Shown: one piece after another, positions 1 to 53,862 of the stretch
Numbering within the stretch: position 1 is the stretch's first letter
Layout: every line of letters starts with the position of its first letter
Assembly (NCBI GenBank): GCA_036244995.1
Contig: BTTF01000001.1
Location: 1 to 53,862 of the forward strand
Direction of reading: 5' to 3'
Length of the DNA stretch: 53,862 nucleotides
From: a bacterium
Lineage (GTDB): Bacteria > Nitrospirota > Thermodesulfovibrionia > Thermodesulfovibrionales > JdFR-85
The notes under the pieces: model-generated
What the model was told of the DNA's origin: nothing
Databases searched by the model: none
Seen by the model: the letters and a program-made list of their open reading frames with translations, nothing else
Made by a program: the position numbers and the translations under genes

Positions 1-116
1 ATCTGGCTTCCTTCTTCGTATAATTCATATTTTGGAAGTTTTAATGACAGTTTGTGAATCTTGATAGCCAGAGCATATGATGTTCTGTAAATTTCCAGGT
101 CCTTATAATTCTTCAT
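1..116 (-). CDS. Four-helix-bundle protein (23S rRNA intervening-sequence protein family), 5' part only; it runs off the window
   Basis: My translation of the minus strand from the ATG at 116-114 gives MKNYKDLEIYRTSYALAIKIHKLSLKLPKYELYEEGSQ. This matches the typical N-terminus of the family (...FPKxExYxLxxQ...). It is absent from the ORF track because it is under 60 aa inside the window. Confidence 0.6.
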   Translation of the reverse strand, partial: MKNYKDLEIYRTSYALAIKIHKLSLKLPKYELYEEGSQ

Positions 117-127
117 TCCTCTTCTCT

Positions 128-285
128 CTTAACCCGCAACGCTTTTTCTTTTCCTAACCCGCAACTCGCAACAGTCCTTTATCCTCTCAACCCGCAACGT
201 CTTTTTCTTTCTTAACTCGCAACTCGCAACAGTCCTTTTCTCAACCCGCAACGTCTTTTCTTTTCCAACCCGCAACAGTTTTTAT
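128..285. repeat. Tandem repeat of about 58 bp, about 2.8 copies, carrying 8 copies of the decamer AAC[CT]CGCAAC
   Basis: Decamers at 131-140, 156-165, 163-172, 189-198, 214-223, 221-230, 243-252 and 267-276. Whole units (cttaacccgcaacgctttttcttttcctaacccgcaactcgcaacagtccttt...) recur head to tail. The plus strand is pyrimidine-rich. Confidence 0.85.
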
Positions 286-933
286 TATCTTAACCCCTGA
301 ACTCGTGCCAATCCTGTCTGCACCGGCCTGAAGAAAGGAGACCACCTGCTCAAGGGTTTTTATCCCGCCTGCCGCCTTTATTGCAGCCCTGCCGGAGACC
401 GCCTCTCTCATAAGTTCAATATCCCTGACTGTTGCACCCCTTGGGCCAAAACCGGTCGAGGTCTTTATAAACTCTGCACCTGCCTCTACTGCCGACTGAG
501 AGGCCTTGCTAATCTCCTCGTCCTGCAGACAGCCTGTCTCAAGGATTATCTTGTGTACAACCTTACTGCTTGCCATCACTATGGACTCTATCTCTCTCTT
601 AAGATCATTCCATCTGCCCATTTTTGCCATGCCTGTGTTCATTACGATATCAAGCTCATCAGCTCCGTGCAGCACCGCCTCTATCGCCTCATAGACCTTC
701 ACTGACGTAAGGACAGCTCCTGTGGGAAAACCGACAACCGTACACACCCTGACAGTGCTCCCCCTGAGAAACTCCCGTGCCTTTGCAACAAACACAGGAC
801 TGATGCAGACAGAACAAAAGCCGTACCTTAACGCCTCTTCACACAACCTGAAAACATCATCCTCCTTTGCATCAGATTTCAGGAGCGTATGGTCTATAAC
901 CCGCGCAATGTCATCCGGCAGATATTTCTTCAT
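241..933 (-). CDS. deoC: Deoxyribose-phosphate aldolase
   Basis: 230 aa. IDHTLLK near the N-terminus, the FIKTSTGF lysine motif and the IKAAGGI motif are typical of short-form DeoC. The last ~12 codons (TVAGWKRKDVAG) are encoded by the tandem repeat. Confidence 0.9.
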   Translation of the reverse strand: MKKYLPDDIARVIDHTLLKSDAKEDDVFRLCEEALRYGFCSVCISPVFVAKAREFLRGSTVRVCTVVGFPTGAVLTSVKVYEAIEAVLHGADELDIVMNTGMAKMGRWNDLKREIESIVMASSKVVHKIILETGCLQDEEISKASQSAVEAGAEFIKTSTGFGPRGATVRDIELMREAVSGRAAIKAAGGIKTLEQVVSFLQAGADRIGTSSGVKIIKTVAGWKRKDVAG

Positions 934-1771
934 TCACATGCTCCTTATAGGCACTTATAAGCCTCTCTGTAATCTTCCCTATGGCATACCTCTTACCCTC
1001 AATCTCCGAGACCGGCATAATCTCTATCAGGGAATTTGTAAGAAAAACCTCTTCTGCTTCGTAAAGTTTTTTGGTTCCAAACAAGCCCTCTTGTACTACA
1101 ATGCCCTTCTCTGCGGCTATCTCAAGCACCACCTGTCTTGTAATACCATCCAATATACCGGCCTCAGGAGACGGAGTATACAGCACGCCTTTAGTGACAA
1201 GGAAGAGATTGCTTACGGCCCCCTCGGTCAGATACCCCCCGTGGTTGAGCATAATAGCCTCAAATAGACCCCTCTCGGATGCCTCAGCCCTTACAAGTAT
1301 ATTATTCAGGAAATTAAGGGATTTTACCTGAGAATCGATCGGGTTTCTGCAATTCATCCTCTCTTCAGATATACAGGCCCTTACGCCGTCCCTGTACATA
1401 ATTTCCGGATGGGGCAGCAAAAACTCTCTTGCAGTAATAACTATGGTGGGACTGTCACAACCCGTAATATCCATGCCCCTGCCTCCCACACCCCTGCTGA
1501 TCGTCAATCTTATACAGGAATCCTTGAGTTTATTGAGTTCCAGCAGTCTGTAGAGCACATGCGTGAGGGCACTGCCGGTCCAGGCCTTCTTTATGCGAAG
1601 CATCTCAAGCCCACTGAAGAGTCTCTGCAGGTGTTGATCGAGCCTGAATATATGCCCCTTATAAACCCTCATGGTCTCAAAAACACCATCTCCATAAAGG
1701 AAACCCCGGTCAAAGACAGACACCCTTGCCTCAGACTCCGGAATATATTCACCATTCATATAAACATACAT
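911..1771 (-). CDS. Class IV aminotransferase (branched-chain / D-amino-acid aminotransferase or PabC-like)
   Basis: 286 aa. FDRGFLYGDGVFET, RLTISRG and EGAVSNLFLV...LDGITR are fold-type IV PLP enzyme motifs. It overlaps the deoC start by 23 nt, so the two are probably co-transcribed. Confidence 0.85.
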   Translation of the reverse strand: MYVYMNGEYIPESEARVSVFDRGFLYGDGVFETMRVYKGHIFRLDQHLQRLFSGLEMLRIKKAWTGSALTHVLYRLLELNKLKDSCIRLTISRGVGGRGMDITGCDSPTIVITAREFLLPHPEIMYRDGVRACISEERMNCRNPIDSQVKSLNFLNNILVRAEASERGLFEAIMLNHGGYLTEGAVSNLFLVTKGVLYTPSPEAGILDGITRQVVLEIAAEKGIVVQEGLFGTKKLYEAEEVFLTNSLIEIMPVSEIEGKRYAIGKITERLISAYKEHVNEEISAG

Positions 1772-2082
1772 AACTCATGTATATTATCAAAACCCGGATA
1801 TTTTGGTAAAAACAGGGCATAAGATGAACCTCCGGAACTGCCGATAAAAACCTGTCAACTTTTGGAAAGGGATACGGATACAGAGTTTGAACGGATTTAA
1901 TTATCACTTTTGTCTCACCCGGATGGTGAGTCGTGATAATTTCCTCGGAGCCCCGGCTGGACGCCGGGACGAGAATGAGTGAAAACCCTGTGTCCGTGTC
2001 CCTTTCTATAACGCTATCGCTATTTCGGGAAACTCTCCTGATTGGCTTTTTCACGAGAATTTATATTAAATTAAAGGCTTCT

Positions 2083-3102
2083 ATGAACTGGAGACTGACA
2101 GAAAAGGTAAAGGCAGCGGGCTGAGCCGGGAAACTGGGTCCGGGAGACCTGGAAGAGATAATCTCAGGCCTTACACCACCAGAGGATGAGCGGGTCATCA
2201 TACCTCCCGGTGACGACGCAGGGATTTTTATGCTCAAAAAAGGGCTTGCCCTCGTTGAAACCGTGGACGTTATAACCCCCCTTGTCAACGACCCCTATAC
2301 TTTCGGGGCCATAAGCTCGGCAAATTCCCTGAGCGATGTCTATGCCATGGGAGGAACACCTCATACAGCCCTTGCCATAGCGGGCTTCCCTTCCTGCGAC
2401 TACGGCCCTGAGGTGCTGAAACAGGTTCTGAAGGGTGCCGAGAACGTCCTTGACAGGGCAGGAGTGCAGCTCATGGGAGGACACTGCTTTGAGGACACTG
2501 AGCTGAAGTTTGGTCTCTCGGTTACCGGAACAGTGAATCCTGACAGGATACTCAGAAAGGATGGAGCCAGGGAAGGCAACATCCTCATAATAACCAAACC
2601 CCTTGGCACCGGTGTGCTCACAACGGCTTTAAAGGGCGGCAAGCTAAAAGATATTGATATGGAAGAGGCCGTCAGATGGATGTTGACACTTAATAACCGT
2701 GCATCAGAGCTCGCTCTACAGGCAGGAGCCCATGCATGCACTGACGTTACAGGATTCGGCCTGTTGGGGCATGCCTTTAATATGGTAAGGGATACTGATA
2801 CGGATTTTATTTTCAGGCTGCAGGATATCCCTGTTATGCACAGGGTGCAGGAGATGATCGACAGGGGCATGGTTGCTGAAGGTGCATACAACAACATGAA
2901 ATATCCGAGAAACAGGATAGAGTTTCAGGACAATATTACTGAAGAAGAAATGCTGTTACTGTTTGATCCACAGACCTCCGGGGGACTGCTTCTGTCATTG
3001 GGGGAGGACGGACTCCGGGTCTTCAGGGAAGCAGGTATGTTTGCAAGGGCAATCGGTCACGTGGTTAAGGGGAGTGGAAAGATAAAGGTCAAAAAAGGAT
3101 AA
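2083..3102 (+). CDS. selD: Selenide, water dikinase SelD with an in-frame UGA (selenocysteine) at codon 14
   Basis: The ATG at 2083 and the tracked ORF at 2230-3102 are in the same frame, interrupted only by TGA at 2122-2124. The read-through N-terminus MNWRLTEKVKAAG-U-AGKLGPGDLEEIISGL reproduces the SelD glycine-rich G(C/U)xxK active-site loop. The rest (DDAGIF, VDVITPLVNDPYTFG, SDVYAMGG, TDVTGFGLLGH) is canonical SelD/AIR-synthase fold. Confidence 0.85.
2121..2167 (+). promoter_or_regulatory. Candidate bacterial SECIS hairpin immediately 3' of the selD UGA
   Basis: A 7-bp stem (CTGGGTC 2134-2140 with GACCTGG 2146-2152, two G-U pairs) closes a CGGGA loop placed 17-21 nt after the UGA. An outer stem pairs CTGAG 2121-2125 with CTCAG 2163-2167 and includes the UGA. 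Confidence 0.45.
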
Positions 3103-4026
3103 CTACGATTCGTGAGACAGCAGTTTGTCGTAGGGATAACTCTTCAGATACTCCAGGAATTCGTCTACTGCATGAGAGAAGACCGAATATTTTTGTGAAA
3201 CAAGTGAAAAATCCCTCATCATCTTTTCTTCCTTGAAACTAAGCATCTTCAGAGTGCCGAACTTCGCCTCTTTCAGGGCAGCCCACCTTGAAACAATGGA
3301 GATACCCATGCCGTTTTCAACTGTATGCTTGATGGCCTCTGTGCCACCGAGAATCATGAATATCTTCATATTCTGAGTAGTTATCCCGTGCTTGGTAAAA
3401 TACTTCTCTATAACCTGTCTGGTACCGGAACCCTCTTCCCTGAATATAAAGGGCTCCTTTGTTATATCAAGAAAGGATATATCTGCCTTCTTTGACCATG
3501 TATGTTGAGGGGGCACGATAAGACAGAGTTCATCCATTATGAGTCGTTCCACTGCTATCTTCTGTTTTGTAACATCTCCCTCAACAAGTCCCAAGTCTAT
3601 ATTTCCTGACTTGAGGAGCTCAATAACCCTCTTTGTATTGCCGATTTGCAGATGAATTTTTATCTTTGGACGGGTCTTTCTGAAATCCGCTATGACCTTT
3701 GGCAGCAGATAATTCCCTATTGTGGTACTTGCCCCCAGTGCAATGCTCCCCTTAACAAGACCTGTCAAATCCCCAACCTCTTTCTCCGCTGAGGCATAAA
3801 GTCCCAGGATATGTTTTGCATACTTATACAGGACCTCTCCCGCAGGGGTAAGGGTAACGGCGTTGCTCGATCGGTCAAAGAGTTTGGTCTCGTAAAGCTC
3901 TTCAAGTGCCTGTATCTGGAGGCTTACAGCAGGCTGGGTGAGGTGGATAATCTCCGATGCCTTTGAAAAACTTTTTGTCTCTGCTACTGTGCAGAACACC
4001 CGTAGCTTATGGTCGTCCATTGCCAT
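3103..4026 (-). CDS. LysR-family transcriptional regulator
   Basis: HTH region LRVFCTVAETKSFSKASEIIHLTQPAVSLQIQALEE followed by a LysR substrate-binding domain. The likely start is MAMDDHKL (4026) rather than the ORF-track start at 4074. Confidence 0.85.
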   Translation of the reverse strand: MAMDDHKLRVFCTVAETKSFSKASEIIHLTQPAVSLQIQALEELYETKLFDRSSNAVTLTPAGEVLYKYAKHILGLYASAEKEVGDLTGLVKGSIALGASTTIGNYLLPKVIADFRKTRPKIKIHLQIGNTKRVIELLKSGNIDLGLVEGDVTKQKIAVERLIMDELCLIVPPQHTWSKKADISFLDITKEPFIFREEGSGTRQVIEKYFTKHGITTQNMKIFMILGGTEAIKHTVENGMGISIVSRWAALKEAKFGTLKMLSFKEEKMMRDFSLVSQKYSVFSHAVDEFLEYLKSYPYDKLLSHES

Positions 4027-4129
4027 ACTTATAAAGTATAACACAAATACAATTAATAAGTTAATAAGAAACAATAATCGTAAAACAGTGATTACGAGAT
4101 GAAAAGGACGGGGTCTTTACATAAAGGAT

Positions 4130-4174
4130 AGAAAACCGGTCTACTTTGCACAGCACACTGCAAGTTAGACCGGT
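4130..4174 (-). terminator. Rho-independent terminator downstream of the lipoprotein operon
   Basis: A 9-bp perfect stem (ACCGGTCTA 4135-4143 with TAGACCGGT 4166-4174) has further internal pairing and is followed on the minus strand by TTTTC. Confidence 0.6.
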
Positions 4175-4209
4175 CTCCTTCAATGTCAACAAAAAATCAC
4201 TGCAATCAA

Positions 4210-5388
4210 CTACTCCTCAAAGTCAATCTTGTAAGCAACATTCACGGTGCTGCCTGAAGAGTCAAGTGCATGGTAGTACTCAACCTCTATATTGCCGGAA
4301 GTCACAGGAATCTGGTCTGCACAGATAATCCGGTCTGTCCCTCCTGTTTCATACTCAATCCTCGTCTCCTGAGTAATGAGAACGGTCACACCTGAAACCG
4401 TTAAGGAATAGGCATCTGAATCAAAGGTGTACGCCGCAGCCTCCAGATCAGGCTGCACCGTCAGGCCGGTGAACTCGGTCACACTCCTGTCGGGCAGATC
4501 ACAGACCGCTGCAGCGATATCATCGTCACCGTCGACCTCAACCTTCGTGGCTACAAACCCGGTGCCATTCCAGGTTCCGTCAACCTCAACCTTCATCCCG
4601 ACCTGCAGATCAGAGATACCCGAAATCCCGCATATTGTCCTCTCGTCATCGTCATCACAGGTGAATCGAACAGTATCCCCGGCAGACACGGTAATGATAT
4701 TACTGTCGGGAATAAAGCCCTCTGCCTTTAACACGGTCAGGTCAAACCCTCCGGTGGTAAAGGACTGGATAATCCCCTTAAGCTCATAGTCGTCTTCCTT
4801 AATCTCCTGGTAGTTCTCATATTCAGAACCATCGGCATCGAGCACCACCTTTGCAGTCACGGTATTTGTGAGATCATCATACACAAACTGCTTGAGGTCG
4901 AAGTCAAGCACTACCCGCTCCGTACTCACCACATTGGAGGCCCCTGGTATGTCAATAACACATGTACCGTCATTACTGCAGGAGGTCCATGCATTCTCAC
5001 CGAAAACGGGATTGGGTGAAACCTTCACCCCTGCATTGTCAACAAGTATCAACTCCTTTCCAACGGTGATAAGTACATCGCTGTAGCTGCCCTCAGGCAG
5101 TGTTCCGAGCTTGTCGAGCACACCGCTCAATTCGCTCAGATCATAGGTGAGTCCCCGGGAATCCTCAAAGACCGTTACAGCCGAGCTATCCACGGCATTC
5201 ACAAACTCCACCTTGTAGATGGTCACGATAACCTGGTCGTAAGCATCCGTAACATCATCGGTAATGTAGACACTGGCTGTACGCGTGGTGGTCTCACCGC
5301 CGCCGCATGAGTAGAGCAGACCGGCAAAGGCCAACAAAAACGTTACAAGAACAACCTCCCTGAACCTTGATACCATTAAACGTTTCAT
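4210..5388 (-). CDS. Lipoprotein with a DUF4382-like N-domain and DUF5666-like C-terminal repeats
   Basis: Signal peptide plus lipobox (LLYSC). SVYITDDVTDAYDQVIVTIYKVEF...LTYDLSEL...LPEGSYSDVLITVG resembles DUF4382. VGMKVEVDGTWNGTGFVATKVEV resembles a DUF5666 repeat. Family names are from memory. Confidence 0.65.
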   Translation of the reverse strand: MKRLMVSRFREVVLVTFLLAFAGLLYSCGGGETTTRTASVYITDDVTDAYDQVIVTIYKVEFVNAVDSSAVTVFEDSRGLTYDLSELSGVLDKLGTLPEGSYSDVLITVGKELILVDNAGVKVSPNPVFGENAWTSCSNDGTCVIDIPGASNVVSTERVVLDFDLKQFVYDDLTNTVTAKVVLDADGSEYENYQEIKEDDYELKGIIQSFTTGGFDLTVLKAEGFIPDSNIITVSAGDTVRFTCDDDDERTICGISGISDLQVGMKVEVDGTWNGTGFVATKVEVDGDDDIAAAVCDLPDRSVTEFTGLTVQPDLEAAAYTFDSDAYSLTVSGVTVLITQETRIEYETGGTDRIICADQIPVTSGNIEVEYYHALDSSGSTVNVAYKIDFEE

Positions 5389-5442
5389 CTTTCTGCCTCC
5401 TTTCGATTTAGTTAGATCTTTCTTTGCAGCAACCCGACAAAG

Positions 5443-6885
5443 TCAGTTAATCCTCTCTATCTCAACCTCATCGGCAACAAAGACGCTGCCCTGATAGACC
5501 CCGCTTACCTCAACGATATCGCCGGGGTCCTTCGTCTCATTTATCGCATTAAGGAAATCGTTTGCGGTGGTTATTACATTGCCGTTCTCGTCCTCAAAAG
5601 TGACACCCTGACCGCTGACGTTAACATCCACACCGAGTATCGAAAAAGACGCTGTGGTGGATACCACCGAACCGGCATCGACCGGCCCGCTCAGACTGTT
5701 CTCAGTCTCTGAAGGGTTCAGCCTCACCACCTTTACCGCAACGACCCGACCGCCGTCGTCAACAAAACCTCCGACTTCGATGAGGTCGCCAACCTGGAGA
5801 TTATCAAGGGAAAAATTCCTCAACTGCAGGTCTGATTCATCATTAAAGATGGTACTGCTGTTGACGGTAATCTTGATACCGAAGACGGTGACCGCAGAGC
5901 TTTGAATATCCACATTCTCCACGGTCCCTTCAATCCCGACCTCTGTATTCTCATGGGAGAGGAACTCGACCTTCTCCGCCAGCAGCACACCGGCAGCGTT
6001 AACCGTCCCTTCCACTTCCAGCAGGACATTTACGGCCACATCACCCTGAAGGCCGTTTTCATATACTGTCTGGTCGTCCGTATAGACCCGCAGGCCGTTA
6101 ACCTCGAAATCATTCGCGGAGGTGACAGTTGTCACGATCCCCTCAATACCCATCTCATTACCTGGGAGCGCAGCTTCAACAGGGTCCTCCACTTCGATAT
6201 ACGACGCAACAAGCGTACCTGCTGACAGGGAACCCTTGACTTCCACAAAGTCACCGTTCTGGAACTGTGGCTGATCAGTAACGCCACTGTAGTCAATGGA
6301 CAATCCGTTTATCACAAATACACGCGAGACGGCATCAAAGGCCGAGACCACACCCTTGACCTCCTCACCTGAAGTCAGGGCCTTCAGTTCTATAAAAACA
6401 GCCCTTATATTGCCGGCAGCGTCAAAGAATCCGCTAACAACCACGGTATCTCCTGCAACAAGGTCAAGTAGGTTGCCGACCCCCTTGAATATCGTAGTTC
6501 CCTGGATCAGCACAGTCTGTCCCATAACAACAATCTGATCATTCACCGTATCGATAGACTGAACCGGCCCTATCACCTCTGGATCAAATGTGATGCTCAG
6601 GGCATTGGTCCCGCTCGCCTCGACTCTCACCTTCATACCCACATCAAGGTCGGCCTCCGTAACACCGGTATCATTGGCGGTTATTGCAGCCCCGGTGGTG
6701 CTGAACTCCACCCCGTTGACAAAGACACTGCCAAATCCCGTGATAACACCATTGTAAACCCCTGTCCCACTGATTCCACCTCCGGCAAGGTCTCCACCAC
6801 CACCGCTGCACGAACCCAGCAGTCCCAGCGCCAGCAGAACAACCACCAAACTCTTCCAACCCGATTTCAATCCAACGTTTAACAT
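5443..6885 (-). CDS. Lipoprotein built from about 5-6 DUF5666-like repeats
   Basis: Lipobox LLGSC. The pattern ...ITGFGSVFVNGVEF...VGMKVRVEASG... recurs about every 70 aa. I chose the ATG at 6885 (GGAGGG lies 9 nt upstream) over the TTG at 6915 used in the ORF track. Confidence 0.7.
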   Translation of the reverse strand: MLNVGLKSGWKSLVVVLLALGLLGSCSGGGGDLAGGGISGTGVYNGVITGFGSVFVNGVEFSTTGAAITANDTGVTEADLDVGMKVRVEASGTNALSITFDPEVIGPVQSIDTVNDQIVVMGQTVLIQGTTIFKGVGNLLDLVAGDTVVVSGFFDAAGNIRAVFIELKALTSGEEVKGVVSAFDAVSRVFVINGLSIDYSGVTDQPQFQNGDFVEVKGSLSAGTLVASYIEVEDPVEAALPGNEMGIEGIVTTVTSANDFEVNGLRVYTDDQTVYENGLQGDVAVNVLLEVEGTVNAAGVLLAEKVEFLSHENTEVGIEGTVENVDIQSSAVTVFGIKITVNSSTIFNDESDLQLRNFSLDNLQVGDLIEVGGFVDDGGRVVAVKVVRLNPSETENSLSGPVDAGSVVSTTASFSILGVDVNVSGQGVTFEDENGNVITTANDFLNAINETKDPGDIVEVSGVYQGSVFVADEVEIERIN

Positions 6886-6904
6886 GCTGAAAAACCCTCC
6901 ATTT

Positions 6905-7705
6905 TTATTCTTCAAAATAAAATACGCCTAACCCTAACTTTTTTCGTCCTGTACCCTGAACAGATGGCTCCATATCCCTGTCATACTGTGAGATAACCCT
7001 GTCCATTGACTCGACAAACTCAGCCGCCATATCTGAAATACGGCCTCTGACCTCAAGGTATACCTCAACGGGAATATTGTCATATGAGACCTTTCTCTGA
7101 AAAAAGGCATCTGAGGGATTACTTGCAATATTGTGATGTATAGTGGAGATGAGCTCGCTGACATCCCTGCCCATAATGCCGAACTTTTCCACTTCTCCCT
7201 TTTTCACTATATAACCCCTGTTCAATAATCTCACCTGCCTGTCGTTCATCTCCACAATTCCGGCCCTGAGCATTTCATCAAGGATTGCCCTTGGGGGGAC
7301 ATCCCCACTGTAAGCCCTGACAAGGAGAGAAAAGCTTTTTTCATCGTCTTCAAAAGGAAGCCGGGCCGGCTTCCCCGCGCCGTCAAGAAAACGGGGATCC
7401 TTAATCCATCCGCTTATCACCCTGGCTGCCCGGTTGTAACGTTCCGCAGCCCCCAGGTCATAAGGCGCCTCAATCTCTTTCATCCTCTTAACTTCCTTGC
7501 GGGAGAGGCCGGTAATGGTGGAGATACGTGATATGGTCTGTTTTCTGCCAGGCACACCAAAGTCTTCCGAGGCAACGTCGACATAAACCCACTTGGCGAT
7601 ATCAGCAAAAGTACCATATGGAATATTGTTTTTTAAAAGAACACGCATGAGTGGCCTCAGTAATTTTATCAGTGTTGAGGCTATTATCCGCTTTACGTTG
7701 TCCAT
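6905..7705 (-). CDS. Hypothetical protein with an HTH-like segment (possibly DUF6502 family)
   Basis: GRKQTISRISTITGLSRKEVKRMKE looks like a helix-turn-helix. I recognise no enzymatic motif. I moved the start to the ATG at 7705 (MDNVKRII) because the ORF-track TTG at 7741 is the -35 hexamer of a consensus promoter. Confidence 0.6.
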   Translation of the reverse strand: MDNVKRIIASTLIKLLRPLMRVLLKNNIPYGTFADIAKWVYVDVASEDFGVPGRKQTISRISTITGLSRKEVKRMKEIEAPYDLGAAERYNRAARVISGWIKDPRFLDGAGKPARLPFEDDEKSFSLLVRAYSGDVPPRAILDEMLRAGIVEMNDRQVRLLNRGYIVKKGEVEKFGIMGRDVSELISTIHHNIASNPSDAFFQRKVSYDNIPVEVYLEVRGRISDMAAEFVESMDRVISQYDRDMEPSVQGTGRKKLGLGVFYFEE

Positions 7706-7712
7706 ATTTGGT

Positions 7713-7741
7713 ATTATATTCCCAAATTTCAGGTTTGTCAA
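7713..7741 (-). promoter_or_regulatory. Perfect-consensus sigma-70 promoter (TTGACA-N17-TATAAT)
   Basis: On the minus strand, TTGACA is at 7741-7736, the spacer is 17 nt, and TATAAT is at 7718-7713. Then ACCAAAT precedes the ATG at 7705-7703, which implies a leaderless or near-leaderless mRNA. Confidence 0.65.
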
Positions 7742-7895
7742 GCAAAAGAAGATTAAATTTTTTTAAGAAAGTGCTCCTTGGGTGTCTTTTTGGTTGAATA
7801 CGCGGGTTTGTTGTTTTAGCAGATAACCGGTAAATCCATAGCGGATATAGCAGTTTGTTATTTTATTTGGTGCCTGCCTGGTGCATTTTGGAGAT

Positions 7896-9428
7896 TCAGT
7901 ATACCCCTCTATCCAGAGTCCTGTACTGGATGGCTTCCGATATATGATGAGAACGTATCTCGCTGCTCTCATCGAGGTCCGCAATGCTGCGTGACACCTT
8001 CAGTATGCGCGAGTAAGCCCTTGCACTAAGGCCGAGTCTTTGCATGGCAGCCTCCAGTATGTCCTGTGCATCTTTTGTCACAACACAGTATTTCTTGATA
8101 TGCCTGGTCTTCATCTGTCCGTTACAGTATATCCTCTCCTCCCTGAATCGTTCCTGTTGAATCCCCCTTGCCTTGACAACCCTCTTCCTGATCTCTGCTG
8201 AACTCTCCTCCTTATGACTGGAGGCCAGATCTTTATAATGAACTGCCGGCACCTCTATATGGATGTCTATACGGTCAAGCAACGGACCCGACACCTTTGT
8301 CCTGTACCTGTGTATCTGCCCCGGTGTGCATGTACACTGGTGCTTTGCATCACCAATGTAACCGCAGGGACAGGGGTTCATGGCAGCAACCAGCATAAAC
8401 CCTGCAGGGTATGTAACAGAGGCAGCAGCCCTTGACACGGTCACCTCTGCATTCTCGAGAGGCTGCCGCAGGACCTCAAGTACATTTCTCTTGAATTCGG
8501 GCAGTTCGTCAAGGAAGAGGATACCGTTATGTGCGAGAGATACCTCGCCAGGCCTTGGAAATTGGCCGCCGCCTATAAGGGCCACGTCTGATATGGTATG
8601 GTGAGGAGACCTGAAAGGCCTGGTCGCAAGCAGGGAATGTCCTGAGCTAAGGGTGCCCGCAACACTATGAATCCTGGTAGCCCCAAGTGCCTCTTCAAAC
8701 GTCATCCCCGGAAGTATGGTCGGAAGGCGCTTTGCCAGCATGGTCTTTCCTGAACCGGGGGGCCCTATCATGAGAATGTTATGTCCTCCGGAAGCAGCAA
8801 CCTCAGTTGCCCTCTTTGCGTGCTCCTGCCCCCTGACCTCGGCAAAGTCCTCCTCATACTGCGAGGCTATATTTAAAACTTCTTCAAGGTCTGTCAAGTA
8901 TGGCTCTACAGAGATATCTCCCTTTAAAAACTCTATAACCTCAGTGACATTACTCATTCCATATGCAGGGAATCCATCTACCACTGCAGCCTCCGGTGCA
9001 TTCTCTTCCGGCAAGATAATCCCTTTAAGCCCCATATCCCTTGATTTTATGGCCATTGACAGGGCGCCCCTTACGGGTTTGAGCCTTCCGTCAAGAGATA
9101 GCTCTCCTGTCACCATGTAGCCTTTCAGCGATTCTGCAGCAAAAACTCCTTCAGAGGCAAGAACCCCGAGTGCAATGGAGAGATCAAAGGCGGACCCTTC
9201 CTTTTTCAGGTCCGCAGGCGCAAGATTCACGGTAATCTGTTTCAATGGAAAGACAAAACCCGTGTTCTTCAGTGCCGCCCTCACACGGTCCCTGCTCTCC
9301 TTGACCGCTGTATCAGGAAGTCCAACCAGGGAGAAATGAGGCAGCCCTTTTGAAGTAATATCCACTTCCACCTCAACAGGATGTGCCTCGATACCAATAA
9401 GAGTAGCGCTCAGGAGTCTGGAAAGCAT
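7896..9428 (-). CDS. comM: YifB/ComM-family Mg-chelatase-like AAA+ ATPase
   Basis: 510 aa. N-terminal Lon-protease-like domain ([22 protein letters not shown]), Walker A GPPGSGKT, and a CPCG zinc-ribbon-like motif. Overall collinear with ComM/YifB. Confidence 0.9.
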
Positions 9429-9548
9429 GTTTTTAATTATATGGAGAACGTGACATTATTTCAAGTCTTTGACGAAGCCCCCCCCTTTTTCATAATATAA
9501 AACTCTGATGTTTACTGCTATACTTTAAACGTCTCAAGCGGAGGGCTG

Positions 9549-10991
9549 GTGAAGATCAGGGTATTTAATCCCAAGGTGAAGAACAGAATAGGCGTTTTTT
9601 TGCTGTTAAGCTCTGATATCCTTACGCTGTCAGTGTTTTTCTATTTATCGGCCTTTATAAGAGACAACATCATTCCCCTCGTATTCCATGAAGTACCGGT
9701 GTTTGAATACGGGATAGGCATGTATTACTGGATTTTTCCGATATGGTTCTTCATCCTCGCATATGAAGGGGCATACTCAAAGAGGTTTGCCTTCTGGGAC
9801 GAGGCAAAGCTTCTCTCAAAGTGCACCCTTTTTGCCTCACTCACAATTTTTACCGTCCTTTTCATCGGAAAACAGGGAGCCACATTCTCAAGAATACTGC
9901 TTTTGACCATGTCCCTCCTGTCACTTCTGCTCTTCCCCGTCATAAGGACCAGAATAAAGAGACTCCTGTACTCTTTTGGACTAATGAAGAGAAAAGTACT
10001 GATACTGGGCACCGGTGAGGCAGGAAGACTCGCGCTTGCCGCACTCAGGAATGAACCCAATCTCGGCTATGACGTGGCCGGCTTTATTGATGAGGAGCCT
10101 AACGGCCAGAGAGACATAGACGGCGTAAAAATACACCGATACATAGACAAAATAGACAGGTACATAAAGATGGGCGTCATCCATGACATCGTGATAGCCA
10201 AGCCTGAACTCGACAAGCAAAGGCTTGTGAGGATTATAAACGCCATTCAGCACAAGGTGGAAAACACCCTCTACATCCCCGACATATCCGGTATCGCAGT
10301 GCTCGGCACGGAATTGAGGCATTTCTTTAATGAACAGACCTTTGTAATCGAAATAAAGAACAACCTTGCAAGACCGTTCAATTACATAGCAAAGAGGCTA
10401 TTTGATTATACCGCCGGTTTTATACTTTTCCTGCTCCTCATAATCCCGGTACTGATTATTTCCATACTCATAAGAATAACATCAAGAGGGCCGGCCATAT
10501 TCATGCAGCAACGGATAGGGAGAGGGGGAAGGCCTTTTATGTGTTATAAATTCAGAACGATGTATCAGGATGCAGAGGAACGATTGAAGGGTATCCTTGA
10601 AACTGACTCCGGAGCAAGGGCTGAGTGGGAGGAATACTGGAAACTCAGGAATGACCCGAGGGTAACAGGGCTTGGTGATTTTCTCAGAAAGACCTCTCTC
10701 GATGAACTCCCGCAGATATTCAATGTATTAAAGGGAGAGATGAGTCTTGTGGGACCAAGGCCTGTTGTTCAGGAAGAGATTGAAAAATACTATAAAGAGA
10801 AGGCCGAGTTCTACTATCGTGTGCCTCCCGGGATAACAGGACTATGGCAGGTAAGCGGCAGAAGCAACACTTCGTATGAATACCGCGTATCCCTTGACTC
10901 ATGGTATGTAAGAAACTGGAATCTCTGGCTGGATATTGTTATACTGATAAAAACAACCAGGGTTGTATTAAAAAAAGAAGGGGCGTCTTAG
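9549..10991 (+). CDS. Polyprenyl-phosphate glycosyl-phosphotransferase (WbaP/exopolysaccharide priming sugar transferase)
   Basis: 480 aa. N-terminal TM helices, a central Rossmann-like region, and a C-terminal bacterial sugar transferase domain (KRLFDY...PAIFMQQRIGRGGRPFMCYKFRTM...DELPQIFNVLKGEMSLVGPRP). Confidence 0.85.
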   Translation: MKIRVFNPKVKNRIGVFLLLSSDILTLSVFFYLSAFIRDNIIPLVFHEVPVFEYGIGMYYWIFPIWFFILAYEGAYSKRFAFWDEAKLLSKCTLFASLTIFTVLFIGKQGATFSRILLLTMSLLSLLLFPVIRTRIKRLLYSFGLMKRKVLILGTGEAGRLALAALRNEPNLGYDVAGFIDEEPNGQRDIDGVKIHRYIDKIDRYIKMGVIHDIVIAKPELDKQRLVRIINAIQHKVENTLYIPDISGIAVLGTELRHFFNEQTFVIEIKNNLARPFNYIAKRLFDYTAGFILFLLLIIPVLIISILIRITSRGPAIFMQQRIGRGGRPFMCYKFRTMYQDAEERLKGILETDSGARAEWEEYWKLRNDPRVTGLGDFLRKTSLDELPQIFNVLKGEMSLVGPRPVVQEEIEKYYKEKAEFYYRVPPGITGLWQVSGRSNTSYEYRVSLDSWYVRNWNLWLDIVILIKTTRVVLKKEGAS

Positions 10992-11054
10992 GTGTTATAG
11001 GTGTTGGGTATAATGTTTCTGAACACATAAAATGTGAAACCCGGGGAGGGCTGA

Positions 11055-11348
11055 ATGAAAGCAAATCTGATCGTCGTTATGTTTTTAGGTATTTTTCTTG
11101 TCTCTGGAGTAACCGCTGTCTCGGCGGATATACTGCAGAAGAAGGACATTAACAAGGCCACACTTGAAACCCTGACATCAGTCAAGGGAATCGGAGAAAA
11201 AAATGCATCAGTCATTTTAGGCTATCTGCAGGAACATGGGCCTGTAAAGGATATGGATGAACTGCTTAAGGTCAAGGGAATTGGAGAAAAGATTCTGGAA
11301 AAGATAAAGGAAGAGTTTGAGGTTAAGGATAAGGGCAGGACTCCCTGA
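11055..11348 (+). CDS. comEA: ComEA-family helix-hairpin-helix DNA-binding protein
   Basis: 97 aa. Signal/anchor sequence followed by two HhH motifs (LTSVKGIGEKNASVIL and LLKVKGIGEKILEKI). Confidence 0.8.
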   Translation: MKANLIVVMFLGIFLVSGVTAVSADILQKKDINKATLETLTSVKGIGEKNASVILGYLQEHGPVKDMDELLKVKGIGEKILEKIKEEFEVKDKGRTP

Positions 11349-11500
11349 ATCAGCCTCAGGGCAGTACGCACACGCCATTTTGTCCCCGTTCGGAAACTGC
11401 ACCAGGAGCCGCTTTGCAACAAGGTGTGTGTTTACAACTCCCAAACGTCAGCCAAAATGCCTCGGGAAAATTAGTTAGGATACTAACCCTTTCCCTGCCC

Positions 11501-12706
11501 TCATTGGGGCATAGGACAGCTCGGGAGTTCGGACTGTTCCTTTCTCACCGGTATATACCACAACAGACCATCCACAACCATGAGTATCCCCGCAACAATA
11601 AGGATGACATCAAATACCGACAATGAACTGAGCCCGAAATAGTGCAGCAGGCCGAGGCCGAGACTTGCAAAGGAAAAACCTGTCCGGATTAAGGCAAGCC
11701 CTGTCCTTGCCCGGGCATAGATGGTGCGGTAGCATGCAGCCATTGTCCGTTGTGCTCCAAGCACGCTCCTCTCCCGTGCAAGATGGGTGCGTTCCTTGCT
11801 GGATGGAGATGGGTAGAGAATTGTACAGTGGCTGGACAGCAAATCTGCAATACGGGCAAGCATGCTCTTCTTCATGGATATCTCAACATCAGTGGTTTCA
11901 ATAAGGTGATAGCCCTTTAGAAAGCCCATGGTTGCAGAGGTCATTCCCACAAGAGTTTGGCGTTCCGGGGGATTCATTTCAGATCTCCGTATCTTCAGGT
12001 ATCTTGATAGGCCAAAGAACCCGAGGAAAAATCCCGCAGCAATAATCGACCAGTAAAAGGGATATGTAATCGGCAGCTTGTGGGTTCGCATAAGGGTATT
12101 TGCTACGGCAATAAACCCGAGTCCCCACCTGAGGAAGGCAAGCCCGGTCCTTGCCGTTGCCATGTCGGTCCTGCAGCACGCCAGTCTCGTCCGCCACTGG
12201 GCCATGGTGGTGCGCCAGAAGGAAAGACCGGTCCTTTCGGTACCCCAGAGATAACCCGGCCTTGCATGAAGGAAGTCCTGGATAAACCACTGGATATCTT
12301 CTGCAAGGGCCACCCGGAATTCGTATTTCTCTGCCTTGATAAACCTCTTGGCCTCATCCAGTACCCCCGGATCTTCGGGATTGTTTGCCGCTATAATTAC
12401 CGTATCACCATCCATGATGACCGGAAACCACAGGCTTATGGAAAGCATGTCTCCATTAACCGCCGATAATAATCCGGGCGGTATGAGCATTCTCTCGTCA
12501 TACTCTATAGTGGGACATTGATAATACTCCGAAAGCGCCTTGAGCAAAACAAACCGCGGTACATCATACTCTCTGAGCAGAACTCTTTCAAGGTCGATGC
12601 TCCTTGCAACAGCCGTATGTTCTGCTTTACGGAGTTCCTCATCCGCCAGGATACCCCGTTCCACCAATATGAGAAATCTCTGCGATCCTGTGTTAGCGAG
12701 CATCAT
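11501..12706 (-). CDS. Membrane protein: T2SSE_N/MshEN-like N-domain fused to 2 DUF202 (YidH-like) modules
   Basis: The N-terminal ~150 aa (LVERGILADEELRKAE...YQCPTIEYDE...VIIAANNPED) resembles the GspE/PilB/MshE N-terminal domain. Two copies of RTxxAxxRTxxAxARTGLAxxRxG, each followed by two TM helices, follow it. The start is set at the ATGATG at 12706 (AGGTGG lies 9 nt upstream). Confidence 0.7.
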   Translation of the reverse strand: MMLANTGSQRFLILVERGILADEELRKAEHTAVARSIDLERVLLREYDVPRFVLLKALSEYYQCPTIEYDERMLIPPGLLSAVNGDMLSISLWFPVIMDGDTVIIAANNPEDPGVLDEAKRFIKAEKYEFRVALAEDIQWFIQDFLHARPGYLWGTERTGLSFWRTTMAQWRTRLACCRTDMATARTGLAFLRWGLGFIAVANTLMRTHKLPITYPFYWSIIAAGFFLGFFGLSRYLKIRRSEMNPPERQTLVGMTSATMGFLKGYHLIETTDVEISMKKSMLARIADLLSSHCTILYPSPSSKERTHLARERSVLGAQRTMAACYRTIYARARTGLALIRTGFSFASLGLGLLHYFGLSSLSVFDVILIVAGILMVVDGLLWYIPVRKEQSELPSCPMPQ

Positions 12707-14342
12707 GATTGAAACCCACCTTGTCCCAATAACGGGCCGGCCGGCCGTAATCAGGAATAATTGTTTCCATATCTCCAAGACAATAGGGGAATTGTCTCCT
12801 TATCTTTTCAGCCGGGATATTCCAGTAAAGTCCATCGACAATGACTACCAGCCCGATCACTATCAGTGCAATATTAAATATGGCCCATGCAATATTTGCA
12901 GTGCCGAAATAAACCAGAAGCCCCGTGCCCACCGCGCATATGCTTCTTCCAGTCCTGATAAATGCCATTCCCGTCCTTGATCGGGCCATAACCGTGCGGA
13001 GTCTTGCCATCATATTTCTTCTGTCTGCGAGCACTGTCCTTTCAAGGGCAAGTCCCGTGGTAGCCCATATGCCCGGCCAGCAGGAGGCCTTTACCTGGGA
13101 AAAACGCTTATGGAAATCGCCGGGACCTCCAATCACCCTGTGAACAGGAAGGGAAATGAAATCCCAGGCCTTCCGGCTCTTTTTTCTCCTCTTCACCGAT
13201 TCAAAACCCTCGACACCGGCACGGCGGCCAGGGAAATACCAGTAAAAGCCTTCCATGGCCATCATGATACCCGTCAGTATAAGGGCGGCATCAAATAACG
13301 TCCAGCGGCTGACGGGGAACTGCCTGAACAGCGCAATCCCAAGCCCGATAAAGACAATCCCCGTACGGGTAAAGGCAAGCCCTGTGCGCGCCCTTGCCAT
13401 CATCGTTCTGTAACATGCAAGGACCGTTCTTTCCTCAGCAAAATCCGTCCTGTCACTGGCAAGAAATCTGCGTCTCATCACAGGAGTAAGGTTATCCCAG
13501 TCAGCACGGAGTTTATCCGCTCCGTCAATGGTACCGGTACGCGTAAAAAAAGGGTTGTTGTCGGGGTTTTGAACCTCAAGCACCGTGGTCGCCCAGGTCG
13601 GAACTGTAGCAGTACAGTTTAAACGTTTCTTTCCGGCCTTCCGGGTCGGCAGGTAGCATCTGAATCCATTCACTGATAAAACAACCCCGGCTACTAAAAA
13701 TAATGCTTCGATTACGATTAAATACCCTGCACCGAAAATCCTGAGAAGCAGCAGGGCAATGGCTATAAAAGCTATCCCGGTGCGGAGGAAGGCAAGCCCT
13801 GTTCTGCCCTTTGCCATAGAGGTCCTGTAGCATGACATCAGGGAACGCCTGTCCGCAAGGAAAGTCCTGACCTTGGCAAGGGGGGTCCTGCCGCCCGAAA
13901 AAGGAAATCCCGGATTCACATCATTGTTGTTTTCAATAATCCTGACGAGGTCTGAAGGCAGGGCCACAATGAAATCGATTTTTTCCACGCCGAGGCTCTT
14001 TTTTATATCTTCAACTACCGCTGTGTCATCCGGCCTGTATGCAATCACTTCAGCCCTGTCCTGCATAACGGAAAGGGGAAACCAGAGAGCCTGCTTGAGC
14101 TTCTCCATGCCCATGCGTCTTGTGAGGAGGTAAGAAGCCATAACCTCCTCCTCATACTCTACAAAGGGATAACCGTAGAACCCGGAAAGACAGAACAGGA
14201 TCTCATGCTTTGGAATACCCCTGCTCATCAAAAGTTCTTCAGGGTATTTGCCTGAATCTTCCGATTCCTTTATGATCTCATCCAGATCTTCCCTGGTCAG
14301 TAATCCCCTGCTGACAAGTCTTTCAAATTTAGTATCCTGCAT
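12693..14342 (-). CDS. Membrane protein: T2SSE_N/MshEN-like N-domain fused to 3 DUF202 (YidH-like) modules; paralog of the downstream gene
   Basis: N-terminus LVSRGLLTREDLDEIIKESEDSG...GYPFVEYEEE...VIAYRPDD, then three DUF202 signatures (CYRTSMAKGRTGLAFLRTG, CYRTMMARARTGLAFTRTG, RLRTVMARSRTGMAFIRTG), each followed by a TM hairpin. Confidence 0.7.
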   Translation of the reverse strand: MQDTKFERLVSRGLLTREDLDEIIKESEDSGKYPEELLMSRGIPKHEILFCLSGFYGYPFVEYEEEVMASYLLTRRMGMEKLKQALWFPLSVMQDRAEVIAYRPDDTAVVEDIKKSLGVEKIDFIVALPSDLVRIIENNNDVNPGFPFSGGRTPLAKVRTFLADRRSLMSCYRTSMAKGRTGLAFLRTGIAFIAIALLLLRIFGAGYLIVIEALFLVAGVVLSVNGFRCYLPTRKAGKKRLNCTATVPTWATTVLEVQNPDNNPFFTRTGTIDGADKLRADWDNLTPVMRRRFLASDRTDFAEERTVLACYRTMMARARTGLAFTRTGIVFIGLGIALFRQFPVSRWTLFDAALILTGIMMAMEGFYWYFPGRRAGVEGFESVKRRKKSRKAWDFISLPVHRVIGGPGDFHKRFSQVKASCWPGIWATTGLALERTVLADRRNMMARLRTVMARSRTGMAFIRTGRSICAVGTGLLVYFGTANIAWAIFNIALIVIGLVVIVDGLYWNIPAEKIRRQFPYCLGDMETIIPDYGRPARYWDKVGFNHDAR

Positions 14343-14682
14343 AAACTCTTAGTATACTACAATATGGGACTTCAAGGAAATTCCGGGCTCACCCCCCCCT
14401 ATTACCCATTTCAGCTTAAGGCTGTTTTGGGTAACGGAGCCGACCTTGACAGGTCAGTCTGACCACATCTTGCACAGACGATTGTACCCCCCCACGCATC
14501 CTTTGCAAAAGCTTTACCGCGGGATCGTCAAAACACTCCTCATGCCATTCATACAGATGGGCACTGTATGCCTGTTTTCTTGTAAAAAGGGGTATAATAG
14601 TCAGCAGAAAGATATCCGGGTGCTGCCGGGATAAGCTTATCTTTATGCCGCTACCGGTTGACACACAGTCACACTTCCAAGA

Positions 14683-15849
14683 ATGAACATAATAGAAGAA
14701 TTTATAGAGAAAGAATCAACAAGTGGCATATTGCTGATACTTGCGACTGTTTTGGCATTAGTATTCAGTAATACCTCGTTATCAGTATGGTATGACTCCT
14801 TCCTGCATGTCCCTGTGGGAATACATGTCGGCACATTAAATCTGGAAAAATCTCTTTATCACTGGGTAAATGATGGTCTGATGGCGATTTTCTTTCTGTT
14901 AATCGGCCTGGAAGTAAAGAGGGAAATAGTAGAAGGTCATTTATCATCTTTAAGCCAGGTTGCACTACCTGGAATTGCAGCCGTTGGCGGAATGGCTGTT
15001 CCAGCGGTAATCTATTTAATATTCAACCAAAACCATCCAGTCGCGGTAAATGGATGGGCAATACCGACTGCGACTGATATTGCCTTTGCGTTAGGCGTTC
15101 TCTCCCTGTTAGGCAAGCGGGTTCCGGTTTCTCTTAAACTGTTTTTAATGACGTTGGCAATTATTGATGATTTGGGGGCAATTATAATTATTGCCATATT
15201 CTACACAAGCAAACTATCCATGTTATCCATCGCGGTTGCAGCAGTTTCTTTTGCAGTTTTAATCACTCTTAACAGATTTGGTATCTCAAAGAAAGCGGCT
15301 TATTTCATCGTTGGCAGTGTATTGTGGGTTAGTGTTCTTAAATCAGGGGTTCATGCAACATTGGCAGGCGTGATATTGGCGTTTACTATTCCACTGCACG
15401 CAAAGGGTGAGAATAATAAACCCGTATCACCTGCAAAAGAGATAGAACATGATCTTCATTTCTGGGTGGCGTTTCTCATTCTGCCTCTGTTTGCCTTTGT
15501 TAATGCAGGAGTGAACGTTACACAAATATCCTTTGGCCAAATGTTTGGTTCAGTCCCTCTGGGCATCATCCTTGGGTTATTTGTTGGTAAGCAACTTGGA
15601 GTTTTCGGTTTCAGCTGGCTTGCAATAAAGTACAAAAAAGCAGAGCTTCCAAAAGACAGCAACTGGCTCCAGTTCTATGGGGTATCAGTGTTAACGGGCA
15701 TCGGATTTACCATGAGCTTATTCATCAGCTCATTAGCATTTGAAGATGCACGCGTTTTTCAATATACAGATAAGCTGGCAATACTTATAGGGTCATTTCT
15801 CTCGGGAATTGTTGGGTTTTTAGTGCTGAGATCAGGTAAAAACGGATAA
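14683..15849 (+). CDS. nhaA: Na+/H+ antiporter NhaA
   Basis: 388 aa, collinear with NhaA. It has the conserved IPTATDIAFALGVL and LAIIDDLGAI (DD) motifs. Confidence 0.9.
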   Translation: MNIIEEFIEKESTSGILLILATVLALVFSNTSLSVWYDSFLHVPVGIHVGTLNLEKSLYHWVNDGLMAIFFLLIGLEVKREIVEGHLSSLSQVALPGIAAVGGMAVPAVIYLIFNQNHPVAVNGWAIPTATDIAFALGVLSLLGKRVPVSLKLFLMTLAIIDDLGAIIIIAIFYTSKLSMLSIAVAAVSFAVLITLNRFGISKKAAYFIVGSVLWVSVLKSGVHATLAGVILAFTIPLHAKGENNKPVSPAKEIEHDLHFWVAFLILPLFAFVNAGVNVTQISFGQMFGSVPLGIILGLFVGKQLGVFGFSWLAIKYKKAELPKDSNWLQFYGVSVLTGIGFTMSLFISSLAFEDARVFQYTDKLAILIGSFLSGIVGFLVLRSGKNG

Positions 15850-15860
15850 CTTAGAAACAA

Positions 15861-15886
15861 AACCTGCAACAAATGATTGTTGGGTT
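15861..15886. terminator. Hairpin between the convergent nhaA and nadB genes
   Basis: AACC(TG)CAACAA-ATGA-TTGTTGGGTT forms a 10-bp stem with a 2-nt bulge. There is no clear T-tract, so terminator function is uncertain. Confidence 0.35.
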
Positions 15887-15902
15887 GCATATTTCCGTAA
15901 CA

Positions 15903-17468
15903 TCACGCTAAAATTGATACAGAATTGCCCTCCCTGTCCATACGCCACTCTATATGGTAGTAACAGCCCTTTTTTTCAGGAAAGTCCGACCTGTAATGTG
16001 CCCCGAGACTGCAACGTCTAATAAAGGCTCCCTCTGTAACAAGTATAGCTGTCTGAAGCATGTTTTTGAGCTCGAGTTCCTCTCTTGTTCTGTATTGGTG
16101 TTTAAGAATCTGCACAAAGCAGGACAACTCCTTCCTTGCTGCGCCAAGGGACTCGGCACAACGGATTATCCCCACACGATCCCACATAACCCTCCGCAAC
16201 CGTGTCCTTATCTCCTCATAATCGTCAATCCTCCCATACTCTGAAAAGACAGTCGCTGATAACTCATCCGGATCAGCTATTTCCGGGATTGTTTCACCGG
16301 CAGTCTGGCCTGCCCTTGCACCAAAGACAAGCCCTTCGAGGAGGCTGTTGCTTGCAAGACGATTTGCCCCGTGAACCCCTGTGCAGGTAACCTCTCCTGC
16401 AGCGTAAAGCCCTGCAATGCTTGTACGTCCAAATGTATCGGTCTTGACCCCTCCCATCATGTAATGGGCTGCAGGTGATACAGGAATTCTATCCCTCGTT
16501 ATGTCTATATCGTACTGAAGGCAGGTCCTGTAAATCCTCGGGAACCTCTTCTTTACAAAGCGGGCATCAAGGTCTGTAAGGTCAAGGTAGACATACATGC
16601 TTTCTGTCCTGACCATCTCGGATATTATTGCCCTTGATACCACATCCCTTGGGGCAAGTTCAGCATCAAGGTGATACTTTTTCATAAAAGGCTCACCATA
16701 GATGTTCCTCAAAACACCACCCTCGCCCCTCATTGCCTCACTCAGGAGAAACTGGGGTGCAGCAGGTGCAAAAAGCACGGTGGGATGAAACTGGACAAAC
16801 TCCATATCCTCCATCACCGCCCCGGCCCTCAGGGCAATTGCCATTCCATCGGAAGTGGTCACCTGGGGATTGGTAGTCCTGGAAAATATCTGGCCTCCGC
16901 CCCCTGTTGCCAGCACTGTAGCACGGGCAAGGACCTGATGCATCCTGCCCTCCTTTAAGATGTAGGCCCCGCAACAGACGCCGTCCTTCATAACAAGGTC
17001 TACAGTCATCGCAAAAGGAAACTTCCTGACACACTTCAGGGAGACAACCTTGTTAATCAATACCCGCTCTATCTCTTTACCTGTTGAGTCACCCTGGGCA
17101 TGAAGCACCCTCCGCCTTGAGTGAGCAGCCTCAAGGGTAAAATCAAGCTTTGTCCCTGCCCGGTCAAACTCCGCCCCCCACTCAATCAGCTCAAGTATCC
17201 TTTGAGCACCCTCCTCAACCAGCACCTTCACTGCTTCCCCCCTGCAAAGACCATCACCAGCCTTCAGGGTATCTTCAAAATGAATTCCAACCTTGTCTTC
17301 ATCACTCATGGCAACAGCAACCCCGCCCTGGGCGTACTCTGTACTTGATTCCCTCAGGACATCCTTTGTCACCACAAGGACCTCCCCATGAGACGCAAGC
17401 TCAACAGCAGCCCTGAGTCCGGCCACGCCGCTTCCAATAATCAGAAAATCGGTTTTTTCTGTCTCCAT
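15903..17468 (-). CDS. nadB: L-aspartate oxidase
   Basis: 521 aa. FAD-binding N-terminus DFLIIGSGVAGL. The HAQGD, FHPT and HYMMGG motifs are typical of the NadB/fumarate reductase flavoprotein family. Confidence 0.9.
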   Translation of the reverse strand: METEKTDFLIIGSGVAGLRAAVELASHGEVLVVTKDVLRESSTEYAQGGVAVAMSDEDKVGIHFEDTLKAGDGLCRGEAVKVLVEEGAQRILELIEWGAEFDRAGTKLDFTLEAAHSRRRVLHAQGDSTGKEIERVLINKVVSLKCVRKFPFAMTVDLVMKDGVCCGAYILKEGRMHQVLARATVLATGGGGQIFSRTTNPQVTTSDGMAIALRAGAVMEDMEFVQFHPTVLFAPAAPQFLLSEAMRGEGGVLRNIYGEPFMKKYHLDAELAPRDVVSRAIISEMVRTESMYVYLDLTDLDARFVKKRFPRIYRTCLQYDIDITRDRIPVSPAAHYMMGGVKTDTFGRTSIAGLYAAGEVTCTGVHGANRLASNSLLEGLVFGARAGQTAGETIPEIADPDELSATVFSEYGRIDDYEEIRTRLRRVMWDRVGIIRCAESLGAARKELSCFVQILKHQYRTREELELKNMLQTAILVTEGAFIRRCSLGAHYRSDFPEKKGCYYHIEWRMDREGNSVSILA

Positions 17469-17510
17469 TATTAAAGTATCCTATATGTTGGATAACAAAA
17501 GCTCGATAAA

Positions 17511-17590
17511 CCACAGAGACACTGAGGCACAGAGAAATCTTTTTTTAAAACCACTTTAGTCTTTCACTCCGTGCCTCTGTGCCTCTGTGG
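17511..17590 (-). terminator. Long imperfect palindrome (24-nt arms) downstream of the TPP-enzyme gene
   Basis: The arms are CCACAGAGACACTGAGGCACAGAG (17511-17534) and CTCCGTGCCTCTGTGCCTCTGTGG (17567-17590). As RNA, 21 of 24 positions pair Watson-Crick, 2 pair as G-U and 1 is a mismatch. The loop is about 32 nt. Confidence 0.5.
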
Positions 17591-17624
17591 TCTATAATAA
17601 CCCCAATATACCAGGAAAACTCTG

Positions 17625-19250
17625 CTACATCGGGCAGATTATCCTGCCGAGGACCTCTGTCAGTCTGAGGTTTTCGGTATAATCAACCGGACAGTCAATC
17701 AGCACAGGTCCTTTTTCGCTAAAGGCATCCTTCAGCATGATCTCAAGATGGTCATCCCTCTCAACCCTGAAGCCCCTGAAACCGAAACCTTCGGCCAGCT
17801 TAACCCAATCAGGGTTTCCATACCTCGTAAAAAACTCCCGCTTGTAATTTATCAGCTCCTTCCACTCAATAAGGCCCAACCCTTTATCATTATAAACAAT
17901 AATGACAATATCAAGGCCAAGCCTCTTTGCAGTCTCAAGCTCTCCAAGGCTCATCATCAAGCCTCCATCCCCTGTAACTGCAATCACTTTTCTTTCAGGA
18001 TACAGGAGTTTTGCAGCAATCGCCCCGGGGATGGATATACCCATTGCAGACAATCCGTTTGAGATAATCACCCTGTTTTCCCTCAAGGGTCTCAGGAATC
18101 TTGCAAGCCATATCTTGTGGGCGCCGACATCCGAGATTACGATATCATCATCATTAAGCACTGACCTCAATGCCTTTACAATTCTTATTGGTTTCAGTGG
18201 ATATCCACTTTCCGGAAAATCATCCTCGCATATAACCAAATCCCTCAGCGTATTGTAACAGGAAGGGTCCTTTGGAGCAGTTATCTTCTCAGTCAGATAA
18301 TCAAGGGACTTGTTGATATCACCCACAACCTCAAGCCCACAGTAATGAGAGTCCACTTCTGCCCCTGTTGTGTCAATATGAATAATGGTTTTATTTCCCT
18401 CAGGGTTCCAGTACTCCGGAGGAAACTCTACCGTATCGTATCCAATAGTGATTATCAGGTCAGCCATCTCAAATCCGCAGGATATGTAATCACGGCTCTG
18501 AAGCCCCACTGTTGATATAAAACATTCATCCTCTGAGGCAATCACACCCATTCCCATAAAAGTCGTTGTTACACCTATGAGTGATTTACCTATAAATCTC
18601 CTTAATGCCTCAGACGCCCCTGATCTTACGACTCCATTACCCGCAATAATAATGGGGAATCCTGCATCATTGATAAGACTTGCCGCCTTTTCGAGCAAGG
18701 CATCAGGAGGCGATGGATATACAATCTCTTCGGGGCGGAGTGGCCTTGCATCCGTATGCTTCAGCGCGATATCCTCAGGGAGCTCTATATGTACAGGCCC
18801 CTTCTTCTCCGTCCTTGAAACCTTGAATGCCTTTTTTACAATCTCGGTTAATGTCCCGGGCATGGTGACCCGTGTATTCCATTTGGTTATTGGGTTAAAC
18901 AGGGAAAGGATATCTATGTATTGATGCGACTCCTTATGTATCTTTGACAGCGCTACCTGGGCCGTAATTGCAACAAGGGGTGAGAAGTCAAGGACTGCAT
19001 CGGCAACACCTGTGATCAGATTTGTTGCGCCGGGGCCGAGTGTGCTCAAACAGACCCCGGGCCTGCCGCTCAACCTGCCATAAACGTTTGCCATGAAGGC
19101 AGCGCCCCGCTCGTCCCTTGTGAGTATGAATTTTATATTCGAGGAAGCAAGGGCGTTGAGGAACTCAAGGTTCTCTTCGCCGGGAATGCCAAAGATGTAT
19201 TCCACTCCCTCTGCTTCAAGACACCTGACAAAGAGGTCCGAAACCTTCAT
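17625..19250 (-). CDS. Thiamine-pyrophosphate enzyme, acetolactate synthase large subunit-like
   Basis: MKVSDLFVRCLEAEGVEYIFGIPGEENL..., GPGATNL, and the TPP-binding GDGG...N motif near the C-terminus. The start is set at M34 of the tracked ORF (19250). Confidence 0.8.
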   Translation of the reverse strand: MKVSDLFVRCLEAEGVEYIFGIPGEENLEFLNALASSNIKFILTRDERGAAFMANVYGRLSGRPGVCLSTLGPGATNLITGVADAVLDFSPLVAITAQVALSKIHKESHQYIDILSLFNPITKWNTRVTMPGTLTEIVKKAFKVSRTEKKGPVHIELPEDIALKHTDARPLRPEEIVYPSPPDALLEKAASLINDAGFPIIIAGNGVVRSGASEALRRFIGKSLIGVTTTFMGMGVIASEDECFISTVGLQSRDYISCGFEMADLIITIGYDTVEFPPEYWNPEGNKTIIHIDTTGAEVDSHYCGLEVVGDINKSLDYLTEKITAPKDPSCYNTLRDLVICEDDFPESGYPLKPIRIVKALRSVLNDDDIVISDVGAHKIWLARFLRPLRENRVIISNGLSAMGISIPGAIAAKLLYPERKVIAVTGDGGLMMSLGELETAKRLGLDIVIIVYNDKGLGLIEWKELINYKREFFTRYGNPDWVKLAEGFGFRGFRVERDDHLEIMLKDAFSEKGPVLIDCPVDYTENLRLTEVLGRIICPM

Positions 19251-19384
19251 GCGGACATTATAGCAAAAAACAGGCGCTGCTTGACCCTGAAGGTATGGGA
19301 AAGGACAAGGACATGAAGTTGACAGGCTTCCTTTCAGCATTTTCCGCACTTGAGTTTTAAAAAGCTTTACTGATAAAGTAATTC

Positions 19385-19804
19385 ATGATGCGGATCGCAG
19401 TCGTAGATGGGCAGGGTGGCGGTATCGGGAGCACGGTTGTAAAGAGGCTGAGGGAGGAATTTGGAGCCGATGTAGAGATATTGGCCCTTGGCACAAACTC
19501 GGCTGCCACCTCAGCGATGATGAAGGCCCGGGCCAATAAAGGCGCAACAGGTGAAAACGCCATCATTCGCAATACCGGAAAGGTGGATGTAATTGTAGGG
19601 CCACTCAGTATCGTGCTTGCCAATGGAATGCTCGGGGAGCTGACGCCGGGCATTGCAGAGGCCATAGCTTCTTCAATGGCAAGGAAGATACTTCTTCCAA
19701 TCAACCAGGAAGGTGTTGAGATTGCCGGTATACAGAGGGAACCCCTTCCACACCTGATAGAGAAGGTGGTAGAATATTTAAAACCCGCAATAAGAGGGAG
19801 GTAA
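19385..19804 (+). CDS. DUF3842-family protein
   Basis: 139 aa. MRIAVVDGQGGGIGS...LALGTNSAATSAMMKA...GENAI matches my recollection of DUF3842. Confidence 0.6.
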   Translation: MMRIAVVDGQGGGIGSTVVKRLREEFGADVEILALGTNSAATSAMMKARANKGATGENAIIRNTGKVDVIVGPLSIVLANGMLGELTPGIAEAIASSMARKILLPINQEGVEIAGIQREPLPHLIEKVVEYLKPAIRGR

Positions 19805-19808
19805 TATA

Positions 19809-20003
19809 ATGTGTGAAGCGAATGCCTATATTGATGACAACGGTGAGGAGTCTCTGTATCTTGAAAATGTGGATATCCTCAGACCTGAGGGAGACAGGAT
19901 ATTCATGCGCAACCTTTTTGGGGAACAGAAGGAATTTGAAGGGAGAATAAAGGAGATATCACTTATCAAGCACCGTATTGTACTGGAAAAAATAAAAACC
20001 TGA
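19809..20003 (+). CDS. CooT-family nickel-binding protein
   Basis: 64 aa. It starts MCEANAY, and this Cys2 N-terminus and size are characteristic of the CooT family. Confidence 0.65.
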   Translation: MCEANAYIDDNGEESLYLENVDILRPEGDRIFMRNLFGEQKEFEGRIKEISLIKHRIVLEKIKT

Positions 20004-20022
20004 AACCAAAGTTGAGGTAAAA

Positions 20023-20838
20023 ATGAAAAAAACCATTGTTATAATGATGACTATCCTTACAGGCATGGTACTGCTGTTTGTTGCCGAAACAGGAGCATCA
20101 GCCTTTGGTGGATGTGAACAGGATTGCGGAAAGTGTCACTCCTTATCAAAGGGGGAGGCACAGGAGACGTTAAAGCAGCTGATCCCCGACATTAAAGTCC
20201 TCGGGGTCAGGATGTCCCCGTCAAGGGGGCTCTGGGAAGTATCACTGGAGACACATGGCAAAAAGGGTATTGCCTATATGGACTTCTCAAAAGAAAATGT
20301 CATCATCGGTCAAATTGTTAAGATAAAAACGAAGAAGAACCTCACCAGAAAACGGCTGATGGAGCTTAACAGTGTGGATTTTGCACAGATTCCCCTCAAT
20401 GATGCCCTTGTTATGGGTGACCCGAATGCAACTTATAAGGTCGTTGTCTTTGACGACCCGGACTGTCCATTTTGTGCAAAACTCCACAAGGAGCTAAAAA
20501 AAGTTGTTGAAAAGAGAAAAGACATAGCATTTTTTATCAAACTCTTTCCCTTGAAAATGCACAAAGATGCCTACCGGAAGGCCGTGGCTATCCAATGTAA
20601 GAAGTCCTTACAGCTTTTAGAGGATGCCTTTGCAAAAAAGGATATCCCCGACCCTGAATGTAAAACAGATATTATAGACAAGAACATTGAACTTGCCGGG
20701 AAACTCGGCATAACCGGCACACCAACCATTGTACTGGAGAACGGCAAGGTCCTTGGTGGTGCAATAAAGGCAGGGCAGCTTATAGAGCTTATTAACGATA
20801 AAGGGAACGGCTCCGGAGCAGATGAGACAAAAAAGTAA
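20023..20838 (+). CDS. DsbC-family thiol:disulfide interchange protein with an extra N-terminal Cys cluster
   Basis: Signal peptide. Thioredoxin-fold active site DDPDCPFCAKLH. Directly after the signal peptide lies GGCEQDCGKCHS, which contains a CXXCH-type motif. Confidence 0.8.
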   Translation: MKKTIVIMMTILTGMVLLFVAETGASAFGGCEQDCGKCHSLSKGEAQETLKQLIPDIKVLGVRMSPSRGLWEVSLETHGKKGIAYMDFSKENVIIGQIVKIKTKKNLTRKRLMELNSVDFAQIPLNDALVMGDPNATYKVVVFDDPDCPFCAKLHKELKKVVEKRKDIAFFIKLFPLKMHKDAYRKAVAIQCKKSLQLLEDAFAKKDIPDPECKTDIIDKNIELAGKLGITGTPTIVLENGKVLGGAIKAGQLIELINDKGNGSGADETKK

Positions 20839-20866
20839 ATATTCAGCTTTTATTTATGACCCTTGC

Positions 20867-20887
20867 AGACCTCTGAGAGGTCTTTTT
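20867..20887 (+). terminator. Rho-independent terminator after the DsbC-like gene
   Basis: AGACCTC-TGA-GAGGTCT (7-bp stem) followed by TTTTT. A second hairpin (AGCAAAAAG 20927-20935 with CTTTTTGCT 20952-20960, then TTTTT) follows it. Confidence 0.65.
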
Positions 20888-20966
20888 GTGAATTCTCCCC
20901 CTGTCGTATAAGAGTTCCCTGTCATAAGCAAAAAGACAGCTTTTCATCTGCCTTTTTGCTTTTTTC

Positions 20967-21022
20967 TTGACTAATATTTTTTTGAACAATTATTATAGCT
21001 GTGCTGTTGAATAATGCAATGA
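20967..21022 (+). promoter_or_regulatory. Sigma-70-like promoter plus conserved box, copy 1 (upstream of CBS/permease module 1)
   Basis: TTGACT 20967-20972, 18-nt spacer, TATTAT 20991-20996, then the box TTGAATAATGCAATGA at 21007-21022, which begins 11 nt after the -10. Confidence 0.5.
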
Positions 21023-21058
21023 CCATGTTGCGTTTAAAAACGTTCTGTGGAGGTTTAC

Positions 21059-21553
21059 GTGAAGGCAAAAGATATTATGGAGCAGGTAAAGGATTATTTA
21101 TCTCCTGACGACACCATCAGGAACGCCGTAAACAAGATGAGAGTTGTGAAGAGAGACGATGGTATAGTTGGCTTGAAAGGTATGATAGTGCTCGACAGCG
21201 AAGGCAACCTGGTCGGAATGGTTTCGGTTAAAGACATACTCAAGGCGATTATACCTTTTTATATGACGATGACGGAACTTGGGGAGTTTACATGGGAGGG
21301 GATGCTTGCGGAGATGACAAAAAAGGTGGCCGACAGGAAGGTGGAGGAGATAATGGTGAAGGATGTAATAACAGTTTCCGGGGATGCCCCGCTCATGGAG
21401 TGTGCCGATCTTATTATCAAACATAATCTCCAGAGGGTTCCTGTATTAAATAAAGACAAGAAAGTCGTTGGCATCATCTACGTGCGGGACCTCTATCATG
21501 CAATTGTAAAAGTTCTCCTGGATGACAAGGGGGAAGGGGTACATAATCTATGA
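21059..21553 (+). CDS. CBS-pair domain protein (module 1)
   Basis: Two CBS motifs (VKAKDIME... and VEEIMVKDVITV...LQRVPVLN...GIIYVRDL). The GTG start at 21059 is preferred: GGAGG lies 5 nt upstream and the N-terminus matches copy 2. The stop overlaps the next start (ATGA). Confidence 0.8.
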   Translation: MKAKDIMEQVKDYLSPDDTIRNAVNKMRVVKRDDGIVGLKGMIVLDSEGNLVGMVSVKDILKAIIPFYMTMTELGEFTWEGMLAEMTKKVADRKVEEIMVKDVITVSGDAPLMECADLIIKHNLQRVPVLNKDKKVVGIIYVRDLYHAIVKVLLDDKGEGVHNL

Positions 21554-22920
21554 CTCACGAAGCTGCCGCGGCATCCCAGCCCTTTGTAATGGACACAACC
21601 TTCTGGACTGCCACGACCATATTCCTGATCTCCTACGTTGTCATAATATCGGAAAAGGTACACAAGACAGTGGTTGCAGTCTTCGCTGCATCCCTGATGC
21701 TTGTGTTGAAAATACTTTCGCAGTATGAGGCTTTTCACGTTGAGGAATTAGGGGTGGACTGGAATGTTATCTTCCTGCTTATCGGAATGATGATAATAAT
21801 CAATCTTATGCGACCGACCGGTTTTTTTGAATATATAGCCATTAAAAGTGCAAAGGCCGGCAAGGGTGACCCCATGAGGATAATGATAATATTCGCGATT
21901 ATTACAGCAGTGTTGAGCGCGCTTCTTGACAATGTTACCACAGTGCTCCTGCTTGCCCCGGTCACTCTCCTGATTGCAGATGCCCTTGAGGTTGATCCGA
22001 TTCCGTTCCTGATTGTTGAGGCCATTGCATCCAATATCGGAGGCACTGCCACACTTATCGGTGACCCTCCAAATATCATGATTGCCTCAAAGGCAAAACT
22101 CAATTTCATGGATTTCATATACAATCTTACGCCGATTGTTATCATATTGATGGTTGTCCTTCTCCTTATTATCAAGATAGTCTTTGGCAGGAAACTGAAG
22201 ACCAGAGAAGAACTCAAACAGAGAATAATGCAGATGAACGAAAACGAGGCAATAAAAGACCCGTTAATGCTCAAAAAATCTCTCTTCGTCCTCGCCCTCG
22301 TACTTGTCGGGTTTGTATTTCATGGAACACTTCACCTCCAGCCTGCCACAGTAGCACTCTTCGGTGCAGGCCTGTTGCTTCTGCTGTCGGGCACCCATGA
22401 ACCACACCACGTCCTTGCCGAAGTCGAGTGGCCCACCATATTTTTCTTTATAGGTCTCTTCATACTTGTCGGTGGAGTGGTAAAGGTTGGGCTCATTAAA
22501 TGGATGTCTCTAAAAATGCTCGCCCTGACGCAGGGCAATCTCCTTGCAACAAGCATGATCGTAATGTGGTTCTCTGCCATAGCATCCGCAATCGTTGACA
22601 ATATTCCCTATGTTGCCACCATGAATCCCCTGATAATCGATATGGCAAAACAGATGTGGCCCCAGGAGACAGGACTGGCCCTCCTCAGGCATCCCGACCT
22701 GCTGCCTATCTGGTGGTCATTGGCACTCGGGGCATGTCTTGGGGGTAACGGCTCACCAATTGGCGCCTCAGCAAACGTAATAGTAGTTGGTATGGCCGAG
22801 AAGGCAGGGAAAAAGATATCCTTCATGAGATTTGTTGCATATGGATTCCCGATAATGCTTTTGACTGTCTTTATCTCCATGATATACGTGTGGCTGAGGT
22901 ATTACGTCCTTAAATGGTAA
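21550..22920 (+). CDS. ArsB/NhaD-superfamily (ion transporter superfamily, SLC13/CitMHS-like) permease (module 1)
   Basis: 456 aa with about 10-12 TM helices. LLDNVTTVLLLAPV and GGTATLIGDPPNIMIAS are typical of ArsB/NhaD/YbiR-type permeases. The substrate cannot be inferred. Confidence 0.75.
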   Translation: MTHEAAAASQPFVMDTTFWTATTIFLISYVVIISEKVHKTVVAVFAASLMLVLKILSQYEAFHVEELGVDWNVIFLLIGMMIIINLMRPTGFFEYIAIKSAKAGKGDPMRIMIIFAIITAVLSALLDNVTTVLLLAPVTLLIADALEVDPIPFLIVEAIASNIGGTATLIGDPPNIMIASKAKLNFMDFIYNLTPIVIILMVVLLLIIKIVFGRKLKTREELKQRIMQMNENEAIKDPLMLKKSLFVLALVLVGFVFHGTLHLQPATVALFGAGLLLLLSGTHEPHHVLAEVEWPTIFFFIGLFILVGGVVKVGLIKWMSLKMLALTQGNLLATSMIVMWFSAIASAIVDNIPYVATMNPLIIDMAKQMWPQETGLALLRHPDLLPIWWSLALGACLGGNGSPIGASANVIVVGMAEKAGKKISFMRFVAYGFPIMLLTVFISMIYVWLRYYVLKW

Positions 22921-23054
22921 TATCCCGCCATTGATAATCCGGTTAAAATACACGATAAGCTTCAGGGGGGGGGCCTCAACGGTTTGAACTCCTTCCGTCC
23001 TGCCGACGTATAATTTACTTTTAATCTCCTATAAAAATAAAAAATCCCACTTGC

Positions 23055-23111
23055 TTGACTAAGGATTTCCCCTGGCATTATGATACCCTGTATGGTTGCG
23101 TAATGCAATAT
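23055..23111 (+). promoter_or_regulatory. Sigma-70-like promoter plus conserved box, copy 2
   Basis: TTGACT 23055-23060, 18-nt spacer, TATGAT 23079-23084, and the box TTGCGTAATGCAATAT at 23096-23111. The upstream AAAATAAAAAATC(C/G)CCA(C/T)TT stretch is shared with copy 3. Confidence 0.55.
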
Positions 23112-23149
23112 TTGCTGTTTCAGTAAATCACAACCAAATGGAGGGTCAT

Positions 23150-23638
23150 GTGAAGGCGAAAGATATAATGGAACCGGTTAAAGATACCTTGACCCCGGAG
23201 ACCACCCTGAAAGATGCGGTTAACAGGATGAGGGTTGCCGGAAGGGGAGATGGCCGGGCCGGAGCAAAGGGTATGATTGTCCTTGATAATGGGAAGCTTG
23301 CAGGTATTGTCTCAATCAAGGATATCCTTAAGGCTATTATACCATCATACATGACCCTAACCGAACTCGGCGAGTTCACCTGGGACGGGATGCTCGAGGA
23401 GATGGCAAAAAAGGTCTCCGACAAGAAGGTAGAGGAGATCATGACAAGGAATGTGATAACTGTTTCAGAGGACGCCCCGCTCATGGAGTGTGCCGATCAT
23501 GTCGTTAAGTACAACCTCCAGAGGATTCCAGTGCTGAACAGAGATAAGAAGGTAGTTGGTATTATATACGTCCGGGATATCTATTATGCGATTGTCCGGG
23601 CCCTTTTTGACAATTTTGATAAGGAGGAAAAGAGATGA
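23150..23638 (+). CDS. CBS-pair domain protein (module 2)
   Basis: Paralog of 21059-21553, identical at most aligned positions by eye. GTG start at 23150 with GGAGGG 4 nt upstream. ATGA overlap with the next gene. Confidence 0.8.
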   Translation: MKAKDIMEPVKDTLTPETTLKDAVNRMRVAGRGDGRAGAKGMIVLDNGKLAGIVSIKDILKAIIPSYMTLTELGEFTWDGMLEEMAKKVSDKKVEEIMTRNVITVSEDAPLMECADHVVKYNLQRIPVLNRDKKVVGIIYVRDIYYAIVRALFDNFDKEEKR

Positions 23639-25005
23639 CACATGAAGCTGCCACAGCCTCACAGTCTTTTGTTATGGACACAACCTTCTGGACAGCCACT
23701 ATAATATTCCTCCTCGCCTATGCATTAATTATTTCAGAGAAAGTACATAAAACGGTTGTAGCCATCTTTGCTGCAGCCCTGATGATTGTGCTCAAGATAC
23801 TGGAGCAGAAAGAGGCCTTTCATTCTGAAGTGTTAGGTATAGACTGGAATGTCATATTCCTCCTCCTTTCAATGATGATAATAATCAATCTCATGAAACC
23901 AACCGGTTTTTTTGAGTACATTGCCATTAAAAGCGCTAAACTGGGAAAGGGCGAGCCAATGAGGATAATGACCATATTTACAATTGTTACGGCTATCCTG
24001 AGCGCCATTCTTGACAATGTTACCACAGTGCTCCTTATTGCCCCTGTTACCCTGCTCATCGCAGATGCACTTGAGATCGACCCGATACCCTTTTTGATTG
24101 CCGAGGCGCTCGCCTCCAATATAGGCGGCACCGCCACACTAATAGGTGACCCTCCCAATATCATGATAGCCTCAAAGGCACATTTTGATTTCATGGACTT
24201 TATCTATAACCTGACACCTGCAATCATTGTAGTAATGGCTGCCTTCCTCTTTATCCTGAAAATAATGTTCGGCAAGAAGCTCCATGTCAGGCCTGAACTG
24301 AAACAAAGGATATTGGAAATGAATGAAAGAGACGCTATAAAAGACCCGCTTATGCTTAAAAAGTCGCTCTTTGTCCTCTCAATTGTTATAGTTGGTTTTG
24401 TCCTGCATGGCATGTTCAACTATGAACCGGCAACAGTGGCCCTGTTTGGAGCAGGACTTCTACTACTGCTTTCAGGCACTCACGAACCACACAAAGTCCT
24501 TGCCGAGATTGAGTGGCCGACCATATTCTTTTTTATGGGACTCTTTATCATCATCGGGGGTGTCGTCAAGGTCGGGCTTATTAAATGGATGTCCATAGAG
24601 GTGCTTGCAATTACGCATGGAAACATGTTTGCAACGAGCATGCTAATAATGTGGTTTTCTGCCGTTGCCTCTGCCTTTGTAGATAATATTCCCTACGTTG
24701 CAACAATGAATCCCTTAATAATCGATATGGCTCATCAGGTCTGGCCGCACCTTCAGGGCTTAAAACTCCTGCATAATCCTGAACTCATGCCCGTTTGGTG
24801 GTCTCTATCTCTTGGCGCATGTCTTGGGGGTAACGGCACGGCTATCGGGGCATCTGCAAATGTGATTGTAATCGGGCTGGCCGAACGGGCAGGAAAGAAG
24901 ATATCCTTTATAAGGTTTATGGCCTACGGAATGCCCGTTATGATACTAACGGTATTTATATCTACTATTTATGTCTGGCTGAGATACTATATATTAAAGA
25001 TATAG
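23635..25005 (+). CDS. ArsB/NhaD-superfamily permease (module 2)
   Basis: 456 aa, the same length as 21550-22920 and collinear with it. The large majority of residues are identical by eye. Confidence 0.75.
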   Translation: MTHEAATASQSFVMDTTFWTATIIFLLAYALIISEKVHKTVVAIFAAALMIVLKILEQKEAFHSEVLGIDWNVIFLLLSMMIIINLMKPTGFFEYIAIKSAKLGKGEPMRIMTIFTIVTAILSAILDNVTTVLLIAPVTLLIADALEIDPIPFLIAEALASNIGGTATLIGDPPNIMIASKAHFDFMDFIYNLTPAIIVVMAAFLFILKIMFGKKLHVRPELKQRILEMNERDAIKDPLMLKKSLFVLSIVIVGFVLHGMFNYEPATVALFGAGLLLLLSGTHEPHKVLAEIEWPTIFFFMGLFIIIGGVVKVGLIKWMSIEVLAITHGNMFATSMLIMWFSAVASAFVDNIPYVATMNPLIIDMAHQVWPHLQGLKLLHNPELMPVWWSLSLGACLGGNGTAIGASANVIVIGLAERAGKKISFIRFMAYGMPVMILTVFISTIYVWLRYYILKI

Positions 25006-25074
25006 GAAATATCTTGATATCCGGACCTATAACTTCCCTTTAATATCCTATTAAAATAAAAAATCGCCATTTTC

Positions 25075-25130
25075 TTGACATATCTGCCAACAGAAGATTA
25101 TCATATCCTTGCAATTGCGTATTGCAATAT
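25075..25130 (+). promoter_or_regulatory. Sigma-70-like promoter plus conserved box, copy 3 (upstream of the TauE operon)
   Basis: TTGACA 25075-25080, 18-nt spacer, TATCAT 25099-25104, and the box TTGCGTATTGCAATAT at 25115-25130. Extra TTGCAAT half-sites flank it at 25109-25115 and 25136-25142. Confidence 0.55.
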
Positions 25131-25182
25131 TATCGTTGCAATAATCAACAGCACTGAATAGATGAATAAGGAGGCAATATTG

Positions 25183-26148
25183 ATGTCACGCACTTTGCGA
25201 AGGTTTCTCTTCCTTTTTGCAGTAGTGGCTATAGTTACAGGATTTTACAGCATTGCATTCGGTGAAGAACAGATAGTAGAGGTTGCTCAGAACGGAAGCG
25301 CCATTGTTTGGTGGATGTGGCCGGTAATCCTGTTTGTCTTTACCTTTTTTCTCGGTATCCTGGCAGTTGTTGCAGGTGTTGGAGGCGGGGTGCTGTTTGT
25401 TCCTATAGTAAGCAGTTTTTTCCCCTTTAACCTTGATTTTGTAAGAGGTGCCGGCCTGCTGGTGGCCCTTACAGGAGCGCTCTCTGCAGGTCCCGGATTG
25501 CTCAAGCGCGGACTCGCAGATCTCAGACTTGCACTCCCTATGGCACTTATAGCCTCCACATGCTCAATCTTTGGCGCCATGGTCGGCCTTGCACTCCCTA
25601 CGAATGTAGTCCAGACCGCACTTGGGGCCACGATCATCATGATCGTTATCATTATGGCTACAGCCAAGCGCTCGGATTTTCCGGAAGTTAAGCAGGCTGA
25701 TACACTCTCTTCAGTCCTCAGGATAACAGGCGTTTATTATGAGGAGTCTGCCGGCAAGCAGATTAACTGGCAGATTCACAAAACACCCCTTGGTCTCGCA
25801 CTCTTTATAGTAATAGGCTTTATGGCAGGCATGTTCGGCCTCGGTGCCGGATGGGCAAACGTACCCGTCCTTAATCTTCTCCTCGGCGCACCACTGAAAA
25901 TCTCCGTGGCAACGAGCGTATTTCTGCTTTCCATAACTGATACAGCAGCAGCATGGGTATACATTAACAAGGGAGCGGTGCTGCCATTGATTGCAGTCCC
26001 TTCCGTTGCCGGAATGATGCTCGGCACGAGAATAGGTGTTAGAATACTGGCAAGGGCAAAGCCCAAGGCAGTAAAATGGATTGTCGTAACCATTCTCTTC
26101 CTTGCCGGATTCAGAGCACTCTTAAAAGGTCTTGGAATATGGGGGTGA
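25183..26148 (+). CDS. TauE/SafE-family anion exporter-like membrane protein
   Basis: Multi-TM protein with GVGGGVLFVP in the N-terminal half and a repeated G-rich motif (FGLGAGWANVP) in the C-terminal half, typical of TauE/SafE (DUF81). The start is set at the ATG at 25183 (AAGGAGG lies 8 nt upstream). Confidence 0.75.
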   Translation: MSRTLRRFLFLFAVVAIVTGFYSIAFGEEQIVEVAQNGSAIVWWMWPVILFVFTFFLGILAVVAGVGGGVLFVPIVSSFFPFNLDFVRGAGLLVALTGALSAGPGLLKRGLADLRLALPMALIASTCSIFGAMVGLALPTNVVQTALGATIIMIVIIMATAKRSDFPEVKQADTLSSVLRITGVYYEESAGKQINWQIHKTPLGLALFIVIGFMAGMFGLGAGWANVPVLNLLLGAPLKISVATSVFLLSITDTAAAWVYINKGAVLPLIAVPSVAGMMLGTRIGVRILARAKPKAVKWIVVTILFLAGFRALLKGLGIWG

Positions 26149-26154
26149 CAAATT

Positions 26155-26568
26155 ATGAGTAATAAAACGAAGCCATCGGAAGAACAGCTGAAATATGCAT
26201 CCGTCCTCCAAACAATATCCCTTGGGGGGCTGGCGCTCCTGGTCGTCGGGTTTTTTGTTTATTTAAGCGGCATCCTTCCAACCCTGATTCCGGCTTATGA
26301 AATCCCGGAATACTGGGGAATGAGGGTACACGATTTCGTTGAAAAAACAGGAATGCCAACCGGATGGGACTGGGTACCTTTACTTAATCATGGGGATATA
26401 GTAAGTTTTCTGGGAATAATCCTGTTGGCTGCAGGCACACTCGTCTGCTTTGCAGTTATACTTCCTAATTTTATACGCAAAAAAGATACGCCTTTTGTGA
26501 TTATTATCATTGTGCAAATCCTGGTCCTCTTGCTTGCAGCAAGCGGGTTTATTACAGGGGGTCATTAA
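26155..26568 (+). CDS. Small integral membrane protein (DUF1634-like?)
   Basis: 137 aa with 3-4 predicted TM helices, 6 nt downstream of the TauE gene. The family name is uncertain. Confidence 0.5.
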   Translation: MSNKTKPSEEQLKYASVLQTISLGGLALLVVGFFVYLSGILPTLIPAYEIPEYWGMRVHDFVEKTGMPTGWDWVPLLNHGDIVSFLGIILLAAGTLVCFAVILPNFIRKKDTPFVIIIIVQILVLLLAASGFITGGH

Positions 26569-26570
26569 AT

Positions 26571-27407
26571 ATGAATACACTTGATGCGTGCCCGGATATA
26601 AGGCTTGAGAGACTCCTCTTATGTACAGACGGTTCGGAATTCAGCGAAGGTGCTATCAGGGAGGCTATAAGCATTGCAAAAAGATGCAACAGCAAACTGT
26701 ATGTCATCTCTGTAGTGGAAGTAAACCCTGAATTGGAGGTGTATGCCCCCGGACTTGCAGAAAAGATAGAAGAAAATACAAGAACACACCTCGATGACAT
26801 AAAGGAAAGGGCTGAAAAAGAGGGGGTTACTTGTGAAAAAATAATACACAAAGGCGAGAAGACTTACAGCTACATAGTTAAGGAGACGTCCAGACTAAAG
26901 GCTGACCTGATCATAATGGGCAGACACGGCAGGACAGGCATTAAAAGACTAATGATGGGAAGCGTTACCGCAAGGGTCATTGGACAGACTGCATGCAATG
27001 TGCTTGTTGTGCCAAGGGCGGCAGTCTTTAAGTGTAAAAAGATACTGATTGCTACAGATGGCTCGGAATTCAGCGAGAAAGCAGTTCATGAGGCCCTCGA
27101 TATTGCTGCGGCGTGTGAGAGTGAGGTTGTTATCGTATCGGTGGCTTCAAGCGACTCCGAAATCAAGGAAGCAGAGACATTTGTCCAGGAGGCCCGTAAA
27201 ACGGCCGAGAAAAAGGGGTTAAAAGTTACGACCGGAATACCCGTGGGCACTGTCTATGAGATAATCATTGATGTTGCTGAAAAGGAAAATATTGACCTTA
27301 TCGTTGTTGGAAGCCACGGCAGAACAGGACTTAAGAGGCTATTGATGGGAAGTGTAGCAGAAAGGGTTATCGGTTATGCCTCCTGTACGGTATTGGTAGT
27401 CAAGTAA
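26571..27407 (+). CDS. Tandem universal stress protein (2 x UspA domain)
   Basis: 278 aa. Two USP domains, each ending with the ATP-binding-type motif G(R/S)HGRTG(I/L)KRL(M/L)MGSV...VL(V)V. Confidence 0.85.
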   Translation: MNTLDACPDIRLERLLLCTDGSEFSEGAIREAISIAKRCNSKLYVISVVEVNPELEVYAPGLAEKIEENTRTHLDDIKERAEKEGVTCEKIIHKGEKTYSYIVKETSRLKADLIIMGRHGRTGIKRLMMGSVTARVIGQTACNVLVVPRAAVFKCKKILIATDGSEFSEKAVHEALDIAAACESEVVIVSVASSDSEIKEAETFVQEARKTAEKKGLKVTTGIPVGTVYEIIIDVAEKENIDLIVVGSHGRTGLKRLLMGSVAERVIGYASCTVLVVK

Positions 27408-27427
27408 TAATATATTGCAACCTGTTA

Positions 27428-28786
27428 TTATTCTTCCATGTCATATCTCTTAATCTTTCTCCAGAGGGATACCCTGTCTATTCCAAGCACCTGGGCTGCC
27501 TTTGACTTATTGCCACCAAACTCTTTCAGCACCCATTGTATGTATGCCTTCTCCTGATCTTCAAGGGATGGGACTTTCCCTCCACGCTTCCTGAACGTCC
27601 TGATACTCAATTCCCTGAGATCATCAGGGAGATGTAACGTTTCAAGGGTTTTCCCTTTAGAGAGTGCGATCCCCCTCTCGATGATATTCTCCAACTCCCT
27701 TACATTGCCCGGAAAGTTGTAACTGTTAAGCACGCCTGACATATCATCGGAAATATCAGACACATCCTTTCCCATGATCGAAGAGTATTTCCTGAGGAAG
27801 TGATAGCACAGCAACGGGATATCTCCCTTTCTCTCCGAGAGTGGCGGCAGGTGGAGCGTTACTACATTCAGACGGTAATAAAGGTCCTGCCTGAACTCAC
27901 CGCTCTCGATAACTTCCTGTATATTCCTGTTGGTGGCTGCAATGAACCTCACATCCACCTTTACCGGTTCAGTGCCCCCAACACGCTGGTATTCTCTTTC
28001 CTGTACAACCCTCAGGAGTTTTACCTGCATGGATGGGCTCATTTCCGTAATTTCGTCCAGAAACAAAGTACCCTTGCTTGCCACCTCGATAAGACCTTTT
28101 TTAAGGAATGTTGCACCTGTAAATGCCCCCTTCTCATGTCCAAAAAGCTCGTTTACGAGGAGCCCCCCTGAAAAAGCCCCGCAGTTGATGGCAATAAAGG
28201 GGCCTTCGGACCTCCTGCTGTAAAGGTGGACATACCTTGCCACCAGTTCCTTACCCGTTCCGCTTTCACCCGTGATAAGGATATTACAGTCGGTTGGCGC
28301 AACATCCCTGGCTGTATCCAGTATCCTGAGCATCCGGGGGTCCTGGGTGATTATCCTCACCCTGTCCGTGATGTTCTCAAGACTCTCCCTGAGCTGCCTG
28401 TTCTCTTTCTTGAGCCTTACCTTTTCCGAGGCCTCCCTTACGATCTTTCTTACCTCATCCAGCTTAAAGGGCTTTGCTATATAATGGTAAGCCCCGTGTT
28501 TCATTGCCTCTATGGCAGTCTCAACCGTGGCATATCCAGTAATCATTATTACCTCTAAATCCGGGTTGGATTCCTTGCATCTTTTGAGTATCTGCATTCC
28601 GTCAACCTTCTCCATCTTCAGGTCGGTCAGAACAATGTCAAACTCATGTCTGCTTAATAATTTTAAGGCGTTCTGCCCGTTTAAGGTTGTTTTTATCTCG
28701 TAACCTTCCTTGTTCAAGACATGCTCAAGGTTCTTTATGGCTATCTTTTCGTCATCAACAATCAGAAGTTTTATTCTGTTTTCCAT
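27428..28786 (-). CDS. Sigma-54-dependent response regulator (NtrC family), apparently orphaned
   Basis: REC domain (LLIVDDE...LTDLKM), AAA+ domain with GESGTGKE and the GAFTGA loop (EKGAFTGA), and a C-terminal Fis-type HTH (KSKAAQVLGIDRVSLWRKIK). Confidence 0.9.
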   Translation of the reverse strand: MENRIKLLIVDDEKIAIKNLEHVLNKEGYEIKTTLNGQNALKLLSRHEFDIVLTDLKMEKVDGMQILKRCKESNPDLEVIMITGYATVETAIEAMKHGAYHYIAKPFKLDEVRKIVREASEKVRLKKENRQLRESLENITDRVRIITQDPRMLRILDTARDVAPTDCNILITGESGTGKELVARYVHLYSRRSEGPFIAINCGAFSGGLLVNELFGHEKGAFTGATFLKKGLIEVASKGTLFLDEITEMSPSMQVKLLRVVQEREYQRVGGTEPVKVDVRFIAATNRNIQEVIESGEFRQDLYYRLNVVTLHLPPLSERKGDIPLLCYHFLRKYSSIMGKDVSDISDDMSGVLNSYNFPGNVRELENIIERGIALSKGKTLETLHLPDDLRELSIRTFRKRGGKVPSLEDQEKAYIQWVLKEFGGNKSKAAQVLGIDRVSLWRKIKRYDMEE

Positions 28787-29224
28787 CCTCGTCTCCTTTC
28801 AGTGGGAGTTTTATGATAAAGGTTGTTCCTGCACCCGACCGGCTTTTCAGGTCAATAGTCCCGTTGTGCTGCTTTATAATCTCATGACTGACATACAGCC
28901 CGAGCCCCGTACCCATTCCAACATCCCTTGTTGTGAAAAACGGGTCAAATATCTTGTTGATTATCTCCTCGGGGATACCCCTGCCTGTATCCGAAACCCG
29001 GACCTCAACCTCTTTTTTGTCCCTGTTCTCTCCGGCCGTTATTATGATCTTGCCTTCCACTCCCTTATTACTATTAAATTGACGAATATGATTGAGGCGA
29101 TGAAAAGTATAAGCAGAAAGCTTCCTGTATATCCCAGCTTTATCTTCTGCAGTATACTCCTGTTCTTAACAAACATAAAATATAGTAACATTCGATATTG
29201 CAAATTGCAACTATAGCGCTGCAT
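28755..29224 (-). pseudogene. Decayed sensor histidine kinase (TM segment plus the HATPase_c end only)
   Basis: Two short ORFs in different frames. ORF 29224-29042 encodes one TM helix. ORF 29060-28755 encodes only the G1/G2 ATP-binding part (VSDTGRGIP...[17 protein letters not shown]...GTTFIIKLP), paralogous to the C-terminus of the kinase at 29337-30896. No DHp/H-box fits into the 470 nt available. Confidence 0.65.
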
Positions 29225-29336
29225 CCAAAACTTCGGATATGATACAATATATAAAGTAGATACAGTTTTTGCAAGGCTCTAAACCCGGCGAAAATGGATA
29301 ATATCTTCATTAAAAGAAAAGGAACTTAATAGGTCC

Positions 29337-30896
29337 GTGTCGATAAAAAAGAAAATAATTCTCAGTTTCTTTATCAGTTTTTCAATCATTGCAACACTTG
29401 CCGTAGCAGCTTATCTGGACTTTCGCGAGACCAGAACCGAGTTTAAATATCTTGAACTTGCAGAAAGCATCAGGGGTAAGACCTTACAGTTAAGAAGGCA
29501 TGAAAAAAACTTCTTTCTTTACGGAGACAGCAAGGAAATTGATCTTATTCACAGATATATAGGAGAGATTGAAGCGCTTATTAAAGATGCCAAGCCTTAT
29601 ACCCGCAACGACAATCTTGATAAATTGAATGTCAAACTGAAGGAATTCAGTCTGCAGTTTGAAAACATTACCGCCATGGCTTCCGGTTTCCATGAAGAGT
29701 TGGCAAGCCTAAAGCCAAAAAAACCGTCATATCTTTTTTTAATACCCATAATTAAAGCCACTTTTCTGGAACACCCCCTGCAAAATGCACAACTCCTGAA
29801 GCGATTTTTTTATATATCCAAAAAAGATGACTATATTACATTCCTCAAAAGACTGGGGAATGAGATTAAAGATATGAGGAAGACCGGCGAAAAAATTATC
29901 GGGATATCTAAAGAACTGGATAGGGGTGCCAGGGAAAGGGTGCAGAATATTATTAATGTTACCAAGGTAGCTGTTCTGGTATTCTTGCCTATATCCTTCC
30001 TGATCGGGTTTGTATCGCTATTTTATATCAGCCAGAACATAGTTAACAGGTTGAAGAAACTGATGGAGACGATTGAAAAAAGTGGTGCCGGTTTCTTTTC
30101 TCCCATGCCTTTTCCGGCAGGCCATGACGAGGTCAGTACATTAATAAGGACATATAATAATATGGCAGAGGCATTACATGCGCGGGAGGAACTACTCAGG
30201 ACAAAAGAAGAAGAGTTGATTCAGAGTAAAAAGCTTGCAGCCATAGGCACCCTTGCATCCGGAGTGGCTCACGAATTAAACAACCCCCTGAATAACATTC
30301 ATATATCGGCACAGATATTGGCAAAGGAGATGGGTGAGGACTGTACGGGTATTATAGAGGAGACAGTTGATGATATATTGAGTCAGACTTTCCGGGTAAA
30401 GAAAATAGTTGCAAATCTGCTGGATTTTGCAAGGTCAAAGGAGCCGGACTTTCAAGAAATAAACATCGTTGATATTATACAAAAGACATATGCTCAGGCA
30501 CAGAAAATAACGGCATTCAAGGATATAGAGTTTGTATTAGAATCTCCGCCTGAAGTCTTCCTCCAGGCGGACCAGGTCCAGATTGAACGGGTCTTCGTCA
30601 ATCTCTTCACCAACGCAGCTGATGCCATGGAGGGCAAAGGAAAACTTCATGTGAAGGTTTTTCCCGAAGAAGATACGGTTAAAATAGAGGTGACGGATAC
30701 AGGTAACGGGATACCTCCCGAGGTTAAAGACAAGATTTTTGACCCCTTCTTTACAACCAGGGACAGGGGAACCGGTCTCGGCCTGTCCATAGTATATAAC
30801 ATCATCAAAAACCATGGCGGCAGTATAACCGTGGAGAGCACGGCAGGAGAAGGGACCACATTCAGAATCTTCCTGCCGAGGTACAGAGAGGTTTAA
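29337..30896 (+). CDS. Sensor histidine kinase with an extracytoplasmic helical sensor domain
   Basis: 519 aa. TM1, about 170 aa of helical region ([13 protein letters not shown]), TM2, a linker, H-box [12 protein letters not shown], then the N, G1 and G2 boxes (DTGNGIP, GTGLGLS). GTG start. Confidence 0.85.
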
Positions 30897-32234
30897 ATGA
30901 GCATTAAAATCTTTATTGCAGAAGACGAAGAGATAACGCTGAAACATCTGATGTATGCCCTTGGAAACGAGGGATATACAGTTTCCGGGGCAAAGGATGG
31001 TCTTGAGGCATGGCAGAAAATCGAAAAGGAGCATTTTGATATTGTTATTACGGATATAAAAATGCCCGGACTTGACGGCATGAGCCTGCTTGAAAAGATT
31101 AAAGAAAAAGGGATGGAGACGGATGTGATCGTTATTACGGGTTTCGGGAGCATTGATTCAGCAGTGGAGGCCATGAAAAAAGGGGCATATGATTATATAA
31201 CCAAACCCTTTAATCTGGATGAATTATTATTAAGGGTCAGAAAGATATGTGAAAAAAAAAGCCTTGAAAGAGAAAACATAGCGCTGAAGACCTCACTCGG
31301 TATAGATAAAGACCTCCCTGCGTTTATCGCAAAAAGCAAGAAGATGAAAGATGTGATTAATGTTATCAGGAGCATAACTGCGTCTGATTGCAACGTTATC
31401 ATCACAGGAGAAAGCGGTGTTGGCAAGGGACTTGTTGCAAAGCTTATTCACTATACAGGGACACGGGTAAACAGGCCTTTCCTTGCAATCAACTGTGCAA
31501 TCTTTACAGAGGAACTCCTTGCCAGTGAACTTTTCGGCCATGAACGGGGGGCCTTCACAGGGGCGGTAACCACAAAAAAGGGTCTTTTGGAGATTGCAGA
31601 TACAGGGACTCTTTTTCTCGACGAGATAGCCGAGATGTCACCGTCCCTGCAGGCAAAGCTCCTGAAGGTCATCGAGGACAGGGAGTTTTTCAGGGTTGGG
31701 GGCACAAGACCTGTGAGGGTGGATGTCAGGTTCATTGCTGCCACAAACCAGGATATAAACGGACTTGTCACCAAAGGCACTTTCAGAAAGGATCTGTTCT
31801 ACAGGCTCAATGTAATGGATATCTTTATACCCCCATTGCGGGAAAGGAAGGAGGATATCCTGCCCCTGAGCAAATACTTCCTTGAAAAACACGCCAAAAA
31901 GGCCAGGAAAGATATCAAGGGGTTTGCAAGGGAGACAATGGAGATACTGAAATCATACAGCTACCCTGGAAATGTCAGGGAGTTGGAAAATATTATCGAA
32001 AGGGCAGTGATTCTGGAACAAACATCGCTTATCCAGCCTAAAAACCTCCCGGTTACCATGCAGATGTTCCAGATTGAAACGATAGATCCGAGCAGGTTAA
32101 GGACAATTGACGAGCTTAACAGGGAATATGCCTTGAAGATTCTCGATCACCTTGAAGGGAACAAGACACGGGCTGCTAAAATGCTGGGTATATCAAGAAC
32201 CAGCCTCTGGCGGATTCTCAGAGAAAAAGAGTAA
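30897..32234 (+). CDS. Sigma-54-dependent response regulator (NtrC family)
   Basis: REC (IFIAEDEE...ITDIKMPG), AAA+ (GESGVGKG, ERGAFTGA) and a Fis HTH (KTRAAKMLGISRTSLWRIL). The start codon abuts the kinase stop (TAAATG). Confidence 0.9.
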   Translation: MSIKIFIAEDEEITLKHLMYALGNEGYTVSGAKDGLEAWQKIEKEHFDIVITDIKMPGLDGMSLLEKIKEKGMETDVIVITGFGSIDSAVEAMKKGAYDYITKPFNLDELLLRVRKICEKKSLERENIALKTSLGIDKDLPAFIAKSKKMKDVINVIRSITASDCNVIITGESGVGKGLVAKLIHYTGTRVNRPFLAINCAIFTEELLASELFGHERGAFTGAVTTKKGLLEIADTGTLFLDEIAEMSPSLQAKLLKVIEDREFFRVGGTRPVRVDVRFIAATNQDINGLVTKGTFRKDLFYRLNVMDIFIPPLRERKEDILPLSKYFLEKHAKKARKDIKGFARETMEILKSYSYPGNVRELENIIERAVILEQTSLIQPKNLPVTMQMFQIETIDPSRLRTIDELNREYALKILDHLEGNKTRAAKMLGISRTSLWRILREKE

Positions 32235-32241
32235 AGCTCAA

Positions 32242-32510
32242 AAAAACTTCTTTTAGCCTCTCGATTTCTTCACGATTTCTCACGATTTTTAACAAACTAA
32301 AGAATATCTCTCCTCTGTTTCTTATCCTGATGCTATCTTGAAGGCATCGTGAATCTTAAAAACTTCTGTAGCCTCACGATTTAAAGGAATCAAGCAGTTT
32401 CTTTCTGTTTCAACTCCAACCCTCCAACCCTCCAACCCTTCATATCAGGTTCTCCAGCCCAAACAGGACAGCTTCCGGCTTCTCCAACCAAAACCGTTCA
32501 GTACCGTTCA
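32242..32510. repeat. Repeat-rich intergenic region (several direct-repeat families)
   Basis: A 25/26-nt repeat AAAAACTTCT(T)TAGCCTC(T/A)CGATTT occurs at 32242-32267 and 32358-32382. Three 10-bp-phased (T/C)CACGATTT(C/T)T units lie at 32261-32290. CTCCAACC x3 lies at 32414-32437. ACCGTTCA x2 (10-bp phase) lies at 32493-32510. Confidence 0.8.
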
Positions 32511-32575
32511 AAAATGAAACACCAGACACCATGTCTCCTCCTTAAAATATCCTTTAAAATCAAGCTATTAGCGGT

Positions 32576-32591
32576 TGGCATCAGATTTGAT
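32576..32591 (+). promoter_or_regulatory. Candidate sigma-54 (-24/-12) promoter
   Basis: TGGCAT-CAGAT-TTGAT compared with the consensus TGGCAC-N5-TTGCW. The GG-to-TTG spacing is correct and the -12 C is replaced by A. It lies 48 nt upstream of the ATG at 32638 and directly downstream of a sigma-54 activator gene. Confidence 0.5.
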
Positions 32592-32637
32592 TATATGTTA
32601 GCAGTAATTGAATAAATCGCTTGAAAGGAGAAGGAGC

Positions 32638-33120
32638 ATGAAAGGCAGGGTTTTATTCGTAACAAAGGAAGATGAGAATTTCAGGGATGGGTTCTCATAT
32701 GTAATGGAGCTGTCAAAAATAGTAAAGGGAGGTATATACATCCTGTTTTACCACGATAAAAACCTTATTAAGAGATTTGAAGATGATATGGCAGCGGCTG
32801 CCCTTGCCGAGGCAGGCGAGTTTGAGACTGCGAAACAGATTATTCACGAAGAAGAAGTCCTTACCAGGGCTGATGCAAGCAAGAAGGTTGCTTTGCTGAG
32901 GCAGGAATGCTCTGACCCTGAAATGCTTGTGGATTACCGCCTCGCAACAGGCGATCTCGTCTCTGCAATAAGGGGTGTCCTGCAGGATAAAGCAAGTATC
33001 GAGATGGTAATACTCAGCCCCTCACTAATGGACAGTGGCAAGGCTATCAGCCTGAAGAAATTAAGAAGGTATATAACAAGACCTATTGTGACTATGTCAA
33101 GACCTGCAAGTGCCCAATAG
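32638..33120 (+). CDS. Hypothetical protein, weakly USP/adenine-nucleotide-alpha-hydrolase-like, carrying an AEAGEFETA motif
   Basis: Start at the ATG at 32638 (AAGGAG lies 7 nt upstream). MKGRVLFVT... and ...VILSP resemble USP-fold beta strands. Residues LIKRFEDDMAAAALAEAGEFETAKQIIHEE (32764-32853) recur in the next ORF. Confidence 0.6.
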   Translation: MKGRVLFVTKEDENFRDGFSYVMELSKIVKGGIYILFYHDKNLIKRFEDDMAAAALAEAGEFETAKQIIHEEEVLTRADASKKVALLRQECSDPEMLVDYRLATGDLVSAIRGVLQDKASIEMVILSPSLMDSGKAISLKKLRRYITRPIVTMSRPASAQ

Positions 33121-33144
33121 GTATCAAGAAAGGAGGAACAAAAA

Positions 33145-33342
33145 ATGAAGGTCTTAAGAAGAATGTTAAAGAGATTTGAAGGTGAGATGGCGGCTGTAGC
33201 ATTTGCAGAAGCCGGTGAATTTGAGACTGCAAGAGAAATTCTGAAGAGTTCCGTGAGTGAAGAAGTATCCAATGGCAACAGCGTTTTTGACAGTGAGGAA
33301 AGCCAGGGATTGAATATCTTAAAGCACGCTGAAAGCAAGTAA
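33145..33342 (+). CDS. 65-aa protein sharing the AEAGEFETA motif
   Basis: AGGAGG lies upstream. MLKRFEGEMAAVAFAEAGEFETAREILKSS (33163-33252) is about 30 aa paralogous to the preceding gene. The remainder is an acidic/polar tail. Confidence 0.55.
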   Translation: MKVLRRMLKRFEGEMAAVAFAEAGEFETAREILKSSVSEEVSNGNSVFDSEESQGLNILKHAESK

Positions 33343-33357
33343 AAGGAGGCAGTAAAA

Positions 33358-34143
33358 ATGGGCATGTTCAATGTATTGTTGACCCTCGGGGTTGTAGGTG
33401 GTTTCCTTTCAGGTCTGCTGGGACTTGGAGGGGCAATTATCATGATCCCTCTCATGTTAACTGTTCCGAAGATACTGGGGGTAGGCGCACTTTCGATGAA
33501 AGCGGTTGCCGGACTATCCATGATTCAGGTGGTATTTGCATCTTTATCCGGTGTTGCCCGACATAGAAAAAACAAGTTTGTCAGCATGAAGCTTATATAT
33601 ACACTGGGAATAGCCATGGCGATTGGTTCGGGGTTCGGCTCCATAATCTCAAAGTATATGAGCAACCAGGTGTTGATGATTGCGTTTGGCTTTATAGCGG
33701 TGATAGCAGCCTTGATGATGTTCATACCACCGAGGTCTGAGGGTTCTGAAAGTATTACCAATCCTGATGACATACAGTTTAACAAACCACTTGCCGCTGT
33801 ACTTGGGGTAATAATCGGAAGTCTGGCGGGTATGGTTGGCGCCGGAGGCGGGTTTATATTGATCCCGGTGATGATTTACGTCCTTAAAATCCCTATAAGA
33901 ATCACTATAGGTACCAGCCTTGGAGTAGTACTCATCGGCGCAGTTATAGGCGCTATCGGCAAGATGGTTACAGGACAGGTAGATTGGTTACTTGCGTTGG
34001 CTCTCATTATCAGCTCGGTCCCATCCGCCCAGTTAGGCAGTCTTGTGAGCAAGAAAACCCCGGCGCTGATTCTGAGATACTCACTCACTCTCCTGATAAT
34101 TTTAACAAGTGTTGAAATATGGTATAAGATTATCGTGGTATAA
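33358..34143 (+). CDS. TauE/SafE-family membrane protein (second copy in the window)
   Basis: 261 aa with 7-8 TM helices. GLGGAIIMIP and GAGGGFILIP are the duplicated TauE/DUF81 signature. Confidence 0.8.
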   Translation: MGMFNVLLTLGVVGGFLSGLLGLGGAIIMIPLMLTVPKILGVGALSMKAVAGLSMIQVVFASLSGVARHRKNKFVSMKLIYTLGIAMAIGSGFGSIISKYMSNQVLMIAFGFIAVIAALMMFIPPRSEGSESITNPDDIQFNKPLAAVLGVIIGSLAGMVGAGGGFILIPVMIYVLKIPIRITIGTSLGVVLIGAVIGAIGKMVTGQVDWLLALALIISSVPSAQLGSLVSKKTPALILRYSLTLLIILTSVEIWYKIIVV

Positions 34144-34176
34144 ATTACGCTCACTCCACTCCACCCCGTCAAGAGG

Positions 34177-34210
34177 AACACACAGAGGTGAACGCCTCTG
34201 TGTGTTTTTT
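34177..34210 (+). terminator. Strong rho-independent terminator
   Basis: AACACACAGAGG-TGAACG-CCTCTGTGTGTT (12-bp stem) runs directly into a T run; the TTTTTT at 34205-34210 includes the last two stem positions. Confidence 0.85.
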
Positions 34211-34299
34211 ACTTTTCATTTTTTGCTTTTAAAATTTATCCCAACCCTTTTTTTAGGATTTGAACTTCGAAATCGCTCAAATTAGGTTATAATTTAACA

Positions 34300-35196
34300 A
34301 TGGAAAAGCGTTCAAAAATACTGATTCTTGATAACTCAAAAAATACGGAAAACCTGTTAACTTTTGCAATCCAGTGGGCAGACCTGATAAATGCATCCAT
34401 AAAGGTTATCCGGGTTATAGATGAAAAGGTTATCAAGAACACCACTATGGCAATTGGCGCCGTTGGCACTATTGCCCGAATGATCAAGGATGATTTCATA
34501 AAAGAGGCCGGCGAACAGATCAAAACCCTGTCCGAAAGATACGGTGTTAACGTCTTGCTGAACATAGAGGTTATAGTGGGCAATACCCTGGAGGAGATTA
34601 CCCGGGCTATAGATAAAGCTGAAGCTGATTTTTTAATCCTGACCCCTGCGCTTAAAGGCCCCCTGGGAAGCATTGCATCGGAAGTTGTTGGATACAGCAA
34701 AAACAACTGTATTGTCCTGCCCACGGGAGTTCACTATTTGAAGTGGGACAGAGTTCTACTTGCAACCGACTGTTCAGACAAGGCAGAGAGTGCCACGGAA
34801 ATGGCTATAGAGATTGCCGAAAGGTTCAAGGGCAGGCTCTTTATCCTGTCGGTGGTTACTTCTAATGAGGAAGTCCAGATACATGCACCTGCACTCCTCG
34901 ATAAAATGGCTGACGAAAGGAAAGGGATGGTAACAGAGATAGTGAATCAGGCCCGGAAGCGAGGAGTATATGCAGAAGGGATAGTAAAGGATGGCACAAT
35001 TTCCAATATCCTGATTGACCTCAATAGAACCATACGCCCTGATATAACCATTATGGGCAGCGAGAGCAGAACAGGGTTAAACAGAGTCTTTATGGGAAGC
35101 GTCGTTGGAAGTATAATCAACAAGGTTGACCATCCGATCCTCGTAATCAAAAAACCCTTTATATTTAAAAACGATCAGAGAGCAAGGCAAGACTAA
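34300..35196 (+). CDS. Tandem universal stress protein (2 x UspA-like domain)
   Basis: 298 aa. The second domain is canonical (RVLLATDCS...GSESRTGLNRVFMGSVVGSII...PILVI). The first domain is divergent. Confidence 0.8.
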   Translation: MEKRSKILILDNSKNTENLLTFAIQWADLINASIKVIRVIDEKVIKNTTMAIGAVGTIARMIKDDFIKEAGEQIKTLSERYGVNVLLNIEVIVGNTLEEITRAIDKAEADFLILTPALKGPLGSIASEVVGYSKNNCIVLPTGVHYLKWDRVLLATDCSDKAESATEMAIEIAERFKGRLFILSVVTSNEEVQIHAPALLDKMADERKGMVTEIVNQARKRGVYAEGIVKDGTISNILIDLNRTIRPDITIMGSESRTGLNRVFMGSVVGSIINKVDHPILVIKKPFIFKNDQRARQD

Positions 35197-35228
35197 AATA
35201 ATGTGACGAGCTGCTATAATATCCCACA

Positions 35229-36578
35229 GTGAAAAACGAATATACATCCAGAAAGCTGTCACCACACCAACTTCTTGTCTTCGGGTTTACAGGCATGATA
35301 CTGCTGGGAACCGCTCTCCTCATGCTTCCCTATTCGACAACACAGGGGATTACTGTAACCGATGCCCTTTTCACCTCCACATCTGCTGTCTGCGTCACAG
35401 GACTGATAGTAAAAAATACGCTGCTTGATTTCACGCCATTCGGCAAGGGGGTCATCCTCCTGCTTATTCAGATCGGGGGACTGGGCTACATGTCAATGGC
35501 AACATTTCTGGCCCTCCTGATCGGCAGGAAGATCGGTCTCTCCGAGCGAATTCTTATAAAGGAATCCCTGAATATAGGAACCCTTGAAGGTATTATCAGG
35601 TTTATGAAAGGGATGCTCCTCTTTGTGTTTTTGGCGGAAGGCACCGGGGCCATACTTTTAACCCTGAGGTTTCTGAAGGATTTCCCTTTAAAGGAGTCCG
35701 TCTTTCAAGGTATATTCCATTCCGTCTCTGCTTTTAATAATGCCGGATTCAGCCTTTTTCAGGACAGCCTGATACGCTTCAGAGGTGATATTGTTGTAAA
35801 TCTTATTATTATGAGCCTTATTGTTCTTGGAGGAATAGGTTTTCTGGTCGTTGATGATCTTTACGGATGGGTGAAAAAGAGGCAGAAAAAACTGATGCTT
35901 CACACACTCATCGTCCTCATGTCAACAGCCTTTTTGATTATTGTCGGCGCCTTTCTGTTCTATTTTAATGAGAGGAACTACTTCTTTGCACATTCAGGTC
36001 TGAGCAGTCTTGAAACCGTCACCACATCCATGTTTGCCTCGGTTACTGCAAGAACGGCGGGATTTAACACAATCGATTACTCCGTTCTTCAGCCTGCAAC
36101 CATTTTTCTCACCATCATCCTGATGCTCATAGGGGCTTCACCGGGAAGCACAGGCGGCGGCATAAAAACCACGACGGTTACTGTTGTGATTATGAATCTA
36201 TGGTGTACAATAAAGGGGAGAAAGGATACGGTTATGTTCAAGAGACGGGTGCCGGAGGCACTGATATCGAGATCTTTTGTTGTCCTTGCCCTTGCAGTGA
36301 TCTTTATAAATATCATAACCCTGGTAATCATCGATATAGAGCATACAGGGTTTCAGCAGACCATGTTTGAGGTGGTTTCGGCTTTTGGAACAGTGGGGCT
36401 GTCAACCGGTGACGGAGGGGCAAGGAGTTTTTGTGCAACATTTTCTGATCTCTCAAAGATTATAATAATATTCACAATGCTTGCCGGAAGGCTTGGGCCC
36501 TTAACACTCTTTATGGCCCTGCTCGGCCAGAGAGAAGAGCGAATCCGCTATCCGGAAGGGAGGATCATGATAGGATGA
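35229..36578 (+). CDS. trkH: TrkH/KtrB-family K+ transporter membrane subunit
   Basis: 449 aa with repeated M1-P-M2 units and selectivity-filter-like glycines (TSAVCVTGL, NNAGFS, RTAGFNT, FGTVGLSTG). GTG start. Confidence 0.85.
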   Translation: MKNEYTSRKLSPHQLLVFGFTGMILLGTALLMLPYSTTQGITVTDALFTSTSAVCVTGLIVKNTLLDFTPFGKGVILLLIQIGGLGYMSMATFLALLIGRKIGLSERILIKESLNIGTLEGIIRFMKGMLLFVFLAEGTGAILLTLRFLKDFPLKESVFQGIFHSVSAFNNAGFSLFQDSLIRFRGDIVVNLIIMSLIVLGGIGFLVVDDLYGWVKKRQKKLMLHTLIVLMSTAFLIIVGAFLFYFNERNYFFAHSGLSSLETVTTSMFASVTARTAGFNTIDYSVLQPATIFLTIILMLIGASPGSTGGGIKTTTVTVVIMNLWCTIKGRKDTVMFKRRVPEALISRSFVVLALAVIFINIITLVIIDIEHTGFQQTMFEVVSAFGTVGLSTGDGGARSFCATFSDLSKIIIIFTMLAGRLGPLTLFMALLGQREERIRYPEGRIMIG

Positions 36579-37243
36579 AAAAACAATTTGCAGTAATCGG
36601 GCTTGGGAGGTTTGGCTCGGCAGTGGCGCTGACCCTCTCTGAAAGCAACTGTGACGTAATAGTAATAGACAGAAACGAGAATAAGATAAAGGCAATCGCA
36701 GACCATGTAACCCTTGCAATACAGATGAATGCAATAGATGAGGCTGCATTGAAGGAGGCAGGCGTACAGGGTGTGGATGTGGCAGTGGTGAGTATAGGAG
36801 AAAATGTTGAGGCGAGTATCCTTGCGGTTATGATACTCAAGGAGATGGGCATCAAGGAGATTATAGCAAAGGCCGTAAATGACCTTCACGGAAGAGTTCT
36901 TGCCAACCTCGGTGTCGACAGGGTTGTACACCCTGAAAGGGATATGGCACAGAGGGTTGCCCGCAGTTTGATAAAACCCCAATTCCTTGAGCATATAGAG
37001 CTCTCTCCTGAATACAGCATTATTGAACTGCCGGCACCGAAGTCCCTGTGGGGCAAGAGTATAAAAAATACCAACCTCCGGGCGGAATACGGCATAAACA
37101 TAATTGCAATAAAAAAAAGATATACGATTAATGAGACGGAGAAAGAGACCTGGAACATCAACCCCTTGCCGACGGATGTGATTAAAAAAGATGATGTTCT
37201 GGTCGTCCTTGGTACAGACAGAGATATAGAAAGGCTGAGGTAA
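36575..37243 (+). CDS. trkA: TrkA/KtrA-family K+ uptake regulatory subunit (RCK domain)
   Basis: 222 aa. Rossmann motif VIGLGRFG, then TrkA-N and TrkA-C domains. It overlaps the trkH stop by 4 nt. Confidence 0.85.
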   Translation: MKKQFAVIGLGRFGSAVALTLSESNCDVIVIDRNENKIKAIADHVTLAIQMNAIDEAALKEAGVQGVDVAVVSIGENVEASILAVMILKEMGIKEIIAKAVNDLHGRVLANLGVDRVVHPERDMAQRVARSLIKPQFLEHIELSPEYSIIELPAPKSLWGKSIKNTNLRAEYGINIIAIKKRYTINETEKETWNINPLPTDVIKKDDVLVVLGTDRDIERLR

Positions 37244-37281
37244 AACAGCGTATGGCAGAGTAAAGAAGCGTTAATTTGACA

Positions 37282-38736
37282 ATGTTGAGTCTTTTAAATG
37301 AAATTTGGCCTCATATCGTCGGAGGGCTTACCTTGCTTGTGACGCTTGTGGCTTCAGGTCATGCCGTTCTGAACAAGCGGGATGCACGTTCGGCAGTAGC
37401 ATGGGTTGGAGTGATCTGGCTGGTCCCTGTCCTCGGAGCCCTGCTCTATCTCATCTTCGGGATTAACCGCATCAGGAGGCGTGCCAAGGCATTACGCAGT
37501 GATCATAACCATCTGCCGTGCCACCCTCAGTGCTTGAGTAAATATCAATGCAAGGTTGACGCCGATCAGGTACTCAATCAGCACAGACGGTTCATCTCCC
37601 TGTCGCGGTTGGTGGAAGGAATCGTACACAAACCCCTCTTGCAGGGTAACAGGATTACCCCTCTTGTCAATGGTGATACTGCCTATCCGGCAATGATCAG
37701 GGCCATCGACGGGGCAGAGCATTTCGTTACACTTTCTACATACATCTTCGACAACGACAAGGCAGGCAAGCTGTTTCTCGACGCCCTTGCCCGCGCTGTC
37801 GGTCGCGGGGTGGATGTGCGGGTGCTTGTCGATGACGTGGGGGCACGATATTCATGGCCTCCGATGACACGTATGTTGCAACGTGCAGGCATTACGGTTG
37901 CACGCTTTCTCCCAACCTCTCTCCCCTGGCGGATGCCCTATATCAATCTCAGGAACCACCGCAAGATACTGGTGGTAGATGGGAAAACAGGGTTTACAGG
38001 AGGCATGAATATACGGAAGGGGCATATGCTGATGGAGAACCCCAGGCATCCTGTGCAAGACCTGCACTTTCATGTGGAGGGCCCTGTTGTTGCACATTTA
38101 CAGGAGAATTTTGCAGAAGACTGGGCTTTTTGCACAGGTGAGTCCATGCAGGGAGAACAATGGTTTCCATGTATTGAACCAAAGGGCACTGTAGTGGCAC
38201 GCGGCATTCCTGATGGACCTGATGAAGATTTCGAGAAGTTGCTCTGGACCGTCCATGGTGCGCTTGCATGTGCAAGAAGGTCCGTGCGGATCGTGACCCC
38301 ATACTTTATTCCTGATTCCACCCTGACTACATCGCTGAACCTTGCTGCAATGCGCGGGGTAGATGTGGAAATTATTCTCCCGCAGGAAAATAACCTGAGA
38401 ATAGTCAAGTGGGCATCCACCAGCCTGCTCCTGGAGTGCCTGGAACATGGATGCCGTGTCTGGCTGACCGCACCTCCCTTTGATCACACGAAGCTGATGC
38501 TCGTGGATGATGTTTGGGTCTTGTTCGGCTCTGCAAACATGGACACCAGGAGTTTTTTGTTAAACTTTGAGTTCAATGTGGAGTGTTATGATCACGGGTT
38601 GGCTGCGGAGATGAATTCACTCATAGATACAAAGCTGAAGGATGCTCACCAGGTGACACTACAAGAGATAAGGAACCGGAGGCTTCCGGTTAGATTGCGC
38701 GACGGGATTGCCCGGCTCTTTTCACCGTATCTGTGA
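37282..38736 (+). CDS. cls: Cardiolipin synthase (PLD superfamily)
   Basis: Two N-terminal TM helices and two HKD motifs (NHRKILVVDG and DHTKLMLVDD...GSANMD). The ATG at 37282 is preferred over the TTG at 37276. Confidence 0.9.
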   Translation: MLSLLNEIWPHIVGGLTLLVTLVASGHAVLNKRDARSAVAWVGVIWLVPVLGALLYLIFGINRIRRRAKALRSDHNHLPCHPQCLSKYQCKVDADQVLNQHRRFISLSRLVEGIVHKPLLQGNRITPLVNGDTAYPAMIRAIDGAEHFVTLSTYIFDNDKAGKLFLDALARAVGRGVDVRVLVDDVGARYSWPPMTRMLQRAGITVARFLPTSLPWRMPYINLRNHRKILVVDGKTGFTGGMNIRKGHMLMENPRHPVQDLHFHVEGPVVAHLQENFAEDWAFCTGESMQGEQWFPCIEPKGTVVARGIPDGPDEDFEKLLWTVHGALACARRSVRIVTPYFIPDSTLTTSLNLAAMRGVDVEIILPQENNLRIVKWASTSLLLECLEHGCRVWLTAPPFDHTKLMLVDDVWVLFGSANMDTRSFLLNFEFNVECYDHGLAAEMNSLIDTKLKDAHQVTLQEIRNRRLPVRLRDGIARLFSPYL

Positions 38737-39020
38737 AATGTAATGCTATGGTCCATTATGGTAATAACTCCTTCTGTTTAAGATTTTTTTTGGCTTGTAC
38801 CTATCTCTAAACAAGAGGTTTCTTTTTCTTGATAGCTATTAAAAAAGATTCAGCTATATTAAAACGGGGAATATAACCTCTTCCCTTTTTAATATATAAC
38901 CTCACCGAAGTGCGTTCCTGTCCGGAATAATAACAAGGATAAAGAACAAGTCAGCGTAGTCAATAAGGATGTCCCGTAAGTTGTTTGTGCCGGTAATCGC
39001 TGACCAGGTATATCAGCATT

Positions 39021-40094
39021 CTATGCAGCGCATATCCCGTATTTCGGAAGCACATCATGCAAGATGTCAAAACGGTGCGCTTGCAGAGCATCATGGAAAT
39101 ATTTCCAGTTAGACGACATGAAGGCCTTCCTGAATCTGAATACTTCCCGACCTGTATCTGATGCCGCCAGTTGACTGATGGACTTATACTTCCAGGAGCC
39201 TCTCCCTTTCGCTATGTACTCTATATCCGCCTGACCAAAGGAGAAGCTGCCTTTTTTGATCTCATCGATCCATTTTTCATGCCGTTTCTCCCCGCGTTTG
39301 TCACGATCGGATTTGATCAGAGAGTATATCTTCCTTGCATCCTTTTCGGGCAGCCCGGGCATTGATTCGATATCCATGGCCAGGTCTTTTCCTCGGAAAC
39401 ATTGCATCGCACGGCACATCTTGTCCACTGCATCCATGAAGATTGCCGGGTTGTTTCTTCTTATCTTTTCGTTCAGGCCGTTGCGATACTCCCAAACGAG
39501 TGAAGGCTGGTCAGGATAGCTGAGAGCCGCACCATGCCCCAGCGGGAACGACTCGCTCAGGAAAAAACTGGCAATCTTGTTCAGAAAGTTCCTGTCCTCC
39601 GACTTGTTGTTGCTCTTGATATCGTCAACCTCGTTGATCTCGTGGTTTACTCCGGCAAAGCCCTGATGTGACCATGTATCAGCGTAGACATGCATTGTTA
39701 TTCCGAGCCTGTGCAACGCGTATGGTTTCTCATGATCATTTACACATGCCAGGAGCATGTCCATGGCTACATGGCTGTCAGGATGACACACTAATTTCCT
39801 TATGAAGGTGCCTTCGGGGTTTTCTCCGGCAGGTTTCCCGCCGTTGCCAGGCAGAAAATGAAAAGGAACCCATACCCTATGGTTTGCAAGTTCATCTGTA
39901 TTGCGATAATCCAGCATTTTATGTGCAGATGAGACCCTGCTGTACATTGCGCCGTTTTGAAAATGGATTACACCTGAATTGGTTGCATCATCGACATATT
40001 GAGCACTGTAGGCGATTATTGATGCTTGCCGGTGTCCATATCCTGCCAGGCGTGCGGCAACATAAGTCATTGTGTGGTGACCATCGATCTGCAT
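39021..40094 (-). CDS. Hypothetical protein (possibly DUF6765; His-rich, zinc phospholipase C / P1-nuclease-like N-terminus)
   Basis: 357 aa. MQIDGHHTMTYVAARLAGY..., HVYADTWSHQGF and PLGHG suggest a metal-binding all-helical fold. The family name is from memory only. Confidence 0.45.
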   Translation of the reverse strand: MQIDGHHTMTYVAARLAGYGHRQASIIAYSAQYVDDATNSGVIHFQNGAMYSRVSSAHKMLDYRNTDELANHRVWVPFHFLPGNGGKPAGENPEGTFIRKLVCHPDSHVAMDMLLACVNDHEKPYALHRLGITMHVYADTWSHQGFAGVNHEINEVDDIKSNNKSEDRNFLNKIASFFLSESFPLGHGAALSYPDQPSLVWEYRNGLNEKIRRNNPAIFMDAVDKMCRAMQCFRGKDLAMDIESMPGLPEKDARKIYSLIKSDRDKRGEKRHEKWIDEIKKGSFSFGQADIEYIAKGRGSWKYKSISQLAASDTGREVFRFRKAFMSSNWKYFHDALQAHRFDILHDVLPKYGICAA

Positions 40095-40321
40095 TCTCTC
40101 CTCCCATGCTCAGTCATGATAAACTGTAAGGCCGGGCTTCACTCCGGTCTCATTATTGCGCCGGACTAATGTTTGAGCTAATAAAACGGTATCATAATTC
40201 AAGGAAAAAATCAAGGGGAATATCTATCGCTTAAAAGGGGGAATTAACGTGAAAAATGTTGACTTGATTGTGTTTAAACCCATCTCCTTTCTGTGAAAAT
40301 AATTCTCGGACAGCCTGTTGA

Positions 40322-40513
40322 GTGTCACCGGAAGGATTCCACAAGGTCTCGCAGGGGGATATTATCTTCTTTGAAGAAGGGGCGATGGGAGCCCATCAAC
40401 TTTACAATCATGGCGAATCGCCCTGTGTTTATTTGGATCTAAGGACAACCTTCGGCATAGACGTTTGCGAATATCCCGACTCATCGGGATTTCCAGAGCA
40501 TGTCGGCCCATAG
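40322..40513 (+). pseudogene. C-terminal remnant of a cupin-domain protein
   Basis: GDIIFFEEGAMGAHQLYNHGESPCVYLDL...CEYPDS matches the C-terminal half of small cupins. The N-terminal half with the metal-binding His motif is missing. Upstream in frame there are a TGA and only 17 sense codons. Confidence 0.45.
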
Positions 40514-40701
40514 GGAACATTCGGGAAGTTCACATCTTAACTATTAAGTTTAGATATTGCCCTGGACTTCATTACACACATACTTAATAGTTATTATAGC
40601 CCCTTGTTCTTCTTATCGCGGCCCCTAAGTTTTTTCGTCAAGATTTCTTTTTTGAGGCAACGATATTGTTTTTTTATGAGACAAACTGCAAACCGTGCGT
40701 G

Positions 40702-40730
40702 TTGACATATTAACGTTGTGATGCTATAAT
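40702..40730 (+). promoter_or_regulatory. Perfect-consensus sigma-70 promoter of the toxin-antitoxin operon
   Basis: TTGACA 40702-40707, 17-nt spacer, TATAAT 40725-40730. AGGAGG and the ATG at 40760 follow. Confidence 0.65.
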
Positions 40731-40759
40731 GTTTTATAAATACACTGTTAGGAGGTATA

Positions 40760-40993
40760 ATGTCAACATTATCTAAGCGTTCCACTATCTATTTAGATCC
40801 TGTACTTCATAAAGCATTACGGATCAAGGCATTGGAGACGTCCCGTTCCATGTCTGAACTTATTAATGATGCTGTCAGAGAAGCACTGGCTGAGGACGCC
40901 GAGGACCTATCGGCTTTTGAAGAGAGGGCAAATGAACCTTTGATCAGTTACGATGCAATGCTCAAAAGGCTCAAAAAAGATGGCCGAATATAA
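40760..40993 (+). CDS. Ribbon-helix-helix (CopG-like) antitoxin
   Basis: 77 aa. STIYLDPVLHKALRIKALETSRSMSELINDAV has the RHH pattern. It overlaps the toxin gene. Confidence 0.7.
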   Translation: MSTLSKRSTIYLDPVLHKALRIKALETSRSMSELINDAVREALAEDAEDLSAFEERANEPLISYDAMLKRLKKDGRI

Positions 40994-41243
40994 AATCTTT
41001 TTCAAGAAAGCTGTGTGGAAGGATTTTGAATCAATCCCAAAAAAGGATTTAAGGAAAATCCTCCAACGCGTAGATTTGCTCGCAGAGAATCCTCGTCTTC
41101 AGGGAAGCCAAAAATTGTCCGGTCAAGAAAGATATCGAATACGTCAAGGGCACTATCGTATTGTATACTCAATCCAGGATAACGAACTTACAGTTTGGAT
41201 AGTAAAAGTAGGCCATCGAAAAGATATTTATAAGGAAAAATAG
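40980..41243 (+). CDS. RelE/ParE-family type II toxin
   Basis: 87 aa from the ATG at 40980. YRIRQGHYRIVYSIQDNELTVWIVKVGHRKDIY is the typical RelE/ParE C-terminal signature. Confidence 0.8.
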   Translation: MAEYKIFFKKAVWKDFESIPKKDLRKILQRVDLLAENPRLQGSQKLSGQERYRIRQGHYRIVYSIQDNELTVWIVKVGHRKDIYKEK

Positions 41244-41507
41244 TGAGGGGGAGGTCCGTAACAGTTTAGTTCCTTCTTTAAACGGACAGGTTCGATCAAT
41301 CAAGAAGAATTATTAAAGAGAGCCGCCTGAGCGGTAGGGGAATCAGAAATGAGAATAATCTGAAGGAAATCTCTGTGTAGAAAACTTGGGGGACTGCGTT
41401 GACTTATTGTTTATCCTTGTTAATATTCCGTCCAACAATGGACTTCGGTTGGCTTAACAAGCTTTGAGTAAATTCGTATTCATACACGGCTGAACAGGTA
41501 CATTAAA

Positions 41508-42455
41508 ATGGAAAAGAAAAAGATTGCCATAACTATGGGTGATGCCGGCGGCATCGGGCCTGAGGTAGCAGTCAGGGCCGCCCTGTCGGAAGACATACAA
41601 AAGATATGTTATCCCTGCCTGATTGGCGACAGGGAGGTGCTGGAAGAGGCCGCCCGGATATCAGGCGTATGTCTCAACCCTGAAAAAACAGAGGTCATAC
41701 AACCCCGGCCAATTGAAAGTTTTTTGAGGGGCAGCCCCTCTCCGGAGAGCGGCAAGGCGTCATATATATACATAAAACATGCTGCTGAGGGATGCCTCAG
41801 GGGGGATTTTCATGCAATGGTGACTGCGCCTGTCTCCAAGGAGGCCCTGAGAATGGCCGGACTTCCATGGCCGGGACATACTGAAATGCTTGCGGAGATT
41901 ACCTCAACAGAAAAATATGCAATGATGCTCATTGGCGGCCCCCTCAGGGTATTGCTTGTTACAACCCATATTCCCCTCAAGGAGGTCCCGGGAAAACTCA
42001 CGGAAGAGATAATTCTCCGCAAGATAGAGCTTGCCTGTGAGGCCTGCAGGATGTTAGGGATAAAATCTCCTGCCGTGGCCGTGTCAGGCCTTAATCCCCA
42101 TGGTGGAGAGGGAGGACTCTTTGGCAGGGAAGAGATTGAGGTGATAGGGCCTGCAATTAAAGAGGCACAGGGCAGGGGGCTGAACGTGAAAGGCCCTTTT
42201 CCGCCGGATGTCGTCTTCAGGCTCGCCTATACAGGCAAGGTGGATATAGTGGTTGCAATGTACCACGATCAGGGGCTGATCCCCCTGAAGATGATAGCCT
42301 TTGACCAGGGGGTTAATATAACCATAGGACTCCCGATAATAAGGACCTCCCCGGACCATGGCACAGCATATGATATCGCGTGGGGTGGCACAGCACGGCC
42401 GGACAGCATGATAGAAGCCGTTAAACTTGCCGTTAAACTCTCCCCTCCGGGATAA
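41508..42455 (+). CDS. pdxA: 4-hydroxythreonine-4-phosphate dehydrogenase
   Basis: 315 aa. IAITMGDAGGIGPE, GHTE, LNPHGGE and SPDHGTAYDIA are canonical PdxA motifs. Confidence 0.9.
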   Translation: MEKKKIAITMGDAGGIGPEVAVRAALSEDIQKICYPCLIGDREVLEEAARISGVCLNPEKTEVIQPRPIESFLRGSPSPESGKASYIYIKHAAEGCLRGDFHAMVTAPVSKEALRMAGLPWPGHTEMLAEITSTEKYAMMLIGGPLRVLLVTTHIPLKEVPGKLTEEIILRKIELACEACRMLGIKSPAVAVSGLNPHGGEGGLFGREEIEVIGPAIKEAQGRGLNVKGPFPPDVVFRLAYTGKVDIVVAMYHDQGLIPLKMIAFDQGVNITIGLPIIRTSPDHGTAYDIAWGGTARPDSMIEAVKLAVKLSPPG

Positions 42456-42476
42456 GAGCCGTTTTACAAGCTATCC

Positions 42477-42884
42477 TCAGTGCTCCTTAGAACCCATAAT
42501 CCTTACTGCAACCCTTCTGTGCCTTGGGCCGTCAAATTCACAAAAGAAGATTGACTGCCAGGTGCCGAGCTGCAACCGGCCCTGCTCAATCAATATAAAG
42601 GTGGATGTACCGACAAGGCTCGATTTGATATGGGCATCAGAATTCCCTTCCAGGTGGGCATATCCTGCGTCACGGGGAACAATCTTCTGAAGAGTATGGA
42701 TTATGTCCCTCCTGACAGACGGGTCAGCACCCTCATTTACTGTAATACCGGCCGTGGTGTGGGGGACATGCAGATAACAGACACCCTCCTGAACCCCTGC
42801 TTCCTCAACGAGTCTCTCTATCTCCGAGGTAATATCAATGAGCTCAACCCTTGCCCCTGTCTTTACATTTACATGTTTTATCAT
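42477..42884 (-). CDS. YjbQ/UPF0047-family protein (secondary thiamine-phosphate synthase-like)
   Basis: 135 aa. [18 protein letters not shown]..., [11 protein letters not shown] and the [16 protein letters not shown] motifs. Confidence 0.85.
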
Positions 42885-43885
42885 TACCGGATATCCGGGC
42901 CAAGCCCTTTGAATATGATATCATAAAACTCGCTGCTATTTACCTCAAGAGATATTTTCACGGCAAAGAAATCCCTCAACTCTGTGTCTGACAGCAATCC
43001 CCTGAGTTTTACCATATCCTTTTCAGTTGTGACAATAATCTCAGCCCGCGCCTCCCGAACCCTTTTTATTATCTTTCTAATATCCCTGCCACTGTAGCAG
43101 TGGTGGTCTTTAAAGGCCTTATGCCCAACAACAGATGCGCCAAGTTCGCTGAGCAGATTCAGAAACTGTCCCGGATTGCCGATGCCCGAGAAGGCAAAGA
43201 CCTTCTTGTCTTTCAGTATATCAGTCGAAAGGGCCCTGCCATCCAGGGCAACAAGCCCCTCAACCCGATAATCAGCATAAAAAACAGGGGCTTTTTCATT
43301 ATACCTCCTGATGGTCTTCTCCAGCTCATCTTCTTTCTTCCTTGTCTTGTTGATTATAATGATGTCCGCCCTCTTCATCTCGGCAATCGGTTCTCTCAAT
43401 ATCCCCAGCGGGATCATTCTTCCGTTTCCAAAGGGATTGGTTGCATCAACAATGAGTATGTCTATATCCCTGTGCAGCCTCCAGTGCTGAAACCCGTCAT
43501 CCAGGATGAATACATCCCTGTTGTTGGCTATAAGCCCTGCCCTGTACCGGTTTGAGTCCTTTATCACCCAGGCTCCCTTAAGCCGCTCAGCCATCAGGAT
43601 TGCCTCATCCCCTGCCTCAGACCATGAGGCAAGCGGGCTGTCACCCTTACTGACTATTACAGAGTCTCTTCCTTTACCCTTATAACCCCTTGTGAGGATA
43701 CAGGGCCTGAGATTTCTGTTGATTGCCTCCCTGGCAACGGCTATTGCCGCCGGGGTCTTGCCCGTACCTCCAACTGTGAGGTTACCAATGCTCACGACCC
43801 TCCCGTCAAGCCTCTTCCGTGCTGAAAGCCTGTAGTTCCTGTGCAGGGAGTACCCCAGATAATAGAGGTATTCAAGGGGTGTCAT
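42884..43885 (-). CDS. lpxK: Tetraacyldisaccharide 4'-kinase
   Basis: 333 aa. [17 protein letters not shown]-loop, ILTRGYKG and DDGFQH motifs. Confidence 0.9.
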
Positions 43886-44090
43886 CTAACTATAATACAC
43901 TATTCAGCAGCATGCCGGCCCCATTGGAAACAGGGGCAATCAACGGCATATGCAGGGGGTTGACTCTTAAATTCCAGGATGGCCAAAACACTCACTAAAA
44001 GATTATCTGATAATTATATCTTGACATATCCAGTCATTAAATGTTATTAAATATACGTTTTTTAACCTCAACGGTTAAACAGGAGGATCA

Positions 44091-45398
44091 ATGGCACTTC
44101 TAACTTTCAAGGGCGGAGTTCATCCCCCGGACCATAAGGAATTATCCTCGGGAGTTCCCGTAAAAGAGGCCTCTTCACCTTCACAGGTTCTTATTCAACT
44201 GAGTCAGCATATAGGTGCACCCTGCAAATGTACTGTGCAGATAGGGCAGGAGGTCAAGAAGGGAGATTTGATCGGAGAACCCACAGGTTTTGTCTCGGCT
44301 CCTGTTCATTCTTCGGTCTCGGGCAAGGTGGTTGCCCTGATGGATATACCAAATGCAATGGGAAGAATGGTGCCCGCAGTCGTAATAGACAATAACGGCA
44401 AGGATGAGTGGACCCAGCTCAGGGACAACCCTGACTACATGAAACTAACCCCGGAAGAATTAAAAGGAAAGATAAAGGATGCGGGGATTGTGGGTATGGG
44501 TGGCGCCACGTTCCCCACCCATGTGAAACTCTCGCCCCCCAAGGAAAAACCCATTGATGTGGTCATAATAAACGGGGCGGAATGTGAACCCTACCTGACG
44601 GCGGACCACAGGTTGATGGTGGAAACACCTTCAGACGTAATAGAGGGCCTGAAGGTTTTAATGAGGGTTCTGGGGGTAAGCAAGGGTTATGTGGGGATCG
44701 AAAACAACAAACCGGATGCCATAGCAAAGATGAAAGAGGCATCTTCAGGTGAAACAAACATAGAGGTAACGGCCCTTGAGGTTAAATACCCTCAGGGCGC
44801 TGAGAAGATGCTGATAAAGGCCATTACAGACAGGGACGTACCGGCCGGTGGCCTGCCGATGGATGTTGGCGTGGTTGTCCAGAATGTCGGCACTGCCCTT
44901 GCCGTATTTGAGGCATGCCGTTACGGCAAACCCCTTATTGAGCGGGTGGTAACCGTCACAGGGCTTGGGGTGAAGAGCCCCGGCAACCTCAGGGCAAGAG
45001 TCGGCACACCCGTAAGGGAATTGATTGAAACATGCGGTGGTTTCAATAACAGTCCTGCAAAGGTTATACTTGGAGGCCCCATGATGGGATTTGCCCAGTA
45101 TACAATTGATGTGCCTGTTGCAAAGGGGACATCAGGTGTTCTGGTCATGTCTGAAGAGGAACATAGCGTTTCAGGCAGGTTCGGTCCCTGTATAAGGTGC
45201 GGCAGTTGCATTGACGTCTGTCCTATGGGCCTTATGCCGTCCATGCTCAGCATTTTGTCTGAAAAAGGCTTTTACGAGGAGACAAAGGAGTACAACCTCC
45301 TTGACTGTTTTGAGTGCGGAACCTGCACCTATGTCTGTCCGGCAAAAAGGCCTATTGTACAGTTTATAAGACTTGCAAAATCATTAGTGAAAAGATAG
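44091..45398 (+). CDS. rnfC: Rnf complex subunit C
   Basis: 435 aa. GMGGATFPTHVK, ECEPYLTADHR and two 4Fe-4S motifs (CIRCGSCIDVCP, CFECGTCTYVCP). Confidence 0.9.
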   Translation: MALLTFKGGVHPPDHKELSSGVPVKEASSPSQVLIQLSQHIGAPCKCTVQIGQEVKKGDLIGEPTGFVSAPVHSSVSGKVVALMDIPNAMGRMVPAVVIDNNGKDEWTQLRDNPDYMKLTPEELKGKIKDAGIVGMGGATFPTHVKLSPPKEKPIDVVIINGAECEPYLTADHRLMVETPSDVIEGLKVLMRVLGVSKGYVGIENNKPDAIAKMKEASSGETNIEVTALEVKYPQGAEKMLIKAITDRDVPAGGLPMDVGVVVQNVGTALAVFEACRYGKPLIERVVTVTGLGVKSPGNLRARVGTPVRELIETCGGFNNSPAKVILGGPMMGFAQYTIDVPVAKGTSGVLVMSEEEHSVSGRFGPCIRCGSCIDVCPMGLMPSMLSILSEKGFYEETKEYNLLDCFECGTCTYVCPAKRPIVQFIRLAKSLVKR

Positions 45399-45518
45399 AA
45401 AGTCATTGGTCACTGTGCCTGTGGCGTTATCGGTCGTTATTTACGACTCAATGCTTCAAATGACAGAGCAATGACCAAGGACAAATGAGTAATGACTAAA
45501 CGGGAAGGAGCGAATAAA

Positions 45519-46529
45519 ATGGCAGTGGCAAAGAATGAGCGTGAATTGATTGTAACTGTTAGTCCTCACATCAGAAGCGAGGAGACGGTAAGCAGGATTA
45601 TGTGGACTGTAAGCCTCAGCCTGCTGCCTGCCTTTGTGATGGCTGTATATTTCTTTGGTCCACGGGTACTGTATGTTACAGCCTTTAGCATTATAGGTGC
45701 TCTATTAAGCGAATGGCTTGTGGAGAAAATGACAAACAGGGAAGTTACCGTTAGAGACGGCAGTGCCTTTCTAACCGGTCTGCTTCTTGCGATGACCCTG
45801 CCTGCTACAGCGCCTTTTTATATCCCTCTAATCGGTTCGTTTGTTGCTGTTGCCATAACAAAGCAACTCTTTGGCGGGATCGGCTACAATATATTTAATC
45901 CGGCACTTATCGGGAGGGCCTTTGTACTGATAACCTGGCCACGGGCAATGACATCATGGATTGTACCAACTGCTGCATTTGTGGGGCTTGACGCCAAAAC
46001 CACCGCAACTCCCCTCGGACTTTTGAAAGAACAGGGTATGCCCAAACTCCTTGAGGTTTTTGGCGGCAAGACGAACCTCTATATAGATATGTTACTTGGT
46101 CACAGGGCCGGTTCACTTGGTGAGACCTCTATCATTGCACTCCTGATTGGAGCAGCCTTTCTGCTTTATAAAAGATACATCACCTGGCATATACCGCTTT
46201 CATTTCTTGCAACAGTGGCAGTCTTTGCATGGATTTTCGGAGGCAAGGAGGGACTCTTTACGGGTGACCCGGTTCTCCATCTCTTAAGCGGTGGTCTGAT
46301 AATCGGCGCCTTTTTCATGGCTACCGACTATGTGACCTGTCCCTCTGTGAAGTCCGGGCAGATATTGTTTGGTATCGGTTGCGGACTGCTTACAATACTG
46401 ATAAGGCTAAAGTCGGGATACCCCGAGGGTGTAATGTTTGCTATACTCCTGATGAACTGTTTTACTCCATTGATTGAGAGAAATATGAGGCCAAAGGTGT
46501 TTGGAGTTAGAAAGGAGGCCAGAGAGTGA
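45519..46529 (+). CDS. rnfD: Rnf complex subunit D
   Basis: NqrB/RnfD-type membrane protein (SPHIRS..., FFMATDYVT FMN-attachment region). The ATG at 45519 (GGAAGGAG lies 8 nt upstream) is preferred over 45492. Confidence 0.85.
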   Translation: MAVAKNERELIVTVSPHIRSEETVSRIMWTVSLSLLPAFVMAVYFFGPRVLYVTAFSIIGALLSEWLVEKMTNREVTVRDGSAFLTGLLLAMTLPATAPFYIPLIGSFVAVAITKQLFGGIGYNIFNPALIGRAFVLITWPRAMTSWIVPTAAFVGLDAKTTATPLGLLKEQGMPKLLEVFGGKTNLYIDMLLGHRAGSLGETSIIALLIGAAFLLYKRYITWHIPLSFLATVAVFAWIFGGKEGLFTGDPVLHLLSGGLIIGAFFMATDYVTCPSVKSGQILFGIGCGLLTILIRLKSGYPEGVMFAILLMNCFTPLIERNMRPKVFGVRKEARE

Positions 46530-47122
46530 CCTTTAAAGATATCCTCAAGATAACCGCAAACCTTGTGGTATTATACGTTATAGGCGGCCTGATACTTGCT
46601 GCCGTACATGTAAGGACAGCCCCCATTATTGCTAAAAAGGCCGCACAGGAGAAGAAAGAGGCCCTTCAGAAGATGATGCCTGAAGCTGACACTATTCAGA
46701 AATTAGGTGACTGGGAACCCCATGGAAAGCAGGCGGAATACTTTGTTGCAAAGAAGGATGGAGAGATTATCGGGTATGTGGTCCAGACCTTTGCAAAGGG
46801 GTACTCAAGTTATATAAATATCCTTTTTTCTGTCAATAATAATTATGTTGTACAGCGGATAAATATACTTCATCATGCAGAAACACCGGGGCTTGGCGAT
46901 GAAATAGATACCAGGTGGTTCAAGGAGCAATTCCGCGGTAAGGATATGGAACATCTTAAGGTTGTAAAGAAAGAGACAACTAAATACATTCAGGCCATTA
47001 CCGGAGCAACCATTTCATCAAAGGCTGTGACAAAAGATGGGATAAAAAGAGGTCTGGAATTTTTAATGAAAGCTCTGAAAGGAGAGAAACAGCATGAACC
47101 CTCTACATCAAGAAAAGGTTAG
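46526..47122 (+). CDS. rnfG: Rnf complex subunit G
   Basis: 198 aa. N-terminal TM helix and the FMN-binding motif ITGATISSKAV. Confidence 0.85.
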   Translation: MTFKDILKITANLVVLYVIGGLILAAVHVRTAPIIAKKAAQEKKEALQKMMPEADTIQKLGDWEPHGKQAEYFVAKKDGEIIGYVVQTFAKGYSSYINILFSVNNNYVVQRINILHHAETPGLGDEIDTRWFKEQFRGKDMEHLKVVKKETTKYIQAITGATISSKAVTKDGIKRGLEFLMKALKGEKQHEPSTSRKG

Positions 47123-47738
47123 TTACTGGGGATTAATTAAGAATGGAATATTTAAAGAAAATACTATATTCAGGCTCGTCATCAGTCTCTGCCCCTCTAT
47201 AGCTGTTACAAATAGTGTAAAAAATGGTTTGTTGCTGGGGGTAGCGGTTCTGTTTGTGCAGTCAATGGTTAATTCAACCGTGGCCCTTTTGAGGAATTTC
47301 ATTCATCCCAGGATCAGGCTCCCTATCTTTATGCTCATTATTTCCGGGTGGGTCACTGTTGTTGATCTGCTTATGCAGGCATATGCACGAACGGCGTATA
47401 GGGAGATTGGGCTCTACATAGAGATTATCGTTGCCTTTGCATCAATTCTTGCAAGGGCTGAGATGTTTGCCAGCAAAAACAAGGTGGGAGCGGCATTCTT
47501 TGATGGTGTTGGCTCAGGGCTTGGATTTCTTGTAGCTCTTGTCCTTATCAGTTTCTTCAGAGAACTTCTCGGCAGGGGGTCATTATTGGGATTCACTATA
47601 ATCCATACAAAACCCTTGCTCATCATGCTTATGCCAACGGGGGGGTTCCTTGTAGTAGGTCTGCTCATGGGCTTTTTCAACTGGATTGATATCAACTTTT
47701 ACGGTGGGAAAGGTGCAGGTGGTGCAGGTGGACACTGA
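47094..47738 (+). CDS. rnfE: Rnf complex subunit E
   Basis: 214 aa. NqrD/RnfE-type (LCPSIAVT...). It has an unusual Gly-rich C-terminal tail, GGKGAGGAGGH. Confidence 0.85.
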   Translation: MNPLHQEKVSYWGLIKNGIFKENTIFRLVISLCPSIAVTNSVKNGLLLGVAVLFVQSMVNSTVALLRNFIHPRIRLPIFMLIISGWVTVVDLLMQAYARTAYREIGLYIEIIVAFASILARAEMFASKNKVGAAFFDGVGSGLGFLVALVLISFFRELLGRGSLLGFTIIHTKPLLIMLMPTGGFLVVGLLMGFFNWIDINFYGGKGAGGAGGH

Positions 47739-47877
47739 CAGATTCAAAAAAATGGTTACGGGTTAAACTTGTAACGGGAAACAGACAACTCTCAACACAA
47801 AAGAATTGCATAGGTTGAATCGGCGATAATGAATAGCATAAAGAAAACAATTTGTTATTTTATCACGGAGGACAGTA

Positions 47878-48471
47878 ATGAATAGTGAATTCATAAAACT
47901 CTTTGAACTTTTTATAGCGGCATCCGTTATAAACAACTTTGTCTTTACAAGGTTTCTTGGTCTCTGTATCTTCTTCGGTGTTTCAAAAAAGATGGAGACG
48001 GCTGTCGGGATGAGTATAACATTTACATCGGTCATGGTTATTTCTGCAGCGCTTAGCTGGATTCTCTTGACTTACGTAATGATTCCCCTTAATCTTACGT
48101 TTCTGAAGATAGTTATTTTTATAGGTGTCGTAGCTGCCTTTGTGCAGGCATCGGATACAATAATGAGGAAGATAAGCCCGGGGTTATACTATAAGTTAGG
48201 AGTTTATCTTGCCCTTATCTCAACTAACTGTATCATTATTGCCGTACCCCTTATAATGACGACGGAAAAGTATACCTTTATTGAGACCCTGATATTCGCC
48301 CTTGGTTCCGGGATTGGTTTCGGCATTTCCCTTGTCATAATGGCAAGCATCAGGGAGAAGCTTGAACTTGCAGATGTCCCGAGGCCATTCAGGGGTATGC
48401 CGATTGCTTGGATTACTACAGCATTAATAGCGCTTGCATTTACAGGTTTTTCGGGATTGATAACGATGTAG
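47878..48471 (+). CDS. rnfA: Rnf complex subunit A
   Basis: 197 aa. NqrE/RnfA-type (NNFVFTRFLGLC...). Confidence 0.9.
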   Translation: MNSEFIKLFELFIAASVINNFVFTRFLGLCIFFGVSKKMETAVGMSITFTSVMVISAALSWILLTYVMIPLNLTFLKIVIFIGVVAAFVQASDTIMRKISPGLYYKLGVYLALISTNCIIIAVPLIMTTEKYTFIETLIFALGSGIGFGISLVIMASIREKLELADVPRPFRGMPIAWITTALIALAFTGFSGLITM

Positions 48472-48623
48472 CACAACTTGAATACCGCAGCACACAGGGG
48501 GCTCAGGGAAGGCCCGGATTATTAAAAATTCGGAGAATGGGAAGTTTAAATATAAACAGTCATAGCTGTATTTTAATACCTGATGACTCAATGACCAGGA
48601 ACCTAACCCGGAGGTATTAAAGG

Positions 48624-49802
48624 ATGATAGATTATAAAACAGTTACTGAGCTAATCAATGCTATTGGTGGCAGTATTGACCTTACACATATAATAAACCT
48701 CATCCCATTGCCCACTGTGGGCGCAGGTGGGGGTGTTGAGGCTAAAGGGAGTGTTGACATGGTATCGACTCTCATGTTTACATTCATATTTGTTTTAGGT
48801 ATAGGAACCACATTTGGGTTGGGGCTGGCCTTTGCAGCAAAGAAGTTTGCAGTAAAAAAAGACCCGAGGGTTGAGCAGGTGCGTGAAGTCCTTGCAAGCG
48901 CTCACTGCGGTGCATGCGGCTATGCCGGATGTGAACAATATGCGGAGGCAGTTGTTTCAAACCCTGATGTTCCCCCAAACCTCTGTACACCCGGAGGAGC
49001 AAAATGCGCTGAGATGGTTGCCATAATCACCGGAAAGAAGGCAGAGGCCACCGAGCCGATATTTTCAAGAATCATGTGCCGGGGAGACTGGCATAAGTCG
49101 GTAAAGAGGTTTAAATATGAAGGTATAGAAGACTGCAGGGCTGTTGTGCTGGCAGGTGGTGGTGACAAGGCATGTGTCTATGGCTGCCTTGGATACGCCA
49201 CATGTGTAAGGGCATGTCCATTTGATGCCCTTCATATGAATGAAGACCATCTCCCCGTTGTCGATATAACAAAATGTACGGGATGTCGTAAGTGCGAGGC
49301 TGTCTGTCCGAAAAAGGTTATCGAAATACTGCCGGCCGGCAAGGCAGTGGTAGTTACCTGCCACTCAAGGGACCGGGGCGCTGAAACGAGAAAGAACTGT
49401 CAGGTCGGCTGTATTGCCTGCGGTGTCTGTGTGAAAGTCTGCCCCTTTGATGCAGCAAAGGTTGAGAACAGTCTTTCCCGCATTGATCTGGATAAATGCC
49501 GCGTCTGTGGCCTGTGTGTAAAAAAGTGTCCGACAAAGGCGATTGTGGATTATATACCGGAAAGGTCCAGGGCATATGTTCTCAGGGACAAGTGTATCGG
49601 CTGCAATATGTGCATGAAGGTATGTCCTGTAAATGCTGCCGAGGGTGAATTGAAGAAGGTGCATACAATTGACCAGGGCAAGTGCATCGGCTGCGGTATC
49701 TGTACTGCAAGGTGTCCCAAGCAGGCCATTGACGGGACATTTAACGCCCAGGAAGTCTTTGCAAAGGCAGAAGAGAAGAAAAGGAAGAAGGCGGCAGCTT
49801 AG
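48624..49802 (+). CDS. rnfB: Rnf complex subunit B with an extended polyferredoxin C-terminus
   Basis: TM anchor, a CGACGYAGCEQYA cluster, then at least five CxxCxxCxxxCP 4Fe-4S motifs. An alternative start at the ATG at 48759 (AAGGGAG lies 7 nt upstream) would begin at the TM helix, as in characterised RnfB. Confidence 0.85.
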   Translation: MIDYKTVTELINAIGGSIDLTHIINLIPLPTVGAGGGVEAKGSVDMVSTLMFTFIFVLGIGTTFGLGLAFAAKKFAVKKDPRVEQVREVLASAHCGACGYAGCEQYAEAVVSNPDVPPNLCTPGGAKCAEMVAIITGKKAEATEPIFSRIMCRGDWHKSVKRFKYEGIEDCRAVVLAGGGDKACVYGCLGYATCVRACPFDALHMNEDHLPVVDITKCTGCRKCEAVCPKKVIEILPAGKAVVVTCHSRDRGAETRKNCQVGCIACGVCVKVCPFDAAKVENSLSRIDLDKCRVCGLCVKKCPTKAIVDYIPERSRAYVLRDKCIGCNMCMKVCPVNAAEGELKKVHTIDQGKCIGCGICTARCPKQAIDGTFNAQEVFAKAEEKKRKKAAA

Positions 49803-49821
49803 TTCTTAAAAAACCCTTTGC

Positions 49822-51093
49822 CTATAGCCTTACAATATGGACTGAACAGGATATGCAGGGGTCATAGGCACGAACGAGTGTTTCAAGCGCCGGCTTGATA
49901 TCAGGGGTCTCTTTTATAAGCGCCTCAGCCATCATCATGAGGGTTCGTTCCATATCCGAGAGGTTCATGGCAGTGGGTGTGGTTATGTTGCCCTCTGTCA
50001 CATACCCTTTTTCATCAAAGGTATAGGTATGTACAAGCATGCCCCTTGGCGCCTCAATAGCTGCCGTACCCGTACCTGCAACCGGACTGAACTCAGCCGT
50101 TATACCGCCATCCTGCCCCTCGGGAAGGTCAAGATCAATCAGCTCACCTATAATCTCCACCACCCTCTCGAGTGAAAAGACTATCTCAACACCCTGAGCC
50201 AGATTGTTCATGTAGGTACTCCGGCTCTTCATGATACCGAGTTTCTTCAAAAGTGCCCCGGCACTGCCCTTGAGTTTACTGCCTGAGTTGAGAATCCGCG
50301 GCAGGGCCCCGACCATGAAAGGCTCCTTGCCGTAAAGGGTGTGTTTTGTGTAAGAAGGTGGAAGGGCGGATTCATGGAACTTCTGATAAAAATCCCTTAT
50401 CTGTACCTTCTCCTTGCCATTTATGAGAATATCACCTCCGGTATAGCCATAACCCCTGCCTGCAAGTGAAACCCGGTTACCGACCTCAACAAGGGGTGTA
50501 TATTGAAGGGGGGGAATCTCTTTTGACAGAAAACGCGACACCTCATCTATAAGGGGTTCTGCCTCCTGCTGAACACGTTTCAGGTCTTCCCTTGAGGGCC
50601 CTGCACTCATACCGCCCACTACAGGCGTTATCTGATGAATCGCCCTCCCGCCGACACACTCCTGCATTCTGTTACCAATGCCCTTTACCTTGAATCCCAG
50701 AGAAGCAGCATCAGGCAACTCCCTGGCCATATCCACAAAAGAGCTGTAACCGTAATAATCCGGCAGGGCGAGCAGAAAGAGATGCAGCCCATGACTCTCA
50801 AGCGTCTCAGCATGAAGCAGAAGCTCCCTTAAAAGCACTGCCTCCCCTGGCGCCTTTACACCAAAGGCATCCTCTATGGCCATTACCGAAATGACCCTGT
50901 GTGAGGCAGAGCATATGGAGCATATCCTTGAGACTATTGTGGGCACGTCATTAAAATGCCTGCCCACAATGAGCTTTTCAAACAACCTCGGTGGGGTAAG
51001 TATGTCAAGTTCTACTGACTCCACACGCCGGCCTTTTATCTTAAGACCGATACTCCCATGTCCTTCCACCCTGCTTATCAGTTCTTTCTTCAT
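49822..51093 (-). CDS. [NiFe]-hydrogenase large subunit, group 3b-like (sulfhydrogenase alpha)
   Basis: 423 aa. N-terminal RVEGHG, RICSICSASH (the L1 Cys pair) and C-terminal DPCISCSVH followed by only IVRL. Confidence 0.85.
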   Translation of the reverse strand: MKKELISRVEGHGSIGLKIKGRRVESVELDILTPPRLFEKLIVGRHFNDVPTIVSRICSICSASHRVISVMAIEDAFGVKAPGEAVLLRELLLHAETLESHGLHLFLLALPDYYGYSSFVDMARELPDAASLGFKVKGIGNRMQECVGGRAIHQITPVVGGMSAGPSREDLKRVQQEAEPLIDEVSRFLSKEIPPLQYTPLVEVGNRVSLAGRGYGYTGGDILINGKEKVQIRDFYQKFHESALPPSYTKHTLYGKEPFMVGALPRILNSGSKLKGSAGALLKKLGIMKSRSTYMNNLAQGVEIVFSLERVVEIIGELIDLDLPEGQDGGITAEFSPVAGTGTAAIEAPRGMLVHTYTFDEKGYVTEGNITTPTAMNLSDMERTLMMMAEALIKETPDIKPALETLVRAYDPCISCSVHIVRL

Positions 51094-51833
51094 TATCCTC
51101 TTTCCCAGAAGAGGTCAAACCTCTTCTTTATCTCATCCTCACCAAGCCCTATCTGCCTGAATATCTCTACGAGTGCCTCCTTGTTTGCATCCTCATAAGC
51201 ACCGAAACAGCCATCACACGGCCTGCCCACCGACGGCTGCCTTGCACCACAGCCGGCCCTTGTGACAGGCCCGAGGCAGGGAAGCCCCCGGTATCTGAGC
51301 AAACACTCGTTACCCCTCATCTTGCACTCCATACAGAGCGGATAATTGGGCACCTCCGGGACCACGCCCCTGAGCAGGTACCCAAGGCAGTGCATAAAAT
51401 AATTCCTCTCTATCGGACACCCCGGAATTGAAAAGTCCACGGTGACAACGTCACTGACCGGCCGCGGGAACCCGGATGTAAACCCCTCGCCCGTTTCAGG
51501 ATAGACGTCCCTTAACCAGCCCCTCCTCTTCTTCGGGCCCCGTGCCACCACACCACCTGTGCATGCGCAGGTCCCTATGGCAACAAGGTATTTGACCTTC
51601 TTTCTAAGGCCCCTCAGGAGCCCAGCCTCTTCTGCCTGGGTTACAGCCCCTTCCACAAGGGCAATATCAGGGCTCCTGCCTGTAGTCGGCATGGCAACAT
51701 TGAGGTCAACCACCTCAACGAGGTCAAGCACCTTGAGGAGACCCTCCTCAAGATTGGTTATCTCAAGAATATCTCCTGAACACGATGTCAGGGAGTAAAG
51801 ACCTAATCTGGGTTTTTCCTTGGCCACTCTCAT
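51093..51833 (-). CDS. [NiFe]-hydrogenase small subunit (delta), NuoB-fold
   Basis: 246 aa. LTSCSGD, GTCACTGG and GCP motifs plus additional Cys clusters for the medial and distal FeS clusters. Confidence 0.8.
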   Translation of the reverse strand: MRVAKEKPRLGLYSLTSCSGDILEITNLEEGLLKVLDLVEVVDLNVAMPTTGRSPDIALVEGAVTQAEEAGLLRGLRKKVKYLVAIGTCACTGGVVARGPKKRRGWLRDVYPETGEGFTSGFPRPVSDVVTVDFSIPGCPIERNYFMHCLGYLLRGVVPEVPNYPLCMECKMRGNECLLRYRGLPCLGPVTRAGCGARQPSVGRPCDGCFGAYEDANKEALVEIFRQIGLGEDEIKKRFDLFWERG

Positions 51834-51834
51834 A

Positions 51835-52662
51835 TCAGAAGATCTCCGGCAGGTTTATTGCGTCCCAGTATGTAAATATCGGGCCATCAATGCACGTATA
51901 CTTATGCCCCACCACGCAGTGTCCGCATTTGCCCAGGCCGCACTCCATCCTCCGCTCAAGTGACATGTAAATACTCCCCTTCGAGTAACCAAGTCTCAGG
52001 AGCTTGTCAAGGACAAATTTATAAAACACAGGTGGCCCGCAAACAGCCACGGAAGTGCCCTCCAGGGGCATCGTGATCTTGTCAAGAAGCTGGGTAACCC
52101 TGCCTACATGTCCCTGCCATCTACTACTCTCCGGCACACTGTCCACGGAAAGCATGCATTTTATATCAGTCCTTGCAAGCAGATTCTGCATCTCTCCATA
52201 AAAAAGGACACTCTCGGGGTCTCTTGCACCATATCCAATTCCAACCTCTCCAAAACGCTCCCTCCTGTAAAGCACATAGCGTATAAGGGACCTAAGTGGC
52301 GCTATTCCAAGTCCACCTGCCACTATAAGGAGATTTCCACCCTCCATGGCCTCAACAGGATAACCATTTCCGTAGGGGCCGCGGATTCCAACCCTGGAAT
52401 TCTCTTCAAGTCCATGAAGTACGCCCGTCACCCTGCCTGCCTTTCTCACACAGAGATCTATAAACCCCTTCTCGTCCGGCCCGGAGGTGATGGATATAGG
52501 GGCCTCACCCACTCCGAAGATGCTGAGCATGACGAACTGTCCCGGCTTGAATGAAAAAGACTTTCTCCGCTCCTCATCGTTAAAGACAAACCGGAAGAGG
52601 CTGTGCTGTGCATCAAGGTACCTCTTCTCTACAAGAATGGCTAACTGCGGTACCAGGCTCAT
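51835..52662 (-). CDS. Hydrogenase gamma subunit: FAD/NAD(P)-binding oxidoreductase with a C-terminal 2Fe-2S site (AsrB-like)
   Basis: 275 aa. FKPGQFVML, GGLGIAPL and C-terminal CGLGKCGHCVVG. Confidence 0.8.
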   Translation of the reverse strand: MSLVPQLAILVEKRYLDAQHSLFRFVFNDEERRKSFSFKPGQFVMLSIFGVGEAPISITSGPDEKGFIDLCVRKAGRVTGVLHGLEENSRVGIRGPYGNGYPVEAMEGGNLLIVAGGLGIAPLRSLIRYVLYRRERFGEVGIGYGARDPESVLFYGEMQNLLARTDIKCMLSVDSVPESSRWQGHVGRVTQLLDKITMPLEGTSVAVCGPPVFYKFVLDKLLRLGYSKGSIYMSLERRMECGLGKCGHCVVGHKYTCIDGPIFTYWDAINLPEIF

Positions 52663-53675
52663 TCCCTTATGCTCCTTACTACCTCAACCATATCTATCCC
52701 TGCAGGACACGTCTCACTGCACCGGCCGCAGCCCGTGCATGTCGCCTTTCCGTACATCTCTGCAAACCCCATCTCTTTATGGAGATACCTGAATCTGAAC
52801 CTCTCAGGCCTTGCGCCACGGAAATTGTGCCCTCCCGTGATAAGGGCATAGTCCTTGCGCATACATGCATCCCACCTCCGCCACCTTACGGTAGTATCAG
52901 TCAACAAATCGGTTGAGTCATAAATATCAAAACACTGACAGGTGGGACAGACCATGACACAACTGCCGCAGAACAGGCACCGGTGACTGTATTGCTCCCA
53001 TACATCGCTTTTATATTCAAGTGTAAGAAGGTCTGCGAGGTTGGTAATATCCATTATGCGGGTAAACATTGCCTCCCTTATCAGTATCCTCTCCTTGTAT
53101 TCAGCTATCTCTTTTCCCGTGGGCTCCCTGAACAGGTCAGGGCAGAGTCTCAGCATATCATCACCGAGTGCAGTCCGAACACTTACCATATATACATCAT
53201 CAAGTGTGTAGAGAAACAGGTCATAAATATCCACTATAAAATCGGTATGCATTGATTTGCAGAGGCAGTATTTATCAGGCAGGCAGCTTAGTCCTATAAA
53301 CCCGGTCTTTTTACGCCGTTTCCAGTAAAAAGAATCCCTTTCCTTATATGAAAACGCCTTGTCCAGTATGTCTATGCCGTGAAGGTCGCAGGGATGAAGG
53401 CCAAAGATGATGCTGAACGGGGGCTCCTCTATGCTTACCTCGAGGTCGGATGATGTCCCCTTTATGTGAAAAAGGCCCTCCTTCGGCGGAAAGAAAAACT
53501 GCTTTGGGGGGATGACGGTGCGCAGAAATTCAGTGGCCACATTTGAAAAACCGCTGTAGTGTCTGAAAGTGTATGTCTCTTTGCCCTTTTGCTCAGGCAC
53601 TATCAGTCTGTAGTTCTCGCTTACAGTATCGAGAAACCGGGGCAGAGTCTTTTTCGTCAGGGTCCTGAAAATCAT
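52659..53675 (-). CDS. Hydrogenase beta subunit: 4Fe-4S dicluster protein (AsrA-like)
   Basis: 338 aa. CLFCGSCVMVCPTCQC and CTGCGRCSETCP. It overlaps the gamma subunit gene by 4 nt. Confidence 0.8.
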   Translation of the reverse strand: MIFRTLTKKTLPRFLDTVSENYRLIVPEQKGKETYTFRHYSGFSNVATEFLRTVIPPKQFFFPPKEGLFHIKGTSSDLEVSIEEPPFSIIFGLHPCDLHGIDILDKAFSYKERDSFYWKRRKKTGFIGLSCLPDKYCLCKSMHTDFIVDIYDLFLYTLDDVYMVSVRTALGDDMLRLCPDLFREPTGKEIAEYKERILIREAMFTRIMDITNLADLLTLEYKSDVWEQYSHRCLFCGSCVMVCPTCQCFDIYDSTDLLTDTTVRWRRWDACMRKDYALITGGHNFRGARPERFRFRYLHKEMGFAEMYGKATCTGCGRCSETCPAGIDMVEVVRSIRE

Positions 53676-53724
53676 GTCTTAATCAAGATGGTATCAGAAA
53701 ACAAGGGTGGTGTCAACCAAAGAA

Positions 53725-53765
53725 TTTTTTATACACAGACTCTAATTTTTTATACACAGACTCTA
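53725..53765. repeat. Direct repeat TTTTTTATACACAGACTCTA x2 with 21-bp spacing
   Basis: Identical 20-mers at 53725-53744 and 53746-53765. They lie 50-90 bp upstream of the hydrogenase operon start (53675, minus strand) and overlap the phoU stop codon. Confidence 0.85.
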
Positions 53766-53862
53766 TATATCAATCTCCTGAGGAGACATATGTCTTATTA
53801 TCTTTCCCTTGACCATATATACTACCATTTCAGCTACGTTGGTGGCATGATCTGCTATGCGT
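53763..53862 (-). CDS. phoU: PhoU-family phosphate signalling protein, 3' end only
   Basis: The minus-strand translation RIADHATNVAEMVVYMVKGKIIRHMSPQEIDI* matches the conserved PhoU C-terminus (IADHATNIAE..V.Y...G). The gene continues beyond the window. Confidence 0.6.
   Translation of the reverse strand, partial: RIADHATNVAEMVVYMVKGKIIRHMSPQEIDI

Follow-up and report, generated by a model that had tools for sequence, protein, structure and literature searches.

Tandem paralogous membrane proteins joining an MshEN-like domain to arginine-ladder DUF202 hairpins in Thermodesulfovibrionia

Within a stretch of 53,862 nucleotides from a Thermodesulfovibrionales genome (GenBank assembly GCA_036244995.1, contig BTTF01000001.1; the whole stretch is referred to here as the window), two adjacent minus-strand genes were singled out in a first-pass annotation. 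Their products, termed here A and B, were described as fusing an N-terminal domain of the kind found in secretion ATPases to repeated DUF202 membrane modules. This raises the question of what such proteins could do in the membrane, and whether their soluble domains sense c-di-GMP as related MshEN domains do.

Two overlapping genes encode paralogous membrane proteins

Both overlapping reading frames are present with the shared layout attributed to them, after correction of the start of B. Gene A (12693–14342, minus strand) encodes 549 aa, consisting of an MshEN-like domain, three arginine-ladder DUF202 hairpins and a small conserved C-tail, as defined by its ORF, Pfam, homologues and AlphaFold. 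Gene B (11501–12706, minus strand) encodes 401 aa, with an MshEN-like domain followed by two such hairpins (orthologue lengths, Pfam, AlphaFold and BLASTP). We assign the start of B to the ATG at 12706 (12704–12706) and not to the TTG at 12778, because the orthologues are mostly 400–417 aa long and a Shine-Dalgarno-like AAGGTGGG, a good ribosome-binding site, lies 8 nt upstream, at 12715–12722. The B start is located 14 nt inside A, whose TAA stop occupies 12693–12695, giving a 14-nt overlap; the junction as read directly from the DNA (12693–12722, minus strand) is a putative site of translational coupling. The two proteins are 32% identical over 384 aa (BLASTP, E 2e-55), confirming their paralogy.

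In the Pfam search both domain types scored above cut-off in both proteins. DUF202 (PF02656, cut-off 23.4 bits) reached 55.6 bits over three stretches of A, the best at aa 173–235, and 25.4 bits over two stretches of B; MshEN (PF05157, cut-off 23.1 bits) reached 33.5 bits in A (aa 56–138) and 38.3 bits in B. The single-chain AlphaFold models of A (pLDDT 80, pTM 0.70) and B (pLDDT 76, pTM 0.53) each show an alpha/beta N-terminal domain, folded like those of MshE, PilF, PilB and XpsE, followed by three and two long helical hairpins, respectively. The DUF202 stretches and the hairpins agree with the proposed module count of three plus two.

More than 1000 homologues were found for each protein, and the best 120 of A and the best 120 of B are 60–96% identical and essentially full-length. 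A and B are thus real proteins under strong constraint, far beyond what chance would give. No natural A–B fusion occurred among the homologue matches of either. These homologues are annotated as 'DUF202 domain-containing', 'YidH', 'hypothetical' or 'type II secretion protein' and in no other way, the name given by JGI being 'uncharacterized membrane protein YidH (DUF202 family)'. Our literature search found no paper naming MshEN together with DUF202, and the architecture, correctly regarded as uncharacterized, is described by no paper or curated family that we found. PADLOC matched no defence family to A, B or the phosphotransferase-like partner described below, and Rfam detected no riboswitch or other RNA element in the region (E ≤ 1) or in the whole window (gathering threshold). 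As for phase variation, the G7 and G8 tracts upstream of A were candidates but were rejected, as the closest relative is without them.

Heptad arginine ladders precede each DUF202 hairpin

The first-pass annotation had described the DUF202 modules by an 'RTxxAxxRT' signature. This signature is present, but is better defined as an array of five or six exact heptads, R-T-x-L-A-x-x, ahead of each hairpin. The ladder helices are the cytosolic extension of each hairpin's first helix and run into the membrane. Module 1 of A (aa 150–237; 13632–13895; all modules lie on the minus strand) has six R-T/S heptads at R152, R159, R166, R173, R180 and R187, on a helix (152–203) that is continuous with TM1 and separated by a short turn from the TM2 helix (209–237). 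Five R-T heptads, R298 to R326, are found in module 2 (aa 287–387; 13182–13484; helices 287–341 and 348–387), and five R-T/N heptads, R435 to R463, in module 3 (aa 425–517; 12792–13070; helices 425–479 and 484–517). B carries two sets of six, each ahead of two long helices: R158 to R193 in module 1 (aa 157–244; 11975–12238), where the last rung is R-W, and the R-T/S/N heptads R306 to R341 in module 2 (aa 303–393; 11528–11800), which has an invariant Asp in TM2. The C-tail of A (aa 518–549; 12696–12791, minus strand) contains invariant P519, Y520, C521, E526, Y532, G533 and W539, and its short beta strands are predicted to pair with strands of linker 1 (aa 255–268), with pLDDT mostly 50–66.

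Across 69 homologues of A and 63 of B, the 28 ladder arginines are 95–100% conserved and 26 are strictly invariant. Within the heptad, position a is the invariant Arg, b is Thr/Ser/Asn, d is Leu/Met and e is Ala/Ser, while f and g change from polar to hydrophobic as the helix enters the membrane. The module counts of three and two are kept in homologues down to about 30–50% identity. Charge is partitioned, with acidic N-terminal domains (net −10 in A and −9 in B) against helices of approximately +22 net. A search with a single DUF202 module gave 12 scored candidates and three short matches. A related set of DUF202 proteins (P0328, P0338 and P0354) has 15–25 heptads, mostly with Glu before the Arg, leading into one hairpin.

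The N-terminal domains have an MshEN fold with altered ligand contacts

The N-terminal domains of A (aa 1–145; 13908–14342) and B (aa 1–146; 12269–12706), both on the minus strand, have an MshEN/GSPII fold that is significant by Pfam score and by structure. AlphaFold predicts a four-helix N-subdomain and an alpha/beta C-subdomain in both. Foldseek matched the two domains to MshE-N (5HTL), PilF GSPII-B (8PDK), PilF GSPII-A (9G1W), Xanthomonas citri PilB-N (7LKO) and XpsE-N (2D28) with target-normalized TM-scores of 0.60–0.72 and probability 1.00; for B the score against 5HTL was 0.69, and 7LKO and 9G1W were also matched. The A domain additionally gave an in-register profile match to PilF GSPII-B. 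No T2SSE ATPase domain (PF00437) was matched in either protein, and TIGR02538 (PilB) hit no more than aa 37–170 of the 425-aa TTG-start ORF of B, at 18 bits against a cut-off of 675.

Canonical c-di-GMP binding by this fold uses two tandem 24-residue motifs, RLGxx(L/V/I)(L/V/I)xxG(L/V/I)(L/V/I)xxxxLxxxLxxQ (PMC5013675). Column analysis bears out the earlier observation that the leading RLG is missing, and shows that the Gln and the second half-motif are absent as well. Where RLG ... Q is expected, A has T/K-K-F ... S and Y-P-E ... Y, and B has x-R-F ... A and E/D-L-E ... Y, such that each half-motif of each protein has other residues in place of the Arg, Gly and Gln that contact the ligand. 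Conservation extends to these substitutes, which are K-F and E in A and R-F and E in B, with Tyr or Ser/Ala at the Gln position. [quoted passage not shown] Ligand binding had been left open in the first-pass annotation; with none of the 240 homologues fitting even the relaxed motif, canonical c-di-GMP binding by these domains appears very unlikely. Motif-less domains of this fold bind proteins instead, X. citri PilB-N binding PilZ and the GspE/EpsE N1 domain binding GspL/EpsL (PMC8389850). A Pfam MshEN match need not, then, mean c-di-GMP sensing, and A and B offer a clean example; the 'type II secretion protein' annotation of their homologues is an over-call.

B follows A in every related locus

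B lies directly after A in all 83 non-duplicate related loci, nearly all from Thermodesulfovibrionia, which disposes of a lack of co-conservation, named in the first-pass annotation as a possible refutation. In 47 of 54 loci they form an operon with genes for a HAMP histidine kinase, a single-domain CheY-like response regulator (79–95% identical across the operon loci) and a PEP-synthase-like phosphotransferase, whose N-terminal 136 aa and C-terminal 290 aa have no Pfam or PDB match. The three partner genes are absent from the window. A Rosetta-stone link to this pathway is provided by P0304, in which a heptad-DUF202 hairpin is fused to a receiver domain 46% identical to the operon regulator. 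Some genomes have two copies of A in addition to B (3 + 3 + 2 modules).

The neighbouring comEA, comM and EPS transferase genes, at first thought to be meaningful context, are a setting peculiar to the window's own lineage: they recur together only in L007, the closest relative, at 96% identity, and beyond it neither comM nor the sugar transferase is conserved. ComEA-like genes occur near the pair in the window and in 4 of the 83 loci; one arrangement is shared by the window and L007, the other, in one further lineage, by L002, L003 and L029. As a conserved partner, comEA was rejected. The A/B loci show no consistent link to any gene for polyphosphate, transport or a substrate, and a literature search combining 'Thermodesulfovibrionia' and 'polyphosphate' gave no title or abstract of relevance.

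The modules align with the basic rings of the VTC channel

The view that DUF202 has no established function is outdated, as the membrane domain of the yeast VTC polyphosphate polymerase/channel falls under PF02656 too. In its cryo-EM structures, five TM1 helices line a pore with basic rings, K24 and R31 (i, i+7) forming selectivity rings needed for polyP translocation, and an acidic helix latches the basic channel mouth, setting a precedent for an acidic plug (PMC9911596; bioRxiv 10.1101/2023.01.27.525886). The PF02656 model covers Vtc1 aa 24–84, YidH and A aa 173–235 in the same register, and Vtc1 K24/R31 align with R173/R180 of A and, in each of the five modules, with the corresponding rungs. 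The Vtc1 sequence aligned here is validated by its own Pfam match and by the residue numbers in the VTC papers.

Direct homology of the A/B modules to VTC beyond this shared model could not be shown. A profile of 38 module sequences found no match among all PDB chains at E ≤ 10, and hhalign of the modules against Vtc1 gave a probability of 1.7%; the link to VTC therefore rests on the Pfam model. Foldseek listed no VTC chain within the top 50 matches of either full-length model, and the helical parts gave weak likeness to ABC-exporter membrane domains (TM-score ~0.13) and to de novo four-helix bundles or maquettes. The position of VTC E30 is Gly, Ala or Ser in all five modules, which counts against a VTC-like channel, and the modules have two TM helices each in AlphaFold, versus three in VTC. 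Neither an SPX nor a TTM polymerase domain is present in A, B or the conserved operon.

Possible functions of the A–B pair

We tentatively favour, while granting that it may well be wrong, a reading in which the two proteins assemble into a single heteromer, an arginine-lined conduit or vestibule for some anion or polyanion, under the control of the acidic MshEN-like domains. The two would be co-translated paralogous subunits of one inner-membrane complex, in which the a/b/d/e stripe may form the helix–helix or lumen face, by analogy with the yeast VTC DUF202 domain, and the five hairpins (3 + 2) could build an arginine-ringed vestibule and a conduit for an anion or linear polyanion, polyphosphate being the only precedent for a substrate. 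The role of the MshEN-like domains would be docking or gating through a protein partner, not nucleotide sensing. In most relatives that partner pathway may consist of the HAMP kinase, its CheY-like regulator and the PEP-synthase-like phosphotransferase, none of whose genes adjoins the pair in the window's own lineage. The total of five modules is no more than suggestive of a VTC-like pentamer. Several observations count against a conduit: each AlphaFold monomer packs its hairpins into its own long closed bundle, conserved acidic residues in TM2 could simply pair with membrane-proximal arginines, the relatives with 15–25 heptads and one hairpin resemble coiled-coil stalks more than vestibules, and genomes with a second A copy depart from five hairpins. 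A more specific version, which we regard as improbable, would make the pair a bacterial VTC counterpart: a pseudo-pentameric (3 + 2) DUF202 pore with a 28-arginine vestibule that threads polyphosphate or another linear polyanion across the cytoplasmic membrane. Switching would come from the two-component system, whose CheY-like regulator would dock on the degenerate MshEN domains, and the phosphotransferase would supply or energize the substrate.

Nearly as likely as the conduit is a membrane-anchored signalling scaffold or adaptor without transport, serving as output platform of the two-component pathway. The hairpins would then only anchor, the arginine helices would make up a stiff coiled-coil stalk or contact the headgroups of anionic lipids, and the MshEN-like domains would recruit the phosphorylated regulator or the PEP-synthase-like enzyme. 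The conserved operon with its kinase and single-domain regulator, the P0304 fusion, the closed bundle of each chain, the stalk-like appearance of the long-array relatives and the docking of proteins by degenerate MshEN domains elsewhere are all consistent with this, as is the near absence of any part of A or B exposed outside the membrane (sequence and AlphaFold). Mere anchoring, however, does not call for five hairpins bearing Arg, Thr, Gly and acidic residues that are invariant in or near the bilayer; a coiled-coil core does not typically carry 28 invariant arginines, uncompensated, along one face of its helices, and the sole DUF202 assembly of known structure, VTC, is a pore (PMC9911596; bioRxiv 10.1101/2023.01.27.525886). 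That the MshEN domains bind c-di-GMP, perhaps non-canonically, and thereby gate the DUF202 core is highly improbable. The closest solved structures are the c-di-GMP-bound GSPII-B and MshE-N, the hydrophobic core and Gly turn of motif I are kept, and the sub-threshold NCBIfam match points the same way; yet conserved Phe, Glu and Tyr stand in place of the Arg/Gly/Gln contacts in both halves of both proteins, the homologues fail the relaxed motif throughout, the less deviant PilF GSPII-A is itself a non-binder (PMC12002112), and the conserved cluster and the region upstream of A contain no GGDEF, EAL or PilZ genes or c-di-GMP riboswitch. Least probable of all is an accessory role in the machinery of type II secretion, type IV pili or DNA uptake. 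Such a role would fit the naming of homologues as 'type II secretion protein', the T2SSE_N-type domain (related most closely, DUF202 proteins aside, to GAF-MshEN-T2SSE ATPases), the proximity of comEA and comM, and the two arrangements that place a ComEA-like gene beside the pair, but neither protein has an ATPase domain, no conserved A/B cluster contains pilus, secretion or competence-channel genes, and the ComEA-like, comM and sugar transferase genes are as rarely retained as described above.

The only understood DUF202 representative is the eukaryotic polyphosphate channel, and A and B represent a tractable bacterial version. They are unusual in concatenating five units in two chains, in the much enlarged basic 'selectivity' ladder, in regulatory domains of the secretion-ATPase type stripped of their nucleotide site, and in having a dedicated kinase, CheY-like regulator and phosphotransferase in most relatives. 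If they do conduct an anion or polyanion, they would constitute a new class of regulated bacterial conduits, and the role of bacterial DUF202/YidH proteins would become directly testable. Were the pair a bacterial VTC counterpart, bacterial DUF202 would gain its first function, and prokaryotes their first polyanion translocase of that kind.

Comparison with known systems

The N-terminal domains resemble the MshEN/GSPII domains of MshE, PilF and PilB in fold, Pfam score and best PDB matches, but have no ATPase downstream and lack the Arg, Gly and Gln contacts in both 24-residue motifs. They also resemble PilF GSPII-A, X. citri PilB-N and the GspL-binding XpsE/EpsE N-domains, which share the fold without the c-di-GMP motif and have protein contacts or structural roles; each of these belongs to a secretion or pilus ATPase, whereas A and B are polytopic membrane proteins. 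On the membrane side, the ERT-heptad proteins (P0328, P0338, P0354 and the REC fusion P0304) share the heptad, as (E/x)-R-T-x-L-A-x, leading into a DUF202 hairpin, but have one hairpin, 15–25 heptads and no MshEN domain, and are also uncharacterized. DUF202 is widespread in bacteria, and we know of no bacterial member with an assigned function. Escherichia coli YidH has the signature 'ERTxLAWxRT' followed by a TM hairpin, as in A and B, but consists of one 3-TM module of 115 aa that has two RT rungs and lacks a soluble domain; the sole functional hint is that it was a screen hit not confirmed by a D-alanine export assay (PMC10299036).

VTC (Vtc1/Vtc3/Vtc4) differs from the pair in being built from five separate 3-TM subunits instead of 2-TM hairpins strung together, three in one chain and two in the other, in having two basic rungs instead of five or six, in its E30–R83 inter-subunit ionic lock, which is not kept in A and B, and in its SPX and TTM domains, both missing here. 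The likeness lies in PF02656 being matched over the same model positions, and in basic i, i+7 residues at the cytoplasmic end of TM1, as in the ladder. VTC has five DUF202 units, two of them with cytoplasmic regulatory domains, as A and B together have five units, two with MshEN-like domains; and as an acidic element faces the basic channel mouth in VTC, acidic N-terminal domains would face basic helices in A and B.

Gene pair A and B and their domains

The interval 11501-14342 is occupied by two ORFs on the minus strand, gene A (12693-14342, ATG start, 549 aa) and gene B (11501-12706, ATG start at 12706, 401 aa), with the start of B lying 14 nt ahead of the TAA stop of A, an overlap that is the usual signature of translational coupling. 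A TTG at 12778 was considered as the start of B and rejected, since homologue lengths are mostly 400-417 aa and AAGGTGGG lies upstream of the ATG at 12706, at a spacing suited to initiation there. In Pfam, MshEN (PF05157) and DUF202 (PF02656) score above the curated cut-offs in both proteins, the DUF202 matches falling in three stretches of A and two of B, bearing out the first-pass annotation of two adjoining, overlapping genes with this layout. The two proteins align with 32% identity across the N-domain and two modules (each module being one DUF202 hairpin; E 2e-55) and are, as judged from their sequences, the paralogues they had been proposed to be. No family-level NCBIfam model was found for A or B, no defence model matched the proteins, no RNA element was found, and we found no paper naming both MshEN and DUF202.

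Upstream of A lie a G8 tract (14391-14398) and a G7 tract (~14488-14494), the latter inside the spacer of a promoter-like site, TTTGCA-17-TACAAT. Both tracts are absent from the corresponding locus of an uncultured Thermodesulfovibrio (L007, a 96%-identical relative), which also lacks ~60 nt here.

Predicted structure and the arginine ladder

AlphaFold models were obtained for A (69 homologues as input; pLDDT 80, pTM 0.70) and B (63 homologues; pLDDT 76, pTM 0.53). An alpha/beta domain of ~140 residues opens each chain, and Foldseek matched these N-domains to MshE-N (5HTL), PilF GSPII-B (8PDK) and PilF GSPII-A (9G1W), as well as to XpsE-N (2D28) and X. citri PilB-N complexed with PilZ (7LKO), at target-normalised TM-scores of 0.60-0.72; the N-terminal region therefore has the structural likeness to MshEN/GSPII domains that had been read from its sequence. 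The A-family profile matches PilF GSPII-B by sequence too (E 2.6e-10). The remainder of A consists of helical hairpins (152-203/209-237, 287-341/348-387 and 425-479/484-517), and that of B of two. The first helix of each hairpin, 49-55 residues long, starts in the cytosol and continues unbroken into the first hydrophobic segment, and the outer turns comprise just 3-6 residues. Both hairpin ends are cytoplasmic, and extramembrane exposure on the outer side is almost nil. In the monomer models the hairpins of each chain pack as their own bundle, a packing that is neutral as to a hetero-oligomeric ring.

The 'RTxxAxxRT' signature noted at first pass can be sharpened to an exact heptad array, R-T-x-L-A-x-x, with Arg at position a. 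Arginines of A fall at 152, 159, 166, 173, 180 and 187, then every seven residues over 298-326 and 435-463, while B carries two sets of six. In the alignments of 69 A and 63 B homologues, every one of the 28 heptads has Arg at position a in 95-100% of sequences, and for 26 of these arginines there is no exception. Thr, Ser or Asn occupies b, Leu or Met occupies d, and Ala or Ser occupies e; f and g, polar in the cytoplasmic heptads, turn hydrophobic in the final two. The helical face made up of a, b, d and e is therefore continuously conserved from the cytosol into the bilayer, and the opposite face shifts from solvent-type to lipid-type. Together the five cytoplasmic extensions have a net charge of ~+22, and the sole strongly acidic parts of the proteins are the N-domains of A and B (-10 and -9, respectively).

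The N-domains as candidate c-di-GMP receptors

The first-pass annotation had noted the absence of RLG from the c-di-GMP motif and had left ligand binding open. With the motif register set by HMM alignment with PilF GSPII-B, such that G13 of A is motif Gly10, RLG is indeed replaced in A by x-K-F in motif I (Phe in 68/69) and by Y-P-E in motif II (Glu in 67/69), and the motif Gln positions hold Ser/Ala (I) and Tyr (II). B follows the same pattern (x-R-F, E/D-L-E, Ala and Tyr). None of the 240 homologues listed matched the relaxed motif of Wang et al., which a consensus control did match. [quoted passage not shown] Given the replaced residues, the 0/240 count and the GSPII-A precedent, it is very unlikely that A and B are canonical c-di-GMP receptors. 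Motif-less domains of the MshEN fold are known to dock proteins, with PilB-N binding PilZ and the N1 domain of GspE/EpsE binding GspL/EpsL (PMC8389850). Outside the DUF202 proteins, the N-domain is most closely related to GAF-MshEN-T2SSE ATPases, which likewise lack the c-di-GMP motif.

Distribution and genomic neighbourhood

More than 1000 homologues were found for each of A and B. For each protein the top 120 match over essentially the whole length at 60-96% identity, and their sources are metagenome genomes of Nitrospirae, Thermodesulfovibrionales and Dissulfurispiraceae. In a 50%-identity protein library the narrow family comprises 45 clusters at E <= 1e-30, and in a species-representative genome set relatives are encoded in 245 stretches, the best 80 of which are Nitrospirota almost throughout, with a few labelled Deltaproteobacteria, Desulfocapsaceae or Betaproteobacteria. 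A separate look-up placed the pair also in a Dissulfurimicrobium genome (L002). Co-conservation of the two genes is complete among the non-duplicate tblastn loci, B lying directly 3' of A on the same strand in 83/83. Two A copies precede B in four loci; tandem A-type genes were seen before B at L006/L024, L019, L028 and L032, the second A being 568 aa long with an N-terminal extension.

Among the 54 loci with sufficient downstream sequence, 47 extend the operon beyond A-B by genes for a kinase (HAMP-HisKA-HATPase), a response regulator consisting of a single domain and a PEP-synthase-like protein. Within the cluster, the response regulator gene shows the strongest conservation (79-95% identity across loci where it is adjacent). 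The PEP-synthase-like protein (~870 aa; L004 14880-17510, with equivalents in the 47 loci) has clear ATP-grasp and swivelling-His domains, and its first 136 and last ~290 aa have no match in Pfam or the PDB. Kinase, regulator and phosphotransferase are not adjacent to the pair in the window or in L007, which share the order NhaA / A / B / ComEA.

Further relatives are library proteins in which 15-25 'ERTxLAx' heptads are followed by a single DUF202 hairpin (P0328, P0338 and P0354). P0304 is of the same type with a C-terminal receiver domain added, which shares 46% identity with the response regulator from the A/B-cluster operons (E 3e-33), a Rosetta-stone case hinting that heptad-DUF202 modules may be acted on directly by a CheY-like domain. 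A precedent is provided by response regulators reported to bind the pilus motor PilB1 (bioRxiv 10.1101/2021.06.11.447907; PMC11181946).

The first-pass annotation had attached meaning to nearby comEA, comM and EPS transferase genes. The window/L007 lineage and L002, L003 and L029 are the only places where ComEA-like genes occur near the pair, and comM and the sugar transferase are merely local neighbours; the setting is incidental.

Elsewhere in the window, at 25162-35196, a HAMP kinase and sigma-54 regulators are surrounded by TauE-family transporters, small uncharacterised ORFs and Usp genes. A set of this kind (a ~165-aa ORF, TauE, Alph_Pro_TM, Usp and Usp) lies directly upstream of A-B in L001 (6288-9875) and close to A-B in L002 (3019-5320), which may reflect a loose functional or syntenic link. 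At 21047-22920 and 23096-25005 (plus strand), two tandem units each encode a CBS-pair protein and then a CitMHS/ArsB-type anion transporter (456 aa each), in what looks like a recent tandem duplication. An uncharacterised three-gene set at 4210-7741 (minus strand) comprises a DUF6502 gene and two DUF5666-repeat proteins, one also with DUF4382. Finally, 44091-53675 carries Rnf-type genes (RnfC, RnfD, an FMN-binding subunit and RnfB-like) and after them, on the opposite strand, a gene resembling that for the NiFe-hydrogenase large subunit together with Fer4_22 proteins, ordinary energy metabolism for the lineage.

A possible conduit and its comparison with VTC

A and B constitute a membrane device that is uncharacterised, strictly paired and tied to signalling; to this extent the original notion of a membrane signalling or gating device stands, but the device is very unlikely to be a canonical c-di-GMP receptor. 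We tentatively favour, at less than even confidence, a reading in which A and B would assemble into a heteromer whose arginines line a conduit or vestibule serving an anion or polyanion; gating or docking would take place through the acidic MshEN-like domains, and a two-component pathway would exert control in most relatives. Almost as likely is that the pair acts as a signalling scaffold that conducts nothing.

The proposed arginine-lined conduit would have its counterpart in the VTC complex. A sequence that we take to be that of Vtc1 matches PF02656 over residues 24-84 (2e-17), covering the same model positions as A 173-235. A MAFFT alignment with this presumed sequence pairs Vtc1 K24 with R173 of A and R31 with R180, and pairs both residues with the equivalent rungs in each module. 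DUF202, initially described as having no established function, is a family that also covers the membrane domain of a polyphosphate channel, as in the SPX-VTC-DUF202 architecture (PMC12388464). Cryo-EM structures show the VTC membrane domain as a pentamer with pseudo-symmetry, built from three Vtc1 subunits and one each of Vtc3 and Vtc4. Its pore is lined by five TM1 helices, on which K24 and R31 of Vtc1 (i, i+7) and the equivalent residues make up two basic rings needed for polyphosphate translocation, and the mouth of the channel is latched by an acidic helix (PMC9911596; bioRxiv 10.1101/2023.01.27.525886). The A/B modules differ in having two TM helices where VTC has three, in the absence of the E30-R83 lock and in the lack of a polymerase or SPX domain, and neither the module profile nor hhalign, nor the top 50 Foldseek matches listed for each model, linked a module directly to a VTC chain. 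The likeness extends to the module count (3 + 2 = 5) and to the presence of two regulatory domains, and on the aligned residues the A/B ladder would be the two-ring filter of VTC extended to five or six rings.

Follow-up and report, generated by a model that had tools for sequence, protein, structure and literature searches.

Probable paired NtrC-type regulator sites downstream of three transporter promoters, and a candidate regulator, in a member of the Nitrospirota

The window, i.e., the whole stretch of 53,862 nucleotides that was analyzed, carries three transporter operons on the forward strand and, beyond them, a response regulator gene on the reverse strand, together with the remnant of its kinase. 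The features considered here are as follows.

20967-20996, forward: promoter of the CBS1-permease1 operon, TTGACT-N18-TATTAT, sigma70-type, score 10 of 12
21006-21020, forward: site A of the CBS1 leader, GTTGAATAATGCAAT, including box 1; matrix score 13.4, fourth among the 15-mers of the window
21027-21041, forward: site B of the CBS1 leader, GTTGCGTTTAAAAAC, a weaker dyad 21 bp from site A; matrix score 9.0
21059-22920, forward: operon 1, CBS-pair protein (21059-21553) and CitMHS/ArsB-superfamily permease (21550-22920), from Pfam
23055-23084, forward: promoter of the CBS2-permease2 operon, TTGACT-N18-TATGAT, sigma70-type, score 10 of 12
23095-23109, forward: site A of the CBS2 leader, GTTGCGTAATGCAAT, including box 2; matrix score 17.4, second in the window
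23117-23131, forward: site B of the CBS2 leader, GTTTCAGTAAATCAC, starting 22 bp after site A; degenerate in this genome, with a matrix score of -2.3
23150-25005, forward: operon 2, CBS-pair protein (23150-23638) and permease (23635-25005), from Pfam
25075-25104, forward: promoter of the TauE-137aa-USP operon, TTGACA-N18-TATCAT, sigma70-type, score 11 of 12
25114-25128, forward: site A of the TauE leader, ATTGCGTATTGCAAT, including box 3; matrix score 13.3, fifth in the window
25135-25149, forward: site B of the TauE leader, GTTGCAATAATCAAC, starting 21 bp after site A; matrix score 14.4, third in the window
25183-27407, forward: operon 3, TauE/SafE permease (25183-26148), 137-aa membrane protein (26155-26568) and tandem-USP protein (26571-27407), from Pfam and translation
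27428-28786, reverse: RR1, candidate regulator, an NtrC-family response regulator with REC, sigma54-interaction AAA+ (with GAFTGA) and Fis-type HTH
28786-29150, reverse: remnant of the cognate histidine kinase of RR1, an N-terminal membrane piece fused to a C-terminal HATPase fragment
29197-29211, reverse: fourth site, GTTGCAATTTGCAAT, ahead of the kinase-remnant/RR1 unit; matrix score 19.5, the best 15-mer of the window

All three transporter operons are preceded by near-consensus sigma70-type promoters (TTGACW-N18-TATNAT), as the sequence-only reading had claimed, and these are the top three sigma70-like matches between 20800 and 29500. An A-rich UP-like stretch (23034-23048) lies upstream of the CBS2-permease2 promoter and another UP-like stretch (25053-25066) upstream of that of the TauE-137aa-USP operon; the shared upstream sequence described earlier, AAAATAAAAAATC(C/G)CCA(C/T)TT, was also found. 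The CBS1-permease1 promoter is kept in 8 distinct orthologous leaders, operon 1 begins with a GTG codon (21059) just after GGAGG, and the gene order of operon 3 is retained in relatives.

The 16-bp box is present at 21007 (TTGAATAATGCAATGA), 23096 (TTGCGTAATGCAATAT) and 25115 (TTGCGTATTGCAATAT), starting 11-12 nt past the end of the -10 hexamer, in agreement with the earlier description. Its consensus, with up to 3 mismatches allowed, gave 4 matches versus 0.73 expected, and none of 100 shuffles reached 4; box copy 1 has 4 mismatches and is therefore outside the 4 matches counted. The box had been described as an imperfect dyad, TTGC-N5-GCAA. It is indeed a DNA dyad, but the true unit is a 15-mer that starts one base upstream, the box forming the core of (G/A)TTGC-N5-GCAA(T/C). 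A second dyad (site B), located 21-22 bp downstream of the first (site A) in every leader, accounts for the remaining conserved part of the leader. Counted from the start that the strong sigma70-type promoters predict, sites A and B together cover approximately +3 to +40. The additional TTGCAAT half-sites reported for copy 3 were located at 25109 (TTGCAA, 25109-25114) and 25136.

This is the motif GTTGC-N5-GCAAC, verified by EMSA for DVU3305, a sigma54-dependent response regulator from Desulfovibrio vulgaris Hildenborough: the protein shifts GTTGCGATATGCAAC, while an arm mutant remains unshifted (Rajeev et al. 2011, PMC3333781). DVU3305-type sites were also listed for orthologues, including that of Thermodesulfovibrio yellowstonii, and by DAP-chip DVU3305 targets kdp, the operon that encodes it and the divergent DVU3302-3298 genes, whose products are membrane, hypothetical and UspA proteins (PMC3333781). 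When all 15-mers of the 53.9-kb window were scored with a weight matrix built solely from 34 published sites, ranks 1-5 (29197, 23095, 25135, 21006 and 25114) all fell within the four leaders; these were also the locations of the 5 matches scoring at least 12, versus about 1.0 expected from 200 shuffles. Site A of the CBS2 leader and site B of the TauE leader each differ from the published consensus at one position, and site A of the CBS1 leader differs from GTTGC-N5-GCAAC at two. By motif identity, the box dyad thus appears to be the recognition site type of an NtrC-family response regulator like DVU3305. Similar motifs can also belong to other paralogous regulators, as exemplified by DVU3334, which binds GTTACATTTTGTAAC and overlaps with DVU3305 on the kdp site (PMC3333781).

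The conservation analysis covered 41 distinct leaders, orthologous or paralogous, drawn from genomes and metagenomes of Thermodesulfovibrionales. Their layout is fixed (-35, N18, -10, N9-11, box, N7-8, TT(G/A/T)C(A/G), N5-7, AAC), with sigma70-type hexamers and an A-to-B spacing of 21-22 bp in all 41. Both sites score about 8 or more in 35 of them, the background frequency of a matrix score of at least 10 being 1.7e-4. Weaker B sites occur in five CBS2 leaders of close relatives and in the CBS leader of L004, and in L088 site A of the TauE leader (4.6) and site B of the CBS leader (6.2) fall below this level. Site B of the CBS1 leader is kept in orthologues as GTTGCATTTAAAAAC; that of CBS2 scores 8.4-8.5 in orthologues L002, L084, L085 and L021 (GTTGCA(C/G)TAAATAAC). 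Site A of CBS2 is identical in 9 of 10 close-relative CBS2 leaders, the exception being L021 (GTTGCTAAATGCAAT).

The three promoters are clearly paralogous, with the same UP-like stretch, discriminator and 18-nt spacer length, so that the similarity of the boxes might be a functionless leftover of promoter duplication, as the sequence-only reading had allowed. Among close relatives, however, the box varies only in its central 3 nt, and the dyad arms are constant within each paralogue (CBS1 having A for C at one arm position), whereas the -35/-10 spacer and the segment following the box change freely. The box has therefore been retained while adjacent non-functional positions diverged. Moreover, an independent matrix from another phylum recovers the same motif, which also occurs at non-paralogous positions beside RR1 orthologues. 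Mere residual homology is the least probable of the readings considered.

It had also been proposed that the conserved segment acts as RNA, in the form of a 5'-UTR hairpin; a small riboswitch would be another such form. Transcription of the element is predicted, TTGCAA is self-complementary, and the minimum free energy folds of copies 1 and 3 contain a hairpin of 8-9 bp. Nevertheless, the leaders yielded no Rfam match, even at E values up to 10, the fold z-scores of the three leaders were -0.24, -1.5 and -0.38, and RNAalifold predicted 0 pairs in 32 leaders. Pair counts and covariation in the two candidate hairpins did not exceed shuffle level, with 263 and 226 of 500 shuffles reaching the observed score, and at variable hairpin positions 10-13 of the 32 sequences were unpaired and uncompensated. 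In addition, the dyad occurs in either context, the fourth copy and those beside RR1 orthologues lying upstream of promoters. A cis-regulatory RNA is thus very improbable.

The earlier account found no matching regulator gene in the window. RR1, which it had listed as an orphan regulator, is in fact the best candidate, since the box matches the binding motif of its regulator type and its orthologues are flanked by perfect dyads. RR1 looks functional in its sequence, retaining the receiver residues D11, D12, D55 and K as well as GAFTGA, and its orthologues are 70-97% identical across Thermodesulfovibrionia. Its kinase, in contrast, is a remnant, in which residues 426-514 of HK2 align by tblastn to 29075-28803; the truncation is identical in L163 and L164, versus intact kinases of 475-492 aa in L161, L165, L166 and L167. 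The minus-strand copy reported ahead of this unit does exist, but the related box spans 29195-29210, a 2-nt offset from the 29197-29212 originally given. As had been noted, the decayed-kinase/regulator unit shares the dyad with the TauE-USP operon and both CBS/permease operons, and the fourth site is kept in L163 and L164. The flanks of this site (TATAG...ATCGAATG-TTACT) resemble the CBS2 leader.

In L161, L165 and L167, RR1 orthologues (72-74% identical, same recognition helix) adjoin the CBS-permease-TauE cluster. One perfect dyad is located about 70-85 nt upstream of sigma54 promoters (CTGGCAT-N5-TTGC(T/A)), and a tandem dyad pair overlaps the kinase promoter. The sigma54 promoter of a TauE-USP-HK-RR operon in L166 has two dyads upstream of it. 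The top matrix matches at the RR1 loci of relatives lie nearly all within the intergenic 6-9% of sequence. In L161, L165 and L167 the enhancer dyads would drive a USP-like gene and a different CitMHS-TrkA_C permease via the sigma54 promoters, and the system looks like a switch that would turn one transporter set on and the other off.

Motif identity, conservation and genomic linkage are matters of observation, and RR1 is the protein that most likely binds the dyads of the window. The dyads would still be real, but another NtrC-family paralogue, whether RR2 (30897-32234) or one with its gene elsewhere, is a rather unlikely binder, as is an unrelated factor of similar specificity. Paralogues may have near-identical motifs, as DVU3305 and DVU3334 do on kdp, and RR1 is without a cognate kinase here; furthermore, L012 and L080 have the boxes, while RR1 was not found in the approximately 1.6 kb beyond USP and may be elsewhere or absent. 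Against this, the genes that perfect dyads flank in four genomes are specifically RR1 orthologues, and the recognition helix GIDRVSLWRK of RR1 is identical in the orthologues so flanked. RR2 has GISRTSLWRI and is just 30% identical in the final 60 residues, its downstream region contains other repeats (TCACGAT), and the only other classical transcription factor gene found in the window is a distant LysR gene (3103-4074).

Repression would be the likeliest effect, judging from position, since the sites occupy approximately +3 to +40 of sigma70-type promoters and sigma54 promoters are lacking in the vicinity; the repressor-type position overlapping the transcription start, suggested earlier, is still the best reading of the box. 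An RR1 oligomer on A and B, whose starts are separated by approximately two helical turns, would block RNA polymerase and thereby co-repress both CBS/permease operons and the TauE-membrane protein-USP operon, while the fourth site would provide autoregulation of the kinase-remnant/RR1 unit. In D. vulgaris in chlorate, mutations in DVU3303-3305 and in DVU3299, the anion transporter targeted, affect fitness in opposite directions, which fits negative control.

Enhancer-binding proteins are classically activators, and the sites bound by RR1 could instead be enhancers that activate an atypical or unrecognized sigma54 promoter or aid the sigma70 promoter. RR1 keeps GAFTGA, the same dyad is the canonical upstream activating sequence in relatives, and NtrC enhancers can work from unusual positions (Kazakov et al. 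2015, PMC4641369). However, no sigma54 promoter was found in or near the three transporter leaders: GG-N10-GC is absent from the promoter region and from the 40-55 nt that separate the sites from the start codons, and candidate elements show no conservation among orthologues. The location downstream of near-consensus sigma70 promoters with an UP-like element is, moreover, that of a roadblock. Activation is thus improbable, and it is quite probable that the dyads are NtrC-type regulator sites at which RR1 binds and represses the three transporter operons.

Such repression has known parallels. NtrC, an activator at sigma54 promoters elsewhere, represses the glnAp1 and glnL promoters of Escherichia coli by occupying dyads that overlap with a sigma70 promoter or a transcription start. 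Its motif differs (TGCACC-N5-GGTGCA), and the repressing sites at glnA double as the enhancer of glnAp2 immediately downstream, whereas here no sigma54 promoter follows. TyrR and PhhR belong to the enhancer-binding protein family but work at sigma70 promoters alone; these AAA+ and HTH regulators repress transporter genes via 6-N6-6-type dyads near such promoters. The sigma54-contact loop and the receiver domain, both lost in TyrR, are still present in RR1, whose orthologues also have sigma54 targets of the canonical kind.

RR1 may be an orthologue of DVU3305 or THEYE_A0743, its likeness to DVU3305 lying in the motif, the domain architecture and the type of target. The DVU3305 regulon differs in several respects: the present case belongs to the Nitrospirota, the targets are CBS and CitMHS-type permeases and the TauE operon, and the sites are paired, 21-22 bp apart, downstream of sigma70-type promoters. 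In addition, a Lon-protease response regulator partner is missing here, the present clade has a truncated cognate kinase, and the RR1 signature is GAFTGA rather than GAFSGA. Both systems nevertheless have the identical dyad GTTGC-N5-GCAAC, a REC-AAA+-HTH regulator (451 versus 452 aa) and targets that encode membrane/anion-transport and UspA-domain proteins adjoining the regulator gene. In both, the regulator's own operon bears sites without a sigma54 promoter, as for DVU3303-3305, which is bound by DVU3305 (PMC4641369). Conservation of the motif was predicted earlier for a Thermodesulfovibrio species (PMC3333781; PMC4641369), and the window would represent a new case of a regulator-site pair already demonstrated by experiment in Desulfovibrio.

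Three sigma70-type promoters, each followed by a copy of the repeated 16-bp box, precede the two CBS-pair/permease operons (CBS1 and CBS2) and the TauE operon. Their positions, the site containing each box copy and the genes that they serve are as follows.

20967-20996, sigma70-type promoter of CBS1 (TTGACT-N18-TATTAT)
23055-23084, sigma70-type promoter of CBS2 (TTGACT-N18-TATGAT)
25075-25104, sigma70-type promoter of the TauE operon (TTGACA-N18-TATCAT)
Site A of CBS1, the box with one flanking base: GTTGAATAATGCAAT
Site A of CBS2, the box with one flanking base: GTTGCGTAATGCAAT
Site A of the TauE operon, the box with one flanking base: ATTGCGTATTGCAAT
CBS1 and CBS2, two modules of a CBS-pair gene and a CitMHS/ArsB-type permease gene
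TauE operon, genes for TauE, a 137-aa membrane protein and a tandem-USP protein

The promoters were the top three sigma70-like matches in 20800-29500 (10-11 of 12 consensus positions), with near-consensus hexamers, 18 nt apart, that are conserved in orthologues. The boxes start at 21007, 23096 and 25115, 11-12 nt past the end of the -10 hexamers, and the box consensus TTGCGTAWTGCAATAT had four matches in the window with up to 3 mismatches, versus 0.73 expected. Promoters, boxes and, by Pfam and translation, gene content thus agree with the sequence-only reading; the box relative that it reported on the minus strand is also present, at 29195-29210, 2 nt from where it had been placed.

Genome and metagenome collections were scanned with permease 2, yielding 160 loci, nearly all from Nitrospirota/Thermodesulfovibrionales, from which 41 distinct leaders of CBS-permease and TauE operons were taken. 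All 41 share one architecture: TTGAC(T/A), exactly 18 nt, TAnnnT, 9-11 nt and a 14-nt box core, followed by 7-8 nt, TT(G/A/T)C(A/G), 5-7 nt, AAC and the ribosome-binding site. TauE leaders and most CBS leaders have an A-rich, UP-like stretch ahead of the promoter, which the CBS1 copy lacks. The likeness of the leaders might be mere residual homology from the duplication; among close relatives, however, differences in the box are confined to its three central nucleotides, while the -35/-10 spacer and the post-box segment are free to diverge, which rules that explanation out. The element is real and functional.

Some relatives carry variations on this layout. In L081, which is on the contig that also carries L164 (UOGI01000356.1) and is 97-99% identical to the window, a 17-bp tandem duplication in the CBS2 leader (2445-2478; TTGCGTAATGCAATATT twice) gives an additional copy of site A. 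In L069 (1860-1935), from Dissulfuribacterales, a different phylum, a TauE-137aa-CBS-permease operon has the same promoter-plus-dyad layout as the window (TTGACA-N18-TATGAG, 1 nt, then ATTGCATTTTGCAAC). In more distant loci (L010:5390-5440, L006/L007 and L087), the TauE promoter has its -10 hexamer flanked by an inverted repeat that covaries between genomes (e.g., CCAGAGGAGT-AATAT-ACTCCCTGG), a T-rich version of site A coming next; the repeat resembles a terminator for the upstream permease gene that overlaps this promoter.

The conserved segment had also been proposed to act as a cis-regulatory RNA hairpin, and the leaders do show complementarity, which stems from the conserved TTGCAA-like half-sites, themselves self-complementary. 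Rfam searches at gathering and permissive thresholds gave nothing relevant, and the folding of the three leaders was not unusually stable relative to shuffles (z-scores -0.24, -1.5 and -0.38). RNAalifold found 0 consensus pairs in an alignment of 32 distinct leaders. The covariation scores of two candidate hairpins were reached by 263 and 226 of 500 shuffles; their variable positions were unpaired in 10-13 of the 32 sequences, and compensatory change was absent from the core. Pairings of TTGC with GCAA within the box, of the box with the downstream TTGCA, and of GUU with AAC were each rejected, the variants TTACA, TTTCA and TTTCAAC being uncompensated. The RNA alternative was wrong: the element is DNA, the first of two corrections to the sequence-only reading.

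As DNA, the dyad matches a described binding site. DVU3305, a sigma54-dependent response regulator of Desulfovibrio vulgaris, binds GTTGC-N5-GCAAC (Rajeev et al. 2011, PMC3333781); in EMSA, GTTGCGATATGCAAC was shifted and mutated arms were not. By DAP-chip it targets the operon that encodes it (DVU3303-3305), the divergent genes DVU3302-3298 for membrane, hypothetical and UspA proteins, kdp (GTTACATTTTGTAAC) and a TRAP transporter, and conserved sites are given for orthologues including that of T. yellowstonii (ATTGCAAAATGCAAC, GATGCAAATTGCAAC) (PMC3333781). A symmetrised weight matrix built from 34 published sites only, which themselves score 9.0-23.8, was used to scan the window. Among its 53,848 15-mers the five best are 29197 (19.5), 23095 (17.4), 25135 (14.4), 21006 (13.4) and 25114 (13.3), each within one of the three transporter leaders or the leader of the kinase-remnant/regulator unit; a shuffled window gave about 1.0 match scoring at least 12. 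The window sites resemble the known ones (GTTGC/GCAAC arms, 5-nt spacer) and score like them.

The match at 25135 exposed a second dyad (site B) in the conserved downstream GTTGCA...AAC segment. In each of the 41 leaders the start of site A, the 15-bp dyad containing the box, is 21-22 bp from that of site B, so that the two predicted tandem sites account for the whole conserved leader. Both score at least about 8 in 35 of the 41; site B is weak in five CBS2 leaders of close relatives and in the CBS leader of L004, and each of the two L088 leaders contains a single weak site. More divergent leaders (e.g., GTTGTCTTTTGTAAC, GTTTCAACTTTCAAC) still score 9-12. A heptad direct repeat (TTGCnnn TTGCAAT) was also considered; the dyad is simpler, and the published sites' matrix scores even the divergent versions. 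Other regulator families considered (CytR, Rex, FNR/CRP-type, TyrR, OpcR and Zur/Fur) do not fit in geometry or half-sites.

The second correction concerns the regulator, no gene for which had been seen in the window. A candidate (RR1) is encoded there:

27428-28786, minus strand, RR1, NtrC-type response regulator, behind a truncated kinase
28786-29150, minus strand, kinase remnant (short HATPase fragment)
Fourth site, minus strand, dyad in front of the kinase-remnant/RR1 unit: GTTGCAATTTGCAAT
29337-32234, HK2-RR2, second kinase/regulator pair, intact

RR1 combines REC, AAA+ sigma54-interaction and C-terminal Fis-type HTH domains (PF00072, PF00158 and PF02954), retains the phospho-acceptor residues including D55, and contains GAFTGA, as in NtrC-family sigma54-dependent regulators. 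RR1 and the transporters fell below every NCBIfam equivalog cut-off, and a finer name for RR1 does not apply. Its orthologue family is large and well conserved (70-97% identity across Thermodesulfovibrionia). The 137-aa conserved protein, considered as a hidden regulator, is a membrane protein.

The fourth site is placed as for autoregulation, in front of the RR1 unit, and RR1 orthologues in relatives (L161, L165, L166 and L167) are flanked by perfect dyads lying ~70-85 nt upstream of sigma54 promoters (TGGCA(T/C)-N5-TTG(C/A)). L161, L165 and L167 share the order USP, intact kinase, RR1 orthologue, USP-like 21x-aa gene and CitMHS-TrkA_C permease, a block on which 137aa <- TauE <- permease <- CBS converges. 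There, a perfect dyad lies directly 3' of the regulator gene, ~70-85 nt upstream of CTGGCAT-N5-TTGC(T/A) sigma54 promoters, and two further dyads in tandem (GTTGCATAAAAnAAC-N4-GTTGCAAnnTGCAAC) overlap the promoter of the kinase; L166 has two dyads ahead of the sigma54 promoter of a TauE-USP-kinase-regulator operon. Matrix matches of at least 11 in RR1-orthologue loci fall almost all within the intergenic 6-9% of sequence. The recognition helix GIDRVSLWRK is the same in RR1 and the L161/L165-L167 orthologues, and differs in RR2. Intergenic perfect dyads and an identical recognition helix make the predicted link between the RR1 family and the dyad well supported by genomic context.

The site pairs occupy ~+3 to +40 relative to the near-consensus sigma70-type promoters, and between the sites and the three transporter operons there is no GG-N10-GC element of a sigma54 promoter. 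A loose sigma54 consensus scan was uninformative (259 matches versus 238 expected). TGCAAT-N7-TTGCA was rejected as a sigma54 promoter, its spacing being 2 nt too long and GG missing. A second sigma70 promoter, for which the box would supply the -35 element and TACAAT the -10, could be entertained only for some TauE leaders and misfits the CBS leaders and distant relatives. The earlier proposal of a repressor-type operator is essentially right. An RR1 oligomer on the site pair would repress the sigma70-type promoter sterically or as a roadblock, the best-supported effect, the sign of regulation being inferred from the position of the sites; the fourth site would serve autoregulation of the RR1 unit. 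Precedents support such action at promoters other than sigma54 promoters. NtrC represses glnAp1 and glnLp in E. coli. In D. vulgaris, losing the DVU3303-3305 system and losing its target anion transporter DVU3299 affect fitness in chlorate in opposite directions. The DVU3303-3305 operon, bound by DVU3305, is marked as without a sigma54 promoter (PMC4641369).

In the window, L163 and L164, whose RR1 proteins are 92-97% identical, only a fragment of ~70-100 aa is left of the cognate kinase (9820-10032 in L163), and RR1 is intact and conserved; kinases of L161 and L165-L167 are intact (475-492 aa). The same three loci lack the sigma54-driven USP-like/CitMHS-TrkA_C genes, and their CBS-permease module is duplicated. 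Near-consensus sites occur in the CBS2 leader (GTTGCGTAATGCAAT) and before the RR1 unit (GTTGCAATTTGCAAT); across all leaders, the sites of close relatives do not consistently outscore those of relatives whose kinase is intact. That an NtrC-type sigma54 activator is part-way to a dedicated sigma70-promoter repressor in this clade is a tentative and rather unlikely reading. On this reading, RR1 itself would have stayed under strong purifying selection (92-97% identity), and in the ancestral state the two-component system would have switched the cell from one set of anion/ion permeases to an alternative set and back. Speculatively, RR1 may now mainly repress, with the adjacent HK2 perhaps as its phosphodonor. 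If true, the part-way state would be a TyrR-like transition seen in nature.

The operons are surrounded by an ion/osmotic-homeostasis island (14683-15849 and 32608-38736):

Within 14683-15849, NhaA Na+/H+ antiporter
33358-34143, second TauE
34300-35196, second USP
35229-36578, TrkH
36575-37243, TrkA
37276-38736, cardiolipin synthase

Downstream of RR2, 32234-32608 contains TCACGAT(TT) repeats in both orientations, three copies of CAACCCTC and a ~115-bp segment duplicated relative to L164. A sigma54-like promoter (TGGCATCAGATTTGAT) lies at 32576-32591, and 70 nt upstream of it a weak dyad (GTTCAAAAATGAAAC) occupies 32506-32520; the region probably supplies enhancer and promoter for a 170aa-65aa-TauE2-USP2-TrkH-TrkA-cardiolipin synthase operon. 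Intergenic homopolymer runs lie in two places: upstream of nhaA (C-runs, 14391-14400) and, after permease 1, ahead of the CBS2 promoter (G8, 22963-22970). In 40760-41243, a ParE-family toxin gene (40953-41243) follows a small antitoxin-like ORF, with a good sigma70-like promoter (TTGACA...TATAAT) upstream at ~40703-40732.

For a hydrothermal Thermodesulfovibrionales lineage that is uncultivated, the analysis provides a predicted regulon: a single response regulator would jointly govern universal stress proteins, a TauE anion permease and the two CBS-gated permeases of CitMHS/ArsB type. To our knowledge, documented cases of enhancer-binding proteins placed to repress sigma70 promoters are few; the 41 distinct leaders offer a conserved natural case of such positioning. 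The element belongs to an already known regulator-site family, its position being unusual but precedented, and an experimentally defined Desulfovibrio regulator-motif pair is extended to another phylum. The agreement between DVU3305 and RR1 is one of architecture, length (451 versus 452 aa) and genomic context.

Follow-up and report, generated by a model that had tools for sequence, protein, structure and literature searches.

Locus organization

The window analysed here, that is the whole stretch of 53,862 nucleotides of bacterial DNA, contains the following features at the locus under study, all on the forward strand.

29337..30896, + strand, sensor histidine kinase with two transmembrane (TM) segments, HAMP, HisKA and HATPase_c (Pfam)
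30897..32234, + strand, sigma-54-dependent response regulator with REC, AAA+ with GAFTGA, and HTH_8 (Pfam)
32496..32520, + strand, predicted enhancer GTTCA-N5-GTTCA-N4-TGAAAC (conserved spacing, phylogenetic footprint)
32558..32570, + strand, IHF-like site AATCAAGCTATTA (WATCAANNNNTTR) (positional conservation; putative function)
32576..32590, + strand, sigma-54 -24/-12-like element TGGCAT-N5-TTGA (positional conservation)
32638..33120, + strand, gene 1, 160 aa, USP-fold protein with the hairpin motif at aa 43-72, nt 32764-32853 (family alignment, AF2 model)
33145..33342, + strand, gene 2, 65 aa, stand-alone hairpin protein with the motif at aa 4-36, nt 33154-33252 (homologues, dN/dS, synteny)
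33358..34143, + strand, gene 3, 261 aa, TauE/SafE (TSUP family) membrane transporter (Pfam PF01925)
34173..34210, + strand, intrinsic terminator-like hairpin of 17 pairs followed by a T-run (predicted)
34300..35196, + strand, tandem universal stress protein (USP) with two USP domains, conserved last gene of the cassette (Pfam Usp)

The regulator matches Pfam Sigma54_activat with E=5e-66 and GAFTGA can be read in its translation. Together with the kinase, which is also found upstream in relatives of the cassette upon locus comparison, it forms a pair (29337-32234) that adjoins genes 1 to 3, in agreement with the position the first-pass annotation had given to this unit. Gene 1 starts with the ATG at 32638, preceded by GGAGAAGGAG, and its stop is at 33120; the ORF listing begins it at TTG 32608 and homologues align from MKGRVLFVTK. 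Gene 2 has its own Shine-Dalgarno sequence and an acidic tail ending in GLNILKHAESK. Gene 3, already described as TauE/SafE-type, is a member of the TauE/SafE family (TSUP, PF01925, TC 2.A.102) by a full-length match above the gathering score (E=3.8e-47, 161.4 bits with a cut-off of 32.6, profile positions 2-235 of 237), and a sequence search of the PDB gave no meaningful matches, i.e. no solved relative. The strong terminator expected at the end of the unit was found a few bases from where its start had been placed, as a 17-bp stem with a T-run. The tandem USP matches Pfam Usp in two stretches (E=3.3e-27); in the window it lies behind this terminator and may be transcribed separately. No receiver-Lon gene lies near the cassette within the window and the window's cassette lacks a TM gene of about 80 aa.

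Conserved promoter layout

A -24/-12-like element had been reported ahead of the unit, and the element TGGCATCAGATTTG (32576-32589) indeed recurs at a set position in 53 distinct promoters, 29-70 nt upstream of the gene-1 homologue and with a median of 40 nt to the start codon. The window count of the pattern, three matches with 1.5 expected by chance, is by itself not significant. Within the 53 promoters a fixed layout was observed, which consists of GTTCA-N5-GTTCA-N4-TGAAAC, the IHF-like site and TGGCAY-N5-TTG, for which backgrounds overall amount to 0.05-0.18 per kb. The distance from the end of the predicted enhancer down to the -24 element is 52-56 nt in 42/53 promoters when a loose pattern is used and in 34/53 with the strict one, at a background of 0.05 per kb, and 32496-32520 is the sole exact copy of this enhancer in the window. 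For the IHF-like site the corresponding distance is 4-6 nt, seen in 32 of the 53 promoters (background 0.14 per kb). Conservation extends to the -24 half and to the spacing. At -12 the window has the dinucleotide GA where the consensus TGGCAC-N5-TTGCW has GC, and the -12 half reads TTGA or TTGG in most promoters and TTGC in a minority. TGGCAY-N5-TTG was found neither before the tandem USP nor before a second TauE gene at 25162.

The locus thus combines an AAA+ activator carrying GAFTGA, an upstream palindrome and, between palindrome and -24/-12 element, an IHF-like site, the set of features by which we predict a sigma-54 promoter; the palindrome would be the binding site of the activator.

Gene 1 and the USP fold

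Gene 1 shows no Pfam family at E<=1, so no Usp match above the gathering score, and nothing above cut-off in NCBIfam, and its profile has no meaningful match among PDB sequences; a single homologue (P0074) has a precomputed PF00582 match. Its AF2 model (pLDDT 78) has the order E-H-E-H-H-E-H-E-H-E, and in a Foldseek search of the PDB the top 18 matches are all USP-family structures, of which 2dum, 3hgm (TeaD) and 3s3t are the best (PH0823 is also named), with E about 1e-5 and TM about 0.6. The weak USP likeness noticed earlier is hereby extended to structure: gene 1, as modelled, is a divergent USP fold with a five-stranded parallel sheet and four helices. The USP ATP-binding signature G-2x-G-9x-G(S/T) after strand 4 is missing across the gene-1 family, as read directly from the alignment, and in its place the family has the invariant S127-P128-(S)-L130 (VILSPSLMDSGK). 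The motif region has a pLDDT of 54-57 and the rest of the model is confident, which is consistent with a surface element that would need a partner.

The hairpin shared by genes 1 and 2

Genes 1 and 2 do share a block of about 30 residues, as first proposed. In a BLASTP comparison 18/29 residues are identical and 25/29 positive (E=1e-11), and hhalign aligns the two family alignments over 33 columns with 98.5% probability and E=1.5e-15. The motif, with consensus FE-x-x-MAA-x-AFAEAGE-x-ETA, has 29-33 residues and is predicted as a helix-turn-helix with its turn at AGE (models at pLDDT 54-77). Thirteen columns are invariant across 25 diverse proteins, and the gene-1 family shows little or no variation at F47, E48, D49, M51, A53, A55, A57 and G60. 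A six-frame scan of the window recovered just the two copies.

The similarity is also visible in the DNA, where 32764-32853 and 33163-33252 are identical at 59/90 positions (66%). By codon position, identities are 22/30, 25/30 and 12/30; since third positions match in only 12/30, the likeness of the DNA merely mirrors the shared amino acids. These codon-position identities rule out a recent duplication or gene conversion as its source, as well as an RNA or DNA element behind the conservation.

At least 3333 clusters (90% identity) contain the motif, mostly as one copy per protein, as in both window proteins. It occurs alone, in 2-4 copies, on the N-terminal side of USP-like domains, within gene-1 family proteins and on the C-terminal side of a receiver domain. 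Since the block is integral to the gene-1 family, occurs elsewhere as a free-standing module and has diverged at third positions, the initial idea that the small ORF is a copy of a segment inserted in its neighbour has to be abandoned: the motif is an ancient module, predicted to form a TPR-like helix-turn-helix, rather than a recent insert. The combination of stand-alone, repeated and fused architectures is typical of an interaction module.

That the motif could not be attached to any named family proved correct for Pfam, NCBIfam, the PDB and the literature, none of which holds an entry for it. Gene 2 has no match above cut-off in Pfam or NCBIfam, and a full-text literature search for the motif string returned one unrelated paper. 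When PDB sequences were searched with the profiles of gene 1 and of the motif and with TauE, vimentin and designed repeat proteins reached no better than E=0.002 and CopG E=0.42, and Foldseek with a two-repeat model (pLDDT 63) found no match below E=0.69. TPR_14 on gene 2 scores E=0.045 and 14.9 bits, with a cut-off of 23.5, and the TPR and PPR matches of relatives are likewise all below the Pfam cut-off. The names that JGI assigns to homologues, 'cellobiose-specific PTS IIA', 'hemerythrin' and 'thioredoxin-like regulator', are sub-threshold artefacts, and cluster annotations for ten small homologues, all from environmental assemblies, read only 'hypothetical protein'.

Conservation among relatives

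Synteny was studied for 54 gene-1 homologues, nearly all from Thermodesulfovibrionia MAGs, with smaller denominators for flanking genes. A motif-bearing small ORF adjoins the gene-1 homologue in 48/54; a subgroup of six lacks it, from which it follows that gene 2 is not obligatory. TauE lies within 2.5 kb downstream of the gene-1 homologue in 42/43 loci, and in 32/42 a homologue of the sigma-54 regulator is found on the same strand at most 1.5 kb upstream, which bears out the co-occurrence of motif, TauE and sigma-54 activators in other genomes. TauE is followed by the tandem USP in 39/41 loci. The three genes are predicted to form one sigma-54-type transcription unit, but the functional unit is larger than the three-gene module first described.

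Relatives' cassettes additionally carry a membrane protein of about 80 aa, further motif proteins and a receiver-Lon protease. In L075, L077 and L013 the order is motif protein, motif plus USP protein of about 156 aa, TM protein of about 80 aa, TauE and tandem USP. Among 38 distinct gene-1/gene-2 pairs, adjacency persists down to 34% gene-1 identity, and in some clades the two copies have undergone the same substitution, E to Q in L019 and T to A in L016/L017. Gene 2 has a dN/dS of 0.12-0.14 at a dS of 0.29-0.40, and this comparative evidence confirms that the small ORF proposed at the outset is a genuine, conserved gene that purifying selection maintains.

Functional interpretation

The evidence leans towards reading the locus as a two-component, sigma-54-dependent transporter cassette. 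By its sequence features this is a putatively stress-type cassette, widely conserved in sulfate-reducer-like Nitrospirota. An extracytoplasmic stress or anion signal would lead the kinase to phosphorylate the regulator, which would bind the GTTCA/TGAAAC site and activate sigma-54 RNA polymerase. The cell would then make an anion transporter, with sulfite or another oxyanion as best guess for its substrate, together with cytoplasmic USP-type accessory proteins that may tune the transporter as TeaD does for TeaABC. The presence of TeaD, a transporter-associated USP, among the top matches of gene 1 was counted in favour of such an accessory role. The shared hairpin could act in protein-protein docking, joining the small protein to the USP-fold proteins or both to a common partner, a biochemical role that we infer. 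Counted against this reading were the -12 half TTGA/TTGG in most loci, the terminator between TauE and USP, the six gene-1 homologues that lack a neighbouring small motif ORF, the motif proteins of L010 and L073, which have no TauE at their side, and the difference between the published DVU3305 site and the palindrome of this locus.

The hairpin proteins might instead act on the signalling side: the kinase, the regulator or a receiver-Lon would have them as adaptors, substrates or feedback partners, and the outcome would be regulated proteolysis or anti-activation, comparable to the action of PspA on PspF or of small proteins on sensor kinases. We regard this as possible though doubtful. Two motif proteins without an adjacent TauE point to signalling rather than to the transporter: one of 57 aa that stands alone beside a sigma-54 regulator (L010) and one of 84 aa whose only neighbour is a receiver-Lon protease (L073). 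At four independent places (L003, L038, L073/74 and L075/76) motif proteins have a receiver-Lon as neighbour, Thermoleophilia have the motif fused to a receiver domain, and DVU3303, DVU3304 and DVU3305, the Desulfovibrio counterparts discussed below, show cofitness above 0.9. Moreover, the tails of the small motif proteins are variable, mostly basic and disordered-looking, as would be expected of degrons or tethers. However, no receiver-Lon is present near the window's cassette, and no other neighbours of the motif are as tight or as frequent as TauE and the USP-like domains, to which it is often fused. A more elaborate version, which we consider rather unlikely, would make the FAEAGE hairpin a dedicated, unrecognised docking module of a signalling and transport circuit that is widespread in anaerobic sulfur bacteria, where stand-alone hairpin proteins like gene 2 compete with or bridge the hairpins of USP-fold proteins and are turned over by a phosphorylation-activated receiver-Lon, giving a proteolysis-timed switch that gates the TSUP transporter in stress.

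It is improbable that the hairpin is a ligand- or metal-binding element through which the USP-like domain would sense a cation or small molecule. The turn E-A-G-E-x-E is acidic, its E, G and E hardly vary among more than 1000 clusters, and AEAGEHE(H/Y/K)A is a frequent form of second repeats, which are enriched in histidine; yet the conserved acidic residues sit in a short turn that does not form a pocket, neither a known metal-site pattern nor a structure was matched, and the idea derives purely from composition. It is hardly credible, and already contradicted, that gene 2 arose by chance or is decaying, or that the likeness reflects a recent local duplication, gene conversion or a nucleic-acid element, since the shortness of gene 2, its lack of a Pfam match and the 66% DNA identity are outweighed by its low dN/dS, the 12/30 third-position identity, its place beside gene 1 in 48/54 and the at least 3333 motif clusters.

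The transporter cassette with a docking hairpin remains our preferred reading. It concerns TSUP/TauE and USP proteins, and few unexplained gene families are as abundant as these in sulfate reducers and sulfur disproportionators. Desulfovibrio has numerous sigma-54 operons for TSUP and USP proteins, without a known substrate or accessory function. The hairpin signature links 'hypothetical' small proteins with divergent USP-fold proteins and, depending on the lineage, with a receiver domain, and the locus offers a ready-made predicted regulatory map composed of activator palindrome, IHF-like site and -24/-12 element.

Relation to known systems

The hairpin resembles TPR and PPR repeats in its predicted structure, a helix-turn-helix about 30-34 residues long whose packing and turn positions are taken by the small residues A and G, in its occurrence as a single or as 2-4 tandem copies, and in its sub-threshold Pfam matches to TPR_14, TPR_4 and PPR. 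It differs in that it is far more constrained (13 invariant columns), occurs mostly as a single copy, and has no match above the Pfam cut-off and no significant structural match.

TeaD of Halomonas elongata (PDB 3hgm), the second-best structural match to the gene-1 model (E=2e-5, TM 0.57-0.62), is like gene 1 a cytoplasmic USP-fold protein encoded with a secondary transporter. It shares 11% identity with gene 1 and lacks the FAEAGE hairpin, and TeaABC is a TRAP transporter, i.e. belongs to another family. TeaD binds ATP, whereas gene 1 is without the G-2x-G-9x-G(S/T) signature.

In the FisR operon pdo-sqr-tauE of Acinetobacter and Cupriavidus, a sigma-54 activator drives a TauE-family putative sulfite/thiosulfate exporter (PMC7315123), an arrangement similar to the one predicted here. 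FisR, however, is a one-component persulfide sensor rather than a two-component regulator, and its operon encodes the enzymes PDO and SQR and neither USP-like nor hairpin proteins.

The three-component general stress system of D. vulgaris Hildenborough consists of DVU3303 (receiver-Lon), DVU3304 (HK) and DVU3305 (sigma-54 response regulator), with DVU3302-3298 as target operon (PMC3333781, PMC10102598). DVU3305 controls this operon of three hypothetical proteins, a membrane protein and UspA, which is up at high pH, heat shock and stationary phase (PMC3333781 and supplement). A putative anion transporter, DVU3299, is required when the cells are under chlorate stress (PMC10102598), and the three small proteins are still only 'hypothetical' (PMC3333781, PMC10102598); DVU3302 must be a small ORF because the intergenic space leaves less than 420 nt, as deduced from the supplement of PMC3333781. 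Sigma-54-dependent TSUP operons are common in D. vulgaris and their substrates are unknown (PMC4641369), and Rajeev et al. noted orthologues of the regulator in Thermodesulfovibrio. In both systems an HK and a sigma-54 response regulator lie next to a sigma-54-type operon, and the small hypothetical proteins, membrane anion transporter and UspA protein of the target operon are matched by the gene order in the window; the same order is found in L075, L077 and L013, and a receiver-Lon in several relatives (L003, L038, L073-L076). On the other hand, the window lacks the receiver-Lon and the TM gene of about 80 aa, has a short TauE of 261 aa and begins the operon with the gene of a USP-fold protein that contains an internal hairpin, and the DVU3305 site is of the GTTGC-N4-GCAAC type instead of GTTCA-N4-TGAAAC.

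Judged by architecture, that is gene order and sizes only, the cassette would be the Thermodesulfovibrionia counterpart of DVU3303-3305 / DVU3302-3298. The suggestion of an undescribed module accordingly survives in part: the cassette is of a known kind, with a similar one documented in D. vulgaris, and the motif family is undescribed. If the motif is present in DVU3300-3302, D. vulgaris genetics, which includes a chlorate phenotype for DVU3299 and cofitness among DVU3303-3305, could be used directly to approach its function; if it is not, the family still merits a database entry.

Cassette conservation and variants

The window derives from a Nitrospirota assembly of hydrothermal-vent origin, and database proteins identical to its own carry the source name MNBD_NITROSPIRAE03. 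The two motif-bearing genes, a 160-aa ORF (gene 1) and a 65-aa ORF (gene 2), lie in the following arrangement:

29337-30896, +, membrane histidine kinase (HAMP, HisKA and HATPase_c domains)
30897-32234, +, NtrC-type response regulator (REC, sigma-54 interaction domain with GAFTGA, HTH_8)
between 32234 and 32638, spacer of 403 nt
32496-32520, +, predicted activator palindrome GTTCA-N5-GTTCA-N4-TGAAAC, the sole exact copy in the window
32558-32570, +, IHF-like site (pattern match)
32576-32589, +, -24/-12-like element TGGCATCAGATTTG (TGGCAY-N5-TTG spans 32576-32590)
32638-33120, +, gene 1
33145-33342, +, gene 2
33358-34143, +, TauE/SafE transporter (Pfam E=3.8e-47)
34173-34210, +, terminator-like hairpin of 17 pairs, then a T-run
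34300-35196, +, tandem universal stress protein (USP)
35229-37243, +, trkH/trkA potassium-uptake genes, directly 3' of the tandem USP

Gene 1, gene 2 and TauE all have good Shine-Dalgarno sequences. A locus census was made with one genome per species, comprising 59 loci plus the window, nearly all from Thermodesulfovibrionia/Nitrospirota MAGs and a few labelled Deltaproteobacteria, Thermodesulfobacteriota or Deferribacteres. Where contigs were long enough, TauE lies within 2.5 kb downstream of the gene-1 homologue in 42/43 loci; in the census the tandem USP follows TauE in 39/41, a same-strand sigma-54 regulator occurs within 1.5 kb upstream of the gene-1 homologue in 32/42 and a motif-bearing small ORF is directly 3' of it in 48/54. 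Distant homologues of gene 1 or gene 2, looked up independently, have the same neighbours: kinase, sigma-54 regulator, motif proteins, TauE and USP. The first-pass annotation's co-occurrence of the motif with TauE and sigma-54 activators is thus found in other genomes, and its grouping of gene 1, gene 2 and TauE stands, but the census and the independent look-ups mean that the conserved unit exceeds these three genes. Gene 2 has full-length homologues in related assemblies (61-94% identity) and many more distant ones, and its dN/dS of 0.12-0.14 against two relatives (dS 0.29-0.40), together with its adjacency to gene 1, indicates that it is a real gene under selection.

Variants of the cassette in relatives contain an extra two-TM protein of about 80 aa, or proteins with one or two hairpins ahead of a USP-like domain. 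At four independent places (related loci L003 1491-3491, L038 1167-3170, L073 7388-9388 and L075 4615-6615) a 666-aa receiver-AAA-Lon protease, 62-75% identical between loci, adjoins stand-alone hairpin proteins. Paralogous 'type B' modules (L003 13527-15764, L027 2811-4251, L029 2982-4455, L062 674-2082) pair a gene-1 homologue of 35-42% identity with a TauE of about 305 aa immediately 3' of it, in L003 and L007 also with an Alph_Pro_TM (PF09608) protein; the small hairpin ORF is absent from these modules, in whose promoter the -12 half reads ATGC and the upstream site is another one, TGTTCATATTCTTAAC.

Upstream of the cassette a second transporter block spans 21047-27407, followed by a second regulator:

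21047-22920 and 23096-25005, two tandem pairs of CBS protein and CitMHS/ArsB-type transporter
25162-26148, second TauE, 328 aa
26156-26568, membrane ORF of about 136 aa
26571-27407, second tandem USP
27428-28786, -, second sigma-54 regulator
28755-29060, -, C-terminal HATPase fragment, 101 aa
29042-29224, -, out-of-frame TM-like ORF, 60 aa

In L007 and L010 a TauE of about 322 aa is again paired with a 136-aa membrane protein, next to a sigma-54 regulator. The stretch immediately ahead of the second TauE gene of the window (about 25070-25145) has the repeat TTGCAAT three times and a TTGACA / TATCAT pair of sigma-70-like type, and no sigma-54-type element was found there. Relatives have, at the position of 28755-29224 and beside the second regulator, a full divergent kinase of about 513 aa (L015 1967-3505); the minus-strand stretch in the window resembles the remnant of a kinase, truncated or pseudogenised.

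Gene 1 fold and the shared hairpin

Gene 1 belongs to a family of about 160 aa (49 matches) that falls below the Pfam Usp threshold. The best PDB matches of its AF2 model (pLDDT 78) are all universal stress proteins (E about 1e-5, TM about 0.6), among them PH0823, TeaD of the TeaABC transporter and L. plantarum UspA, in line with the weak USP likeness first noted. Since the family has an invariant SPSL where ATP-binding USPs have G-2x-G-9x-G(S/T), gene 1 is filed as a USP-fold protein not of the ATP-binding type.

The block shared with gene 2 is confirmed by BLASTP (18/29 identical, 25/29 similar, E=1e-11) and by comparison of the two family alignments (98.5% probability, E=1.5e-15, 33 columns). 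In the gene 1 model it forms a helix-loop-helix after strand 2 (H43-55, loop 56-61, H62-90) and is the least confident region (pLDDT 54-57). The first-pass annotation took it for a segment inserted in gene 1 and present as a copy in gene 2. Key residues of the block are invariant or nearly so across the gene-1 family, which means that it is no insertion. The similarity at DNA level is real (59/90 identical), but identities of 22, 25 and 12 out of 30 at codon positions 1, 2 and 3 make it a by-product of amino-acid conservation and no sign of a recent copy; a six-frame scan of the window gave no third copy.

At E≤1e-3 a profile of the small proteins matched 1067 cluster representatives (50% identity), 125 of them at E≤1e-10; counted as 90%-identity clusters, its matches number at least 3333. 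All are unnamed or 'hypothetical' and of environmental-assembly origin. Proteins in which the motif stands alone have 53-66 aa and in most cases a basic tail, for example RPRKQLRAPG. Others have two copies in about 100 aa, and the model of a two-copy protein predicts helix-turn(AGE)-helix hairpins. One to four copies may also lie N-terminal to a divergent USP-like domain, the gene-1 type has an internal copy, and in Thermoleophilia MAGs a copy is C-terminal to a receiver domain. The Thermoleophilia proteins are single-domain response regulators (…NFEDSMAAAAFAESGEFETATDIL…; L068 6614-7156, L069 6614-7156, L072 2847-3389) within a cluster rich in two-component genes. Pfam gave only sub-threshold TPR, PPR and Usp matches to the motif, PDB sequence and fold searches no significant match, and the literature searched does not contain it, so that its placement outside any named family holds. 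The most fitting description is a TPR-like hairpin, so far undescribed and under unusually tight constraint, that accompanies USP-fold domains.

Promoter

The -24/-12-like element reported ahead of gene 1 is present. The pattern occurs three times in the window where 1.5 occurrences are expected, which alone is not significant. Cross-species comparison carries the argument: 53 distinct promoters of gene-1 homologues (protein identity 34-100%) were aligned on the element, and the same layout was seen throughout. The palindrome ends 52-56 nt upstream of the -24 in 42/53 (loose pattern) or 34/53 (strict), against a background of 0.05 per kb; the IHF-like WATCAANNNNTTR ends 4-6 nt upstream in 32/53 (background 0.14 per kb), and TGGCAY-N5-TTG lies a median 40 nt from the start codon. 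Among close relatives these blocks are conserved as a footprint, the remaining spacer being variable. The predicted layout is that of a classic enhancer, bending site and -24/-12. As the -12 half is TTGA or TTGG, not TTGC, in most loci, dependence on rpoN and the adjacent regulator is strongly suggested only.

The spacer also contains, at 32258-32382 and 32414-32442, four CTCACGATTT copies, of which two belong to a 25-nt direct repeat spaced 115 nt apart, and three tandem CTCCAACC units; L018 and L015 preserve part of the former set, and the octamer array varies. At 32066-32080, some 440 nt upstream of the main site and within the 3'-terminal part of the regulator gene, lies a palindrome copy with one mismatch, GTTCCAGATTGAAAC, which could be a distal site or chance.

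Proposed function

With the conserved cassette, the sigma-54-type promoter and its predicted activator site, the USP fold of gene 1, the shared hairpin and the selection on gene 2 regarded as established, we propose that the kinase would detect extracytoplasmic stress or an anion signal and that the phosphorylated regulator would switch on transcription. The TauE/SafE-family (TSUP) transporter would carry an anion, for which family annotations and the chlorate phenotype of Desulfovibrio vulgaris DVU3299 make sulfite or another oxyanion the best guess. The USP-fold proteins may be cytoplasmic modulators, by analogy with TeaD, and the hairpin a docking surface joining the small protein to them or to a shared partner, as hinted by its modular distribution, the low model confidence in gene 1 and, in some clades, substitutions that run in parallel in the copies of gene 1 and gene 2. 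In the main rival reading the hairpin proteins act on the signalling side, with kinase, regulator or Lon protease, which is favoured by the receiver-hairpin fusion and by loci where a stand-alone motif protein adjoins only signalling genes.

Comparison with known systems

In D. vulgaris the receiver-Lon protease DVU3303, kinase DVU3304 and sigma-54 regulator DVU3305 make up one system, whose target DVU3302-3298 (three hypothetical proteins, a membrane protein and a UspA protein) is induced by high pH, heat shock and stationary phase, and whose orthologues in Thermodesulfovibrio were pointed out by Rajeev et al. (PMC3333781). The three signalling genes have a common fitness pattern, and DVU3299 is a putative anion transporter required under chlorate stress (Trotter et al. 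2023, PMC10102598). The order and sizes of DVU3302-3298 match variants L075, L077 and L013; the supplement's peak coordinates leave <420 nt for DVU3302, from which we infer that it must be a small ORF. The receiver-AAA-Lon proteases of relatives have the same domain make-up as DVU3303. The kdp potassium-uptake operon is also among DVU3305 targets (PMC3333781); trkH/trkA after the tandem USP may be a parallel or coincidence.

The initial observation is confirmed and its interpretation survives in outline, except for the inserted copy, the extent of the unit and the degree to which the cassette is undescribed. A new mechanism is not demonstrated; for a stress and transport system that is widespread, the locus offers a concrete handle on the hypothetical proteins. 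Nine D. vulgaris sigma-54 operons encode TSUP or PSE transporters, substrates unknown (Kazakov et al. 2015, PMC4641369), and the FisR system (PMC7315123) is also a sigma-54-controlled TauE operon, but with other partners. The cassette belongs to a kind that is known but poorly understood, and the hairpin family is undescribed.
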